NCBI GenBank assembly: GCA_947589165.1
Contig: CANQCH010000001.1
Span: 1 to 47,435, forward strand
DNA: 47,435 nucleotides
DNA from: an uncultured Bacilli bacterium
GTDB taxonomy: Bacteria > Bacillota_I > Bacilli_A > RF39 > UBA660
Reading direction: 5' to 3'
Shown here: positions 1-47,435 of the stretch, piece by piece
Numbering within the stretch: the first letter of the stretch is position 1
How the letters are laid out: each line of letters starts with the position of its first letter
Translations under genes and position numbers: made by a program
Notes under the pieces: model-generated
Database searches by the model: none
What the model was told of the DNA's origin: nothing
Seen by the model: the letters and a program-made list of their open reading frames with translations, nothing else

Positions 1-23
1 ATCATCTCCTTTATTAAATTATA
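1..23 (-). promoter_or_regulatory. Putative -10 box, RBS and ATG of a minus-strand gene that runs off the left edge
   Basis: The reverse complement of 1..23 reads TATAATTTAATAAAGGAGATGAT. This gives TATAAT at 23..18, AGGAG at 10..6 and ATG at 5..3. It lies just downstream of the hairpin at 35..59. Confidence 0.35.
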
Positions 24-29
24 CCAAAG

Positions 30-59
30 AAAAAGTAAACACATCTTTTTTGTGTCTAC
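30..59 (-). terminator. Intrinsic terminator of the 101..457 gene
   Basis: Minus strand reads GTAGACACA-aaaaaga-TGTGTTTAC. This is a 9-bp stem with one G-U pair, followed by TTTTT. Confidence 0.6.
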
Positions 60-100
60 TTTTATCTTACAACTTCACTTGAGGCTTTTTTCTTTTTTCT

Positions 101-457
101 TTAAATTTTCCCGTCTTTTTGCAGTTTTTTCCATTTTTCTTGAATGTAAGAATTACCACCTAAAGCTAAATAACGATCATATAACTCGTAAGCATTTTGT
201 TTTTGAATTTGACTTTTTAAAGTACCTTGTTCTACGTCATTCGTAAAATTAGCCAAGATAACTTTAATTAATTCAAGTTCAATATTGTTGCGACTTTCGC
301 TCGCCGCATTTTGAAATTCGTTTATTCTTTCATTTAAAGGATTTAAAATCTTTTTAATGAACCGGCGAGATAAGGTAACAATAGTGGTAATTCCGCCAAT
401 CATGGTAATTAAAAAAGTAATAACGGTTAAAATTTGACCTAAGGTAATATTTTCCAT
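101..457 (-). CDS. Small N-terminally membrane-anchored protein with a C-terminal GGNSYI motif; function unknown
   Basis: ORF-track entry 101..472. The ATG at 457 follows GAAAGGAAG. One N-terminal TM segment (LGQILTVITFLITMIGGITTIV) is present. From memory it resembles a small family common near prophage lysis modules in Firmicutes; this is unverified. Confidence 0.5.
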   Translation of the reverse strand: MENITLGQILTVITFLITMIGGITTIVTLSRRFIKKILNPLNERINEFQNAASESRNNIELELIKVILANFTNDVEQGTLKSQIQKQNAYELYDRYLALGGNSYIQEKWKKLQKDGKI

Positions 458-525
458 AAGACTTCCTTTCAAAAGTAGTTTATGAAATTTTAAATATCCT
501 ATCTATAACGAACGCATAAGAAAAC

Positions 526-554
526 TTGCGTAAGCGTTAAAATAATGATAAAAT
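526..554 (+). promoter_or_regulatory. Sigma-A-type promoter for ireB
   Basis: TTGCGT (526..531), a 17-nt spacer, then TAAAAT (549..554) with an extended TG (TGATAAAAT). Confidence 0.55.
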
Positions 555-575
555 TGTTAATGGTTGGAGGTTTTT

Positions 576-818
576 ATGGATCGAACGAGCATTTTTAATG
601 TAAAAGAACTTCGGCAAGAATTAATTTTAATTAATTTAAATGAAATTATTGCGTCTCTTGAGGCTAAAGGTTATAATGCCACTAATCAATTAGTTGGCTA
701 TTTTTTAACCGGTGATGAAAAATATATCACATCATATGATAATGCTCGCAAGAAAATAAAAAAATTTGACCGTAGTGAAGTTTTAATGGCAATTATTAAT
801 GCCTATTTAGGACGATAA
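576..818 (+). CDS. ireB: UPF0297/IreB-family regulatory protein (B. subtilis YrzL-like)
   Basis: GGAGG RBS before the ATG at 576. The protein is about 80 aa with the family-typical GYN..NQLVGY.L.GD..YITS motif. It lies immediately upstream of ruvX, as in Bacillus. Confidence 0.8.
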   Translation: MDRTSIFNVKELRQELILINLNEIIASLEAKGYNATNQLVGYFLTGDEKYITSYDNARKKIKKFDRSEVLMAIINAYLGR

Positions 819-819
819 T

Positions 820-1239
820 ATGCGGACATTAGGTTTAGATTTAGGAACTAAAAGTTTAGGAATTGCCATTAGTGATCCTACTAATACAATTGCCACACCT
901 TTAAAAGTACTAAACTTTAAGGAAGGAAGGTACGAAGAAGTAATTCCGGCGTTAACAAATTTAATTACGGAGAAGAAAATAACGGATATTGCTTTAGGTT
1001 ATCCCAAAAATATGGACAATTCCACCGGCTTTGCGGCCGAAAGAAGTTTAACTTTTAAGAATTTATTAAGTTCTTTACCTGTAAAGGTCCATTTAATTGA
1101 TGAACGACTTACCACGGTGGAAGCGTTAAATATTCTAAAAGCAACGGGTAATAAAAATATTAAGCAAAAAAATGTTGTTGATGCTGTGGCCGCGTCACTG
1201 ATATTAGAAAATTATTTAAAAGGGAAAGAAAATGAATAA
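820..1239 (+). CDS. ruvX: Putative pre-16S rRNA nuclease / Holliday junction resolvase-like YqgF
   Basis: N-terminus is LGLDLGTKSLGIAISD, C-terminal part is DERLTTVEA, length 139 aa. Confidence 0.9.
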   Translation: MRTLGLDLGTKSLGIAISDPTNTIATPLKVLNFKEGRYEEVIPALTNLITEKKITDIALGYPKNMDNSTGFAAERSLTFKNLLSSLPVKVHLIDERLTTVEALNILKATGNKNIKQKNVVDAVAASLILENYLKGKENE

Positions 1240-1510
1240 TAAATTAGAAATAGAAATTGAGGGTCAAAAAGTTCAATATGACATTTTACTTAAAGTAGAT
1301 GTTAAAGATGAAAATGGAACTTATATTTTATATACTAATAATGAAAAAAATGATGTTGGCGATACGATTGTATATGCTGGCATTTTAGAAGAAAAAGGCA
1401 AAGATGTTATAATTAAAGCCGTTAATGATGAGGCAAAGCTGGATATGCTAGTTGATTTATTAGATCAAATTGAGACGCGAACGGCTGCTAAAGAGGTTGA
1501 AGTTAAATGA
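1232..1510 (+). CDS. DUF1292 family protein (YrzB-like)
   Basis: Small acidic protein in the conserved position between ruvX and mltG. It overlaps both neighbours. Confidence 0.7.
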   Translation: MNNKLEIEIEGQKVQYDILLKVDVKDENGTYILYTNNEKNDVGDTIVYAGILEEKGKDVIIKAVNDEAKLDMLVDLLDQIETRTAAKEVEVK

Positions 1511-2538
1511 AAAAGTTTTTAATTATCTTTTTTTCGGTTATGATTGCGGCTATTACGGGCGCTATTGTCTGGTTTATGCTTAGTTTAGGTCGAGTATCAA
1601 GTGATACCACGGAAGTAACTTTCAATGTTGCCGCCGGAACATCAACTAAAGAAATTATTAATAATTTATATGATGCCGGGTTAATTAAAAGTAAATTGGC
1701 TAGTTACATTTATGTGCGGGCAACTAAATTAGTTATTCAATCTAGTACCTATATATTAACCCCAAGTATGACAGCCAAAGAAATATTCCACGAATTTGCT
1801 CAAGGTAATGCTAAAGAAAATACAATACGGCTTACATTTGTCGAAGGGAAACGTTTAACCGAGTATTTAGATCAAATTGCGGCTGCTTACGGTTGGACCA
1901 AAGATGAAATTCTTACCGAAATTAGTGATAAGGCCTATCTAGAATCCTTAATTAAGGATTATTGGTTCTTAGACGACGCTATTTTAAATGAAAAATTATA
2001 TTATGCTTTAGAAGGTTATTTATATCCGGATACTTATGAGTTTTTTAAAACCGCGACGATTAAAGATATAATTGCGAAAATGTTAAATCAAACCGCCGTC
2101 AAGTTAGAGCCATATAAGGACCAAATAACTTCTTTAAATTATTCGGTGCATGAACTATTAACGATGGCCTCAATTGTCGAAAAAGAAGCGATTAGTACGG
2201 AGGATCGGGGCAAAGTAGCCCAAGTAATTTATAAAAGATTAGCTTTAAAGATGAATTTAGGAATGGATGTTACCTCATATTATGGGGTTCAAAAAGATCT
2301 TAAACAAGCTTTAACAACTGCTGATTTAAATAATAATAATCCTTATAATACCCGACTTACTAGTTTAATTGGCTTACCAGTTGGACCAATTTGTAGTCCA
2401 AGTATTACAAGTATTGCAGCCGTCTTAAACCCCGCTGATACGGATTATATTTATTTTTTCGCCGATGTTAAAACTGGTAAAGTCTATTTTACGGATAGTT
2501 ATAATGAATTTTTAGTATTTAAAGAAAAATACAGTTAG
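1507..2538 (+). CDS. mltG: Endolytic murein transglycosylase MltG (YceG family)
   Basis: N-terminal TM segment, LASIVEKEA-type catalytic motif (MASIVEKEA), NPYNTR motif, 343 aa. Confidence 0.9.
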   Translation: MKKFLIIFFSVMIAAITGAIVWFMLSLGRVSSDTTEVTFNVAAGTSTKEIINNLYDAGLIKSKLASYIYVRATKLVIQSSTYILTPSMTAKEIFHEFAQGNAKENTIRLTFVEGKRLTEYLDQIAAAYGWTKDEILTEISDKAYLESLIKDYWFLDDAILNEKLYYALEGYLYPDTYEFFKTATIKDIIAKMLNQTAVKLEPYKDQITSLNYSVHELLTMASIVEKEAISTEDRGKVAQVIYKRLALKMNLGMDVTSYYGVQKDLKQALTTADLNNNNPYNTRLTSLIGLPVGPICSPSITSIAAVLNPADTDYIYFFADVKTGKVYFTDSYNEFLVFKEKYS

Positions 2539-2546
2539 GAGTAATA

Positions 2547-3143
2547 ATGAAACAATATATATTAGAAATGGAACAATATGCAAATGAAAATAATGTTCCG
2601 ATAATTGAAAAGAAATCGATAGCATTTATTATGAAGTATATTAAAGAACATAATATTAAAAATGTTTTAGAAATTGGGAGTGCTATTGGTTATTCAGCCA
2701 TTTTAATGGCTTCAAGTACCCAAGAAGTGCAAGTAACGACAATTGAACGGGACGAAACTCGTTATATGGAATGCTTAAAAAACGTCAAAAAATGTGGTAT
2801 GGAAAAGAAGATCAATGTTGTTTTCCAAGATGCCTTAGAATTAAATTTAAGTGAAGATTTAAAATATGATTTAATTTTTATTGATGCGGCGAAAGCACAA
2901 GATACTAAATTATTTGAAAAATATAAATATTTTTTAAGTAAAGATGGAACCATTATTACCGATAATATTAAATTTCATGGTTATGTTGGGGAATCAAGTA
3001 AAATAGAAAGTAAAAATTTACGGAGTATGGTACAAAAAATTGAAGAATATATTGAATTTTTAAAAAATAATCCGGAATTTGATACGAAATTTTATGATGT
3101 AGGTGATGGCTTATCAGTAAGTACATGGAAGGACAAAAATTAG
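2547..3143 (+). CDS. trmR: SAM-dependent O-methyltransferase, YrrM/TrmR-like (tRNA mo5U34 formation in B. subtilis)
   Basis: Class I methyltransferase motif LEIGSAIGYSAILMA. FIDAAK motif typical of family-3 O-methyltransferases. Conserved position upstream of two U32 genes. Confidence 0.75.
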   Translation: MKQYILEMEQYANENNVPIIEKKSIAFIMKYIKEHNIKNVLEIGSAIGYSAILMASSTQEVQVTTIERDETRYMECLKNVKKCGMEKKINVVFQDALELNLSEDLKYDLIFIDAAKAQDTKLFEKYKYFLSKDGTIITDNIKFHGYVGESSKIESKNLRSMVQKIEEYIEFLKNNPEFDTKFYDVGDGLSVSTWKDKN

Positions 3144-3901
3144 TCTGTATCACTAATAAGGAAATTATAAATGATTTAAGAGACCGAAAAGATATTATTA
3201 AACTTTACCCTCTTAAATCTTTTTGCGTGGGTTACGAACTGGAATTTACCATTGATGAAATTGATGATTTTGTTTTAGTAAATCGAATTTTAACCAATCA
3301 AGATTTAAAAAATTTACAAATGATCTTAACTCGTGCTAAGATTAAAGGTATTGTTTTTGATGACTTAGGAGTTTTAGAAGTAGTTAAAGATCTCAAGATT
3401 ACGAAAATATTAATGTTAAATCATTTAGGTAATAATGTTATTTCTCTTAATTATTATTTAGAATATGTTGATAGCGTCATTATATCGACGGATATTACCG
3501 AAGAAGAAATTGCCTATATATTAAATAATTGCCATAAAAAGTTAGTTTTACCAGTTTTTACTTTGGTATCTTTAATGTATTCTCGACGCCAATTACTAAC
3601 TAATTATGCCAATCATTATCATTTGGCGAAAAATAATAAAATGAGAGTAAATATTAAGGAAAAATATTTTCAAATTTATGAAAATGATTATGGTACCGTT
3701 TTTTATCCCCAAAAATACTATTGTTTCGAAAATTATCAAAGTTATCCGCATGTTTTATATTATTTTTACAATCCCATCTTTTTAAAGAGAGAAGAAATAC
3801 TAAAAGTCTTAGCGGATGATTGGCAAGATTTACCGACAACATCCTTTTTATTAAAACAAAAAACCATTTATAAAATTAAGGATGGTGATTTAAATGATTG
3901 A
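3125..3901 (+). CDS. U32-family protein, YrrN/TrhP1-like
   Basis: Occupies the yrrN position between the methyltransferase and the larger U32 protein. Sequence similarity is weak. The start is uncertain and overlaps the upstream gene by 19 nt. Confidence 0.55.
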   Translation: MEGQKLVCITNKEIINDLRDRKDIIKLYPLKSFCVGYELEFTIDEIDDFVLVNRILTNQDLKNLQMILTRAKIKGIVFDDLGVLEVVKDLKITKILMLNHLGNNVISLNYYLEYVDSVIISTDITEEEIAYILNNCHKKLVLPVFTLVSLMYSRRQLLTNYANHYHLAKNNKMRVNIKEKYFQIYENDYGTVFYPQKYYCFENYQSYPHVLYYFYNPIFLKREEILKVLADDWQDLPTTSFLLKQKTIYKIKDGDLND

Positions 3902-5075
3902 ATTATTAGCGCCGGTAGGGCGAAAAGAAAATGTGTATTTTGCCCTTCATTATGGGGCTGATGCCATTTATTTAGGCGGTCAAGATTTTAGTTTACGGGC
4001 TAATGCCCAAAATTTTAGTTTGCCCGAAATAAAAGAAACGGTTATTTTAGCTCATGAGTTAGGAAAAAAAGTTTATGTGGCCGTTAATATTGTCTTTCAT
4101 GATGAAGATTTTCTTCATTTAAAAGAATATTTAAGATCTTTAGATGAAATTGGTGTCGATGCTATTATTGCGAGCGATATTGCCGTCGTTAAATTAGCCC
4201 AAGAATTAGCCTGCAAATTTGCGGTTCATTTATCGACCCAAGCTAGTACTTTAAATAGTAATGCGGTTAAATTTTGGCAAAAATTAGGGGTTAAAAGAGT
4301 AGTTTTAGCTCGCGAAGCCCAACGGGAAGATATAATCGCGATCAAAAAAGATACGGGCATTGAAGTCGAATGCTTTATTCATGGGGCTATGTGTACTTCT
4401 TTTAGTGGCAAATGTATTTTATCTAATTACATGACTAATCGCGATAGTAATCGCGGTGGTTGTGCCCAAATATGTCGGTGGAATTTTACAAATCCTGATG
4501 GCCCAGATTTAACGATTACGCCAAAAGATTTAAATATGGTGCCATTTATCGCGGATATGATTGATATTGGCGTTAATTCCTTTAAAATTGAAGGCCGCAT
4601 GCGTTCTATTTATTATGTCGCTACCGTTATTTTAGTTTATCGGCGGTTAATTGATCAAATTTTAAATCATACTTTAACTACTGATGCCTGTACTTATTAT
4701 TTAAATGTTTTAAATCGTTGTGCTAATCGAGATTCAGCACCGCAATTTTATGATAAATTACCGACGGAAAAAGAACAATATTTCATAACGCGCGAAGAAG
4801 TAACTAATAAAGATTTTTTAGGCTTGGTTTTAGATTATGATGAAAAGACAAAATTAGTATATTTGGAACAACGTAATTACTTTAAAGTGGGTGATGAAGT
4901 CCAATTTTTTGGTCCTAATACTGAAACCTTTAGTGTAAAAATTACCGAAATCTATGACGAAGATAAAAATAAAATTACCGTGGCGCGACATCCTCAAATG
5001 AAATGCTATCTAAAATTAGATCAAAGGGTACAAAAATATGATATGATGCGGCTCAAAATTTTTAGTTTAAAATAG
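3894..5075 (+). CDS. Peptidase U32 family protein, YrrO/TrhP2-like (tRNA ho5U synthesis)
   Basis: U32 signature E.ECFIHGAMCTSFSGKC..S.......RDSNRGGCAQICRW. Confidence 0.85.
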   Translation: MIELLAPVGRKENVYFALHYGADAIYLGGQDFSLRANAQNFSLPEIKETVILAHELGKKVYVAVNIVFHDEDFLHLKEYLRSLDEIGVDAIIASDIAVVKLAQELACKFAVHLSTQASTLNSNAVKFWQKLGVKRVVLAREAQREDIIAIKKDTGIEVECFIHGAMCTSFSGKCILSNYMTNRDSNRGGCAQICRWNFTNPDGPDLTITPKDLNMVPFIADMIDIGVNSFKIEGRMRSIYYVATVILVYRRLIDQILNHTLTTDACTYYLNVLNRCANRDSAPQFYDKLPTEKEQYFITREEVTNKDFLGLVLDYDEKTKLVYLEQRNYFKVGDEVQFFGPNTETFSVKITEIYDEDKNKITVARHPQMKCYLKLDQRVQKYDMMRLKIFSLK

Positions 5076-5123
5076 GATATCTTCGGGTAATTTTACATAT
5101 AATATTAAACGAAAATAAAAGAT

Positions 5124-5152
5124 TTGACAAACCAGTAAATTTATTGTAATAT
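5124..5152 (+). promoter_or_regulatory. Sigma-A-type promoter for greA
   Basis: TTGACA (5124..5129), a 17-nt spacer, then TAATAT (5147..5152). Confidence 0.6.
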
Positions 5153-5194
5153 TGTTACTATTGATAAAACATGAAGGAGTTTGATCAGAAAAAA

Positions 5195-5662
5195 ATGAAA
5201 AAAGAAAATAGTTTTGTTTTAACTGCCGAAGGTTATTTACAAGCCGAAACAGAATTAAATGAATTAAAGACAGTCAGAAGACCAGAAGTCATTAAAGCTT
5301 TAAAAGAAGCTCGGGCTTTAGGTGATTTATCGGAAAATGCCGATTATGATGCCGCCCGAAATGAACAAGCCATCATTGAAGCAAAAATTAAAGAATTAGA
5401 ATATAAGCTAGAACATTGTGAAATCATTGATAATAATGATAAATCCATTGTTAATGTTGGTTCGACTGTAACTATTAGTTACGATGATGGGGAAGAAGAA
5501 GAATACAAAATCGTTGGTTCAATGGAAGCCGATCCTTTTGAAAACAAAATCTCTAATGAATCACCTTTAGGTATTGCTTTATTACAACATAAAAAAGGCG
5601 ATACGGTTAATGTCGAAAGTCCTAATGGTGGTTATAACATTAAAATAGTGAAAATTGCTTAA
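5195..5662 (+). CDS. greA: Transcription elongation factor GreA
   Basis: Contains LGDLSENADYDAAR and coiled-coil plus FKBP-like domains. MKKENSFVLT aligns with the Bacillus GreA N-terminus. The alternative ATG at 5171 (ORF track) cannot be excluded, because the AAGGAG at 5174 lies far from 5195. Confidence 0.9.
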   Translation: MKKENSFVLTAEGYLQAETELNELKTVRRPEVIKALKEARALGDLSENADYDAARNEQAIIEAKIKELEYKLEHCEIIDNNDKSIVNVGSTVTISYDDGEEEEYKIVGSMEADPFENKISNESPLGIALLQHKKGDTVNVESPNGGYNIKIVKIA

Positions 5663-5665
5663 AAA

Positions 5666-5694
5666 AAATAAATGAGTTCTTTACTCATTTATTT
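5666..5694. terminator. Bidirectional hairpin between convergent greA and rnhC
   Basis: AAATAAATGAGT-tcttt-ACTCATTTATTT flanked by A-runs and T-runs. The right arm overlaps the last rnhC codons. Confidence 0.65.
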
Positions 5695-6601
5695 TTTGCA
5701 TATTTTTAAAATTTATTTTGGCAATCGTTTTTAAATAATCAAGTCCTTTAGTTTCCTTAATCTTTTGGGCAAATTCATCCACTTGATTGCCGGCTCCTTT
5801 GGGAATTGGGGAACCTAATTCTTGGGCCATTTTAGCCATTTCTGTTAAAAAAACATAGCGACTAATAATGGAAGCACAAGCCACCGCTAAACATTGATCT
5901 TCCGCTTTGGGAGTAAAGAAAATATTGGTAACTTTTTGAGGAACATCCGCTAAATAAGCAAAATAGTTTTGGGCTTTGCAAAATTGGTCAACCACAATCT
6001 TTTCCGGTTTATAGCCTTTATTAAGTAAAGACAATAAAACTTTATTATGCAAAATGGCTTTAATTTTATTCATATTAGTCGTTGTACTATAATTTTCATT
6101 ATAAGTAGCATTATCTAATTTAAAAGTAGTATAAGGAATTTTTTGCATAATTTGGGGCGCAATTTCTTTAATTTTTTCATCCGTTATTTTTTTGGAATCA
6201 CCAACTTTTAAATTTCGTAAAAATTCTTGATTTTCTTTAGTAACAAAAGCCGCACTAACGATGATCGGGCCAAAAAAATCACCCGTTCCAACTTCATCAG
6301 AACCCATTGTAACATAATTATTCAAGTGATAATTTTTGTCCGGTTTTTTTTCTTTTTCTTTACCGGATATATCGATCGTCCGATTGTTTAGTTTTTTTTC
6401 TAAATCTAACCAAATATTTGCATCAATATCGGCAGAAATACCTTGAAACATTATTTTACCACTTTCATATAAAGTAATAATTGTATCAGCATCTTGAGCT
6501 TGAAAAATAGCGTAGGGGGGAGTTTTTTCTCTTTTTAAAGGCTCATAATACTTAATAACTTTGGCTTTCAGATTATCACTTATTTTAAAAACTATTGTCA
6601 T
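5681..6601 (-). CDS. rnhC: Ribonuclease HIII
   Basis: GSDEVGTGDFFGP catalytic motif and an N-terminal TBP-like domain. The start is set at ATG 6601 after GAGGTG. The ORF track extends to 6649. Confidence 0.88.
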   Translation of the reverse strand: MTIVFKISDNLKAKVIKYYEPLKREKTPPYAIFQAQDADTIITLYESGKIMFQGISADIDANIWLDLEKKLNNRTIDISGKEKEKKPDKNYHLNNYVTMGSDEVGTGDFFGPIIVSAAFVTKENQEFLRNLKVGDSKKITDEKIKEIAPQIMQKIPYTTFKLDNATYNENYSTTTNMNKIKAILHNKVLLSLLNKGYKPEKIVVDQFCKAQNYFAYLADVPQKVTNIFFTPKAEDQCLAVACASIISRYVFLTEMAKMAQELGSPIPKGAGNQVDEFAQKIKETKGLDYLKTIAKINFKNMQKINE

Positions 6602-6699
6602 TTTGACACCTCTTAAAATAATTTTAGCATAATTAACTTTATTTTTCATTAGATTTATAATATAATAAAAATATAGAATAGAAGAAAGAAGGGTACGAA

Positions 6700-7395
6700 G
6701 TGAATTTTATTGATATTATTGTAATTGTATTTTTACTATTAGGAGCTTTAGCAGGATTTCATAAAGGGGTAATTAAAAGCTTAGTTCAACTTATTGGCAC
6801 CATGTGTGTAGCAATTATTGCTTATGAATTAAAAGGTTTAGTCGCGGACTTTTTAATGGAACATCTACCATTTTTTGATTTTGGAGGCATTTTCTTAGGT
6901 GTTCCCGCGATGAGTATTTTGATGTATGAATTAGCCTCATTTGTGGTTATTTATGTAATTCTTTACTGCATTCTTAATATTTTAATCTCTTTGTCCGGGA
7001 TTATTGAAAAATTATTAAAAATGACCGTTGTTTTAGCTATTCCTTCCAAGATATTAGGTTTGATTGTTGGGGCCATTGAAGGTTTAGCTTTCGCTTTTTT
7101 AGTTTTATTCATTATGTTTCATATTCCCGCAACAACTAATTATGTCAAAGATAGTACTTCAGGGATTATTTTGCTAGAAAGAATGCCTTTTATGAGTACC
7201 GTGATGAATAAGACAACTTTAGCTTTAAACGATATAAACGATTTAGCTAATAAATTTAAAGATAACAATAATCGTAAAGAATTAAATATTCAAGTACTTT
7301 CTACTTTAATTCATTACAAAATTATCTCAAAAGAAGAAGTAGAAAAATTAGGGGAAAATAATAAATTGGATATTGAAAATGTAACATTTTCTTAA
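6700..7395 (+). CDS. cvpA: CvpA-family membrane protein
   Basis: N-terminus is NFIDIIVIVFLLLGALAGFHKG, with 4 to 5 TM segments. GTG start after AAGAAGGG. It follows rnhC, as in Bacillus. Confidence 0.75.
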   Translation: MNFIDIIVIVFLLLGALAGFHKGVIKSLVQLIGTMCVAIIAYELKGLVADFLMEHLPFFDFGGIFLGVPAMSILMYELASFVVIYVILYCILNILISLSGIIEKLLKMTVVLAIPSKILGLIVGAIEGLAFAFLVLFIMFHIPATTNYVKDSTSGIILLERMPFMSTVMNKTTLALNDINDLANKFKDNNNRKELNIQVLSTLIHYKIISKEEVEKLGENNKLDIENVTFS

Positions 7396-7408
7396 AAAGG
7401 AGGTTTAA

Positions 7409-7717
7409 ATGGTTAAATACTTAGCCCAAGGAGAAAATTTAACAGATATCCTTGGAAATGAATTATATTTAGTTGATTTTTATGCTGATTGGTGTGGCCC
7501 TTGTAAAATGTTGGGCCCAATTTTAGAAGAAATTGATTTAATTCCCATTTTAAAGATAAATGTTGATGAACATCCTGATATTGCCCAAAAATTTGGGATT
7601 ATGAGTATTCCCACTTTAATGATCTTTAAGGATGGTAAGGAACAAAAAAAATTAATTGGTCTTCATTCAAAGACGGAAATAATTGCTTTAATTAATGAGT
7701 TTAAGTCATCAAATTGA
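7409..7717 (+). CDS. trxA: Thioredoxin
   Basis: WCGPC active site, 102 aa, GGAGG RBS. Confidence 0.93.
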   Translation: MVKYLAQGENLTDILGNELYLVDFYADWCGPCKMLGPILEEIDLIPILKINVDEHPDIAQKFGIMSIPTLMIFKDGKEQKKLIGLHSKTEIIALINEFKSSN

Positions 7718-7730
7718 TGACTTTTTTCTT
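7703..7730 (+). terminator. Intrinsic terminator of trxA
   Basis: AAGTCATCA-aat-TGATGACTT followed by TTTTT. The stem includes the trxA stop codon. Confidence 0.7.
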
Positions 7731-7789
7731 TTATTATCGTTACTAATAAGTTATAATATTAAAAGAAAAAACAACAAAGGAGTTATATT

Positions 7790-8740
7790 ATGTATACCTT
7801 AAATATTTTAACATATCTTTTATTTCATCTTTTATGTATTTACGGCACGACCGTTATTTTAAGTAGTGGAATGTTTTTAGGCTTATATTTAAAATTGTTT
7901 AAAGAATTAGCTTACGAAGGCAAAAAATTTGATTTAGAAGGCTTAAAAATGAAAATTAAGGTTATTGGTGCCGATGGTAATATTCGGCCTTTAAAAAAAG
8001 TTATTTTTCTTTTTGGCTATAATATGTTAACGATGCTGATCAATTCTTTAAATTATGATATTTTTAAACGGAATATGTTATATTCTTTAAAAGATTACAT
8101 TGTTCCTTTAAGTGAAGATGAAGCCAATATTTTTAGTAAACATCCTCGCGGATTAACCGCTTATCTAATAACGAAACTATATGCTTTAGGTATTTCGACT
8201 TTTAATATGAATTTTGTGAAAAAAGGTCAAGCTAGTAAATTAAAATGTTTAATAGTTAAAGATGATCTTTACGTTATAAAAGTAACCGGTTATTTAAAAG
8301 GTAAAAAGCAAAAAGAATTAAAACAATTAGTGTATGACTATTTATTGCAAATAATTTTAATATATCAAAATGAATTTGACACGGAAGAAGAAATGCTCGC
8401 TTATTTAAGTCAATTTGATGAATTTACATTAGACGTAACGGATGAAATTGATTTAACCAAGGGTAATGTTTTTACGTATCCTATGGAAGATGGGGAAATA
8501 ATTTGGCGTTATACCGAAGATTATCAAGACTTTACAATTGTTACGGCTTTTGGTGAAGCCTTAAATATGAGTGCCGAAGAACAACGCGCGATTATCCAAA
8601 AATATTTGGCCGAAAATAAAGTCGATACCGAGGTTGAGTGTTTTGATGCCAATTTCAAGCCTTGTGAAAAATTAGAATTTCCGGAAGAAATAAATCATTT
8701 AGATGATGAGGGGCCAAAATTAACTAGAACTAAAAAATAA
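7790..8740 (+). CDS. Hypothetical protein with N-terminal hydrophobic segments
   Basis: 316-aa ORF with an AAGGAG RBS 7 nt before the ATG. I recognise no family. Confidence 0.6.
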   Translation: MYTLNILTYLLFHLLCIYGTTVILSSGMFLGLYLKLFKELAYEGKKFDLEGLKMKIKVIGADGNIRPLKKVIFLFGYNMLTMLINSLNYDIFKRNMLYSLKDYIVPLSEDEANIFSKHPRGLTAYLITKLYALGISTFNMNFVKKGQASKLKCLIVKDDLYVIKVTGYLKGKKQKELKQLVYDYLLQIILIYQNEFDTEEEMLAYLSQFDEFTLDVTDEIDLTKGNVFTYPMEDGEIIWRYTEDYQDFTIVTAFGEALNMSAEEQRAIIQKYLAENKVDTEVECFDANFKPCEKLEFPEEINHLDDEGPKLTRTKK

Positions 8741-8757
8741 AAGATGATATTAATCTT

Positions 8758-9108
8758 TTATTTTTTTATAACGGTCAATGCGGCATTTTTATAAGTTCGG
8801 GTTAAAAGACCAATTCCTAGTTTGGTGCCACCAAAATAACGAACGACAACCACTAAAATATTATTTAAATTATTTAATTCCAATAAATTATAGATTTGAC
8901 TACCAGCGCTGCCACTAGGTTCTTTATCATCCGTTTTCCCACCTGTATTAGCAAATTTATAGGCATAGACTAAATGATTAGCTTTTTTATGTTCTTTTTT
9001 TAAAGCCGCAATAATTTCTTTTATTTCTTTTTCGGTATCTAAAGCATAAGCATAACTAATAAATTTGGATTTTTTAATTTCCAGGGTATTTTCTTTTAAA
9101 AGTTCCAT
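8758..9108 (-). CDS. YigZ/IMPACT-family N-terminal domain protein (UPF0029), short form
   Basis: Motifs I.KSKFI.YA, H..YAY and the UPF0029-typical VVVVRYFGGTKLG.GLL..Y. AAGGAG RBS before the ATG at 9108. At 116 aa it lacks the C-terminal DUF1949 part of full-length YigZ. Confidence 0.7.
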   Translation of the reverse strand: MELLKENTLEIKKSKFISYAYALDTEKEIKEIIAALKKEHKKANHLVYAYKFANTGGKTDDKEPSGSAGSQIYNLLELNNLNNILVVVVRYFGGTKLGIGLLTRTYKNAALTVIKK

Positions 9109-9183
9109 AAAATCTCCTTGCAAATATTATAGCTTATTTTTCCTTATATTTGTAGTATAATAAAGACAAAAAGAGGTGAGATA

Positions 9184-10956
9184 ATGTTAGAAGAAAAATT
9201 AAAAACGATACCTCATTTACCGGGTAGTTATCAAATGCGCAATGCCAATAATACGATTATTTATGTCGGTAAAGCCAAAGATTTATTTAAACGGGTTAAT
9301 AGTTATTTTAAAGGTAATGTTACCGGTAAAACCGCTAAATTAGTCAGTGAAATTACGGATTTTACGTATATTACGACGGCAACCGAACAAGAAGCATTTA
9401 TTTTAGAAATTAATTTAATTAAACAATATAATCCTAAATATAATATTTTACTAAAAGATGATAAAACTTATCCTTACATCGAATATATATCTAAACCATA
9501 TCCCCGGTTAAAAGTATCCCGGTATACTAATATCCGGAAAAAAGATAAAAAAGTTTTATTTGGTCCTTATCCGAACGTTTATGCTGCCCGGCGTATTGTG
9601 AATTTAATTAATCGGTTATATCCTTTAAAAAAATGTGAAGGTAATCCCAAAAAGGTGTGCCTATATTATCATATTGGTGAATGCTTAGGTTATTGTGAAA
9701 ATCAAGCATCAGGGAAGGAACTCGCCCAAATGGAAAGCGATATCTTAAGTTTTTTAAAAGGTAATAATAAAATCATTAAAGCGAAAATCATGGAAAAGAT
9801 GGCAAAGCTCGCCGATAACTTAAACTTTGAAGCGGCATTAGAATTAAAAAAAGAATTACAATTTATCGATTTAGTTTTAGATCGCCAAAAAATTGAAATT
9901 CATGATTATATTAATCGCGATGTTGTCGGTTTTTATTTAGATGAAGGCATTGTTTCCGTGCAAATATTATTTTTGCGAAATGGGAAAATTGTCGGGGGCA
10001 GCAATGAAAAATTCTATTTAATTAGTGATTTAATTGATGAAGTCAATTCTTTTATCTTTAATTTTTATTCGAAACATGAAATTCCATCCGAAATTATTAT
10101 TGATAAACGCTTAGATGCCGCAATTATTAGCGATATTTTAAAAACAAAAGTTTATGTTCCCCAAAAGGGAAAGAAAAAAGAATTAGTGGATATGGCTTTA
10201 AATAATGCCCAAATTGCTTTGGAACAAGAATTAAAGATTATTGAAAAAAATGAAAGAAGAACGGAAGGAGCTAATGAAGAACTCCGGCAAATTCTAAACT
10301 TACCAATTTTGGACCGGATTGAAGCTTTCGATAACTCCAATTTATTTGGCTCATTCTCGGTCAGTGGCATGGTCGTTTTTATCGATGGAAAACCCGCCAG
10401 AAAAGAATATCGGAAATATAAAGTTACCGTCGATAAAAATGATGATTATAATACTATGAAAGAAGTAATTTATCGCCGTTATTATCGGGTTTTAGTCGAT
10501 AAATTAGTACCACCGGATTTAATCTTAGTTGATGGGGGTATTAACCAAATCAATGCTTGTAATGATGTTTTAAAGATGCTTAATTTAAAAATTAAAGTTT
10601 GTGGTTTAAAAAAAGATGATCGCCATCGCACTAGTGAACTTATTGATGGTGATACCCTAGAAACGATTGCGATTCCAAGAACCAGTGATATATTTCATTA
10701 TTTGACGCGTATTCAAGATGAAGTCCATCGGTATACCATTACTTATCATAAACAAATTCGGAGTAAAGGTAGTATTGCAAGCGTTTTAGATAATATTGAA
10801 GGTATTGGTTCCGTGCGGAAAAAAATGCTAATTAAAAAGTATGGAAGTGTTGCCAAAATGAAAGAAGCATCGATAAAGGAACTAACCGAAATTATTCCGG
10901 AACCAGTGGCGCAAAATTTAAAAAATTATTTAGAAAATATGAATCGCAGTAATTAG
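9184..10956 (+). CDS. uvrC: Excinuclease ABC subunit C
   Basis: GIY-YIG N-terminus (PGSYQM....IIYVGKAKDL), UVR domain, RNase H-like domain and C-terminal HhH domain. 590 aa. Confidence 0.93.
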   Translation: MLEEKLKTIPHLPGSYQMRNANNTIIYVGKAKDLFKRVNSYFKGNVTGKTAKLVSEITDFTYITTATEQEAFILEINLIKQYNPKYNILLKDDKTYPYIEYISKPYPRLKVSRYTNIRKKDKKVLFGPYPNVYAARRIVNLINRLYPLKKCEGNPKKVCLYYHIGECLGYCENQASGKELAQMESDILSFLKGNNKIIKAKIMEKMAKLADNLNFEAALELKKELQFIDLVLDRQKIEIHDYINRDVVGFYLDEGIVSVQILFLRNGKIVGGSNEKFYLISDLIDEVNSFIFNFYSKHEIPSEIIIDKRLDAAIISDILKTKVYVPQKGKKKELVDMALNNAQIALEQELKIIEKNERRTEGANEELRQILNLPILDRIEAFDNSNLFGSFSVSGMVVFIDGKPARKEYRKYKVTVDKNDDYNTMKEVIYRRYYRVLVDKLVPPDLILVDGGINQINACNDVLKMLNLKIKVCGLKKDDRHRTSELIDGDTLETIAIPRTSDIFHYLTRIQDEVHRYTITYHKQIRSKGSIASVLDNIEGIGSVRKKMLIKKYGSVAKMKEASIKELTEIIPEPVAQNLKNYLENMNRSN

Positions 10957-11048
10957 GAAAAAATTATTCTTTTTGTGACATACAAAGGTTGTTATTGCTA
11001 AATAATTAAAGATATTTTATAATAAATAATAATTTTTAGGAGGATACT

Positions 11049-11714
11049 ATGGAAACAAAAAAAGAATTAAGATCAAATGGAGTAGATTGTTTAGAATTAA
11101 GTGTTTATTTAAGTCAAAAGTTGAAAAATAAAATTGATTTTACTAATTCCGTATTAAGTGGCATCCCTGAAGGAAAATATCGTCCTATTCCCGAAAACTT
11201 TCATAATGGTATCGAATGGCTATGGCAATATGGCATCCCTTTTTATTTTAAATATTGTAAAGATGGTTTTTTACGGCTTGGCGTAGGGGATTCTATTTAT
11301 CATGAAACTTCGATGGGGGAAAAATTGGCTGCTTTAAGTGATTTTTATCTAGCTCTACAGGAAAAATTTGGAGAACCAACCGTTTTTTATACAACAAAGG
11401 ATGATGATGAGGGACTTATAACATTGCAATGGTCATTTATTAATAAAGAAGAAGATATTGCTAAATTTAAAAATAATAGCATGTTCGATGATGCGGATAT
11501 TGATGAATTGATTGTTATTGGCGAACCTATTGCTAAAATGCCAGGATATCAATTAAGTGCGGAAACCAAAAAGATAATTTCCCATCAAGTAGGGCTTCCT
11601 TTTGATTTACTATCTATAGTTGATGAAAATATGGCCGAATATCAAAAATTCAAAGCTTTAGCTAAATCCCCATTTGTTCGCCAAAGAATACCAAAAAAAA
11701 GTGCTAATTTATAG
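11049..11714 (+). CDS. Hypothetical protein
   Basis: 221-aa ORF with a GGAGG RBS. I recognise no domain. Confidence 0.6.
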   Translation: METKKELRSNGVDCLELSVYLSQKLKNKIDFTNSVLSGIPEGKYRPIPENFHNGIEWLWQYGIPFYFKYCKDGFLRLGVGDSIYHETSMGEKLAALSDFYLALQEKFGEPTVFYTTKDDDEGLITLQWSFINKEEDIAKFKNNSMFDDADIDELIVIGEPIAKMPGYQLSAETKKIISHQVGLPFDLLSIVDENMAEYQKFKALAKSPFVRQRIPKKSANL

Positions 11715-11755
11715 CATTTTTTCTTTATTTAGGGTATAATCTATTTGGTGGTAAT

Positions 11756-12892
11756 ATGCGACTTATATCCTTAAATAAAGATCCCAATATTAGCGTTAAA
11801 GAAGAGATTGTTACCTTTTTAAACCCAGATTATGTCTATATTCCCATACTTAAAGAAAAACTATTAGTTAAACAAAATACCAAAGTATTAAAGGGTAGTT
11901 ATATTTTTCAAAATAATTTAGCCATTACTAGTCCTATCTCGGGAAAAGTTATTGGCCTTAAAGTCGAAAAAGGTTATAAATATGTTGTCATTCAAAATGA
12001 TTTTCAAGAAAAAAGAGTTAATGTTAAACGCCCTAATATTAGTCATTTAAGTATTAAAATATTACTTGAAGCATTAGAAAAACATGAAGCTAAAAATTTA
12101 TTAAATCTTTTTCGGAGCTTAAAAAAACGGCAAAATATTATTATCAATGTGATTGATGATGAACCATATTGTAAAACGAGAATTATGCTTTTAAAAGAAA
12201 ATATTACGAATGTTTTAAATTTATTAAGTGGGTTAAGTCTTTTATACCATAGTGAAAAAAATATTGTGGCGATTAAAGCTCAAGAAAGTAGTTTAATTGA
12301 TGAATGTTTGAATGTTATTGGTAGTTATCCGAATATTAATTTAGCTTTAGTTGATGATTTATATTTATTAGGCCAAAATCATTATTTATTAGAACATTTA
12401 AAGTATGATGCGAGTAGTAGTTTATGTTTAACGATTGAAGAATTATTAAGATTATATGATTTAATTTATAATAATGGATATAGTCATGAAAAATTAATTA
12501 CAATTAGTGGTTCGGCGATTGCGGGAGCAGGCCAAGTTTTTAAAGTAAAAAAATATACGGATGCCCATGAATTAATAATTAAAAATTATCATTTAAAGGC
12601 CGCGGATATCCAATATGTTAAAAATGGCTTAATGCGGGGCGATATTACATTAGCACCTGATTTAATTATCACGGATGATATAAATATTATTAATATTATG
12701 AAAAAGGAAGAAGACAAATGTTTGCCATGCTTTAACTGTGGTAAATGTGTCAGTATTTGTCCCGTGAAAATTGATTGTCGGCGCGTTTTAAAACAAAAAA
12801 GGCGTGATCCTCGCTGCCTAAATTGTGGGTTATGTAATTATATTTGTCCTAGTAATATTAAATTAAAAGAAATAATTCGAGGTGAAGAGTAA
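11756..12892 (+). CDS. RnfC-like iron-sulfur protein, degenerate
   Basis: N-terminal SPISGKV barrel-sandwich motif. IINVIDDEPYC matches the RnfC INGAECEPY motif. Two CxxCxxCxxxCP ferredoxin motifs lie at the C-terminus. I could not find the GGAGFP nucleotide-binding motif. Confidence 0.6.
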   Translation: MRLISLNKDPNISVKEEIVTFLNPDYVYIPILKEKLLVKQNTKVLKGSYIFQNNLAITSPISGKVIGLKVEKGYKYVVIQNDFQEKRVNVKRPNISHLSIKILLEALEKHEAKNLLNLFRSLKKRQNIIINVIDDEPYCKTRIMLLKENITNVLNLLSGLSLLYHSEKNIVAIKAQESSLIDECLNVIGSYPNINLALVDDLYLLGQNHYLLEHLKYDASSSLCLTIEELLRLYDLIYNNGYSHEKLITISGSAIAGAGQVFKVKKYTDAHELIIKNYHLKAADIQYVKNGLMRGDITLAPDLIITDDINIINIMKKEEDKCLPCFNCGKCVSICPVKIDCRRVLKQKRRDPRCLNCGLCNYICPSNIKLKEIIRGEE

Positions 12893-13803
12893 TGCCCTAT
12901 ATTCATAGTAAAATAAAAGTCCAAAATATCGTTAGGGATATTATATTTTCTTTACTACCATTAGTAATATATGGTTGTTATAAAAATGGTTATTTAGTTT
13001 ACCAAAAAAATTTAATACCCTTTTGGCTTATTTTTAAACCCTTAATCTTATTTGGGGGCAGTTTCATTATTTATGAATTATATAATTTAATTCGGTATCA
13101 TAAATTATTTTTAGATTATGGTTTAGTGCCATATCTCGTTTTAAGTATGGTTGTATCACCGCAAATAAGTTTAAAATTGTACTTTTTAGTAATTACGATC
13201 TTTCTTTTAATTGATAAACTAATTTTTCGGAAATTAACCTTTAATCGTAGTGCCTTATTAAAACTAGGCTTGGGTATCTGGGCTTATTTAAAGCATAATT
13301 ATGAATACGCTAATCTTTTAGAACAAAAGGGCAATTTTTTATACAATTATTTTGATCTTTTAATGGGTCATCAAATTGGCGGTATTGCATCAACTAGTAT
13401 TATTATCGCGGTAATTGGCTATTTTATTTTAAGTTACCGGCAAGATATTAAAGATCTAATTTTTAAAATTAGCTATGGTACTTTTTTTATCGGTAGTTTA
13501 ATTATGATGCTTTATGAAAAAAATTTTAATTTTACCATTTTATTTAATGCCAATGTTATTTTTGCTCTTATTTTTGTGGCGATGGATGATATTAGTAGCC
13601 CTAATACCCGCGGTGGTTTAATTATTTATAGCCTTTTAATCGGGCTATTAACACTTACTTTTTCTTATTTTACTAATTATTACGCCGGCGTTTATTTAGC
13701 AATTCTTCTTACCAGTTTTGGGGGAAATATTTATGATAGACTAGCTAATTTACGAATTTTCCCGAAAAAAAGTAAAAAAAATAAAGGAAATGGCCTAGGA
13801 TAA
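12892..13803 (+). CDS. RnfD/NqrB-family membrane protein, degenerate
   Basis: Polytopic membrane protein. N-terminus PYIHS......V..I..SLLPL and FVAMDDISSPNTRGGLIIYSLLIGLLT match the RnfD pattern FMATDPVTSP.T..G. The TAATG junction overlaps the rnfC-like gene. Confidence 0.6.
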   Translation: MPYIHSKIKVQNIVRDIIFSLLPLVIYGCYKNGYLVYQKNLIPFWLIFKPLILFGGSFIIYELYNLIRYHKLFLDYGLVPYLVLSMVVSPQISLKLYFLVITIFLLIDKLIFRKLTFNRSALLKLGLGIWAYLKHNYEYANLLEQKGNFLYNYFDLLMGHQIGGIASTSIIIAVIGYFILSYRQDIKDLIFKISYGTFFIGSLIMMLYEKNFNFTILFNANVIFALIFVAMDDISSPNTRGGLIIYSLLIGLLTLTFSYFTNYYAGVYLAILLTSFGGNIYDRLANLRIFPKKSKKNKGNGLG

Positions 13804-13831
13804 GGAAATATATATAATTAGAGGGGAAAAA

Positions 13832-15562
13832 ATGGCTTATATTCGAGAAGAGGAAATTAATAAAATTAGAGCCGAAGCCGATATTGTCGATATCATATCG
13901 GATTATTTAGCGTTGCAACCAAAAGGGAAAAATTATGTGGCTTTATGTCCATTTCACAATGATCATTCCCCTAGTTTAGTTGTTTCCAAAGAACGACAAA
14001 TATTTAATTGTTTTACTTGTCGAACCGGAGGAAATGTTTTTAGTTTTGTCATGAAATACGAAAATGTTTCTTTTATCGAAGCTATCGAAATTGTGGCCCG
14101 AAAAATTGGCTATAATTTACATATTGACCATCAAGTAAACGAAAATAAAGCGTTAAAAAAAGAATACGAAATGTATGATTTAGCAACGAAATTTTACCAA
14201 AATAATTTAAATAGTACGGAAGGCACTTTAGCCCGCGAATATTTAAAATCGCGGGGTATTAATCAAGATATTATAAAAGAATTTAAGCTTGGTTTAGCTT
14301 TAGATAAAAAAGATGTCTTATATCAATTATTAAGCCAAAAAGAATTTAGTTTAAATGAGATTGAAGGTCTGGGCCTCGTTAATAAATCGGGCACCGCTAT
14401 TTTTGATACTTTTCAAAAACGCATTATGATTCCCATTGCTAATTTGAATGGCCAAGTTGTAGCTTTTACGGGACGAATATATCAAAATGAAGATACGGCC
14501 AAATATATTAATACGAAAGAAACGAGTATCTATAAAAAAGGCCATATCTTATTTAATTTTGCCAATGCCAAAGAAGATATCAAAAAATCACACGAAATGA
14601 TTATTGTCGAAGGTAATATGGATGCAATTATGCTTAGTGCGAAAGGGATTAAAAATGTCGTGGCTTTAATGGGAGTAGCTATTTCCCCTGAACAAATCGC
14701 CGAGATTAAAAAGCTGCGGGTTAAAGTAATCGTCATGTTAGATAATGATAATGCCGGGGAAAGTGCGACTTTAGATGTGGGTGATAAACTCTTGACGAAT
14801 GGCATTGAAACGAAAGTAGTGCGGTTAAGTGGGGCAAAAGACCCGGATGAATATATTCGCCAGTATGGTTTAGATGCGTTAAAAAATAATTTAAAAGAAG
14901 CACCAAGTTATTTAGATTTTAAATTAAATTATTTAAAAAGTGATAAAGATTTGCAAAATATTACCGATGTGGTAAAATACATCAAGGAAGTTTTGCATTC
15001 ACTAGCGCATTATGATGATTTAACTAAGGAAATGATTATCAATAAATTAAGTGAAAATTATCATTTGGATAAAGAAGTTTTAAAGCAAAACTTAGGTCCG
15101 ATAAAACCAGTTTTAAAACCAGAAGGACCAAAAGTGGAAACATCAAAAGCTAAAACTAAATATGATATTGCCGCCCGAGCCATCCTTTATGCCATGATGA
15201 ACGATAGTAAATATATTCGCATTTATAAAGAAAACTTAGGTTATTTTAAGAATAAAAGCGAAAGAATAATTGCGAGTGAAATCGTTTATTATAATAATAA
15301 CCATCAAGGTATAAATATGGCCGATTTTCTCACCTTTATGGAAGGAAGAGACGATATATATCCCTATTTAATGGAAATAATCCATGAAAATGAAGAACAA
15401 GAGTTAAATACAGATGAATTTAATAATTGGATTGCCGTCGTAATTAAAGAATTAAAAAAAGCGGAAATTAATGATTTAAAAAAACAAATGCAGCAGGAAA
15501 TGGATGTCAATAAGAAAATGGAAATTTTAGCTAAATTAGCGGAATTAAAAAAGGAAGTGTAG
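13832..15562 (+). CDS. dnaG: DNA primase
   Basis: CHC2 zinc finger ([11 protein letters not shown]...FNCFTC) and TOPRIM domain (VEGNMD, DNDNAG). Confidence 0.93.
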
Positions 15563-15564
15563 AT

Positions 15565-16683
15565 ATGAAGAAGGTTAAAGAAATTAAGGAAATTAAAACT
15601 TTAGAAGAAAGAGTCGAATCATTACTTGTAATTGGGAAAGAAAAGGGTTATATAACTTTTGAACAATTAGCGGAAGAATTAAAAGGTTTAGAAGTTGATA
15701 GTGATTCCTTAGACGAATTATATAATAAATTTGTCGAAAATAAAATTAATGTTATTCCCGAAGCTGATGTCGATAGTGATGGTAATGCGCGGAAAAAAGA
15801 AGATGAACAAGATGATGTCATTATTGTCGAAGAAGATATCACGAAAGATACGAATATTAACGATCCTGTGCGGATGTATTTAAAAGAAATTGGGCGCATC
15901 CCTTTACTATCACCGGAACAAGAAATGGAAATTTCAAAACGTGTAGCAGCCGGAGATGAAGAAGCGAAAAGAATTCTCGCCGAATCTAATTTACGGTTAG
16001 TCGTAAGTATTGCCAAAAGATATGTGGGACGTGGTTTATTATTCTTGGATTTAATTCAAGAAGGTAATATTGGGTTAATGAAAGCTGTCGATAAATTTGA
16101 TTATGATAAAGGTTATAAATTTTCGACTTATGCAACATGGTGGATTCGCCAAGCTATTACGAGAGCCCTAGCGGATCAAGCCCGGACTATTAGAGTACCC
16201 GTTCATATGGTTGAAACGATTAATAAATTAGCCCGCATCCAACGCCAATTAACGCTTGATTTAAATCGGGATCCATCCGAAGAAGAAATTGCAAAAAAGA
16301 TGAATATTACGCCCGAAAAGGTTAGAGAAGTTTTAAAAATTAGTCAAGAACCATTATCTTTGGAAACGCCCATTGGTGAAGAAGAAGATTCTAACTTTGG
16401 CGATTTTTTGAAAGATGAATCTTGTCTTTCTCCTGAAGAATTTACCGAAAATGAAATGTTAAAAAAAGAAATAAAAGAAGTTTTAATGTCTTTACAAGAA
16501 CGGGAACAACAAGTCTTAGAATTACGATTTGGTCTTATTGATGGAACTTGTCATACCCTTGAAGAAGTAGGCAAACGCTTTAATGTTACCCGCGAAAGAA
16601 TCAGACAAATTGAAGCAAAAGCTTTAAGAAAGTTAAGACATCCATCGCGGGCCAAAAAATTACGTGATTTTTTAGGTGAATAA
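15565..16683 (+). CDS. sigA: Primary RNA polymerase sigma factor
   Basis: Regions 1.2 to 4.2 are present, including [13 protein letters not shown] and [18 protein letters not shown]. It follows dnaG. Confidence 0.95.
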
Positions 16684-17309
16684 TGAATTCTAAACGAATT
16701 CAAATAATGGCGGAATTAGTTAGTACTAATCATAAAGTTATTGATATTGGTACCGATCATGCTTATTTACCCATTTATTTAGTTCAAAAACGTGCATTTA
16801 CCGATGTTACGGCTGCGGATATCTCAGCTAAAGTATTAGAGCAAGCCCAAAAAAATATTGCTAAATTTAATTTAACGGATAAAATTAAAATCATCGTTTC
16901 TGATGGATTTAAAAATACATCGGTCAAATATGAGACGGCTGTTATCGCCGGTTTAGGTTTTAATACTATTGCCAAAATTATTAATGAAGCTATTCTTTTA
17001 CCCGAAGAACTTATTATTGAAAGTAATAATCATATTGAACAATTAAGAAAATTTATGATGCAAAAAGGTTACCAAATCGTTAAAGAAGTTGTTGTATATG
17101 AAAAGGGGAAATATTATGTTATTCTTAAATATAAGAAAGGTCCAGAAAAATTAACTTGGGAAGAAATAAATTTTGGTAAAAATAAAGATAAAAGTTTTTT
17201 AACTTTCTTGTATCAAAAAAAATTAAGTGAATATAATCATAATCATTTACCAGAATACGAAGAATATTTGCAAAAATTAAATACGTTTATTGAAAAAATA
17301 CCGGATTAG
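16683..17309 (+). CDS. trmK: tRNA (adenine22-N1)-methyltransferase TrmK (YqfN-like)
   Basis: Motifs DIGTDHAYLPIYL and TAADI.... Conserved position after sigA. Confidence 0.8.
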   Translation: MNSKRIQIMAELVSTNHKVIDIGTDHAYLPIYLVQKRAFTDVTAADISAKVLEQAQKNIAKFNLTDKIKIIVSDGFKNTSVKYETAVIAGLGFNTIAKIINEAILLPEELIIESNNHIEQLRKFMMQKGYQIVKEVVVYEKGKYYVILKYKKGPEKLTWEEINFGKNKDKSFLTFLYQKKLSEYNHNHLPEYEEYLQKLNTFIEKIPD

Positions 17310-17547
17310 ATGTTGCAATTGTTTGCGCTTCACTGGTATTTTTTTGTGGGGGTGTAATGCTATTTTCTTTGGGCGGGTTATAATGCGAAAATTCTTTTAT
17401 TATTCCCATCATTTTTCGCGCATTACTGATTAGAGGTTTGGCTTGCTGATAAAGGGGAATCATTTGATTAGCAAAATTTAAGCCTCGGGATAACCCGGAT
17501 AACATTTTTGTAAGGGAAAAGCCTTGCGTTAAATTGGGTCCAAACAT
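17287..17547 (-). CDS. VrrA/YqfQ-family small protein (tentative)
   Basis: AGGTGA RBS 8 nt before the ATG at 17547. The pattern L..ML.GL......Q.IP.YQQ.KPL..N recalls Bacillus YqfQ. Its 3' end overlaps trmK by 23 nt. Confidence 0.45.
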   Translation of the reverse strand: MFGPNLTQGFSLTKMLSGLSRGLNFANQMIPLYQQAKPLISNARKMMGIIKEFSHYNPPKENSITPPQKNTSEAQTIATSNPVFFQ

Positions 17548-17658
17548 ATTACAATTCACCTATAAATAGTATATGCATATTTTTATTTTTGAATCTTATC
17601 AAATACCTAATTTCTTATTGATAAAAACGAAAGTTAATGATATACTTATTAATATAAT

Positions 17659-19251
17659 ATGGAGGGAAGAAGTGTGGATACAGTAAATAACGAAATGAAG
17701 AAAAATAATTCCTTTATACAAACTTTGATTCTCCCTTTTTATACTATTTTGAATATTATAGTTTTTGCTTTAAAAGGATTTAAAGCCCTTTTCTATGATT
17801 TATGGATAATTATTTTTAATTCTCTAAGTTATCGGCTCGATCGCATTTATCAAACAACAAAGGAAACATCTTTAAATGAAAACGATGACATTTATGAACG
17901 AACTAAAAAAATGAAAAAGAAAAAAGTTTATCATTATTCGGATAAAACTTTAGCTAATTTAGAAAAGAAAAAAGCCGAATTATTAGAAGATTTACAAAAA
18001 GCGGGCGCAACCAGAAGTAAAGAACCTCATATTTATTTATTTAAAGTTAAAGATACCCGTAATGGACGCATTTTTACCGGTACCATGCCGGGTTTTTCCA
18101 AATTAGATATTAATTCCTTTTTATTAAATGAAGGCTACGAAGTATATTCCATTACGACTAATTCGTGGTTAGATATGCTATACCATAAAACTTCCTTTTT
18201 TGGTAATCGGCGGATGAATACCAAAGATTTAATCTTTTGGCTTACGCAATTGGCAACTTATTTAAAAGCAGGACTAACTTTAAACGATTCGATTAAAATT
18301 TTAACCGGTCAAATTAAAGGTGATAGTTCAAGAGAAAGAGCTTTCCAATCAATTTCTTATGAATTAACTTTAGGAGAACCTTTTTCGGTTGCTTTAGAAA
18401 AGCAAGGAGATATGTTTCCTGCCCTTTTAATTAATATGATAAAAGCCGCCGAAGCAAGTGGGACCTTAATTGAAACTTTAGAAGATATGGCTAATTATTA
18501 TACCGAAGTAAATACGACAAAAAAAGAAATGATTAGTGCTATGACTTATCCAGCTATCATTACGGTTTTTGCTTTAGGCGTAGTCATCTTTATCTTAATT
18601 TATGTTGTACCCAAATTTACCAAAATATATGATAACTTTGGGGCCGAAATTAATGGCTTTACCCAATTTATTATTGATGCTAGTCAATTTTTAAAAAATA
18701 ATATTGTCTTAATTTTATTAATTATTTTCTTAATCGTTTTAGTTATTATTATTTTATACCGGTCTGTTAAATTATTTCGAACTTATTTTCAAGTCCTTTT
18801 AATGCATATTCCTATTGTAAAAGATGTCATTATTTATAAAGAATTAACGATCTTTTCGAAAACCTTTGCTTCTTTATTAAAAAATAATGTCTTTATTACC
18901 GAAAGTGTCGGTATTTTAAGTAAAATTACCAATAATGAAATTTATAAAGCCATTCTTTATCGCACCATCAATAATATCATTAAAGGGGAAAAAATTTCCG
19001 AAGCTTTTGCGGATCACTGGGCAGTCCCTGATGTAGCCTATTTCATGATTGTTACCGGCGAATCGACTGGTCGTTTAGCGGAAATGATGCAAAAGGTAAG
19101 TGAGTATTATCAAGAAATGCATCGGTCGATTGTCAATAATTTAAAAGCTTTTATTGAACCAATTATGATTTCCTTTTTAGCTGTCGTGGTTGGGGGCATT
19201 ATTATTGCAGTTATTGTTCCAATGTTTAATATTTATAGTATGATCAAATAG
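17659..19251 (+). CDS. Type II secretion / type IV pilus platform protein (GspF/PilC/ComGB family) with an N-terminal hydrophobic extension
   Basis: Two T2SSF repeats and three C-terminal-half TM segments. An N-terminal beta-rich module (YLFKVKDTRNGRIFTGTM...LLNEGYEVYSI) is preceded by about 60 extra residues that include a TM segment. The start is uncertain, and GTG at 17674 is possible. Confidence 0.8.
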   Translation: MEGRSVDTVNNEMKKNNSFIQTLILPFYTILNIIVFALKGFKALFYDLWIIIFNSLSYRLDRIYQTTKETSLNENDDIYERTKKMKKKKVYHYSDKTLANLEKKKAELLEDLQKAGATRSKEPHIYLFKVKDTRNGRIFTGTMPGFSKLDINSFLLNEGYEVYSITTNSWLDMLYHKTSFFGNRRMNTKDLIFWLTQLATYLKAGLTLNDSIKILTGQIKGDSSRERAFQSISYELTLGEPFSVALEKQGDMFPALLINMIKAAEASGTLIETLEDMANYYTEVNTTKKEMISAMTYPAIITVFALGVVIFILIYVVPKFTKIYDNFGAEINGFTQFIIDASQFLKNNIVLILLIIFLIVLVIIILYRSVKLFRTYFQVLLMHIPIVKDVIIYKELTIFSKTFASLLKNNVFITESVGILSKITNNEIYKAILYRTINNIIKGEKISEAFADHWAVPDVAYFMIVTGESTGRLAEMMQKVSEYYQEMHRSIVNNLKAFIEPIMISFLAVVVGGIIIAVIVPMFNIYSMIK

Positions 19252-19258
19252 GTGAAAT

Positions 19259-20011
19259 ATGGCAATTTTAATTTTTATTCTTGGCTTATTATTTGGCTCA
19301 TTTTATTTAGTGGTGGGTCTACGTTTACCCAAAGGGGAAGATGCTTTATTTTCTAGAAGCCACTGCGATAACTGTCAGCATGTTTTAAAATGGTATAATT
19401 TAATTCCCATTTTTTCTTTTATTGGGCAAAAAGGAAAGTGTCCCTATTGTCACGAAAAAATTAGTCCCTTAAATATAATAGTGGAATTAGCCACTGGTTT
19501 TCTTTTTACCTTAGGATATTTAATGTACGGTTTTTCTTATGAATTTTATCTATATTTAATCGTTGTTTCATTAATGATCCTAATTTTTATTACCGATTTC
19601 ATTTATTTAATTATTCTAGATTCACCATTAATTATTGGTACTATCTTAGTTATTATTTTAAAATATATTTACTTGGGCCTTATGCCTGCTTTAACTAGTC
19701 TTTTGAATGGTATTTTATTATTTTTCGTCATGTATTTAATTCAATTTCTAGGGAGTAAATTATTTAAAAAGGAATCTTTAGGTGGCGGTGATGTTAAATT
19801 TGCCTTTCTAATTGGGTTAATTTTGGATTTTCCTTTAGGTTTAGTGACCTTAATTTTATCGACTTTTTTAGCTTTACCATATTCCATAGCTACTTTATAT
19901 ATGACCAAAAATCACGAAGTGCCATATGGTCCCTTTTTAGTTGGAGCGCTTTTTATCGTTATTGTTTTCTTAGATAAATTTAAAGCTTTATTATTAGTAT
20001 TATTTCCATAA
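19259..20011 (+). CDS. Prepilin peptidase (A24 family, PilD/ComC-like)
   Basis: N-terminal Cys cluster (CDNC...CPYC), GGGDVKF catalytic Asp motif, polytopic. Confidence 0.88.
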   Translation: MAILIFILGLLFGSFYLVVGLRLPKGEDALFSRSHCDNCQHVLKWYNLIPIFSFIGQKGKCPYCHEKISPLNIIVELATGFLFTLGYLMYGFSYEFYLYLIVVSLMILIFITDFIYLIILDSPLIIGTILVIILKYIYLGLMPALTSLLNGILLFFVMYLIQFLGSKLFKKESLGGGDVKFAFLIGLILDFPLGLVTLILSTFLALPYSIATLYMTKNHEVPYGPFLVGALFIVIVFLDKFKALLLVLFP

Positions 20012-20018
20012 AAAAAGC

Positions 20019-20037
20019 GGCTAGAATATTTCTAGCC
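20019..20037. terminator. Hairpin between the prepilin peptidase gene and the convergent small ORF
   Basis: GGCTAGAA-tat-TTCTAGCC is a perfect 8-bp stem. On the minus strand it is followed by a T-run (GCTTTTTT). Confidence 0.6.
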
Positions 20038-20133
20038 TTAAATAATATAAACTAATATGGAAGCGACAACACTACCAACCATTAGTAAAAGCATTAACCA
20101 TATAAATAGTTTTTGCACCGTTTTTCTTTTCAT
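20038..20133 (-). CDS. 31-aa hydrophobic peptide (MKRKTVQKLFIWLMLLLMVGSVVASILVYII)
   Basis: Not in the ORF track because it is under 60 aa. GAAGGTGG RBS about 5 nt before the ATG at 20133. A basic N-terminus is followed by one TM helix. A terminator hairpin follows the TAA. Confidence 0.45.
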   Translation of the reverse strand: MKRKTVQKLFIWLMLLLMVGSVVASILVYII

Positions 20134-20201
20134 GTTCCACCTTCGTAAATAATTTATCATAAATTTATTATTTATGCAATATAATTCACTAGGTGATAAA
20201 A

Positions 20202-20780
20202 ATGTGGACAAGCACTAATAAAAAGTTTTGGTTATTTTTAGGAATAATTTTCAGTATTGGTCTAATTTCCGGTCTAATTTATATTTATCTAATACCATCA
20301 GCTAATCAAGAAATAATTAAAACCAGTATCAATAATTTTTTTCAAAATCTCGATAATTTAAGAATTAATAATATTGGGACGCATGTTTTAATTATCCCTT
20401 TCCTAATTATTAGTGCCTTTTTAGTAATCGGAATTCCTTTAGGCATCTTTTATTTATTTTATAATGGCTTTTTAGTCGGCTTTACGATTAGTAATTTTAC
20501 GATTTGTTTAGGCTTAAAAGGATTTATTTATAGTTTAGTTTATGTTTTAATTACCAAATTAGTTTATTTATTTTTTCTTAATATCTTAATTACTTCTTTA
20601 ATAAAAATTGGTTTTAATGTTGGGAAAATTATCGTAAGAAAAAAAGATAGTTCTAAAGATATAATTATCTTTTTATTTAAACGAGTTATTATTTGTTTTC
20701 TAGTTATTTTGCTAAATGATATCTTTCTTTTATTTTTAGGTGATAATTTAATAAATATCTTTAAATTTTTAGTTATTTAA
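20202..20780 (+). CDS. SpoIIM-family (DUF95) membrane protein
   Basis: VIGIPLGIFYLFYNGFLVGFTI resembles B. subtilis SpoIIM VIGLPLVFIMIFLKGVVVGFTV. Polytopic. The start could be ATG 20202 or GTG 20193. Confidence 0.55.
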   Translation: MWTSTNKKFWLFLGIIFSIGLISGLIYIYLIPSANQEIIKTSINNFFQNLDNLRINNIGTHVLIIPFLIISAFLVIGIPLGIFYLFYNGFLVGFTISNFTICLGLKGFIYSLVYVLITKLVYLFFLNILITSLIKIGFNVGKIIVRKKDSSKDIIIFLFKRVIICFLVILLNDIFLLFLGDNLINIFKFLVI

Positions 20781-20804
20781 GTTATACTATTTTTGTGAAG
20801 AAAA

Positions 20805-21905
20805 ATGAAAAAAGTTATTGTAGGTGTTAGTGGGGGTGTCGATTCAGCCGTCGCTTTATATTTACTTAAAGAAGCCGGTTATGAAGTCGAAGGCTTATTT
20901 ATGCGAAATTGGGATAGTGCCATTAATAATGATCAAGAAGGGATGGCATTAGGTGGCGAAATTTGCCCGCAAGAACAAGATTATAATGATGCTTTAAAAG
21001 TCTGCGAACAATTAGGTGTCAAACTTCATCGCGTTGATTTTATTAAAGAATATTGGGATTATGTTTTTACGTACTTTTTAGAAGAATTAGAGAAGGGGAG
21101 AACTCCTAATCCCGATATGTTATGTAATCGGTATATTAAATTCGATTTATTTATTAAAGAAGCTTTAAAATTAGGAGCTGATTATGTTGCTACTGGTCAT
21201 TATGCCAAGTACGAAAATGGTAAATTACTTCGCGCGAAAGATTTAAATAAAGATCAAACCTATTTTTTAGCGGATGTTAAAGCAGCTAATTTTAAAAATG
21301 TTTTATTTCCCATTGGTAATTTAACGAAAACAGAAGTAAGAAAAATTGCCCAAGAACAAAATTTATATGTAGCCAAGAAGAAGGATTCAACGGGAATTTG
21401 TTTTATCGGGGAACGGAATTATCAAAAATTCGTGCAAAATTATTTAAAACCCAATCCCGGCGATATTATTAATGTCGAAACCAAAGAAGTTATTGGCCGC
21501 CATAATGGTTTAATGAATTACACTATTGGCCAAAGACGAAACGTCGGAATTGGGGGAAATTCGGAAAGACACTTCGTTTGTGGCAAAAATTTAAAAGAAA
21601 ATAAACTATATGTCACTTTTAACGAAGAATATTTGATGAGTGATGAATGTATTATTAAAAATCTTAACTTTATTAGTCCCTTAAGGCCAACTTTTTGTAC
21701 AGCCAAATTTCGTTATCGCGGCATGGATTATCCCGTGGAATTAGTTTATCAAGATGAAGATACCATCCAAGTTAAATTTTTAGAAAAAGTGAAAGCGGTA
21801 ACGCCCGGTCAAGCTTGTGTTTTATATTTAGGTGAAGAATGTCTTGGTTGTGGCTTTATAGAACAAGTTCGCAAAAATAATCAAGATTTATGGTATCTTT
21901 CATAA
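20805..21905 (+). CDS. mnmA: tRNA-specific 2-thiouridylase
   Basis: PP-loop motif GVSGGVDSAV. Also NPD..CN and TGHYA motifs. Confidence 0.93.
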   Translation: MKKVIVGVSGGVDSAVALYLLKEAGYEVEGLFMRNWDSAINNDQEGMALGGEICPQEQDYNDALKVCEQLGVKLHRVDFIKEYWDYVFTYFLEELEKGRTPNPDMLCNRYIKFDLFIKEALKLGADYVATGHYAKYENGKLLRAKDLNKDQTYFLADVKAANFKNVLFPIGNLTKTEVRKIAQEQNLYVAKKKDSTGICFIGERNYQKFVQNYLKPNPGDIINVETKEVIGRHNGLMNYTIGQRRNVGIGGNSERHFVCGKNLKENKLYVTFNEEYLMSDECIIKNLNFISPLRPTFCTAKFRYRGMDYPVELVYQDEDTIQVKFLEKVKAVTPGQACVLYLGEECLGCGFIEQVRKNNQDLWYLS

Positions 21906-21910
21906 TAAAC

Positions 21911-21940
21911 TTGACACTTTTATGTTAAGTTTTGTATAAT
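21911..21940 (+). promoter_or_regulatory. Sigma-A-type promoter for the HTH gene
   Basis: TTGACA (21911..21916), an 18-nt spacer, then TATAAT (21935..21940). Confidence 0.6.
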
Positions 21941-21970
21941 TAATTTGTAAATAGATAGGGTAGTGAGTAA

Positions 21971-22741
21971 ATGAAAAGATTAAATGAATTATTACAAGAA
22001 TTAGGGGTTTCCAAAGTAAAATTGGCTAAGTATCTAGGAGTATCACGCCAAATGGTTTATAATTATTTAATTTTAGATGATTTAGATAAATGGCCAAAAG
22101 AAAAGAAGCTATTATTATTACAATTGTTAGATATTACGGATGGCGAAGAAAAAACGTTAAATAATATTCATTTAACCACCGAATACATGATGAATGTCGA
22201 AAAAAGATTAAATAGTGCTGTCAAATCTAATAATGAATTAGATTATTTAAGTTCTTCTTCTTTAACTAAAGATCATAAAAATTTACTCAATGATATTATC
22301 TTTTTATTAAAAGAAAAATTAGAAGATGATAATGACGATACCGCGGGTGCAACCATGAAATATCTATATTATCTACTTCAAGCTATGGAAAATATTCCGG
22401 AAATAAAATATTTACTCGCTTATATGGCGAAAAGTAATTGTTTTATTAAACCCGATGAATATGTTTATGATGAGGATAAACAATTTACTTTTGAAGGTAT
22501 TTTATATACGGCTATTTCCTTATATAATAGCGGTAAATCCGATAAAAATAAAGTAGCCGATAATCATCGTTTATTTGTCCAAGAAATTGAACAAAAAAAT
22601 GAAGAAAAATTAAGTCGGACCCAACAATTAATGACTTTTAAATCGCAAGCTTTAAGAGAATTAGGCTATGATGATATAAATGAAGAAAATGCCGTAGAAT
22701 TTTATGAAAAATTAGCGGAAATTGAAGCAAGGAAATTATAA
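21971..22741 (+). CDS. Helix-turn-helix domain protein (XRE-like N-terminus) with a long helical C-terminal region
   Basis: The N-terminus LNELLQELGVSKVKLAKYLGVSRQMVYNY is a typical HTH. I do not recognise the remainder. Confidence 0.6.
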   Translation: MKRLNELLQELGVSKVKLAKYLGVSRQMVYNYLILDDLDKWPKEKKLLLLQLLDITDGEEKTLNNIHLTTEYMMNVEKRLNSAVKSNNELDYLSSSSLTKDHKNLLNDIIFLLKEKLEDDNDDTAGATMKYLYYLLQAMENIPEIKYLLAYMAKSNCFIKPDEYVYDEDKQFTFEGILYTAISLYNSGKSDKNKVADNHRLFVQEIEQKNEEKLSRTQQLMTFKSQALRELGYDDINEENAVEFYEKLAEIEARKL

Positions 22742-22742
22742 A

Positions 22743-23555
22743 ATGAAAAAAAAGCCTAAATTAAAAGGAAATATTGCCAAATTTTTGCTTCCTAGTTTAA
22801 TTGTCATTTTAATCATCATAATTATCATAACTATTTTTTGTTTAAAAAAAGATCATGTTAATCAAGATATTATTGATGAATATTATACTTTTTTAGGAAG
22901 TAATGATTTAACTTTATGCAATGGCTTAATAGCCTATGATAGCCTAGAAGTAACGAAAGATCTTATAGAAGATACCGATAAAGTTTGTAATAGTTATTTA
23001 AATTTAGCATCCGAAAAAATTGCGAAGGTCAAAGTAGATAAAAATGCGAAAAAAAATAATTGTACTTATGAAAAATTTACTTTTGCCACTGATAATTACG
23101 AAGAAGATTATTGTACAATTGAAAAAATTGCCATCACAGATTTAAAAAATGAATACAATCTTATTTATAATGAAGAAATAGGTGATTTAAAAGATTTTTA
23201 TATTGATGAAAATAAAGTATGTCATTATCGCAATGACTATTATTACTGTGGTTTGGCCGAAACTTTTTCTTATTCTTTAATGGCCAAACCCAATGTTTAC
23301 CGTTCTATTAAAAAAACTGTAGAACAAGGTGATATAATCTATATTTATGACTTATTTTTAAAGACCAAAGAAGAGAAGTGCTATAATAGTTTTAATTCGG
23401 ATGAAGAAAACGCCGAATGTAGCAAAAAATATGCGCAAAAAGGGGAAATTAATTATCGCTTATTAAAAAAATATGGAACATTATACCGCCATACTTTTAA
23501 ATTAAATAAAGAAACTGGCAAGTATTATTGGTATGCTAGTCAACCGGAAGATTAG
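22743..23555 (+). CDS. Single-pass membrane-anchored, Cys-rich extracytoplasmic protein
   Basis: AAGGAA RBS before the ATG at 22743 (the ORF track starts at TTG 22722). Basic N-terminus, one TM segment, multiple Cys residues, and a C-terminal F.L.....G.YYW..S motif. Confidence 0.6.
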   Translation: MKKKPKLKGNIAKFLLPSLIVILIIIIIITIFCLKKDHVNQDIIDEYYTFLGSNDLTLCNGLIAYDSLEVTKDLIEDTDKVCNSYLNLASEKIAKVKVDKNAKKNNCTYEKFTFATDNYEEDYCTIEKIAITDLKNEYNLIYNEEIGDLKDFYIDENKVCHYRNDYYYCGLAETFSYSLMAKPNVYRSIKKTVEQGDIIYIYDLFLKTKEEKCYNSFNSDEENAECSKKYAQKGEINYRLLKKYGTLYRHTFKLNKETGKYYWYASQPED

Positions 23556-23558
23556 ATT

Positions 23559-24179
23559 ATGACAAGAAAAAAATTAATTATTACTGATATTATTTTAATA
23601 TCAGCTTTAATTTTCCTAATTTTTAGCTTAAATAGCTCTTATTTAAAGCAATTTGATAGTTATATTTATTCTTTGGTAACGACTAATATTAATCCTAATT
23701 TGACAACTTTTTTTAAAATCGTAACTTTCTTTGGCAGTACTATTTTTATTGTAAGTGCGACTATTGTTATCTTTGTTATCATGTTTAAAAGCAGAAGAGG
23801 ACCCCAATTTCTTATTTTAATTGCGACGGCCATGATATTAAGTAGTTTGTTAAAAATAATCATTCATCGGCCACGACCTGATGTTTTAAAACTAGTAATC
23901 GAAACAACGTATAGCTTCCCAAGTGGTCACACTATGGCGATTAGTATTTTGATGGGCTTTTTCTTTTACTTATTAGAAATAGAGAAGGGGAAGATGCGAA
24001 AATGGCTTAAAATAATTAGCCAATGCTTTTGTATTTTGATCACCCTTCTCGTAATCATCAGTCGTATTTATTTAGGTGCTCATTATGCCTCAGATACCGT
24101 CGGAGCGGTTATTATTGCTACTTTAGTACTAATTAATCTCACCTTTTGGTTTCAAAATTGGCATCTCCCCTCTTCTTAA
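23559..24179 (+). CDS. PAP2-family phosphatase (BcrC/undecaprenyl-diphosphatase-like)
   Basis: The three PAP2 motifs are present: K....RPRP, PSGHT, SR...G.H...D. Confidence 0.85.
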   Translation: MTRKKLIITDIILISALIFLIFSLNSSYLKQFDSYIYSLVTTNINPNLTTFFKIVTFFGSTIFIVSATIVIFVIMFKSRRGPQFLILIATAMILSSLLKIIIHRPRPDVLKLVIETTYSFPSGHTMAISILMGFFFYLLEIEKGKMRKWLKIISQCFCILITLLVIISRIYLGAHYASDTVGAVIIATLVLINLTFWFQNWHLPSS

Positions 24180-24226
24180 CTAGAGGAGAGGATTATCTAT
24201 TCTATAATTTAAATAAATAGTTATAT

Positions 24227-24282
24227 ATACCTTATTAAATATATAAGGTATAATAATAAACCTTATAATATATAAATAAGGT
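24227..24282. repeat. Twin palindromes sharing the arm ACCTTAT/ATAAGGT
   Basis: ATACCTTAT-N7-ATAAGGTAT at 24227..24251 and ACCTTAT-N9-ATAAGGT at 24260..24282. GGTA-ata-TACC follows at 24280..24290. Confidence 0.7.
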
Positions 24283-24533
24283 AATATACCGCGTATTTTA
24301 TATTTAAAAATAATTTAAAATAACAAAATAACATTTTTTTCATTGATCATAATTTGAAATAAATAATATATAGATGAAAAAAAGTAAAATAAATCATGAC
24401 AGTGTTAAATAAATATTCAAAATCTTATTTAAAATAGCTAAATAACGTTTTTAAAATAATATATATTATGTTAACTTAACCTTGAGAAACCAAAATAAAT
24501 ATGTTATACTCTACTTGAAATGGGAGTTTTTTT

Positions 24534-25127
24534 ATGAAAAAAAATATTTTTAAGTACTTTAGTATATTTTTTTATATTTGTTTAATATATTCTTTATTAA
24601 ATACTAAATATATTAAATATTCTTTAGCCTTTTTAATTTTGGCTACTATTTTTATTTATTTAAGTGAAAAGATTAGTTCACTTAATACTAATATCGATAA
24701 TATGAATATCGATAATTTTAAAGAAGCCAACGCATTCTACAAAGTTAAAAAATTCTTAACGCCAAGTGAAATTAGCTTTTATAAAAAGATGCAAAGATTA
24801 CAAGATATGGGTTATATTATTGTGCCCCAAGTTAATTTAGCAACCATTATTGAAAAGCAAAATGCTAAATATCATAATGAATTATTTCGGAATGTCGATT
24901 TTGGTATTTTTGATGCTAATTTTAATTTGTTACTTTTAATTGAGCTAAATGATAAATCCCATCAAGAAATAAGTCGCCGCAATCGTGATTTAAAGGTTAA
25001 AAAAATCTTGAGTGATTGTCAAATTAAATTATTAGTTTTCTATACCTCCTACCCTAACGAAACAGATTATGTCGTAAATCGAATATTAAATGCTATCAAA
25101 GAAAATACTAATCAAAACATGAAATAA
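24534..25127 (+). CDS. Membrane-anchored DUF2726 (PD-(D/E)xK nuclease-like fold) protein
   Basis: Two N-terminal TM segments. The rest matches DUF2726: FLTPSE..FY......L......I.PQV.L......DFGIFD....LLLIELND.SH......RD. TGTTATACT extended -10 and a GGGAG RBS lie upstream. Confidence 0.7.
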   Translation: MKKNIFKYFSIFFYICLIYSLLNTKYIKYSLAFLILATIFIYLSEKISSLNTNIDNMNIDNFKEANAFYKVKKFLTPSEISFYKKMQRLQDMGYIIVPQVNLATIIEKQNAKYHNELFRNVDFGIFDANFNLLLLIELNDKSHQEISRRNRDLKVKKILSDCQIKLLVFYTSYPNETDYVVNRILNAIKENTNQNMK

Positions 25128-25867
25128 TTAAATAAGATTAATATTACCCCTACTCCCATCCCGAGATATAAAAATTTAGTTAAATTATATTTTTTGGCTT
25201 TAGGAAGCATACCTTCAATGGCAAGCGTAATCATAATACCCGCGACTAAAATTAAGATCATACTTATTAAATTATTTGTAATGTATTTACTTAAAAATAT
25301 ATAGGCTAAAATGGCCCCAATAGGCTCGGCAATACCCGAATAAAATGTTTTTAAAATGGCTTCTTTTTTATTTTTTTTGGCAAAATAAATGGGAACCGCA
25401 ATACTAATACCTTCCGGGATATTATGAAAAGCAATGGCTATGGCTAATTTTATTCCTAAATTAATATCTTTATAAGAAGACATAAAGGTAGCAATTCCTT
25501 CGGGAAAATTATGTAAAATAAGAGCTAACATATTAAGTAAACCTAATTTATATAGATCATTTTTATTGGTCTCGGCTCGGGCTATTAATTTATTTAAAAA
25601 TTTAATTAAAATAACCCCACTTAAGAATAAGATAATAATCAAAACTAACCCTTTCGTAATACCATAATTACCTAATAAAATATAGGTTGATTCGGGTAAA
25701 AGATCAGTTATACTAATGCCAATCATGATAGTTAGAGAAAAAGCTAAGGCGGCCGTTATAAATTTATTAATATTTTCCGGTTTAAATTTAAAAAAGACTA
25801 CTAGTCCGCCTAAAACTGTGGAAATTCCAGCTAGTGTGGAAACTAATAAGGCACCAATTATTTCCAT
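25112..25867 (-). CDS. zupT: ZIP-family zinc transporter
   Basis: HNFPEGIA and HNIPEGI metal-binding motifs, about 8 TM segments. Its 3' end overlaps the DUF2726 gene by 16 nt. Confidence 0.88.
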   Translation of the reverse strand: MEIIGALLVSTLAGISTVLGGLVVFFKFKPENINKFITAALAFSLTIMIGISITDLLPESTYILLGNYGITKGLVLIIILFLSGVILIKFLNKLIARAETNKNDLYKLGLLNMLALILHNFPEGIATFMSSYKDINLGIKLAIAIAFHNIPEGISIAVPIYFAKKNKKEAILKTFYSGIAEPIGAILAYIFLSKYITNNLISMILILVAGIMITLAIEGMLPKAKKYNLTKFLYLGMGVGVILILFNYFMF

Positions 25868-25935
25868 ATTCTCACCCCTAAATTATATGAATTATCTTTC
25901 TAAATTAATCCATAATAATAGTGGGAGGTAAGAAA

Positions 25936-26070
25936 ATGAGTAACGCTAGAAACAATAATAGAAGTCAAAATAGTGCTAGAAACAGTGCAAGAAATAATAA
26001 TAAAGCTAATGCACGTAATAGAAGTCAAAATAGCGCTAGAAATAATGCTCGTAACTCTGAATCAAAATAG
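25936..26070 (+). CDS. 44-aa Asn/Arg/Ser-repeat basic peptide (MSNARNNNRSQNSARNSARNNNKANARNRSQNSARNNARNSESK)
   Basis: Not in the ORF track. GGGAGG RBS (25923..25928) 7 nt before the ATG at 25936. Near-identical 24-nt direct repeats encode RSQNSARN twice. Confidence 0.5.
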   Translation: MSNARNNNRSQNSARNSARNNNKANARNRSQNSARNNARNSESK

Positions 26071-26085
26071 ACAAGAAATAATTAT

Positions 26086-27000
26086 TTAGTTTATTCCTTT
26101 TTCTATTTTAGCTCGAGGATGATTTTGATAATCTTCTTCGAGTTTTTTATTGCTTAAATGGGAATATATTTCGGTCGTAGCCAAATTTTCATGGCCTAAT
26201 AATTCTTGAATAACTCTTAAATCAGCGCCATGATTAAGTAAATGGGTCGCAAAAGAGTGTCTTAAGGTATGGGGAGATACATCCTTTTTAATCCCACATT
26301 TTTGACATAATTGCTTTAGTATTTTAAAGAATCCCACTCTACTTATGGCATTACCATCTTTATTTAAAAAGACAAAATCGGTGGTATTTTTTATTAAATA
26401 GGGTCGATAATTTGCCAAATAAAGTTTTAAATACTTGATGGCAACATCATTCATGGGAACAATTCTTTCTTTCTTCCCCTTCCCCATAATTCGAATTACA
26501 CATTCATCAAAATCAATTTGATTTAATTTTAAATTAACTAATTCGCTAATTCTCGCTCCCGTGGCGTATAATAACTCTAACATCGCTTTATTACGGTAAT
26601 CTAAGGGTTTAAGACATTTAATATTTAGTAAATTATTTACTTCTTCTTCCGTCAAATAATTAGGTAATTTTTTCTCTAATTTAGGCATTTTTAGCGCCGC
26701 ACAAGGATTATTATCAATCTTACCAATAATTATTAAATAATTATAAAAAGAATTTAAAACGGTTAAATAATGAGCCTTAGTTTTGGCGGTCGAATTCATT
26801 TGATAAATAAAATTTTTTACTTCGGCATTCGTTAAATGTAAAATATTTTTATTTGACCAAAACACCACAAAATTAGTTAAATTTTGGCGATAAGATTTTA
26901 ATGTATTTTCACTAACTTTCCGTTCATATTTTAAATAATCGAGATAATCATTTATTATTTCTTTATTATTCATATCCTCATCACTAATATTATAACGCAA
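26086..27000 (-). CDS. xerD: Tyrosine recombinase XerD/XerC family
   Basis: ATGARISEL and RHSFATHLLNHGADLRVIQELLGHENLATTEIYSH motifs. The XerC versus XerD assignment and the start (TTG 27000 or ATG 26973) are uncertain. Confidence 0.8.
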   Translation of the reverse strand: MRYNISDEDMNNKEIINDYLDYLKYERKVSENTLKSYRQNLTNFVVFWSNKNILHLTNAEVKNFIYQMNSTAKTKAHYLTVLNSFYNYLIIIGKIDNNPCAALKMPKLEKKLPNYLTEEEVNNLLNIKCLKPLDYRNKAMLELLYATGARISELVNLKLNQIDFDECVIRIMGKGKKERIVPMNDVAIKYLKLYLANYRPYLIKNTTDFVFLNKDGNAISRVGFFKILKQLCQKCGIKKDVSPHTLRHSFATHLLNHGADLRVIQELLGHENLATTEIYSHLSNKKLEEDYQNHPRAKIEKGIN

Positions 27001-27065
27001 AATGATGCATAAAAGATAATTTTATTTTTATTTTACTCGTGTTATAATGAAGATAGTGACGAAAT

Positions 27066-28265
27066 ATGGAAATTTTAGCAGATCAATTACGGCCCCAAAG
27101 GTTAGCTGATGTAGTTGGGCAAAAGCATTTAGTTGCTCCTGGCAAAATTATTTTTAATATGGTTAAAAATCATAAAGTTTTTTCGATGATTTTATATGGT
27201 AAGCCCGGGATTGGCAAAACCTCTATTGCCTACGCTATTGTAAATGAGCTTAATTTAAAAGCTAAATTTATGAGTGCGGTCATTAATAATAAAGCCGATT
27301 TTGATACGGCGATCATGGAAGCCAAAATGCATGGCGAATTAGTCTTAATTATTGATGAATTTCATCGCATGAATAAAGATAAACAAGATATTTTATTACC
27401 TTATATTGAAAATGGCACCATTATTTTAATTGGTTTAACTACTTCTAATCCTTATCATAAAATTAATCCGGCGATTCGCAGTCGGTGTCAAATATTTGAA
27501 TTAAAAGAATTAAATGAAGAAGATATCAAAGAAGGTTTAACTAAAGCTAAAAAACATTTACCCAATATTAAAATTACGGAAGAAGCCCTTAGTTATATTA
27601 GTAATCTTGCAAGCGGTGATTTACGCTTTGCCCTTAATTTATTGGAAGTCTGCTACTACTCGACGGAAGATAAAAAAATTACGCTCGATTTAGTAAAAAC
27701 CATTAATAGTAAACCGGTATTTTTTCATGATGCCAATGAAGATGGCCATTATGACGTTTTAAGTGCTTTTCAAAAATCTATTCGTGGTAGTGATGTTGAT
27801 GCTTCTTTACATTATTTGGCTCGTTTAATTGAAGCAGGTGATTTAGATAGTATTTATCGCCGGCTTTCCGTAATTGTTTATGAAGATATTGGTCTTGCTA
27901 ATCCAGGTTTAGGACCAAGGTTAATGGCCGCCATAAATGCTGCCGAATTAGTTGGTCTCCCCGAAGCCCGCATTCCTTTAGGGGAAATTGTCATTGAAAT
28001 GGCTTTATCTCCTAAAAGTAATAGTGCTATCCTTGCTATCGATGAAGCTTTAAATGATATTCATAAAGGTAATACGGGTAATGTCCCTAGTCATCTTAAA
28101 ACAACCAGTCCGGATTATATATATCCGCATAATTATCCGCATGATTATGTTAAACAAGATTATTTACCTGAAAACATTCGGCAACATCAATATTATCATC
28201 CCAAAAATAATAACGTTGAAAATAACTTAAATAAATTACACAAAGAAATGAGGAATGAAAAATGA
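27066..28265 (+). CDS. rarA: Replication-associated recombination protein A (MgsA/RarA AAA+ ATPase)
   Basis: Walker A GKPGIGKTS, Walker B IDEFHR, C-terminal MgsA domain (HYD..SAF.KS.RGSD.DA.L.Y.ARL). Confidence 0.92.
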   Translation: MEILADQLRPQRLADVVGQKHLVAPGKIIFNMVKNHKVFSMILYGKPGIGKTSIAYAIVNELNLKAKFMSAVINNKADFDTAIMEAKMHGELVLIIDEFHRMNKDKQDILLPYIENGTIILIGLTTSNPYHKINPAIRSRCQIFELKELNEEDIKEGLTKAKKHLPNIKITEEALSYISNLASGDLRFALNLLEVCYYSTEDKKITLDLVKTINSKPVFFHDANEDGHYDVLSAFQKSIRGSDVDASLHYLARLIEAGDLDSIYRRLSVIVYEDIGLANPGLGPRLMAAINAAELVGLPEARIPLGEIVIEMALSPKSNSAILAIDEALNDIHKGNTGNVPSHLKTTSPDYIYPHNYPHDYVKQDYLPENIRQHQYYHPKNNNVENNLNKLHKEMRNEK

Positions 28266-29239
28266 AAATAAGTATTATTGGAACTGGCATTTACGGTGTC
28301 GCTTTAGCGCACGAAATGGCCAAAAATAATCAAAATGAAATCTGGATGTGGTCCGAAAATCCTGATTATGTTAAAGAATATCAAAAAAATGGGCAAATTA
28401 AGGCCATATACAAACAAAAATGGGCTAATAATATTCATGTTACTAATGATTACTTTGAGTCCTTAAATGGCGCTAAAATCGTCTTTTTAGTTAGTGCTTC
28501 TAAATATATTGATATTATTTGCCAAAATATTAAACCATTTATTAAGAAAAATATGGCCATTTGCATTGCTTCTAAAGGTATTGAAGAAAGTACCGAAGAA
28601 TTACTTTCTAATGTGGTTATGAAAAATATCCATACCCAAAATATTGCCGTCATTTCGGGACCAACTTTTGCTACTGATATGCTTGCCGGTAATCCAGTAG
28701 CTCTGGCCATTGCTTCATCTAAAAAATGGGTTGAACAATTAATTCGCCAAGCTTTAACCAATGAAACCCTTAAACTACGTTCCAGTAAAGATATGATTGG
28801 CATTCAATTATGTGGAGCCACAAAAAACTGTCTAGCGATCGCTTCAGGAATTCTTTATGGTTTAGGTTATACCGAATCAACACAAGCCTTTCTGATTAAT
28901 GAAGCCCTTCATGATATGAAACAAATTATTGCAAGTTTGGGTGGTAAACCCAAAACGATTCTTTCTTTCGCGGGCGTGGGTGATATCATGCTTACTTGCA
29001 TGAGTCAAAAAAGCCGCAATTTTTCTTTTGGTTATGTTATTGGTAAAACTCACAATCCTGATAAAATCAAAGCTTACTTAAGTGAAAATACGGTTGAAGG
29101 TTATTATACCTTAGATGTTATTTATAAATTATTAAAACATAAAAATATTAATATTCCTTTAATTGATACTATTTATAATATTGTCTATAATGATGATGAT
29201 CCGAAAAAACTAGCGACATTTTTAATCACGAAAAAATAA
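28262..29239 (+). CDS. gpsA: NAD(P)H-dependent glycerol-3-phosphate dehydrogenase
   Basis: N-terminal Rossmann motif IIGTGIYG. GPTFA and G..KN motifs. ATGA overlap with rarA. Confidence 0.9.
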   Translation: MKISIIGTGIYGVALAHEMAKNNQNEIWMWSENPDYVKEYQKNGQIKAIYKQKWANNIHVTNDYFESLNGAKIVFLVSASKYIDIICQNIKPFIKKNMAICIASKGIEESTEELLSNVVMKNIHTQNIAVISGPTFATDMLAGNPVALAIASSKKWVEQLIRQALTNETLKLRSSKDMIGIQLCGATKNCLAIASGILYGLGYTESTQAFLINEALHDMKQIIASLGGKPKTILSFAGVGDIMLTCMSQKSRNFSFGYVIGKTHNPDKIKAYLSENTVEGYYTLDVIYKLLKHKNINIPLIDTIYNIVYNDDDPKKLATFLITKK

Positions 29240-29262
29240 AAGGTTTCCCCTTTTATTTTTTT
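29238..29262. terminator. gpsA terminator, possibly bidirectional
   Basis: AAAAGG-tttcc-CCTTTT followed by ATTTTTTT. On the minus strand the same hairpin is followed by ATTTTTT. Confidence 0.55.
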
Positions 29263-29266
29263 CTGC

Positions 29267-29448
29267 AAAAAAAAATCCAAAGGTAAGTCTATTCTTGATA
29301 AAATCCCGCGCTCGGCAGGTGGGCATCACATGAATTACTTTAGGATCCTTTCGACACTTAATGGGAAAGTATTCTACACCATAACTCAATTAGATTCCCG
29401 TATATTTATCATAGTCGGTTTTATATAAAATAAACTTATCCCTCAGAC
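29267..29448 (-). ncRNA. Candidate structured small RNA of about 180 nt, rod-like fold compatible with 6S RNA
   Basis: It has its own promoter (29455..29483) and ends in a U9 run (29267..29275). By hand, the 5' end GUCUGAGGG-A-UAAGUUUAUUUU-AU-AUAAAACCG pairs with the 3' end CGG-GA-UUUUAU-C-AAGAAUAGACUUA-CCUUUGGAU. That is about 30 bp including G-U pairs. The helix encloses unpaired stretches of about 16 and 12 nt, then inner helices GGGAAUC/GAUGCCC and GAAUACUUU/AAAGUAAUUC. No convincing ORF is present on this strand. Confidence 0.45.
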
Positions 29449-29454
29449 AATATA

Positions 29455-29483
29455 ATTATATCAAATATTAAGTTTAGCTTCAA
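29455..29483 (-). promoter_or_regulatory. Strong sigma-A-type promoter driving the candidate sRNA
   Basis: Minus strand reads TTGAAG (29483..29478), a 17-nt spacer, then TGATATAAT (extended -10, TATAAT at 29460..29455). Confidence 0.6.
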
Positions 29484-29488
29484 CTACT

Positions 29489-30292
29489 TTACTCTTTTAC
29501 CTGTAAAGTTAACACTGATGCTAAATCAGTATATATATTTAAAGCGTTATAATCATTTAAGGCTTTATTTACATTGGCTACCCACGTAGGACTTGCGATC
29601 TTTTTTCCTTCGCTTGTAATAACCGGATTATAGACGCGGCCGATCGCCTCTACTGTTGTTAATCCTTTACCAAAATAATTTTCACTTAGTAATTTAATAT
29701 ATTTTAAAATTCCGTATTCTATCGTTCGATATTTAATTAATTTACCCTTACTCATACCGCCAAAAATATTATTACATTTTAACATATAAGAAGAACGATA
29801 ACCAGATTCTATTTTCGCTATAGCACTTGCAATATTAAAATCGACATTAGAATAAATTTGCGTATAATAACTAATTAAACTAATCATATATTCTTTCGAT
29901 ACCGTTTTATTTTGAACATTATAGTTAAATAAACTTTTATCATTTTGTTCAAGATCAAATAAATAATCAATTAATAGTTTATCAAAATTAGGCGTATTTA
30001 ATAAATCTAAAGAATCAGCTTGTTCTTTTAATAAATTCCTTAAAGTAACTTTATCAATGCGAAAAGCTTCCGCATAAAAATTAATAGTTTCATCCTTTTC
30101 TTCTAAAAATAAGTCTACTTTCTCTATATAACTTAATTCTAAATTATTATTAACTTTTATTGCTTCATAATTTAAATCTTTAGTTTTAGACATTAAGTTT
30201 TTAACATGCGGATATTCAATTAACATCCAGATACTTAAAGCAATTAAAACGATAATTAATCCTTTTCGATTTTTCAGGACATACTCTTTCAT
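29489..30292 (-). CDS. Membrane-anchored protein with a C-terminal glucosaminidase (LytD/FlgJ-type, PF01832-like) domain
   Basis: One N-terminal TM segment (LIIVLIALSIWMLI). The C-terminus has IAKIESGYRSSYMLKCNNIFGG...YRTIEYGILKYIKLL, typical of mannosyl-glycoprotein endo-beta-N-acetylglucosaminidase domains. The start is set at ATG 30292, downstream of the putative promoter. The ORF track starts at 30346. Confidence 0.7.
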   Translation of the reverse strand: MKEYVLKNRKGLIIVLIALSIWMLIEYPHVKNLMSKTKDLNYEAIKVNNNLELSYIEKVDLFLEEKDETINFYAEAFRIDKVTLRNLLKEQADSLDLLNTPNFDKLLIDYLFDLEQNDKSLFNYNVQNKTVSKEYMISLISYYTQIYSNVDFNIASAIAKIESGYRSSYMLKCNNIFGGMSKGKLIKYRTIEYGILKYIKLLSENYFGKGLTTVEAIGRVYNPVITSEGKKIASPTWVANVNKALNDYNALNIYTDLASVLTLQVKE

Positions 30293-30334
30293 AAATGGAA
30301 AAATTCCACCTCTTCTTTTTACAGAATGGTTACT

Positions 30335-30363
30335 ATTATACCGCATAAGGCCAAAAAAAGCAA
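30335..30363 (-). promoter_or_regulatory. Putative promoter of the glucosaminidase-domain gene
   Basis: Minus strand reads TTGCTT (30363..30358), a 17-nt spacer, then TATAAT (30340..30335). Confidence 0.45.
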
Positions 30364-30366
30364 ATT

Positions 30367-30388
30367 AAAAGCCCCGAAGGACTTTTTT
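30367..30388 (-). terminator. Hairpin downstream of the HerA-like gene
   Basis: Minus strand reads AAAAGUCC-UUCG-GGGCUUUU, then AAUUUGCUUUUUUU. It starts 9 nt after the HerA-like stop codon. Confidence 0.5.
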
Positions 30389-30396
30389 AGCTTATT

Positions 30397-32214
30397 TTAA
30401 ATTGTTGTTTGACCAGCAAAATTGGCTCCGGTTGGAACCGTCGGAGAAACATTATTACCTGTACTAGCCATCTTCCAACAAGATGAAACATCACAGTTAG
30501 TACTATATGGTAACGGATTTGGTAATTCTAATTTCACAATCATCGGAATTTTAAAAGCCCCACCAAAGCAAACACAATTACCTGGTTGTAAAACCTTTTG
30601 TTTATCTAAAATATCCGCGGAAATATTTGGTAACATTTCTTCGATATATTTGATATCTAACGGATGGGTCATTTTAAAAATAAGGAAATTATTACATTGG
30701 GCAATAACCGTATCTGATATTTCGACTGGTCTTTGACTAATTATATCTAAAATTACGCCATATTTCCGGCCTTCTTTGGCAATTCGATCAAAGATATTAT
30801 AACCAATTAAGAAAGTATCATTATCTTTTTGAATATACCGATGGGCTTCTTCTAAGAATAAATGGAATGGAATAGATGCTCTTTTTTCACAAGCTTTCGC
30901 AAATTCAAATAACATCCGAGAAAAGATTTTTACAATTACTTTAGCATAAACATCGTCGACATCTTCTAAATTAATATTAATTATTTGCGCTTTTTTCCCA
31001 TTATTCATGACTAAAGAATTAATATAATCTTTTACGGTAATCCCTTGACTTACAAAATATTTATTTAAAGGACTATTAATGATGGAAGCTAACCGCACCT
31101 TTAAGATAACAGCATCATCGTGGGCACTAGCATTATGTTGGAAGCCTTCGCTAATTAATGTAAATTCTAAGGCATTGGCCAAGGCTTTTAAATCATAACA
31201 AGCATCATTTGGTACCGCCATGGTTTCAATATCATCATTTATATGTTTTAAAATATAATCTGTAATTAAAACGGATTCCCCAAAATTACCATTAGAATCG
31301 ATTTCAAAACATTCACTTAAGCTACGGGTATAACCTAAACCTTGAATTGTCGAATCAAAATTAAAATCTTTGGTATGACAAACTTCTAAAATCGTAAATA
31401 TTTCATTTTTCTTATTCGAAATCGTTTCACTACTAAACAAAACAGCTAGCATGGCTTTAGCAATTAAATGGTTTTTATAACTTTCCGTTTCAGGCGTATT
31501 AACGGCAAATATTTTAGCTAATTTAAGCGTATTTTCTAAGATTGGTAATTGAGAATGACTACTAGCTTGTAGTAATAAGGCAATATCATCAAGTGTAAGT
31601 AAATTCACCGGTATTTGTAATAAAACATCACTTGGATCAACGGGATTAGTTGTAATAAATTTATAACTATAACTCGGATTTATTTCATTTAATTTGCCAA
31701 AAGCATTTTTATATTCGCCATATGCATCAAAAATAAATAAATTGGCATTAAATTGGACCGCTAATTCATTGCTAAAAATATTTTGAACAATCCGCGCGAC
31801 CCCACACGATTTACCAGAACCAGAGTTTCCAAAAATAGCTAAATGGTTAGAAAATAAATCATTGACATTAGGACATAACTTAAAACCTTTATAAATGGCA
31901 CTTTCGCCTAAAACAAAAGTCTTTTCGTTATAACTACCAATTAAAAGTAATAATTCATTACTATTTATAACCCGAATTTTACTACTTAATAAAGGTTTCC
32001 GTAAAACCCCATTAACATACCGGTTATCCAAAAATTCGCCTAAAAAGCGCACTTTAATTTCTTTATCATTTATTTCGGTAATTTCGCCTAAAATCCGTTG
32101 GGTATTTTCTTCAAAAACGATATGTAAATTCATTAAATCATTAGCTGCCGTGGCACCGCCTAAATTTTCAATATGGGCTACCGAATCATTAATATATGTT
32201 ATTCGTCCAAACAT
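30397..32214 (-). CDS. HerA/DUF87-family (FtsK-HerA superfamily) P-loop ATPase
   Basis: N-terminal beta-rich HAS-barrel-like segment (GRITYINDSVAHIEN...GEITEINDKEIKVRFLGE). Walker A GNSGSGKS at 31807..31830. Also IFDAYGEY, IININLEDV, Walker B HLFLEEAHRY, and GRKYGVILDIISQRPVEISDTVIAQCNNFLIFKMTHPLD. 605 aa, with no TM segment. Confidence 0.85.
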   Translation of the reverse strand: MFGRITYINDSVAHIENLGGATAANDLMNLHIVFEENTQRILGEITEINDKEIKVRFLGEFLDNRYVNGVLRKPLLSSKIRVINSNELLLLIGSYNEKTFVLGESAIYKGFKLCPNVNDLFSNHLAIFGNSGSGKSCGVARIVQNIFSNELAVQFNANLFIFDAYGEYKNAFGKLNEINPSYSYKFITTNPVDPSDVLLQIPVNLLTLDDIALLLQASSHSQLPILENTLKLAKIFAVNTPETESYKNHLIAKAMLAVLFSSETISNKKNEIFTILEVCHTKDFNFDSTIQGLGYTRSLSECFEIDSNGNFGESVLITDYILKHINDDIETMAVPNDACYDLKALANALEFTLISEGFQHNASAHDDAVILKVRLASIINSPLNKYFVSQGITVKDYINSLVMNNGKKAQIININLEDVDDVYAKVIVKIFSRMLFEFAKACEKRASIPFHLFLEEAHRYIQKDNDTFLIGYNIFDRIAKEGRKYGVILDIISQRPVEISDTVIAQCNNFLIFKMTHPLDIKYIEEMLPNISADILDKQKVLQPGNCVCFGGAFKIPMIVKLELPNPLPYSTNCDVSSCWKMASTGNNVSPTVPTGANFAGQTTI

Positions 32215-32215
32215 A

Positions 32216-32659
32216 TTACCTCACCTCTTTATATTCATGTTTAATTTGGTTAAAATTTTTAATTATATTTTTCTCAATGGGAATTAAATTAATTAGAACT
32301 TTATTACTTTCCTTTAGATCTTGATTTACTTGATAATTAATATTTACTATTTCCCCTACCCTAATTTCTACTTTTAAAATTTCTAAGTTTTTGTTGTAAG
32401 GAATAAAATCAACAATATAGTCTTTAGTTTGAAAATCACGTGGTTTTAATTTTCCCCAAAGATGATACTTAGCTAAAAAGTCTGTGTATGTGGCATAATT
32501 TGAAAGGAAAATTGGTTCATACTCTAAATTAGCCTTTTTTTCCATTAGGGCAATAGTTATATCATTATGATGAAAATATAAAGCCCAACTCGCAACTAGC
32601 AAAATAAGAAGAAAAACGATGCCAATAATTAATCCCGTCACTGTTTTGCCATTTTTCAT
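32216..32659 (-). CDS. Single-pass membrane protein of unknown function (cassette gene B)
   Basis: The ATG at 32659 overlaps the upstream TGA (ATGA). Its TAA at 32218..32216 lies 1 nt before the HerA-like ATG, with GAGGTGAGG inside its 3' end. TM segment: VTGLIIGIVFLLILLVASWALYF. Confidence 0.65.
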   Translation of the reverse strand: MKNGKTVTGLIIGIVFLLILLVASWALYFHHNDITIALMEKKANLEYEPIFLSNYATYTDFLAKYHLWGKLKPRDFQTKDYIVDFIPYNKNLEILKVEIRVGEIVNINYQVNQDLKESNKVLINLIPIEKNIIKNFNQIKHEYKEVR

Positions 32660-33414
32660 GAAGTAATTCTTTCTGTGCTTTGCCAACGATAAGTATTATT
32701 ATTAATAATAAGTTTACTTTGGTATTTATTAATTACCGTTTTATATTTAGCTAAAATATAATCGGTAACCGCATAATTTTTCCGGTCTTGATCCGTAAAA
32801 GTTGCTATTTTATTTTGATATTGGGAATCATCATAGATAGTATATATTTTTTCGTTATTAGTCTCTGCAATTGTATAAAAAATAACATCTTCATTTAAAA
32901 AATAATCATCATCAATAATGTTTAATTTGGTAATTCTTCTGGCTAAAGAATAAGTTAACCCGTGGTAAGCATTCGCTGTGCAATCATAATTTGCCTTTTC
33001 ATTAAAGGTACAATTAACAACGCCATCAACATTAAAACTTTTATTGGTAATAAATAAATTGCCACCATATAAACGAGTAATATAAGTATTAAAACTATTT
33101 TGATTTTTCACCGTAGTATGATCATACGCTATTTTTAAAAATATTTCTGTCGTAATTTGGGCATTGGTAATTTTTTCCTTTTGGTAGGCTGTCGTATATT
33201 TTAAATCATTGGTATTTACAAAAGGAATGATTTCTTGTAGACGTTTAGCAATAGCATTATCTTGATCGGTTATTTCGATATTAACAGGAGCTTGAGGAAT
33301 AATAATATTCCGGCCAACCTTGGTATAAAATAAAAAACAAAACAGAAATAAGAAAATCATTAAAATTAATATAAACGTAACGTTTTTCTGTACTTTTAAT
33401 AAATTTTTCTTCAT
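32656..33414 (-). CDS. Single-pass membrane-anchored extracytoplasmic protein of unknown function (cassette gene A)
   Basis: GAGGG RBS. Basic N-terminus plus TM segment (VTFILILMIFLFLFCFLFY). C-terminal KL.....YRW.S motif. A TGATATACT extended -10 element lies upstream. Confidence 0.65.
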   Translation of the reverse strand: MKKNLLKVQKNVTFILILMIFLFLFCFLFYTKVGRNIIIPQAPVNIEITDQDNAIAKRLQEIIPFVNTNDLKYTTAYQKEKITNAQITTEIFLKIAYDHTTVKNQNSFNTYITRLYGGNLFITNKSFNVDGVVNCTFNEKANYDCTANAYHGLTYSLARRITKLNIIDDDYFLNEDVIFYTIAETNNEKIYTIYDDSQYQNKIATFTDQDRKNYAVTDYILAKYKTVINKYQSKLIINNNTYRWQSTERITS

Positions 33415-33485
33415 ACTAACCCTCTTCTTCTATTCTAAAAATAGTATATCATAATATTAAAAAGAAGAAAATAAAAAGAAGAAAA

Positions 33486-34922
33486 TTATTGCATTTCTTC
33501 TAATAAATTTTTTAAAATATCTTTCGTTAAAATCGGATTAGCTTTACCTCTAGTTTCTTTCATGACTTGACCAACAAAGAAATCAAATAAATTACTCCGA
33601 CCATTTAAATAAGCCTTAACTTCATTCGGATTATTTTGTAAAATATCTCGAATTAAGTTCATCAAAGTCGTCTCATCAGAAATTTGACTATCTTCAGCTT
33701 TTAAAAAGGTTTTAATTTCTTTTTCTTCCTGAAGAACTTGTTTAAATATTTCTTTAGCTTGCTTAGATGAAATCGTTCCTTCTTTAATTAAAGTAAGTAA
33801 TTCTTTTAATCGCTTGGGGGTTAAATAGATCTCTTTAATGGTTTTATTAGTTTGATTTAAATAACCCATGATTTGGGTCGTTAGCCAATTACTAGCCATT
33901 TTAGCATCAAGATCCAATTTTAAACATTCTTCAAAATAATCCGCGATGTCTTTATCTTTAATTATCGTGGCAATTTCCGACTTTGTTAAATTATATTTTT
34001 CCGCATATAATTTTTCGCGTTCTAAAGGTAACATCGGAATTGTTTTTTTTATTTTCGCTATCCAAGTAGCATCAAGATGAAATTTAGGAATATTAGGTTC
34101 TACAAAATATTTATAATCAATGGCATCGACTTTACTCCGCATTCTTTTGGTAGTTCCTGTTTCTTCGTCAAAACGGCGGGTTTCTTGTTCAACTTCCGCA
34201 TAACGCCCTTCTCTTTTTAACGTACTTTGCCGTTTAATTTCGTATTCGATGGCTTCAACGATATTAAGAAAACCATTAATATTTTTAACTTCGACTTTCG
34301 TACCTAAAGTATTGCTTCCTTTATCGCGAATCGATATATTAGCATCACAGCGAATTTGCCCCTTTTTTAAATCGGCTTCGGAAACATCACAATATTGGTA
34401 AACTAAGCGCATATATTCCAAAAAAGCTAAAACTTCCGCCGAACTATGAAAACAAGGTTCGGTAACTAATTCCAATAATGGTACACCTGCGCGATTATAA
34501 TCTATTAAGGATACATCAAAATAATGGCTTAAGCTCGCACTATCTTCTTCGAGATGAATATCATGAATCTTCACCGTTTTTATTTTATCATCAACTAAAA
34601 TATCAATTTGGCCATTAGTCCCAATGGGATCAGTATTTTGGGTAATTTGATAGCCTTTTGGTAAATCCGGATAATAATAATTTTTCCGATCAAAATACAA
34701 ATATTCGGGAATTTGACAATTTAATACTAAAGCCACTTTTAAGGCATCTTGGACACATTTGCGATTAACTTCTGGTAAAATCCCGGGAAAAGCTAAATCA
34801 ATTGGATGAACATTAGCATTGGCTAATTCATTAAAATTATTCGGTGCCGGCGAAAATACTTTCGAATTACTTTTTAATTCGCAGTGCATTTCAATCCCAA
34901 TTACAGCTTCGTAATCATTCAT
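33486..34922 (-). CDS. gatB: Asp-tRNA(Asn)/Glu-tRNA(Gln) amidotransferase subunit B
   Basis: YE.VIGIE.H..L and the full GatB/YqeY architecture, 478 aa. ATGA overlap with gatA. Confidence 0.95.
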   Translation of the reverse strand: MNDYEAVIGIEMHCELKSNSKVFSPAPNNFNELANANVHPIDLAFPGILPEVNRKCVQDALKVALVLNCQIPEYLYFDRKNYYYPDLPKGYQITQNTDPIGTNGQIDILVDDKIKTVKIHDIHLEEDSASLSHYFDVSLIDYNRAGVPLLELVTEPCFHSSAEVLAFLEYMRLVYQYCDVSEADLKKGQIRCDANISIRDKGSNTLGTKVEVKNINGFLNIVEAIEYEIKRQSTLKREGRYAEVEQETRRFDEETGTTKRMRSKVDAIDYKYFVEPNIPKFHLDATWIAKIKKTIPMLPLEREKLYAEKYNLTKSEIATIIKDKDIADYFEECLKLDLDAKMASNWLTTQIMGYLNQTNKTIKEIYLTPKRLKELLTLIKEGTISSKQAKEIFKQVLQEEKEIKTFLKAEDSQISDETTLMNLIRDILQNNPNEVKAYLNGRSNLFDFFVGQVMKETRGKANPILTKDILKNLLEEMQ

Positions 34923-36379
34923 TTTCTTACCTCCCCGGCAATCATATTGGCATAGTTCATTTTTTGTTCTAAAGCATAGGCAATATTTAAAACATTAGCA
35001 TCATCGTAACAATTACCGGTAATATTAACCCCAACCGGTAAATTATTTATAAAACCATTGGGAATGGTAATTGATGGAAATCCGCCAAAATTACCAATTT
35101 GCAAATGTTCTTCCAAAATTTCAGTATCTTCACTTAAAAGATCTTCGGCGCCATCTAAATGTTTGGCAGGTCCACTTCCCACTGGGAGAATAACCCCATC
35201 ATAAGTAGCAAATAAGTTTTTCCAAGCATCAACGAGTAACCGTCGAACTCTTTGGGCATTTTTGAAATATTTTTCTTGATTTTCTTTTTGTAAAACATAA
35301 GAACCGATGACAAACCGTCTTTTAATAAGTGGAGAAAATCCTTTAGTCCGATGATCTTTCATCATAGCATTAATATTTTCCCCTTCGCCGCGGGGGCCAA
35401 AAATAATTCCGGTTAAATTAGATAAATTACTAGTTGCTTCCGCATAAGATAAGATTATATATACGGCCGGTTCGACCGCTAGCAAATTTTTATCAATACT
35501 AACTTCATCAACAATCATCCCCAGATCCCGACAAATTTTTATTGTTTGGGCAAAATTAGTTAAATGCGCTTTTAATTCATTTGTCGCTTTCGGATAATTA
35601 CTAATATCACAAATTTCTTTAATATAACACAATTTTTTTCCTTTTACATCGCCATTTAAACTAGCTTGTAAATGCACATTTTGGGAATCCCAAGAAGTCA
35701 TATCATGGGGATCTTTACCTTTCATATTATCCATTACAATCGCAGCATCCATGACAGAACGAGTTAAAACTCCACAGTGATCTAAACTAGAAGCATAAGG
35801 AAATAAACCATAACGGGAAACTAAACCATAAGTCGGTTTATAGCCAACAATGCCACAATAGGCGGCAGGTTTCCGAATCGAATCACCAGTATCAGATCCT
35901 AAAGCATAAGGATAACAACCGGCTGCTACCGCTGCCGCTGAACCAGCTGATGAACCAGCACACATCCGATCTTGAGCCCAGGGATTACGAATAATTCCTG
36001 TATGAGCTGTCGTCCCTGTACCACCCATGCCAAATTCATCCAAAGCAGTTTTATTTACCATAATAGCTCCAGCATTAGTTAAATTTTTTACCGCCGTAGC
36101 ATCAAATATTGGCACATAATCTTTTAAAGTATTACTTGAACCCGTCGACAAAACGCCTTTTGTCGCATAGTTATCTTTAACTCCGTAAGGAATTCCCGAT
36201 AATAAATTATCCGTCACTTCTCTTCCTTTTGCTTCATCTAAAATAGTCACGAAAGCATTACATTTTTCTTCTATTTCGTGGGATTTTGTTAAAGACTCTT
36301 GGACCAACTCTTGACTTGTAACCTCGCCCTTTTTTAAGGCTTCATGAATTTCTACAATACTTTTATTCATGTACGTCAT
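34919..36379 (-). CDS. gatA: Amidotransferase subunit A (amidase signature)
   Basis: Amidase signature GGSSAGSAAAVAAG-like (GSSAGSAAAVAAG) and DTGDSIR. Confidence 0.95.
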   Translation of the reverse strand: MTYMNKSIVEIHEALKKGEVTSQELVQESLTKSHEIEEKCNAFVTILDEAKGREVTDNLLSGIPYGVKDNYATKGVLSTGSSNTLKDYVPIFDATAVKNLTNAGAIMVNKTALDEFGMGGTGTTAHTGIIRNPWAQDRMCAGSSAGSAAAVAAGCYPYALGSDTGDSIRKPAAYCGIVGYKPTYGLVSRYGLFPYASSLDHCGVLTRSVMDAAIVMDNMKGKDPHDMTSWDSQNVHLQASLNGDVKGKKLCYIKEICDISNYPKATNELKAHLTNFAQTIKICRDLGMIVDEVSIDKNLLAVEPAVYIILSYAEATSNLSNLTGIIFGPRGEGENINAMMKDHRTKGFSPLIKRRFVIGSYVLQKENQEKYFKNAQRVRRLLVDAWKNLFATYDGVILPVGSGPAKHLDGAEDLLSEDTEILEEHLQIGNFGGFPSITIPNGFINNLPVGVNITGNCYDDANVLNIAYALEQKMNYANMIAGEVRK

Positions 36380-36677
36380 TTGTATTCACCACCTTTGGTA
36401 CCACAATTTCCCGGTCTTCAAAATCATCACAATTACTTAATACTTCTTCAATTGGTAAACCTTCTACCGCGACATCATCTCTTAATTCTACAGTAAAATC
36501 ATCTAGACAATGTGTCATCGGTTCTACTTTGGAAATATCCTTAATTTCCGTTACTTTATCCATTGTTGCTTCAATAATATCCATTTCTTGTAAAACCATT
36601 TCATTTTCCGTAGGTGTTAAACCAATTAATAATTTATCCGCATAATCGTCAACCATTGCTTTTGTAAATTTACTCAT
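36363..36677 (-). CDS. gatC: Amidotransferase subunit C
   Basis: About 100-aa acidic protein directly upstream of and overlapping gatA. AAGGAAGG RBS. Confidence 0.85.
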   Translation of the reverse strand: MSKFTKAMVDDYADKLLIGLTPTENEMVLQEMDIIEATMDKVTEIKDISKVEPMTHCLDDFTVELRDDVAVEGLPIEEVLSNCDDFEDREIVVPKVVNTNDVHE

Positions 36678-36690
36678 AAAAACCTTCCTT

Positions 36691-36716
36691 AAAAAAAACC
36701 TAGAAATATTCTAGTG
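36691..36716 (-). terminator. Weak intrinsic terminator or attenuator 13 nt upstream of the gatC start
   Basis: Minus strand reads CUAGAA-uau-UUCUAG followed by GUUUUUUUU, then AAGGAAGG and ATG. Confidence 0.5.
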
Positions 36717-36764
36717 TTTTTATTAAATATTCTAATTATAGTTTAACTTTAACTACGATTTTTG

Positions 36765-37643
36765 TCAAGAAATGAGCTCAATATATTGATGCCGAATCCC
36801 TTTTAATTCTTTTGGTTTAATTGTTAAACCACATTGTAACCGCCGCGCCAAAGGAACACTTTCGGTAATATTTTGCTTCATAAATAAAGGATTAGCACTA
36901 TAAAAGTTAAAATCTCTAAATAATCCTTTAAAATTTTGGTCATTAAAGAAATCTATCGTTGGCGCACTAGGTGTCAAGACATTAGTTTTATAATCTTTGA
37001 TTAAATTTTCCAAAATTGAAGCTTGCATAAAGTTAATTATATTTACGGTCTTATGTGGTATCGCCATCGCTACGTCTAAGATTAACATCGAAGCATAAAA
37101 ATTAGCTAAATGACTAAGTGGTTCAAATAAAGTTTTATGATTAGCCAATTTATGATCGTAAATGGCTAACATTTCTTCAATACTAGCCGGCAAATTTTCA
37201 ATATTAGCTTCAAAATCTAATCCCGTAAATAAAATTTTATGTAAAATGTTGGCGCGAATAATAACTGCTTCCAAATTTTTAGCAGAAGTACTAGCAATAT
37301 GCCATTGATTAATTTTTTCAATCTCGATTGCTAAGCAATAAATAATATTTAAAATTTGAATAATTAAATTGTCCTTATCCGAAAAAGAATGAAAATTTTC
37401 ATTCATAAAGAGTGGTTTACTATCTTTTAAGGAAGAATTAATAATTAATCGCCGTTCATCATAACTATATAAAATATCTGGATTTTCACTATAAATGATA
37501 TTTGTAAATGTTACTTTGTCCAAATATGGTACCAAGTCTTTTTCTTTAACTATTATTGAAACGATTTCCGCGATATCGCGATTATTAATCTTTCTTTTCG
37601 TATCAATGATATTTTCTACAATTAAAGCTAATTTTTTAACCAT
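36765..37643 (-). CDS. Hypothetical protein (P1)
   Basis: 292-aa ORF with a GAGGGGGG RBS and its own consensus promoter. I recognise no domain. Confidence 0.65.
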   Translation of the reverse strand: MVKKLALIVENIIDTKRKINNRDIAEIVSIIVKEKDLVPYLDKVTFTNIIYSENPDILYSYDERRLIINSSLKDSKPLFMNENFHSFSDKDNLIIQILNIIYCLAIEIEKINQWHIASTSAKNLEAVIIRANILHKILFTGLDFEANIENLPASIEEMLAIYDHKLANHKTLFEPLSHLANFYASMLILDVAMAIPHKTVNIINFMQASILENLIKDYKTNVLTPSAPTIDFFNDQNFKGLFRDFNFYSANPLFMKQNITESVPLARRLQCGLTIKPKELKGIRHQYIELIS

Positions 37644-37673
37644 TCTGTATCCCCCCTCTTTTTGATGGCTGTT

Positions 37674-37702
37674 ATTATAAATAAAATATTAATTTTTGTC
37701 AA
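37674..37702 (-). promoter_or_regulatory. Consensus sigma-A promoter for P1
   Basis: Minus strand reads TTGACA (37702..37697), a 17-nt spacer, then TATAAT (37679..37674). Confidence 0.7.
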
Positions 37703-37703
37703 G

Positions 37704-37727
37704 AAAAAAGCCTTTTAAGGCTTTTTT
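37704..37727. terminator. Hairpin at the end of P2
   Basis: AAAAAAGCC-ttttaa-GGCTTTTTT is symmetric. It overlaps the last P2 codons and stop. Confidence 0.55.
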
Positions 37728-38284
37728 CTTCGCGATAATGCAAAGACATCATCAATAAATAACGGATTATACATTAAAAAACGATTTATTTCATCAGTTA
37801 AAATTTGACATCCTTTTTGATCAATATTAGTAAAAGTAAAATCCGATAAGATTCTTGTTAATGGTACTTGATAAGCCTTTTTTGCCGTTTCGCCATCAGT
37901 ATAAGATAAAATATTGCCATCCAAAGCTTCAATTTTACCAAAAGTTTCCGTTTCTCCAATTAGTAAAAAATCAAAATCACTTTGATTAGCTACCGGATAT
38001 GCTAAGCTAAAAGTATTATCAAAATTAAATAAAGCTTGAAAACTGGTTTTAGCCAAACAATTTTCCGGATTAGTAACTGCTTCTAAGGCTAGTTCATTAT
38101 CTAAAGCTTGAATTTTTCTTTGCCTTAATAAATGATTAATAATATCTTGTTCTTCATAGACATCATTTTGACGAATTCGGTATAAAGTTTGCCGAATTAT
38201 ATTTTGGCGGGCACTATAACTAAGATGATAGGCATCATTATCTAAAATATTTAATAATTTTTGGGTTAATTCAAATGCCGTCAT
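37715..38284 (-). CDS. Hypothetical protein (P2)
   Basis: 189-aa ORF. AAGGAAAGGA RBS. The start lies 14 nt downstream of the asnS stop. I recognise no domain. Confidence 0.65.
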   Translation of the reverse strand: MTAFELTQKLLNILDNDAYHLSYSARQNIIRQTLYRIRQNDVYEEQDIINHLLRQRKIQALDNELALEAVTNPENCLAKTSFQALFNFDNTFSLAYPVANQSDFDFLLIGETETFGKIEALDGNILSYTDGETAKKAYQVPLTRILSDFTFTNIDQKGCQILTDEINRFLMYNPLFIDDVFALSRRKKP

Positions 38285-38298
38285 AAAATATCCTTTCC

Positions 38299-39663
38299 TT
38301 AATATTCACAATTTCCTGGCGTCCGGGGATAAGGGATTACATCCCGAATATTATCGACACCCGTTAGGTAAATAATTAAACGTTCAAAACCCATGCCAAA
38401 GCCTGAATGAACGCAGCCGCCATAACGCCGAAGATTTACATACCATTCCATATCTTCTGGTTTCATTTTTAATTCTTTCATCCGGGTAACTAATTTTTCG
38501 TAATCTTCTTCTCTTTGACTACCACCCATTAATTCGCCCGCTCCAGGTACTTCTAAATCCACGGCGGCTACCGTTTTGCCATCGGGATTTTGTTTCATAT
38601 AGAATGCTTTAATATCCTTAGGCCAATTTTTGATAAAAACGGGACCATGAAAATAATCCGTGATATATTTTTCATGTTCTTTAGCAATATCCCCACCAAC
38701 CTCAGGCATAAATTCCCATTTTACCGGCGCTTCTTGTAATATTTTAATCACATCCGCATGATCAATTCGCACAAATTGGCTATTTACTAAGTTCGTTAAT
38801 TTCGTAATAAGACCCTTTTCCACAAAATTATCACATAATTCTAATTCTTTAGGACAATTATCTAGCACGTATTGTACGACATATTTTAACATTTCTTCCA
38901 TAATATCCATATTGCCAGCCAAATCGCAAAAGGCAATTTCTGGTTCAATCATCCAAAATTCTGAAGCATGCGTTTTAGTATTCGAATTTTCGGCGCGAAA
39001 AGTAGGCCCAAAAGTATAAGTTTTTTTATAAGCTAACGCAAAGGTTTCCGCTTCTAGTTGCCCACTCACAGTTAAATTAGTCATTTTCCCAAAGAAATCT
39101 TAGCGATAATCAATATCCCCTTTTAATTTAGCAAGTGGCAAAGTGGTAACTTGAAACATTTCTCCGGCCCCTTCACAGTCACTAGCCGTAATTAATGGGG
39201 CATGAAAATAGACATAACCACGATCTTGAAAATATTTATGGATTGCATAAGCTGCAGTACTCCGAATGCGAAAAACAGCTTGAAAAAGATTAGTACGTGG
39301 CCGTAAATAAGCTACTTCCCGGAGAAATTCCCGCGTATGTCTTTTGGGTTGAATCGGATAATCTTCCGGACAGTCACCTAAAAGCGTAATTTCTTGTGCT
39401 TGAAGTTCAATATCTTGTTTCCCTTTAGATGGGACAATTATTCCTTTAACATTAATCGCACAACCTACTAAAAGTTTTTGAATATCTTTAAAATTGGCTA
39501 ACGACTCATCATAAACAATTTGTAAATGTTCTTGATGCGTACCATCGGAAAAATCAATAAAACCAAAAGTCTTTTGATCTCGGTGATTACGAATCCAACC
39601 CGAAATCGTAACTTCTTGATTTAAATATTTTTTCGTATCTTGAAATATGTCTCTTAAATCCAT
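38299..39663 (-). pseudogene. asnS: Asparaginyl-tRNA synthetase interrupted by a single in-frame TAA (39102..39100)
   Basis: ORFs 39100..39663 (OB-fold anticodon-binding part) and 38299..39084 (class II catalytic core) are in the same frame. The junction reads DIDYR*DFFGKMTNLTVSGQLEAE. Motif 2 (FRAENSNTKTHASEFWMIEPE) and motif 3 (GFGMGFERL) are intact. Confidence 0.85.
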
Positions 39664-39677
39664 ATTAGTCTCCTTTT

Positions 39678-40967
39678 TTATGGGGTAAGTCGTGATGGAC
39701 CCCTAAATATAAACATTTCTTCTTTTAAGGATGGAATGCCTAATAAAAGCATGGTCAACCGGTCAACGCCAATGGCAAAGCCTCCATGAGGCGGACACCC
39801 ATAACGGAAAAATTGGAGATAAAATTCGACATCTTTATCTAAACCTTTTTCCCGGGCTTGTTTTGTTAATTCTTCATAACGATGTTCTCTTTGCGCTCCG
39901 GTAGTAATTTCAGTGCCTTTCCATATCAAATCAAACCCTTGGGGTACATCATCTTTCCGCATGTGATAGAATGCTCTTTTTGTTTTGGCAAAATCGGTTA
40001 CAAAGATAAATTCATGGCCGTATTCTTCCATAGCAAAACGGGAAGTTAATTTTTCGGCTTCAGCATTCATATCGCCAATATCATACGCCGGAATTTCATA
40101 ATTATACCTTTTATTTAATTCTTGATATAAATCTTGTAATTTAATCCGCGGGAATGGCCGTTTAGGAATAATAACATCGGTTGCAAAAAGACGTTTAATT
40201 TCTTCGCCATATAATTCTTTAACCTTGGTTAAACCGGCGATTAATAATTCTTCTTCTAAATCCATTACATCAGTATAAGAATCGATATATGCAAATTCTA
40301 AGTCAAATGAAGTAAATTCGGTAGTATGCCGATTCGTATTGGAATTTTCCGCCCGAAATGCTGGTGCAACTTCAAAAATTCGTTCTAAACCACTCGCGAT
40401 TGCCATTTGCTTATAAAATTGGGGACTTTGCGCTAAATAGGCTTTACGATCAAAATATTTAACTTCAAAAACATCTGAACCAGATTCACTCGCCGTGGCT
40501 ATTAATTTGGGCGTATGAATTTCCGTAAAGTTTTGTTTTATTAAAAAGGAACGCATACCATCCACAAAAGCTGATTGTACTTTAAGCATTAAATTATTTT
40601 TTTCCGTCCGTAAATCAATCCAACGGTAATCTAATCGTGTATCAATATTGGCGGTTACATCTATTGGTAACATTTCGGCTTTACTTAAAATTTTAAGACT
40701 TTCGGGAATAAATTCTCTTCCCCCTTGTTTAACATATTCACTTAATTGCATTTTGCCGGTAAATTCTAAAATGCTATTTGCTAAAACGCCATCTAATTCT
40801 TTAACTAAAGCGGCATTTTGGGCTTTATCAAGCGAAACTTGAATTTTCCCACTGGCATCTTTTAAAATGATAAAAAGCATATATTTTGTATCCCGTATTG
40901 CTTCGGCCCAACCACTAATTCTCGCTTCTTCGCCAGCTTCTAAATTATTAATAAGTACTCTTTTCAT
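39678..40967 (-). CDS. aspS: Aspartyl-tRNA synthetase, short archaeal/type-2 form lacking the bacterial GAD insertion
   Basis: About 429 aa. FRAENSNTNRHTTEF and GGFAIGVDRL motifs. AGGAG RBS before the ATG at 40967 (the ORF track starts at GTG 40973). Confidence 0.9.
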   Translation of the reverse strand: MKRVLINNLEAGEEARISGWAEAIRDTKYMLFIILKDASGKIQVSLDKAQNAALVKELDGVLANSILEFTGKMQLSEYVKQGGREFIPESLKILSKAEMLPIDVTANIDTRLDYRWIDLRTEKNNLMLKVQSAFVDGMRSFLIKQNFTEIHTPKLIATASESGSDVFEVKYFDRKAYLAQSPQFYKQMAIASGLERIFEVAPAFRAENSNTNRHTTEFTSFDLEFAYIDSYTDVMDLEEELLIAGLTKVKELYGEEIKRLFATDVIIPKRPFPRIKLQDLYQELNKRYNYEIPAYDIGDMNAEAEKLTSRFAMEEYGHEFIFVTDFAKTKRAFYHMRKDDVPQGFDLIWKGTEITTGAQREHRYEELTKQAREKGLDKDVEFYLQFFRYGCPPHGGFAIGVDRLTMLLLGIPSLKEEMFIFRGPSRLTP

Positions 40968-40975
40968 AATCACTC

Positions 40976-42229
40976 CTATATATTTGAAATTAAAAAATCC
41001 ACAATTTCATTTTCATCAATTTTCATTTCTTCTTTAGTTGCATTATCTTTGACATTAATTAAACCTTTTTTTAAATCTTCACTATTTAATATAAGTAAAA
41101 ACTTACTATTTAAACTATCCGCGACTTTAAATTGACTTTTTAAACTTAAATTATTACTATTAATTTCCGTTTTAACATGATTTAAACGTAAATCTTGGGC
41201 TAATTTTATCCCATATATTTTTTCTTCTTCATTAACACACATAATGTAAGCATCAACATTTTGGGGTATTTCACTCGTTGGTAAAATTTTCTTTAAGGCT
41301 AACATAATCCGGTCAAGGCCTAAGCCAAAACCAATTGCTGGTAAATGTGGCCCATCTAATTTTTCCACTAAAGTATTATATCTGCCTCCAGCGCCTAAGG
41401 CTAAACCATCATCATCGCTAATATATTCCCAAACATGATAATCATAGTAATCTAACCCTCGAACTAAATGATTATCAACTTCATAATCAACATCTAACAT
41501 CGTTAATAATTCTTTTAATTTATTAAATTTACTTTTACTTTCGGCCGATAAATAATCTAAAATATTTGGTAAATTTTGCATTATGGTCTGATCTTTATCG
41601 ACCTTGCAATCTAGGATTCTTAAAGGATTTTTTTCATATCGGGTTTGGCAGTCTGCACATAAGTCTTTTAAATGCGGTTTTAAATATTTTTTTAAGGCCG
41701 CCGTATAATTTTCGCGCGTTTTTTCATCACCCAAAGAATTTAAATGAACCGTAAAATTTTCTAGTCCTAATTCTTTTAAAAGATTATAACCTAAAGAAAT
41801 AACTTCCGCATCAATTAATACATCATCGGAATTAAAAACTTCCACGCCAAATTGGGTAAGTTCCCGATATCTTCCTGCTTGAGGTCTTTCATAACGATAC
41901 ATCGTTCCTAAATAATAATATTTTAAAACATCATTCCGATTCCCATAAAGTTTATTTTCTATTAAGGCCCGAACTACGCCCGCCGTTCCTTCGGGTCGTA
42001 AAGTTATATTTCGCCCTCCGCGATCGATAAAATCATAAGTTTCTTTCACCACCATGTCACTGGCATCCCCAACACTTCGATGATACAAGTTACGATCTTC
42101 AAAGATCGGTGTCCGAATAAATTCATAATGATAATCTTCCATAAAATCCTGAATACAAGCCGTTATATACTCGTATAATTTAGCATCAAGGCCATATAAA
42201 TCATAAGTTCCTTTAGGTTTAATTAACAT
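40976..42229 (-). CDS. hisS: Histidyl-tRNA synthetase
   Basis: Motifs LRPEGT, YRYERPQAGR.REL.Q, GGRY..L and GFG.GLDR. Confidence 0.93.
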   Translation of the reverse strand: MLIKPKGTYDLYGLDAKLYEYITACIQDFMEDYHYEFIRTPIFEDRNLYHRSVGDASDMVVKETYDFIDRGGRNITLRPEGTAGVVRALIENKLYGNRNDVLKYYYLGTMYRYERPQAGRYRELTQFGVEVFNSDDVLIDAEVISLGYNLLKELGLENFTVHLNSLGDEKTRENYTAALKKYLKPHLKDLCADCQTRYEKNPLRILDCKVDKDQTIMQNLPNILDYLSAESKSKFNKLKELLTMLDVDYEVDNHLVRGLDYYDYHVWEYISDDDGLALGAGGRYNTLVEKLDGPHLPAIGFGLGLDRIMLALKKILPTSEIPQNVDAYIMCVNEEEKIYGIKLAQDLRLNHVKTEINSNNLSLKSQFKVADSLNSKFLLILNSEDLKKGLINVKDNATKEEMKIDENEIVDFLISNI

Positions 42230-42336
42230 TTAAATCTCTCCATTCATCTTTTTTTATTTTACCATATAATTGACTTTTGGGTGGAAAAAATAAGCAATTT
42301 GACATTTTCTTTAGATTGTGCTAAATTGTTGCCATT

Positions 42337-42403
42337 AAAAGACACAGAACTGTCAGTTATGGGTTTAGATTTATTATCTACGACCTTCTGACCTGTGTCT
42401 TTT
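42337..42403 (-). terminator. Long interrupted hairpin between the 42443..43228 gene and hisS
   Basis: AAAAGACACAG (42337..42347) pairs with CTGTGTCTTTT (42393..42403). An inner GTCAG/CTGAC stem is also present. The loop is about 31 nt. Confidence 0.4.
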
Positions 42404-42442
42404 ATTTTGCCTTTTTCTAATAAATTATTAATATAATTATTA

Positions 42443-43228
42443 TTATCTTTTCGTTCTTTCGCGGCGCTTTTCTTGATTTTGATTTAAGTACACATCTATT
42501 TGGGCAAGTTCTTCCCAAATTAGAGCCATTTCTTTTAAAATAGCGTCTTTCTTAAAGGGGACCGTCGCCGTTTTAAGTTCCATCATTAATTTAGTTAAAG
42601 TCGTTATTTTCAGCTTTATAGTCGCCTTTAGACCATTATCGGCCATTTGGCGATATTTTAATTCTAATTCTTCTAACAAAGTTATTTGGTTATCTTCCGT
42701 AGGAATAATAGCGTCTTTGGAACTATTTTGGGGTTTTAAATTATTTTTCATTACCAATAATTTTTGCGTTAAATAATTTAATTTTTTTTGATATTCTTGA
42801 TAATCCGCTGGTTTAGCTAAATGAAATTTTATTTTTAACCATTCTTGCAGCAAGGAATCATTTTTAATCGTGGCTTTACTAGCCATAAATAAAGAAAACA
42901 TAACAGCTAATAAACTTCCTCCAATGGCAAGCGGCGCAAAATAAGTAATTTGGGCCACACTAGCTAAAATTAAAATTAATCCGAGTAATGACATTCCTAA
43001 CCAGAAGCCAAGCTTTTTGATAAAAAAGCCAATTAATTCGGGCGAAAAGAAATTAAACTTAGGGGCTAAATTATTCGGCCAATGGTAGATATTTTCTTCT
43101 TCGCCATGAATATCCGCTAAAAGAGCATCAATTTTTTCTCTTAAAATAACCGGATCATCATTATTTAACGCTTGACGTCTAATTTTAGTTAATTCTTTTA
43201 AATAGTAACTTATCTTAGCATTAAACAT
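42443..43228 (-). CDS. Hypothetical membrane protein with two central TM segments flanked by coiled-coil-like regions
   Basis: 261-aa ORF between dtd and hisS. TM segments: MSLLGLILILASVAQITYF and PLAIGGSLLAVMFSLFMA. Confidence 0.6.
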   Translation of the reverse strand: MFNAKISYYLKELTKIRRQALNNDDPVILREKIDALLADIHGEEENIYHWPNNLAPKFNFFSPELIGFFIKKLGFWLGMSLLGLILILASVAQITYFAPLAIGGSLLAVMFSLFMASKATIKNDSLLQEWLKIKFHLAKPADYQEYQKKLNYLTQKLLVMKNNLKPQNSSKDAIIPTEDNQITLLEELELKYRQMADNGLKATIKLKITTLTKLMMELKTATVPFKKDAILKEMALIWEELAQIDVYLNQNQEKRRERTKR

Positions 43229-43246
43229 TGTATCCCTCCTTGCTAT

Positions 43247-43681
43247 TTAAAATTCTAAACTTATGGTAATTGGCCCATCATTAATTATATTGACTTCCAT
43301 ATCTGCCCCAAAAATTCCGGTAGCAACTTTAACTTGTTCCAATAATAATTCATTAAAATAATTATATAAAACGATCGCTTTATCGCCACTTAAAGCTTGA
43401 ACATAACTAGGCCGATTCCCTTTGGTAGTATCCGCATATAACGTAAATTGCGAAATCGATAAAATTTCGCCTCCCACATCTAAAAGGCTTTTATTCATCA
43501 CCCCATTTTCATCATCAAAAATACGTAAATTAAGAATTTTTTTGACCATTTTCATGATTTTTTCGGGATTATCCCCTTCTGTAAAGCCAACCAAGACTAC
43601 TAAGCCATGGTTAATCTTACCTACCACTTTATTATCGACTTTAACCGAACTTTCTTTACTTCTTTGCACTATAACTCGCAT
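43247..43681 (-). CDS. dtd: D-aminoacyl-tRNA deacylase
   Basis: SQFTLYADT.KGNRPS and NDGP.T motifs, 144 aa, downstream of relA. Confidence 0.93.
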   Translation of the reverse strand: MRVIVQRSKESSVKVDNKVVGKINHGLVVLVGFTEGDNPEKIMKMVKKILNLRIFDDENGVMNKSLLDVGGEILSISQFTLYADTTKGNRPSYVQALSGDKAIVLYNYFNELLLEQVKVATGIFGADMEVNIINDGPITISLEF

Positions 43682-43690
43682 AATTTTCTC

Positions 43691-45817
43691 CTATAAATTT
43701 TTCGCCACATTTATTACATTAGGCATAACTTCTAAAGTATTCATAACAGTAGTTAAAATATTGGTATTTTTAACTTGTAAATTAATTTCATATACGACGC
43801 GACCATCTTTTTCAATTGTATTACAAGATCTAACCGTCGCATCTTTTTTGCCAATTTCCGTGATAATTTCGGCGAGTAAATTTTTATTTTCATTAACCGT
43901 TACATAAATATTAGTATAATAATTATTACTACTATTTTCATTCCACGTAACGTTAATCGTTCTTTCATCTTTCGTCATAATATTGGGACAATTTGCTTTA
44001 TGAATGGTAATGCCTTGACCCTTAGTAATATAACCAACGATGGCATCACCTTTAACGGGCATACAACATTTAGCCATATTGACTAAAATATTTTCGGCGC
44101 CATCAACTAAAACATCACTTTGATAGTTAACTTTAGCGACTTTTGGTTTACGTTCTAATAAAACATCATCAACCGCATGCTTTTCTTCCGTAATTAAACT
44201 AATTATATATGCTGCCGTATAACGTAGGGAACCAATAGATAGATAAATTTCATCTAAATCTTCTAGTTTTAAATCGGTCGTAATTTTCTTGATGGCTTCA
44301 TTATTAAATAACGTATTAAAACTTAATTTGCGTTTCCGTAATTCTTTTTCTAAAATATCTTTTCCTTTTACAATATATTCATCACGGTCTTTTTTACTAA
44401 AATAAGCCTTAATTTTCTTTTTTGCTTGATTAGTTTTGGCAAAATTTAACCAATCTTTATTGGGCGTTGCATTAGGATTCGTTTTAATGGTAATAATATC
44501 ATCATTATGGAGTTCCGTTGCTAAGGGAACAATTTGTTCATTAACTAAGGCCCCAACGGTCGTATCGCCAATTTTGGAATGAATCCGGTAAGCAAAATCA
44601 ATTGGCGTACTACCTTTAGGTAATTCCATAACATCCCCATTGGGCGTATAGACATATATTGAATCACTAAAGATTTCGGATTTGACGGCATCTTCAAAAT
44701 CCAAATCTTCTTGATTTTCGCCAGCTTCAATGACGTTCCGGAACAATTCTAATTTTTGTTCCATAATACTTTGGACTTTTTTAGCCCCTTTTTCTTTATA
44801 TGACCAATGGGATGCTAAACCTTTTTCGGCAATTTCATCCATTTCATAAGTTCGAATTTGCACTTCAAAGATTTGGCCATCGACGCCAAAAACAGTCGTA
44901 TGTAAGGATTGATACATATTTTCTTTGGGATTGGCAATATAATCTTTAAATCTTTTCGGCATTGGACGAAAATGGGAATGAATTAAACCAATAACGGTAT
45001 AACATTCACTTTCTTTTTCGACAAAAATCCGTAAAGCTAAAATATCATAGATTTGATCCCATCTTTTCCCATTATTTAATTTATTATAAATACTATAAAC
45101 ACTCTTAACTCGACCTTTAATTTGGAATTTAATACCTGCTTCCGTTAAGATTTCGATTAAAGCTTGTTTCATATCTAACAAATAACCATTTAAATCCGTA
45201 ATCGAATCATTTAATTTTTCTAAAATATCATTATATACATTGGGTTTTAAATAATATAAGGATAAATTTTCTAACTCACTCTTGATGGAATTAATCCCTA
45301 ATCGATGGGCAATCGGCACTAAAACATCCATTGTTTCTTCGGCTTTTTCTTTTTGTTTTTCCGTTGATATTGCCCAATTAGTCCGCATATTATGTAACCG
45401 GTCCGCCAATTTAATATATAAAACGCGCACATCTTCAATTAAACCAATTAAAATCTTTCTTAAATAATAAGCACTACTTTCATTTTGATCCGGTAATTCT
45501 AATTTATTAATTTTTGATATGGATTCGACAATTTTAGCTACTTCGCTCCCAAATTCTTCATTTAATTCTTCCACGGTTACATCCGCATTATTAATTACTT
45601 CATGTAATATTGCCGCCACTAAAGTTGTATCATCAACATTTAAATCTAATAAAATTTTACATACTTCTAAAGGATGCGTAATAAAATCATCCCCGGTTAA
45701 CCGTTTCATACCTTTATGTTTTTCGGCCGCATATAAATATGCTTTTTTAATTAACGCATAATTTTCGCGTTTTTGAAAAAGCGGTTCTAATTCGGCAAAA
45801 GTAATTCCTTTAGTCAT
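43691..45817 (-). CDS. relA: Bifunctional (p)ppGpp synthetase/hydrolase (RelA/SpoT homologue)
   Basis: HD, RelA_SpoT, TGS and ACT domains are present. AGGTGAG RBS before the ATG at 45817. Confidence 0.93.
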   Translation of the reverse strand: MTKGITFAELEPLFQKRENYALIKKAYLYAAEKHKGMKRLTGDDFITHPLEVCKILLDLNVDDTTLVAAILHEVINNADVTVEELNEEFGSEVAKIVESISKINKLELPDQNESSAYYLRKILIGLIEDVRVLYIKLADRLHNMRTNWAISTEKQKEKAEETMDVLVPIAHRLGINSIKSELENLSLYYLKPNVYNDILEKLNDSITDLNGYLLDMKQALIEILTEAGIKFQIKGRVKSVYSIYNKLNNGKRWDQIYDILALRIFVEKESECYTVIGLIHSHFRPMPKRFKDYIANPKENMYQSLHTTVFGVDGQIFEVQIRTYEMDEIAEKGLASHWSYKEKGAKKVQSIMEQKLELFRNVIEAGENQEDLDFEDAVKSEIFSDSIYVYTPNGDVMELPKGSTPIDFAYRIHSKIGDTTVGALVNEQIVPLATELHNDDIITIKTNPNATPNKDWLNFAKTNQAKKKIKAYFSKKDRDEYIVKGKDILEKELRKRKLSFNTLFNNEAIKKITTDLKLEDLDEIYLSIGSLRYTAAYIISLITEEKHAVDDVLLERKPKVAKVNYQSDVLVDGAENILVNMAKCCMPVKGDAIVGYITKGQGITIHKANCPNIMTKDERTINVTWNENSSNNYYTNIYVTVNENKNLLAEIITEIGKKDATVRSCNTIEKDGRVVYEINLQVKNTNILTTVMNTLEVMPNVINVAKNL

Positions 45818-45902
45818 TTTTCTCACCTAAAATAATATATTTTTATAAGTAAAACTTACATTCTCATTATATACCAAAATGCAAGGTTAATAAAGGTGAA
45901 AT

Positions 45903-47210
45903 ATGGCCAAAAAGGAAAATCTTTTCTTAAAATCAACATTTATTTTAATTATCAGTGGCTTTTTAACCAAAATATTAGGCTTTTTAATTCGGATTATTTA
46001 TAGTCGAATTATTGGCGAAGTAGGTGTTGCTTTATATTCCATTGCAACACCGACCTATTCTCTTTTACTTACGATTTCATCATTAGCTATTCCCACGGCT
46101 ATTTCCAAATTAATCGCCGAAAATATGGCCAAAGGTAACCGCAGTATCAAGATTTTAACAACCAGCGCGGCGATTATTTTAACCATTAATTTTTCTCTAA
46201 TTATTATAATGCTTTTGACGAGTAAATTCATTGCCAATAATTTACTGCAAGAACCGCGTAGTTATCCCATTTTAATTGCTATGGCACTAACTTTACCTTT
46301 TGTCTCCATTTCCAGTGTCTTTAAGGGCTATTTTTATGGCAAACAAAACATGGTTCCCCATGCCACTAGTAATGTTTTAGAACAAATCGTGCGGATTATA
46401 ATCATTTATTTAGTACTACCCAAGCTAATGAATATTAATGTCTTATGTGCCGTCGTTGGCCTAGTTTTACTAACCATTATTTCCGAAGTTTCCAGTATTA
46501 TTGTCTTTTTATTTTTTCTGCCGGCCAAAATAAAATTAACAAAAGCCGATTTAAAACCAAATTTTACGACCACGAAAAATATTTTAGATATTTCCTTACC
46601 TACGGTTTCTAGTCGGATTATTGGTAATATTGGCTATTTTTTTGAACCTATCATTTTAACTAATTTATTACTTTTATCTGGTTATTCCAATAGTTATATT
46701 TTAACGGAATATGGGGCTTATAATGCTTATAGTCTTTCTTTATTAACGATGCCTTCTTTTTTTATCGCCGCGGTTTCCATGTCCATCATTCCCGAGATTG
46801 CCAAGTTTTATACCCAAAAAAACTTTAAAATGGTAAAAAGACGAATTAAGCAAGGTTTACTTTTTGCCCTTTTAATTGGCATCTTTTTTTCCTTTTTAAT
46901 TTTTGTTTTTCGGGATCAATTACTATTTACTCTATATAAAACCACGAAAGGTAGTAATTACATAAAAATTTTAGCTCCCATTTTCGTTTTATTTTATTTA
47001 GAAGGTGTAATTATTTCTTCTTTGCAAGCCTTAAATAAAGCCAAAATTACGATGAATATTTCTTTATTTGGGGTCTTAATAAAGTTAATTATTCTAGCCC
47101 TTTTTTCGCTTTTCCATATTGGAATTTATAGTCTAGTAATATCGGAAATTGTAAATATTTTCTTTGTCGTTTTTACCAATTTATACTATTTAAAAAAAGT
47201 AATAACTTAA
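45903..47210 (+). CDS. MOP-superfamily flippase (SpoVB/MurJ-like polysaccharide biosynthesis protein)
   Basis: N-terminus ...GF.TKILGF.IRI.YSRIIGE.GVALYS.A.P.Y.LLL.....IPTAISKLIAE. Polytopic. Confidence 0.75.
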   Translation: MAKKENLFLKSTFILIISGFLTKILGFLIRIIYSRIIGEVGVALYSIATPTYSLLLTISSLAIPTAISKLIAENMAKGNRSIKILTTSAAIILTINFSLIIIMLLTSKFIANNLLQEPRSYPILIAMALTLPFVSISSVFKGYFYGKQNMVPHATSNVLEQIVRIIIIYLVLPKLMNINVLCAVVGLVLLTIISEVSSIIVFLFFLPAKIKLTKADLKPNFTTTKNILDISLPTVSSRIIGNIGYFFEPIILTNLLLLSGYSNSYILTEYGAYNAYSLSLLTMPSFFIAAVSMSIIPEIAKFYTQKNFKMVKRRIKQGLLFALLIGIFFSFLIFVFRDQLLFTLYKTTKGSNYIKILAPIFVLFYLEGVIISSLQALNKAKITMNISLFGVLIKLIILALFSLFHIGIYSLVISEIVNIFFVVFTNLYYLKKVIT

Positions 47211-47243
47211 TCAGTTATCACTTTTTCCTAAATTGAAATTTGA

Positions 47244-47270
47244 ACCGCACCACAAGGTGCGGTTTTTTTG
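47244..47270 (+). terminator. Intrinsic terminator of the flippase gene
   Basis: ACCGCACC-acaa-GGTGCGGT followed by TTTTTTT. Confidence 0.85.
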
Positions 47271-47310
47271 ATAAAATAAAAGAGCCCTACCCGGCAAGGA
47301 GGACTCATAA

Positions 47311-47388
47311 ATGAATTATACTCAATTAACAGAAAAAAAGAAAGTAGAAATTGATATATTGAACTTGTCAATAAAAAGTAGACAGTAA
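47311..47388 (+). mobile_element. Possible remnant of an IS30-family transposase N-terminus (25 codons, then a stop)
   Basis: AAGGAGG RBS, then MNYTQLTEKKKVEIDILNLSIKSRQ*. The YTQLT...EI..L pattern recalls the N-terminal HTH of IS30 transposases (YTHLT..ER..I). It is truncated by a TAA and by the window end. Confidence 0.25.
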
Positions 47389-47435
47389 AAAGTTATTATT
47401 TAAACCCTAATTGAGTTCTATATTCGATTGGGGTT

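Follow-up and report, generated by a model that had tools for sequence, protein, structure and literature searches.

A string of three same-strand genes, A, B and herA, lies behind the gatCAB operon in the window, by which we mean the whole 47,435-nucleotide stretch of DNA that was analysed. We put at about 0.6 the probability of a joint reading in which the gene string is real, HerA is an orphan core ATPase, and A and B fill a slot, with no three-part machine. HerA would be a stand-alone ('orphan') ATPase of the HerA clade, inherited vertically under strong constraint in a whole lineage of low-GC gut Bacilli; the stretch between gatB and herA would be a hypervariable slot whose accessory genes differ by sublineage and mostly encode exported proteins; and A and B would be what occupies the slot in this subclade, namely two surface proteins inserted by Sec and anchored in the membrane, with fast-evolving ectodomains. 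A sequence-only reading had proposed a dedicated membrane-associated A-B-HerA module. We find no good evidence for such a new membrane machine, because HerA is stand-alone and conserved, and A and B are fast-evolving, lineage-specific and lodged in a swappable slot.

The gene string behind the gatCAB operon

The locus comprises the following features, in the direction of transcription.

37702-37674, promoter-like site with full consensus (scan), upstream of a 292-aa gene that precedes gatC
36363-36677 (-), gatC, first gene of a conserved housekeeping operon ahead of the cassette
34919-36379 (-), gatA, same operon
33486-34922 (-), gatB, same operon
33415-33485 (-), spacer of 71 nt between gatB and A, with a weak promoter-like match (33460-33432) and the ribosome-binding site of A, AGAAGAGGG
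32656-33414 (-), gene A, 252 aa (from the list of open reading frames)
32216-32659 (-), gene B, 147 aa, counted from ATG; the longest open reading frame opens at TTG 32686
30397-32214 (-), HerA, 605 aa, the conserved element of the locus
30367-30386 (-), terminator-like hairpin, AAAAGTCC-TTCG-GGGCTTTT then a T-rich tail, 10 nt past the HerA stop codon
29489-30346 (-), membrane-anchored protein of 285 aa, a putative cell-wall hydrolase, beyond the terminator

Direct reading of the sequence confirmed the junctions that had been described. The TGA of A overlaps the ATG of B (ATGA), the TAA of B is followed by one base and then the ATG of HerA, and gatB ends at 33486, leaving a 71-nt gap to A. The HerA ribosome-binding site claimed to lie inside B was likewise found, with GAGGTGAGG sitting within the final codons of B. 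A terminator scan revealed no terminator-like hairpin between gatB and A, as had been stated; the first site follows directly after HerA, and this hairpin (30367-30386) probably marks the end of the transcription unit. A, B and HerA share one orientation and are probably transcribed together, as a string of genes at the end of the gatCAB operon.

Tight spacing is common in the window, where 15 of 40 same-strand neighbour pairs overlap or abut (3 nt or less) and the median gap is 14 nt; tight junctions also join unrelated pairs such as rarA-gpsA, rpoD-trmK and aspS-hisS. The A-B-HerA junctions are no more than chance expectation in this genome, in which translational coupling is the norm. The proposal of a three-gene unit thus holds for co-orientation and, probably, co-transcription, but coupling does not serve as evidence for a module, since so many pairs in the window are equally tight.

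The 285-aa protein is probably outside the A-B-HerA unit. Its C-terminus matched Pfam Glucosaminidase below the cut-off (E 0.0049), and it matched the phage cell wall hydrolase 8yxk with E 3e-4. It is 47-54% identical in five loci, is present in locus L084, and is conserved only in the subclade that carries A and B.

Identity and conservation of HerA

Judged by its sequence matches, the ATPase is a true HerA-clade protein, as had been proposed. It scored above the curated threshold for Pfam DUF87 (PF01935; E 3.5e-20, 73.5 bits, cut-off 23.2), matched the PADLOC HerA model PDLC04102 with E 1.4e-104, and matched solved HerA structures down to E 1e-43, with nine HerA-type chains at E 7e-07 or better. 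The alignments to solved HerAs open only at about residue 54-72, so that residues 1-53, in the putative HAS-barrel-like N-terminus, lie outside them. All of the motifs named earlier are present, namely GNSGSGKS (129-136), FDAYGEY, LEEAHRY (LEEAH 454-458), GRKYG (EGRKYG 481-486) and ISQRP (SQRP 493-496). The Walker A, Walker B and arginine-finger/sensor motifs are intact, and most motif residues are invariant across 81 aligned orthologues, Walker A, Walker B, GRKYG and SQRP being invariant or nearly so. No pronounced hydrophobic stretch was apparent when the sequence was read by eye. An exact-sequence look-up of the window HerA returned no record, and nothing relevant was found in the literature on HerA in RF39 or Mollicutes.

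HerA shows the conservation of a core gene across a whole lineage of low-GC gut Bacilli, which we take to be GTDB order RF39. More than 8000 homologues were recovered, and the best 120 were all at least 72% identical. Relatives occur in at least 475 species genomes of the lineage, the best 80 being 68-86% identical; in these 80 the locus order is gatCAB, slot, herA, variable genes and gpsA-rarA, with the position of herA fixed, and GatA/GatB were recovered upstream of HerA by tblastn in about 40 of the 80 loci. Within the A/B subclade, median identity is 84% for HerA, 81% for GatA and RarA, 68% for GatB and 63% for GpsA. Genomes that carry HerA relatives are recorded under names such as 'Mycoplasma sp. 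CAG:472/776' and 'uncultured Tenericutes'.

The surroundings of HerA are those of a housekeeping locus. The rest of the window contains ruvX, mltG, greA, uvrC, dnaG, rpoD, mnmA, xer, aspS, hisS, dtd and relA, and no defence island was seen around HerA in the window; an association with defence islands, named earlier as something to check, is not borne out for a gene fixed between gatCAB and gpsA-rarA. No HerA relatives were found in viral contigs, and a phage collection gave only distant, terminase-type matches. The earlier observation that HerA has no nuclease, Sir2 or other known effector beside it extends beyond the window: neither flank of HerA, here or in any locus sampled, was found to encode NurA, SIR2, DUF4297 or another nuclease domain, and the flanking proteins contain no Mre11 or Rad50 domains.

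Family membership and conservation are what point to a housekeeping role for HerA in which a hexamer acts on DNA. By analogy with the family, HerA would form a hexamer in the cytoplasm and use ATP to translocate DNA, serving genome maintenance through DNA end or fork processing. Its nuclease or other partner may be encoded elsewhere in the genome, or none may exist.

A, B and the variable gatB-herA slot

Both upstream proteins contain a single N-terminal hydrophobic helix. K/R residues are more numerous ahead of this helix than behind it, and this excess predicts an N-in, C-out topology, which fits the single-pass arrangement originally claimed. The short tails predicted for the cytoplasmic side (9-28 aa in A, 3-12 aa in B) are not conserved and, judging from their sequences, offer no docking surface for a cytosolic hexamer. 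Neither protein had a significant match in Pfam, NCBIfam, PADLOC or PDB sequences, and they remain, as first stated, outside any characterised family in these searches and, for A, in Foldseek.

An AlphaFold2 model of A (pLDDT 83.8) has an alpha/beta ectodomain, and its best PDB match by Foldseek was non-significant (E 0.2), with NTF2-like folds recurring among the matches; the ectodomain would belong to an uncharacterised family with a weak NTF2-like resemblance. For A, only 37 representatives were found among 1.84 billion proteins. Distant relatives of the A domain also occur at sites that lack HerA, where they neighbour RNase Y and an adhesin or a P-type ATPase; one is part of a fusion with an ECF sigma factor.

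B has a small beta-rich ectodomain, and its family alignment contains a conserved motif, DF..DYIVDFIPY. A single-sequence structure model was unusable (pLDDT 53), and no fold search was based on it. A PrcB_C-like domain suspected from reading the sequence of B was dropped, as eight family members gave no Pfam match. A concatenated A+B alignment used as query returned five A homologues and no B among the matches listed. An iterative HMM seeded with B drew in a family of about 324 aa that occurs upstream of HerA elsewhere. We judged this link to be profile drift, since only the N-terminal hydrophobic helix aligns in a profile-profile comparison, at a probability of 52% or less.

A and B were found only in loci L001-L008, L084 and L085, the nearest subclade (HerA about 75% identical or more). 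They are 30-42% identical where HerA is 76-86% identical; in L001-L008 the identity of A is 30-42% (median 40%), and B has a median of 35% in the subclade loci. From these identities, A and B appear to evolve at about the pace of unconstrained surface proteins.

The A-B-HerA adjacency is present in ten related genomes, so it is not a peculiarity of this genome, as might have been feared, and the order persists in the subclade from 100% down to about 75% HerA identity. In L084, whose upstream genes carry GatC, Amidase and GatB Pfam labels, an IS605 TnpB and an integrase are inserted between gatB and A, and the A-B-HerA order is still kept. Elsewhere in the subclade the string is less stable. 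L002 cleanly lacks B, the reading frame of A is interrupted by a TAA in L005, B and HerA are separated by a Fic gene in L006, and the A-B-HerA-hydrolase block is disrupted in L008, as in L006. A comparison of HerA homologues therefore supports a conserved order in ten related genomes, but the order is absent elsewhere and HerA is still conserved there.

To survey what lies in the slot, the gene directly upstream of HerA was recorded with its Pfam label in 75 loci. It belonged to an unknown family of about 324 aa in 24, was Cadherin-like in 13, a Serpin in 10, B in 6 and A in one; the others were PGA_cap (2), DHH-DHHA1 (3), Fic-type (3), gatB itself (3) and various (10). Profile-profile comparison revealed no homology among the slot families beyond the hydrophobic helix. 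We also considered A and B as a split form of the 390-440-aa upstream proteins found elsewhere; these proved to be serpins and Cadherin-like proteins, and neither A nor B resembles them. An N-terminal hydrophobic segment was found in 56 of the 75 genes directly upstream of HerA, compared with 23% of all open reading frames in the same loci. The exported proteins upstream of HerA represent at least six unrelated families, and their stop codons often lie 0-20 nt from the HerA start. A tendency of variable slots to collect surface genes does not fully account for this bias.

The dedicated module is thus not supported by its distribution: HerA is conserved alone, A and B are limited to one subclade and dispensable in it, being lost, broken or displaced in some of its genomes, and the slot holds unrelated genes elsewhere. 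The idea is weakened and not strictly refuted, because the adjacency, occurring in ten related genomes, is not unique.

Alternative readings and comparison with known systems

The A-B-HerA-hydrolase order, found in about ten genomes with HerA identities as low as 75%, could mark a subclade-specific envelope machine in which A, B, a HerA motor and the wall hydrolase form a minimal apparatus for trans-envelope DNA or protein translocation; A would possibly be VirB8/NTF2-like, with Gram-positive type IV secretion, archaeal Ced and Thermus TdtA as analogues. We regard this as unlikely. NTF2-like folds do recur for A, but all Foldseek E-values are 0.2 or worse, and HerA matches NCBIfam CedD with only 64.6 bits (cut-off 600) and TraB also weakly. 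The downstream protein is weakly similar to a glucosaminidase and a phage wall hydrolase, but it lies beyond the terminator, and A and B are essentially without a cytoplasmic part. A HerA-like ATPase, TdtA, can act at the membrane (PMC5365140); the locus, however, encodes neither a coupling protein nor a polytopic channel protein (VirB6/CedA-like), lineages without A, B and the hydrolase conserve HerA equally well, and the losses and disruptions in L002, L005, L006 and L008 fall on the proposed components. It is similarly improbable that HerA replaces FtsK as a motor for chromosome segregation or dimer resolution, acting together with a nearby Xer-type recombinase and possibly tethered to the membrane by A and B in this subclade. 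HerA belongs to the FtsK-HerA superfamily (Iyer et al. 2004, as cited in PMC5365140) and is conserved at the level of core genes. At a distance of 3-5 kb from it, the window (26086-27000, 27066-28265) and L084 alike carry a gene for a Xer-type tyrosine recombinase and rarA. However, xer lies only loosely nearby and on the other strand, conservation does not extend to the proposed tethers, and HerA contains neither a membrane anchor nor an FtsK gamma domain, its FtsK_SpoIIIE (PF01580) match being 14.6 bits against a cut-off of 24.

An anti-phage abortive-infection system of the SIR2-HerA/DUF4297-HerA type, with HerA as sensor and scaffold and the upstream gene (here A/B) as swappable effector, seems quite improbable. 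It would explain why the upstream gene varies by lineage, is often tightly abutted and is Fic in some loci, and it agrees with the strong PADLOC match of HerA, with 9c1m (HerA-DUF4297) as its best PDB match and with SIR2-adjacent Listeria HerAs as its best plasmid matches. However, a gene inherited vertically across the whole order, at a single housekeeping locus and with 68-86% identity, does not behave like a defence gene; there is no defence island, the NCBIfam anti-phage HerA equivalogues are missed widely (172.5 bits against a cut-off of 850 and 148.4 against 800), A and B match no PADLOC model, most of the 'effectors' would be exported proteins, serpins or Cadherin-like, whose signal peptides are cleavable, and three genomes have no slot gene upstream of HerA at all. 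We hold it very unlikely that HerA is a conserved cytoplasmic motor coupled to whichever lineage-specific envelope protein is encoded directly upstream (A/B, an anchored serpin, a Cadherin-like or a PGA_cap protein); it would then act, for instance, in export, surface display or turnover of envelope proteins, or would transfer DNA through them. The excess of exported proteins upstream of HerA (56 of 75 loci against a background of 23%) is what keeps this idea alive.

Had the three-gene module been real, it would have shown a HerA motor in a new, membrane-coupled use; the evidence points the other way, and for this reason the cassette is not worth pursuing as a novel system. What deserves attention is that HerA is as conserved as the tRNA-amidotransferase subunits in a large lineage of gut Bacilli, uncultured and with reduced genomes, and has no NurA, SIR2 or DUF4297 nearby. 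We read it as an orphan core protein, closest in sequence to anti-phage HerAs, that would translocate DNA in the cytoplasm. Its partner or substrate, if found, would reveal either a defence-type HerA recruited to housekeeping or an unusual form of DNA-end processing. Meanwhile, the gatB-herA slot is a handy marker of fast-evolving surface proteins in gut Bacilli, including serpins, Cadherin-like and BspA-type LRR proteins.

To our knowledge, every studied HerA acts through a NurA, SIR2 or DUF4297 partner. VirB4 motors, for their part, are accompanied by bitopic membrane proteins with NTF2-like ectodomains (VirB8-type). Compared with VirB4/VirB8 or Ced systems, the NTF2-like fold matches of A are faint and non-significant, equivalents of VirB4, VirB6, VirD4 and CedA are lacking, no polytopic protein is encoded in the cassette, and the partners of the window HerA are not conserved with the motor. 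FtsK/SpoIIIE belong to the same ATPase superfamily, but the window HerA is without the FtsK N-terminal membrane domain and its FtsK Pfam match falls below the cut-off. TdtA of Thermus thermophilus ICETh1 is a HerA-like hexameric ATPase that is reported to sit at the cytoplasmic membrane and to push DNA out of the cell; its gene shares a mobile element with those of a NurA-like nuclease and a restriction enzyme (PMC5365140). It sets a precedent for a 'membrane-associated HerA', whereas the window HerA is core and comes with neither nuclease nor mobile element.

The best sequence matches of the window HerA are the anti-phage HerA-DUF4297 and SIR2-HerA proteins (PDB 9c1m, 8xau, 8ziq, 8j4u), the best in the PDB being 9c1m, the HerA of HerA-DUF4297 (E 5.9e-52, 180 bits with a profile). 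Among plasmids, the best matches are HerAs encoded beside SIR2, that of Listeria plasmid pLM1-2cUG1 being 30% identical over 87% of the protein. Anti-phage HerAs and the window HerA alike are about 600 aa long and share the Walker A, Walker B and arginine motifs and a C-terminal 'ELPNP' region. In the Listeria loci the effector lies upstream and overlaps HerA, and a gene likewise abuts the start codon of the window HerA from upstream; that gene, unlike in SIR2-HerA and DUF4297-HerA, is no SIR2 or DUF4297 effector (A and B match neither Pfam nor PADLOC). Anti-phage HerAs are mobile and patchy, whereas the window HerA is chromosomal, vertically inherited and core-like, with upstream genes that encode exported proteins. 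That the closest characterised relatives are anti-phage and not repair HerAs speaks against a housekeeping role. HerA-NurA systems (Sulfolobus 4d2i, Deinococcus, Thermus TTC0147) are less similar to the window HerA than the anti-phage HerAs (4d2i, E 8.8e-35 with a profile), and no NurA, Mre11 or Rad50 flanks it; by analogy, a housekeeping role in genome maintenance, as in HerA-NurA, would nevertheless be the most plausible for this HerA.

Organization of the gatC-to-herA string

Genes A and B lie between gatB and herA, in a string headed by gatC, gatA and gatB, in that order. The features of the region are:

37715-38284, minus strand: 189-aa ORF upstream of gatC, no Pfam match
37702-37674: promoter-like site TTGACA-17-TATAAT, 5' of the 292-aa gene preceding gatC (pattern scan)
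36765-37643, minus strand: 292-aa ORF upstream of gatC, no Pfam match
33486: end of gatB
71 nt: spacer from gatB to gene A
32656-33414, minus strand: gene A, 252 aa
32216-32659, minus strand: gene B, 147 aa
30397-32214, minus strand: herA, 605 aa
30386-30367: terminator-like site, 10 bases past the HerA stop codon (pattern scan)

Inspection of the sequence confirmed the junctions in each detail described earlier, coordinates included. ATGA is common to the stop codon of A (TGA) and the start codon of B (ATG), a single base lies between the TAA of B and the ATG of HerA, and the HerA ribosome-binding site, GAGGTGAGG, lies within the 3' end of gene B. The 71-nt gap between gatB and A, reported to lack a terminator, was also borne out; a pattern scan of this interval revealed no terminator-like site. 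Because a terminator-like site does follow HerA, and because the only promoter-like site of the region with full consensus is that upstream of the 292-aa gene preceding gatC, the string from gatC to herA is plausibly a single transcript ending past HerA. The sequence-only reading had gone further, treating A, B and HerA as a coupled unit. The tight junctions stand, but a functional unit does not follow from them: in the window, 15 of 40 same-strand junctions overlap or lie within 3 nt (median gap 14 nt), including pairs of unrelated function (rarA-gpsA, rpoD-trmK and aspS-hisS), so that two consecutive tight junctions are unremarkable and provide no argument for a functional unit.

Farther upstream, two ORFs (38299-39663, minus strand) of 187 aa (OB domain and core start) and 261 aa (remaining core) together make up a split class II aminoacyl-tRNA synthetase (Asp/Lys/Asn type), with a full-length 431-aa copy immediately 5' (39678-40973). 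The split copy may reflect a frameshift in a paralogue, decay to a pseudogene or a fault in the assembly.

Family and conservation of HerA

Assignment of the third gene to the HerA clade was upheld by both domain and motif comparison. HerA matched Pfam DUF87 at 73.5 bits (cut-off 23.2), the PADLOC HerA model PDLC04102 (E 1.4e-104) and nine solved HerA-type structures; Pfam matches to FtsK_SpoIIIE and TrwB were below threshold. Alignments to the solved HerAs begin at residues 54-72, and an N-terminal HAS-barrel is putative. A search of structures with the orthologue profile placed 9c1m, the ATPase of the anti-phage pair HerA-DUF4297, at the top (E 5.9e-52); further anti-phage HerAs and the Sulfolobus protein (4d2i) came next. 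The closest plasmid relatives are Listeria plasmid HerAs, with 30% identity and a SIR2 gene directly 5'. Scores against NCBIfam equivalogues were all below cut-off (172 versus 850, 148 versus 800 and 118 versus 800), and since none was reached the window HerA represents a distinct subfamily.

Homologues of HerA in databases number more than 8000, the best 120 all being at least 72% identical. At least 475 loci came out of a scan with one genome per species. HerA identity in the best 80 is 68-86%, and all 80 come from uncultured low-GC gut Bacilli (record names include 'Mycoplasma sp. CAG:472', 'CAG:776', 'uncultured Tenericutes' and 'Candidatus Caccenecus'), a lineage that we take to be GTDB order RF39. 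They share a recurring order: gatA-gatB, a variable stretch, herA, a second variable stretch, and gpsA-rarA on the reverse strand. Among members of the A- and B-bearing subclade, the protein with the highest median identity to its window counterpart was HerA (84%), followed by GatA and RarA (81% each), GatB (68%), GpsA (63%), the 285-aa protein downstream of HerA (50%), A (40%) and B (35%). In 81 aligned HerAs the catalytic motifs are invariant or nearly so, as is most of the C-terminal half of the protein, and no HerA relative was found on viral contigs. The remaining window genes are housekeeping genes (ruvX, mltG, greA, RNase HIII, uvrC, dnaG, rpoD, trmK, mnmA, a Xer-type recombinase, rarA, gpsA, aspS, hisS, dtd and relA). 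High conservation, fixed order, absence of viral relatives and housekeeping surroundings mark herA as a core gene passed on vertically, and not as one belonging to defence or to mobile elements. Downstream of HerA, gene content is as variable as upstream (GNAT, ThiF, DXP synthase, ABC transporter and small unknown proteins), with no nuclease found among the genes 3' of HerA in the sampled loci.

Several other features of the window were observed. A 6S (SsrS) RNA gene (29270-29452, minus strand; Rfam RF00013, 56.8 bits, gathering score 46.4) lies directly 3' of the 285-aa hydrolase-like gene. A Xer-type tyrosine recombinase gene (26086-27000, minus strand) is divergent from rarA-gpsA (27066-29239, plus strand), 3-5 kb from herA; the same trio is again near herA at L084, a locus from a related genome. 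The proximity is loose and a functional link to HerA is speculative. At 17659-20011 (plus strand), after dnaG-rpoD-trmK, are genes for a T2SSF platform protein (type II secretion/type IV pilus) and a prepilin peptidase (A24), with no adjoining assembly ATPase and no pilin genes identified in the window.

Proteins A and B and the gatB-herA interval

A and B had been described as having ectodomains of no known family, and neither has a sequence match in Pfam, NCBIfam, PADLOC or the PDB. As modelled by AlphaFold2 (pLDDT 83.8), A begins with a membrane helix, after which come three further helices and an antiparallel sheet that is curved. Foldseek gave no PDB match to A better than E 0.2, the weak matches being repeatedly NTF2-like (ARC6/PARC6 intermembrane domains, LinA and the RsgI9 NTF2 domain). 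An exhaustive profile search of 1.84 billion proteins returned 37 representatives of the A family, the distant ones sharing the motifs TAYQ and Y-K-H-T-F-K-K-N..G.Y-Y-W-x-S-T-E-P. One of them, the metagenomic protein P0157 (559 aa), joins an ECF-type sigma factor (Sigma70_r2 and r4), a membrane segment and an A-like domain, a fusion which suggests that the A-type ectodomain is able to serve as a sensor outside the cell. Three distant A relatives on readable contigs are neighboured by RNase Y and a giant adhesin, a P-type ATPase, and an aminoacyl-tRNA synthetase-like gene, respectively; HerA adjoins none of the three. The B family carries the motif DF..DYIVDFIPY in its alignment; a model of B from its sequence alone was of low quality (pLDDT 53). 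According to predicted topology, only 9-28 residues in A and 3-12 in B precede the membrane helix, and these tails are lysine-rich and non-conserved; nearly all of both proteins is thus predicted to lie outside the cell, offering a cytoplasmic HerA ring no obvious docking surface.

Using tblastn and HMM searches, A and B were found only at L001-L008 (herA-bearing loci of related species, HerA 76-86% identical) and at L084 and L085 (HerA 75%). The A-B-HerA order is kept at these loci with exceptions, and is not kept elsewhere, where other families lie upstream. B is cleanly absent from L002, with A ending 8 nt before HerA (L002:4979-4988), and codon 143 of the L005 copy of A is an in-frame TAA (L005:5195-5197), just 5' of a conserved cysteine codon; HerA is intact at both (84-85% identity). 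A Fic-domain gene separates B from HerA at L006 (2295-3137), and IS605 TnpB and a tyrosine integrase lie between gatB and A at L084. The gene immediately 5' of HerA was tabulated for 75 loci, with family labels from Pfam.

Genes directly upstream of HerA (75 loci)
Unknown anchored protein of ~324 aa: 24/75
Cadherin-like, cleavable signal peptide and C-terminal anchor: 13/75
Serpin, N-terminal anchor: 10/75
B: 6/75
DHH-DHHA1 phosphoesterase: 3/75
Fic-type: 3/75
gatB itself: 3/75
PGA_cap: 2/75
A: 1/75
Other (~170-aa family with HAD_SAK_2 match, and singletons): 10/75

Profile-profile comparison revealed no homology among these families beyond a hydrophobic helix. An apparent link of B to the 324-aa family in iterative searches was therefore rejected as drift, the helix alone being aligned. 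Exported proteins are in excess at this position (56/75 loci versus 23% of all ORFs of the same loci) and often end 0-20 nt from the HerA start codon. The interval acts like a hot spot for insertions.

In one sublineage the occupant is a serpin of ~390 aa (Pfam Serpin E 4e-64), anchored in the membrane by its N-terminus and separated from the HerA start by 3-13 nt (L009:4792-5988, L010, L021, L026, L027, L033, L036 and L075); such membrane-anchored serpins of gut Bacilli may merit interest on their own. Fic/DOC genes lie directly 5' of HerA in two unrelated arrangements, that of L006 and that of L029:4772-5845 (also L018 and L040).

A probable core herA beside a variable slot, and known HerA systems

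We favour, with a probability of roughly 0.6, a reading in which herA would close, as its conserved last gene, a transcription unit led by gatCAB; the interval between gatB and herA would be a hypervariable slot gathering lineage-specific genes, chiefly for exported proteins, and A and B would be the occupants of that slot in the window's subclade. HerA itself would, from its family, be a cytoplasmic hexameric DNA translocase for genome maintenance, and its partner, if one exists, would be encoded elsewhere. That the three genes are not a dedicated module is better supported than any specific role for HerA.

The proposal of a novel membrane-associated A-B-HerA system found no support, as A and B are confined to one subclade and do not form a fixed set, and HerA is core-like. 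A subclade-specific envelope machine resembling T4SS, Ced or TdtA would accommodate two membrane proteins encoded next to an ATPase, and we consider it unlikely; their short pre-helix tails fit it poorly. Just as unlikely is an FtsK-like segregation motor tied to the nearby Xer recombinase, against which the sub-threshold FtsK_SpoIIIE match speaks. A defence system of the SIR2-HerA kind with exchangeable effectors would fit the anti-phage structures and the SIR2-linked plasmid relatives, but the core-gene signature makes it still less probable. The excess of exported proteins 5' of HerA could come from slots enriching fast-evolving surface genes; it is not fully explained by a core herA beside a slot, and it leaves a very small probability, the slightest of these, that the HerA motor is functionally linked to interchangeable envelope proteins. 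The finding under the favoured reading is an orphan, core HerA subfamily flanked by ordinary uncharacterised surface-protein genes, and this order-wide orphan, most similar to anti-phage HerAs, reasonably deserves further study.

As had been noted from sequence, no known effector adjoins HerA. It is not a member of the HerA-NurA systems, as no NurA is adjacent, nor of the SIR2-HerA or DUF4297-HerA systems, as it lacks an effector, falls short of the equivalogue scores and is not encoded by a mobile gene. It also does not belong to FtsK/SpoIIIE or to VirB4- or Ced-type transport. Among HerA-like ATPases associated with the membrane, Thermus TdtA is the closest precedent; an integrative conjugative element encodes it together with a NurA-like nuclease (PMC5365140).

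Follow-up and report, generated by a model that had tools for sequence, protein, structure and literature searches.

A single in-frame stop codon in asnS of an uncultured Bacilli genome, in a lineage that has lost the gene repeatedly

The asparaginyl-tRNA synthetase gene (asnS) of the uncultured Bacilli genome described here (G000, GenBank GCA_947589165.1) is interrupted by one in-frame TAA, and no uninterrupted frame for the whole enzyme exists in this genome. The stop is probably real, a very young nonsense allele of asnS, and a real stop in a lineage that loses asnS repeatedly is most likely ordinary gene decay that calls for no new mechanism. The gene is located on the minus strand of the window, by which is meant the whole stretch of 47,435 nucleotides of contig CANQCH010000001.1 that was analysed, and coordinates given without a contig label refer to this window. 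The assembly consists of 1.01 Mb in 116 contigs and is 89.8% complete. The host family consists of small-genome gut Bacilli (RF39-like).

The interrupted asnS gene

Two asnS orfs, both on the minus strand (39663..39103, 187 codons, and 39099..38302), were described in the initial annotation as lying in the same frame with only a TAA between them, a description borne out by the sequence, the frame and the read-through translation. The TAA (39102..39100) is codon 188 of 454 and the next base is G; the minus strand around the break reads GAT TAT CGC TAA GAT TTC TTT GGG AAA ATG ACT, and the stop is not part of any homopolymer or repeat. The downstream orf is open from 39099 and has 261 codons when counted from its first ATG (39084..38302). 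This ATG (39084..39082, corresponding to M194) is found 5 codons beyond the stop, where the initial annotation had placed it.

The read-through product of 454 residues, with X at position 188, scores 615.5 bits with model NF003037 (cut-off 414) and 555.9 bits with TIGR00457 (cut-off 342.6), both of which describe asparagine--tRNA ligase; taken singly, the two halves score 194.6 and 395.8 bits with NF003037, both below the cut-off. Pfam recognizes an OB anticodon-binding domain (PF01336) at residues 18-95 and a class II catalytic domain (PF00152) at residues 115-448, so that the TAA falls about 70 residues into the catalytic domain. Alignment with the solved AsnRS structures 6pqh and 5zg8 places motif 1 (GYVYFHAPLIT) before the break and motifs 2 and 3 after it, and all three motifs are conserved. 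Codons 1-187 (39103..39663) accordingly encode the OB fold and the first ~70 catalytic residues including motif 1, and codons 189-454 with the normal TAA (38299..39099) encode the DFFGK strand and intact motifs 2 and 3. The earlier statement that the class II motifs downstream of the stop are undamaged is correct for motifs 2 and 3, but motif 1 sits upstream of the stop; the remark that the catalytic half would lack the anticodon-binding domain is also correct, but it understates the damage, because motif 1 is absent from that half too.

The codon aligned with the TAA in the asnS genes of 19 congeners is AAA (13 genes), AAG (4 genes) or AGG/AGA (2 genes). The residue equivalent to 188 is therefore Lys or Arg in all 19 congeners, within the conserved context Y-x-K-D-F/L-F. 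It comes right after a surface loop of variable length; farther afield among AsnRS, the position is occupied by Gln or Glu, or the protein is shorter and the loop is missing. The initial description of a variable linker residue thus does not hold within the genus. A single A-to-T change, from the predominant codon AAA to TAA, would explain the stop, in keeping with the initial expectation of one base change from a sense codon.

The stop is unique to G000. A search of 56 species genomes of the genus found one internal stop among 49 asnS genes, that of G000, and the comparison with sister genomes that the initial annotation had suggested thus yielded 48 other asnS-bearing species free of stops. 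Among 5.8 billion clustered proteins, each of the best 120 homologues has its full length, the nearest being 83-84% identical, and exact look-up in 15 billion proteins showed both halves to be singletons found only on this contig. Exact look-up, homologue search and degenerate-pattern scans of metagenome contigs turned up no further assembly of the species; the scans gave only five contigs, from a distant organism, with 67% nucleotide identity and GAA at the site. No second asnS was found in the genome, as far as its 89.8% completeness allows, and so the redundant duplicate that had been envisaged was not encountered.

Apart from the stop, asnS of G000 resembles a gene in use. Its dN/dS is 0.07-0.10 relative to the three nearest orthologues, where intact genes compared among themselves give 0.085-0.148, and the half after the stop gives 0.06-0.09 relative to its relatives. 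At the 189 alignment columns that are invariant in 19 other species of the genus, G000 has 3 private changes and the other species have 0-6. Neither dN/dS nor the invariant-column count revealed relaxed selection or further lesions in asnS of G000, in agreement with the initial impression that the gene has no other lesion. Being otherwise free of decay, asnS must have acquired the stop very recently, or else the stop is not real.

The aspartyl-tRNA synthetase and the slot between hisS and gatCAB

All genes of the cluster are on the minus strand. It begins with hisS (40976..42229), followed by an archaeal-type aspS (39678..40973) that ends 14 nt before the start of asnS, the interrupted asnS, two orfs of 189 codons (37715..38284) and 292 codons (36765..37643) without family matches, and gatC (36363..36677), gatA (34919..36379) and gatB (33486..34922), all three of which are present and intact (span 36677..33486). 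The initial annotation had placed asnS beside the archaeal-type aspS and gatCAB; aspS does adjoin it, but the two orfs intervene before gatCAB. G012, G084 and G134 lack the 189-codon orf at this position, and relatives lack the 292-codon orf at its position. A promoter-like site (37674..37702, minus strand) with a perfect TTGACA-17-TATAAT sequence, which is a consensus match only, closely precedes the 292-codon orf and gatCAB. No T-box or other RNA element of Rfam matched the locus.

The gene order varies among relatives. The nearest relative, G012, has hisS-asnS-gatCAB and a bacterial aspS elsewhere; G084 and G134 have archaeal-type aspS-asnS-gatC-gatA, preceded by hisS immediately in G134 and at a distance of ~1.3 kb in G084; G096 has archaeal-type aspS-bacterial aspS-gatCAB; and G059 has hisS-bacterial aspS-gatCAB. 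Between hisS and gatCAB, the genes for bacterial AspRS, archaeal-type AspRS and AsnRS are swapped for one another. The AspRS of G000 shares 88% identity with its counterpart in G084, which belongs to another genus and whose hisS product is only 56% identical, and it differs from the archaeal-type copies in the congeners of G000, a pattern that suggests lateral exchange. A recombination mosaic at asnS itself was considered and rejected because a sliding-window nucleotide comparison found no breakpoint, the four genes being 77-80% identical throughout. In the AsnRS protein, G084 is by a small margin the nearer match for the N-terminal half, and G012 for the C-terminal half.

The archaeal-type enzyme is the only AspRS found in G000. 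It has 431 residues and scores 451.4 bits with NF003483 ('aspartate--tRNA(Asn) ligase', cut-off 353) and 347.6 bits with TIGR00458, just under the cut-off of 368.4. Its only domains are PF01336 and PF00152, with no GAD insertion, and its best solved relatives are the AspRS of Thermococcus kodakarensis (3nel/1b8a) and AspRS2 of Thermus thermophilus (1n9w). No bacterial-type aspS was found in the genome, which at 89.8% completeness could have a second aspS among its unassembled parts, a point that counts against a young null allele of asnS.

The initial annotation had reasoned that an archaeal-type AspRS would be non-discriminating and would render AsnRS dispensable, but this chain of argument is not supported. 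Across the 121 genomes of the order, an archaeal-type AspRS is found in 51 and a bacterial AspRS in 84, and asnS loss is no commoner with the archaeal type (10/51) than without it (12/70). Published marks of non-discriminating archaeal-type AspRS are a His (in T. thermophilus AspRS2, at the position of W26 in T. kodakarensis) and a Pro in the L1 loop. Throughout the AspRS family to which the G000 enzyme belongs, including genomes that lack asnS, the His position is occupied by Glu and the L1-loop position by Lys or Gln; being absent family-wide whatever the asnS status, this signature was set aside as uninformative about discrimination. The U1-A72 pair of tRNA(Asn) is missing as well, as detailed below. 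The AspRS subclade that unites G000 with G084, G134 and G096 has no known member that functions where both AsnRS and a second AspRS are lacking, and this too counts against a young null allele.

Loss of asnS in relatives and the identity of tRNA(Asn)

There is good support for the initial premise that a lineage such as this can do without AsnRS, and asnS has been discarded in it repeatedly. Among 121 genomes of the order, most of them with a completeness of 92% or more, 99 have asnS above the cut-off and 22 lack it, while 120 have hisS; in the genus, asnS is absent from 7 of 56 genomes and from 4 of the 34 with at least 90% completeness. In G059 and G006, hisS-aspS-gatC-gatA are located on one contig with no asnS in the usual slot, and therefore these absences are not assembly gaps. 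In four asnS-less assemblies of 4-20 contigs that are 94-95% complete (G059, G060, G076 and G119), a search with a catalytic-domain model found that the class IIb synthetase genes are those of AspRS and LysRS only. G119 additionally carries a remnant that was considered as a decayed asnS and rejected, being a frameshifted second archaeal-type aspS. Both G119 and G141 possess the archaeal type as their sole type of AspRS and no AsnRS, which is the predicted end state. The repeated loss of asnS in this lineage makes it plausible that the gene of G000 is a pseudogene caught in the act.

The presence or absence of an asparagine synthetase, which the initial annotation had put forward as a check, turned out to say nothing on asnS: an asnB-type gene is present in G000, but asnB is also kept by 11 of the 22 asnS-less genomes, including the congeners G059 and G060.

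The only tRNA(Asn)(GUU) gene of G000 (C77:1125-1200) specifies a G1-C72 pair and G73 and encodes the CCA end, and the tRNA(Gln) of G000 has U1-A72. No GlnRS is present in G000, and GatCAB would therefore be kept regardless of asnS. According to published work, bacterial GatCAB depends on a U1-A72 pair in tRNA(Asn), and the 3-10 turn of GatB makes G1-C72 an obstacle to it (PMC1635274, PMC2811023). A survey that covered 547 genera found U1-A72 in the tRNA(Asn) of each of the 284 that lack AsnRS (PMC4206432, Table 2). The rule was established for the enzymes of Neisseria, Staphylococcus and Helicobacter. GatB of G000 aligns end to end with that of Staphylococcus aureus (2df4_B, 420 bits) without a gap over the 3-10 turn, and thus without the turn deletion of archaeal GatB, which would have accounted for the acceptance of G1-C72; where S. 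aureus has K183-M184-E185-E186 in the turn, G000 has D-L-K-K and most congeners have D-T-K-K. No difference in the turn was found between genomes with and without asnS.

By the textbook rule, the combination of a G1-C72 tRNA(Asn) with a bacterial-type GatB predicts that the indirect route should fail and that asnS should be essential, which would favour an erroneous stop. The rule is inapplicable to this family, however, because relatives without asnS share the same kind of tRNA(Asn): G1-C72 was found in 26 of 26 congeners examined, among them the asnS-less G006, G059, G060, G157, G162 and G167, and also in the asnS-less G119, G076, G105, G101 and G087 of other genera. Therefore, either the GatCAB of this family may accept G1-C72 or the asnS-less genomes may use another route.

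Origin and significance of the stop codon

A six-frame scan of the whole 1.01-Mb genome for long same-frame orf pairs split by one stop, with ordinary gene junctions set aside, found three in-frame stops without a nearby restart, all of them TAA: that of asnS and those of two large genes for surface proteins, which are paralogues of each other (C34:8372 and C110:1297). The three genes are of kinds that tolerate loss. No internal stops were found among the ~330 control matches listed from the same MAG collections (hisS ~125, bacterial aspS 94, asnB 56, gatB 54). The collections contain two disrupted asnS genes, that of G000 and that of G070, in which a short tandem duplication has shifted the frame. 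Error-derived stops in housekeeping genes of these MAG sets look rare. Random errors would strike mostly essential genes, and the confinement of the three stops of G000 to loss-tolerant kinds was therefore counted in favour of a real stop.

It is possible, though on balance rather unlikely, that the TAA is a consensus or assembly error or a rare variant, and that the population carries a working asnS. One base apart, the gene is indistinguishable from a gene under full purifying selection, and the absence of relaxation in dN/dS was counted against a young allele because an assembly error would look alike; furthermore, this is the sole assembly of the species and the base is uncorroborated. The prediction from tRNA(Asn) and GatB that asnS should be essential (PMC1635274, PMC2811023, PMC4206432) points the same way, but it is weakened by the asnS-less relatives with that very tRNA(Asn). 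An error would also have to be reconciled with the stop-free control genes of the same collections, with a genome in which only three in-frame stops occur, all in loss-tolerant kinds of gene, and with a site outside any homopolymer or repeat.

Residual activity in spite of a real stop is improbable, whether by read-through of UAA or by reinitiation at the ATG to give an AsnRS split into two fragments. The break ends a surface loop of variable length that is absent from shorter AsnRS, and such sites tolerate splitting; an ATG follows close behind the stop, and both halves of asnS remain conserved. However, UAA is recognized by both release factors and leaks less than the other stops, and the 26 tRNAs found in G000 include no suppressor. 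A product begun at M194 would be without the conserved DFFGK strand, and nothing but a GGG located 3 nt from the ATG resembles a Shine-Dalgarno sequence. Nor does a split enzyme appear elsewhere: none of the 48 asnS-bearing congeners has one, and the short AsnRS-like proteins in a set of 5.8 billion proteins are scattered in length with no cluster at 187 residues. Scattered lengths of this kind are typical of contig-end fragments. It is very improbable indeed that the C-terminal half serves as an AsnA-like asparagine synthetase or that TAA has been reassigned to a sense codon. The C-terminal orf is weakly similar to NF005052, the archaeal 'asparagine synthetase A' model, but its 125 bits are far under the cut-off of 368 and cover only positions 105-348 of the 353 in the profile; the orf is missing motif 1 and the dimer interface, and an asnB-type synthetase is already encoded in G000. 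TAA is the terminator of most genes in G000, among them aspS and asnS itself. The AsnA-like role, the reassignment of TAA and a suppressor tRNA were accordingly rejected on the grounds of profile scores, the use of TAA as a terminator and the tRNA set.

The preferred explanation thus remains a young nonsense allele, the existence of which in the organism we infer from the evidence above. An A-to-T change would have converted codon 188 from AAA (Lys) to TAA, and the resulting null allele would either be fixed or be frequent enough among the sampled cells to appear in the consensus. Translation would end after the anticodon-binding domain and motif 1, yielding no active AsnRS, and survival would depend on the indirect synthesis of Asn-tRNA(Asn): the single archaeal-type AspRS, if non-discriminating, would attach aspartate to tRNA(Asn), and GatCAB, which is needed anyway in a genome lacking GlnRS, would amidate the Asp-tRNA(Asn), provided that it accepts G1-C72. 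More tentatively, the stop may be both real and a snapshot of a switch from the direct to the indirect route that the family would have made many times; the indirect route would then run on a G1-C72 tRNA(Asn), and tRNA recognition by the family's bacterial-type GatCAB would depart from the U1-A72 rule.

Bacteria that lack AsnRS and employ a non-discriminating AspRS with GatCAB include Helicobacter, Chlamydia, Pseudomonas and many Actinobacteria (PMC3367201, PMC4206432). G000 resembles them in having GatCAB, no GlnRS and a single AspRS, and its relatives have lost asnS outright; in contrast to them, its asnS is still there and looks freshly hit, and both G000 and its asnS-less relatives have a G1-C72 tRNA(Asn), unlike the 284 surveyed genera without AsnRS. 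Like Thermus and Deinococcus, G000 combines AsnRS, an archaeal-type AspRS and GatCAB. Unlike them, it has no bacterial AspRS that was found in its genome, whereas they keep a bacterial discriminating AspRS1; it has an asnB-type gene, whereas they lack asnA and asnB; and its AspRS has Glu and Lys/Gln where their non-discriminating AspRS2 has His and Pro. According to Roy et al. 2003, as cited in PMC2330236, some paralogues of AsnRS in archaea are truncated and function as asparagine synthetase, and the C-terminal orf may also be compared with these. Like them, it has a class IIb catalytic core and lacks the anticodon-binding domain, but the paralogues keep motif 1 and a complete core and the orf begins after motif 1. 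There is also a resemblance in kind to the single-hit pseudogenes of dispensable genes in reduced bacterial genomes, with one nonsense change in an otherwise intact gene, a function that is backed up and repeated losses; the same process of decay is visible in relatives, in the frameshifted second aspS of G119 and the disrupted asnS of G070. The lesion itself, if real in the organism, is no different from that of an ordinary single-hit pseudogene.

The stop codon alone matters little, as a young pseudogene and a base error in a MAG are both ordinary, and asnS of G000 should be flagged as disrupted in the annotation pending read support. If the null allele is real, it would place G000 among the bacteria that lack AsnRS and rely on the indirect route. 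Of more interest than the stop is the family-wide occurrence of a G1-C72 tRNA(Asn) in genomes without AsnRS: if these genomes truly live without the enzyme, they would constitute an exception to the accepted identity rule for tRNA-dependent asparagine synthesis in bacteria.

Interrupted genes in the source genome and its relatives

In asnS of the source genome (G000), codon 188 is an in-frame TAA. Apart from asnS, in-frame stops that no nearby restart follows occur in just two genes of this genome, a pair of paralogous large surface-protein genes outside the window, each interrupted by TAA (contig C34:8372, minus strand; contig C110:1297, plus strand).

Several relatives have disruptions or possible disruptions in asnS or in aspS, the gene for aspartate--tRNA ligase. 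In 'Mycoplasma sp. CAG:611' (G070:C45:4300-7400, L080), the frame of asnS is shifted by a short tandem duplication, such that the stretch EVKAKD..LREQAY is present twice; either asnS is decaying here too, as a second case in the family, or the duplication is an artefact that comes from an old assembly. In G119, a genome of six contigs that does not contain asnS, a second archaeal-type aspS (C3:119500-123500, L248) is scattered across three reading frames and is therefore a frameshifted pseudogene. Two short AsnRS N-terminal orfs of related gut bacteria, P0143 (189 amino acids, on a 57-kb contig) and P0160 (211 amino acids, on a 130-kb contig, with its tail out of frame), terminate no more than a few residues from the loop at which asnS of G000 is interrupted, and may be additional disrupted asnS alleles.

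tRNA-Asn, GatB and a second asnS copy

The U1-A72 pair of tRNA-Asn is reported to be needed by bacterial GatCAB, the amidotransferase of the indirect route to Asn-tRNA(Asn). This pair is not present in tRNA-Asn(GUU) of G000 (C77:1125-1200, outside the window), which has G1-C72, as do all 26 congeners examined (L169-L198 and L234-L242 being the relatives' loci) and asnS-less genomes from five other genera. The segment of GatB that corresponds to the published 3-10 turn is kept at full length. One relative, G087, has six tRNA-Asn genes in tandem (C1:40862-43937, L242), every one of them G1-C72; this genome lacks asnS and carries two aspS genes of the bacterial type.

One congener, G176, possesses two asnS copies. 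The second adjoins a tRNA-like match with 90% identity to the tRNA-Asn core, and together they may be a mobile asnS-tRNA cassette (loci C30:52-1410 and C30:1776-1833).

The interval between hisS and gatCAB

An insertion of two orfs (189 and 292 codons; window 36765-38284), neither of which matches Pfam, separates asnS from gatC; these orfs are not found at this position in the nearest relative (G012), G084 or G134. A perfect TTGACA-17-TATAAT site (37702-37674) lies upstream of the second orf and gatCAB. Elsewhere in the window is a match to 6S RNA (29270-29452, minus strand; Rfam RF00013, 56.8 bits against a gathering score of 46.4).

The archaeal-type aspS (window 39678-40973) has 88% sequence identity to its counterpart in G084, a member of another genus, whereas the adjoining hisS has only 56%, and it does not resemble the archaeal-type aspS that congeners of G000 carry. 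It was likely transferred laterally. When window 33486-42229 was compared with six loci of relatives (L005, L077-L079, L081 and L082), the interval between hisS and gatCAB was seen to hold asnS and the archaeal and bacterial types of aspS in combinations that vary among genomes of the family, and it looks like a hotspot of Asp/Asn-tRNA synthetase replacement.
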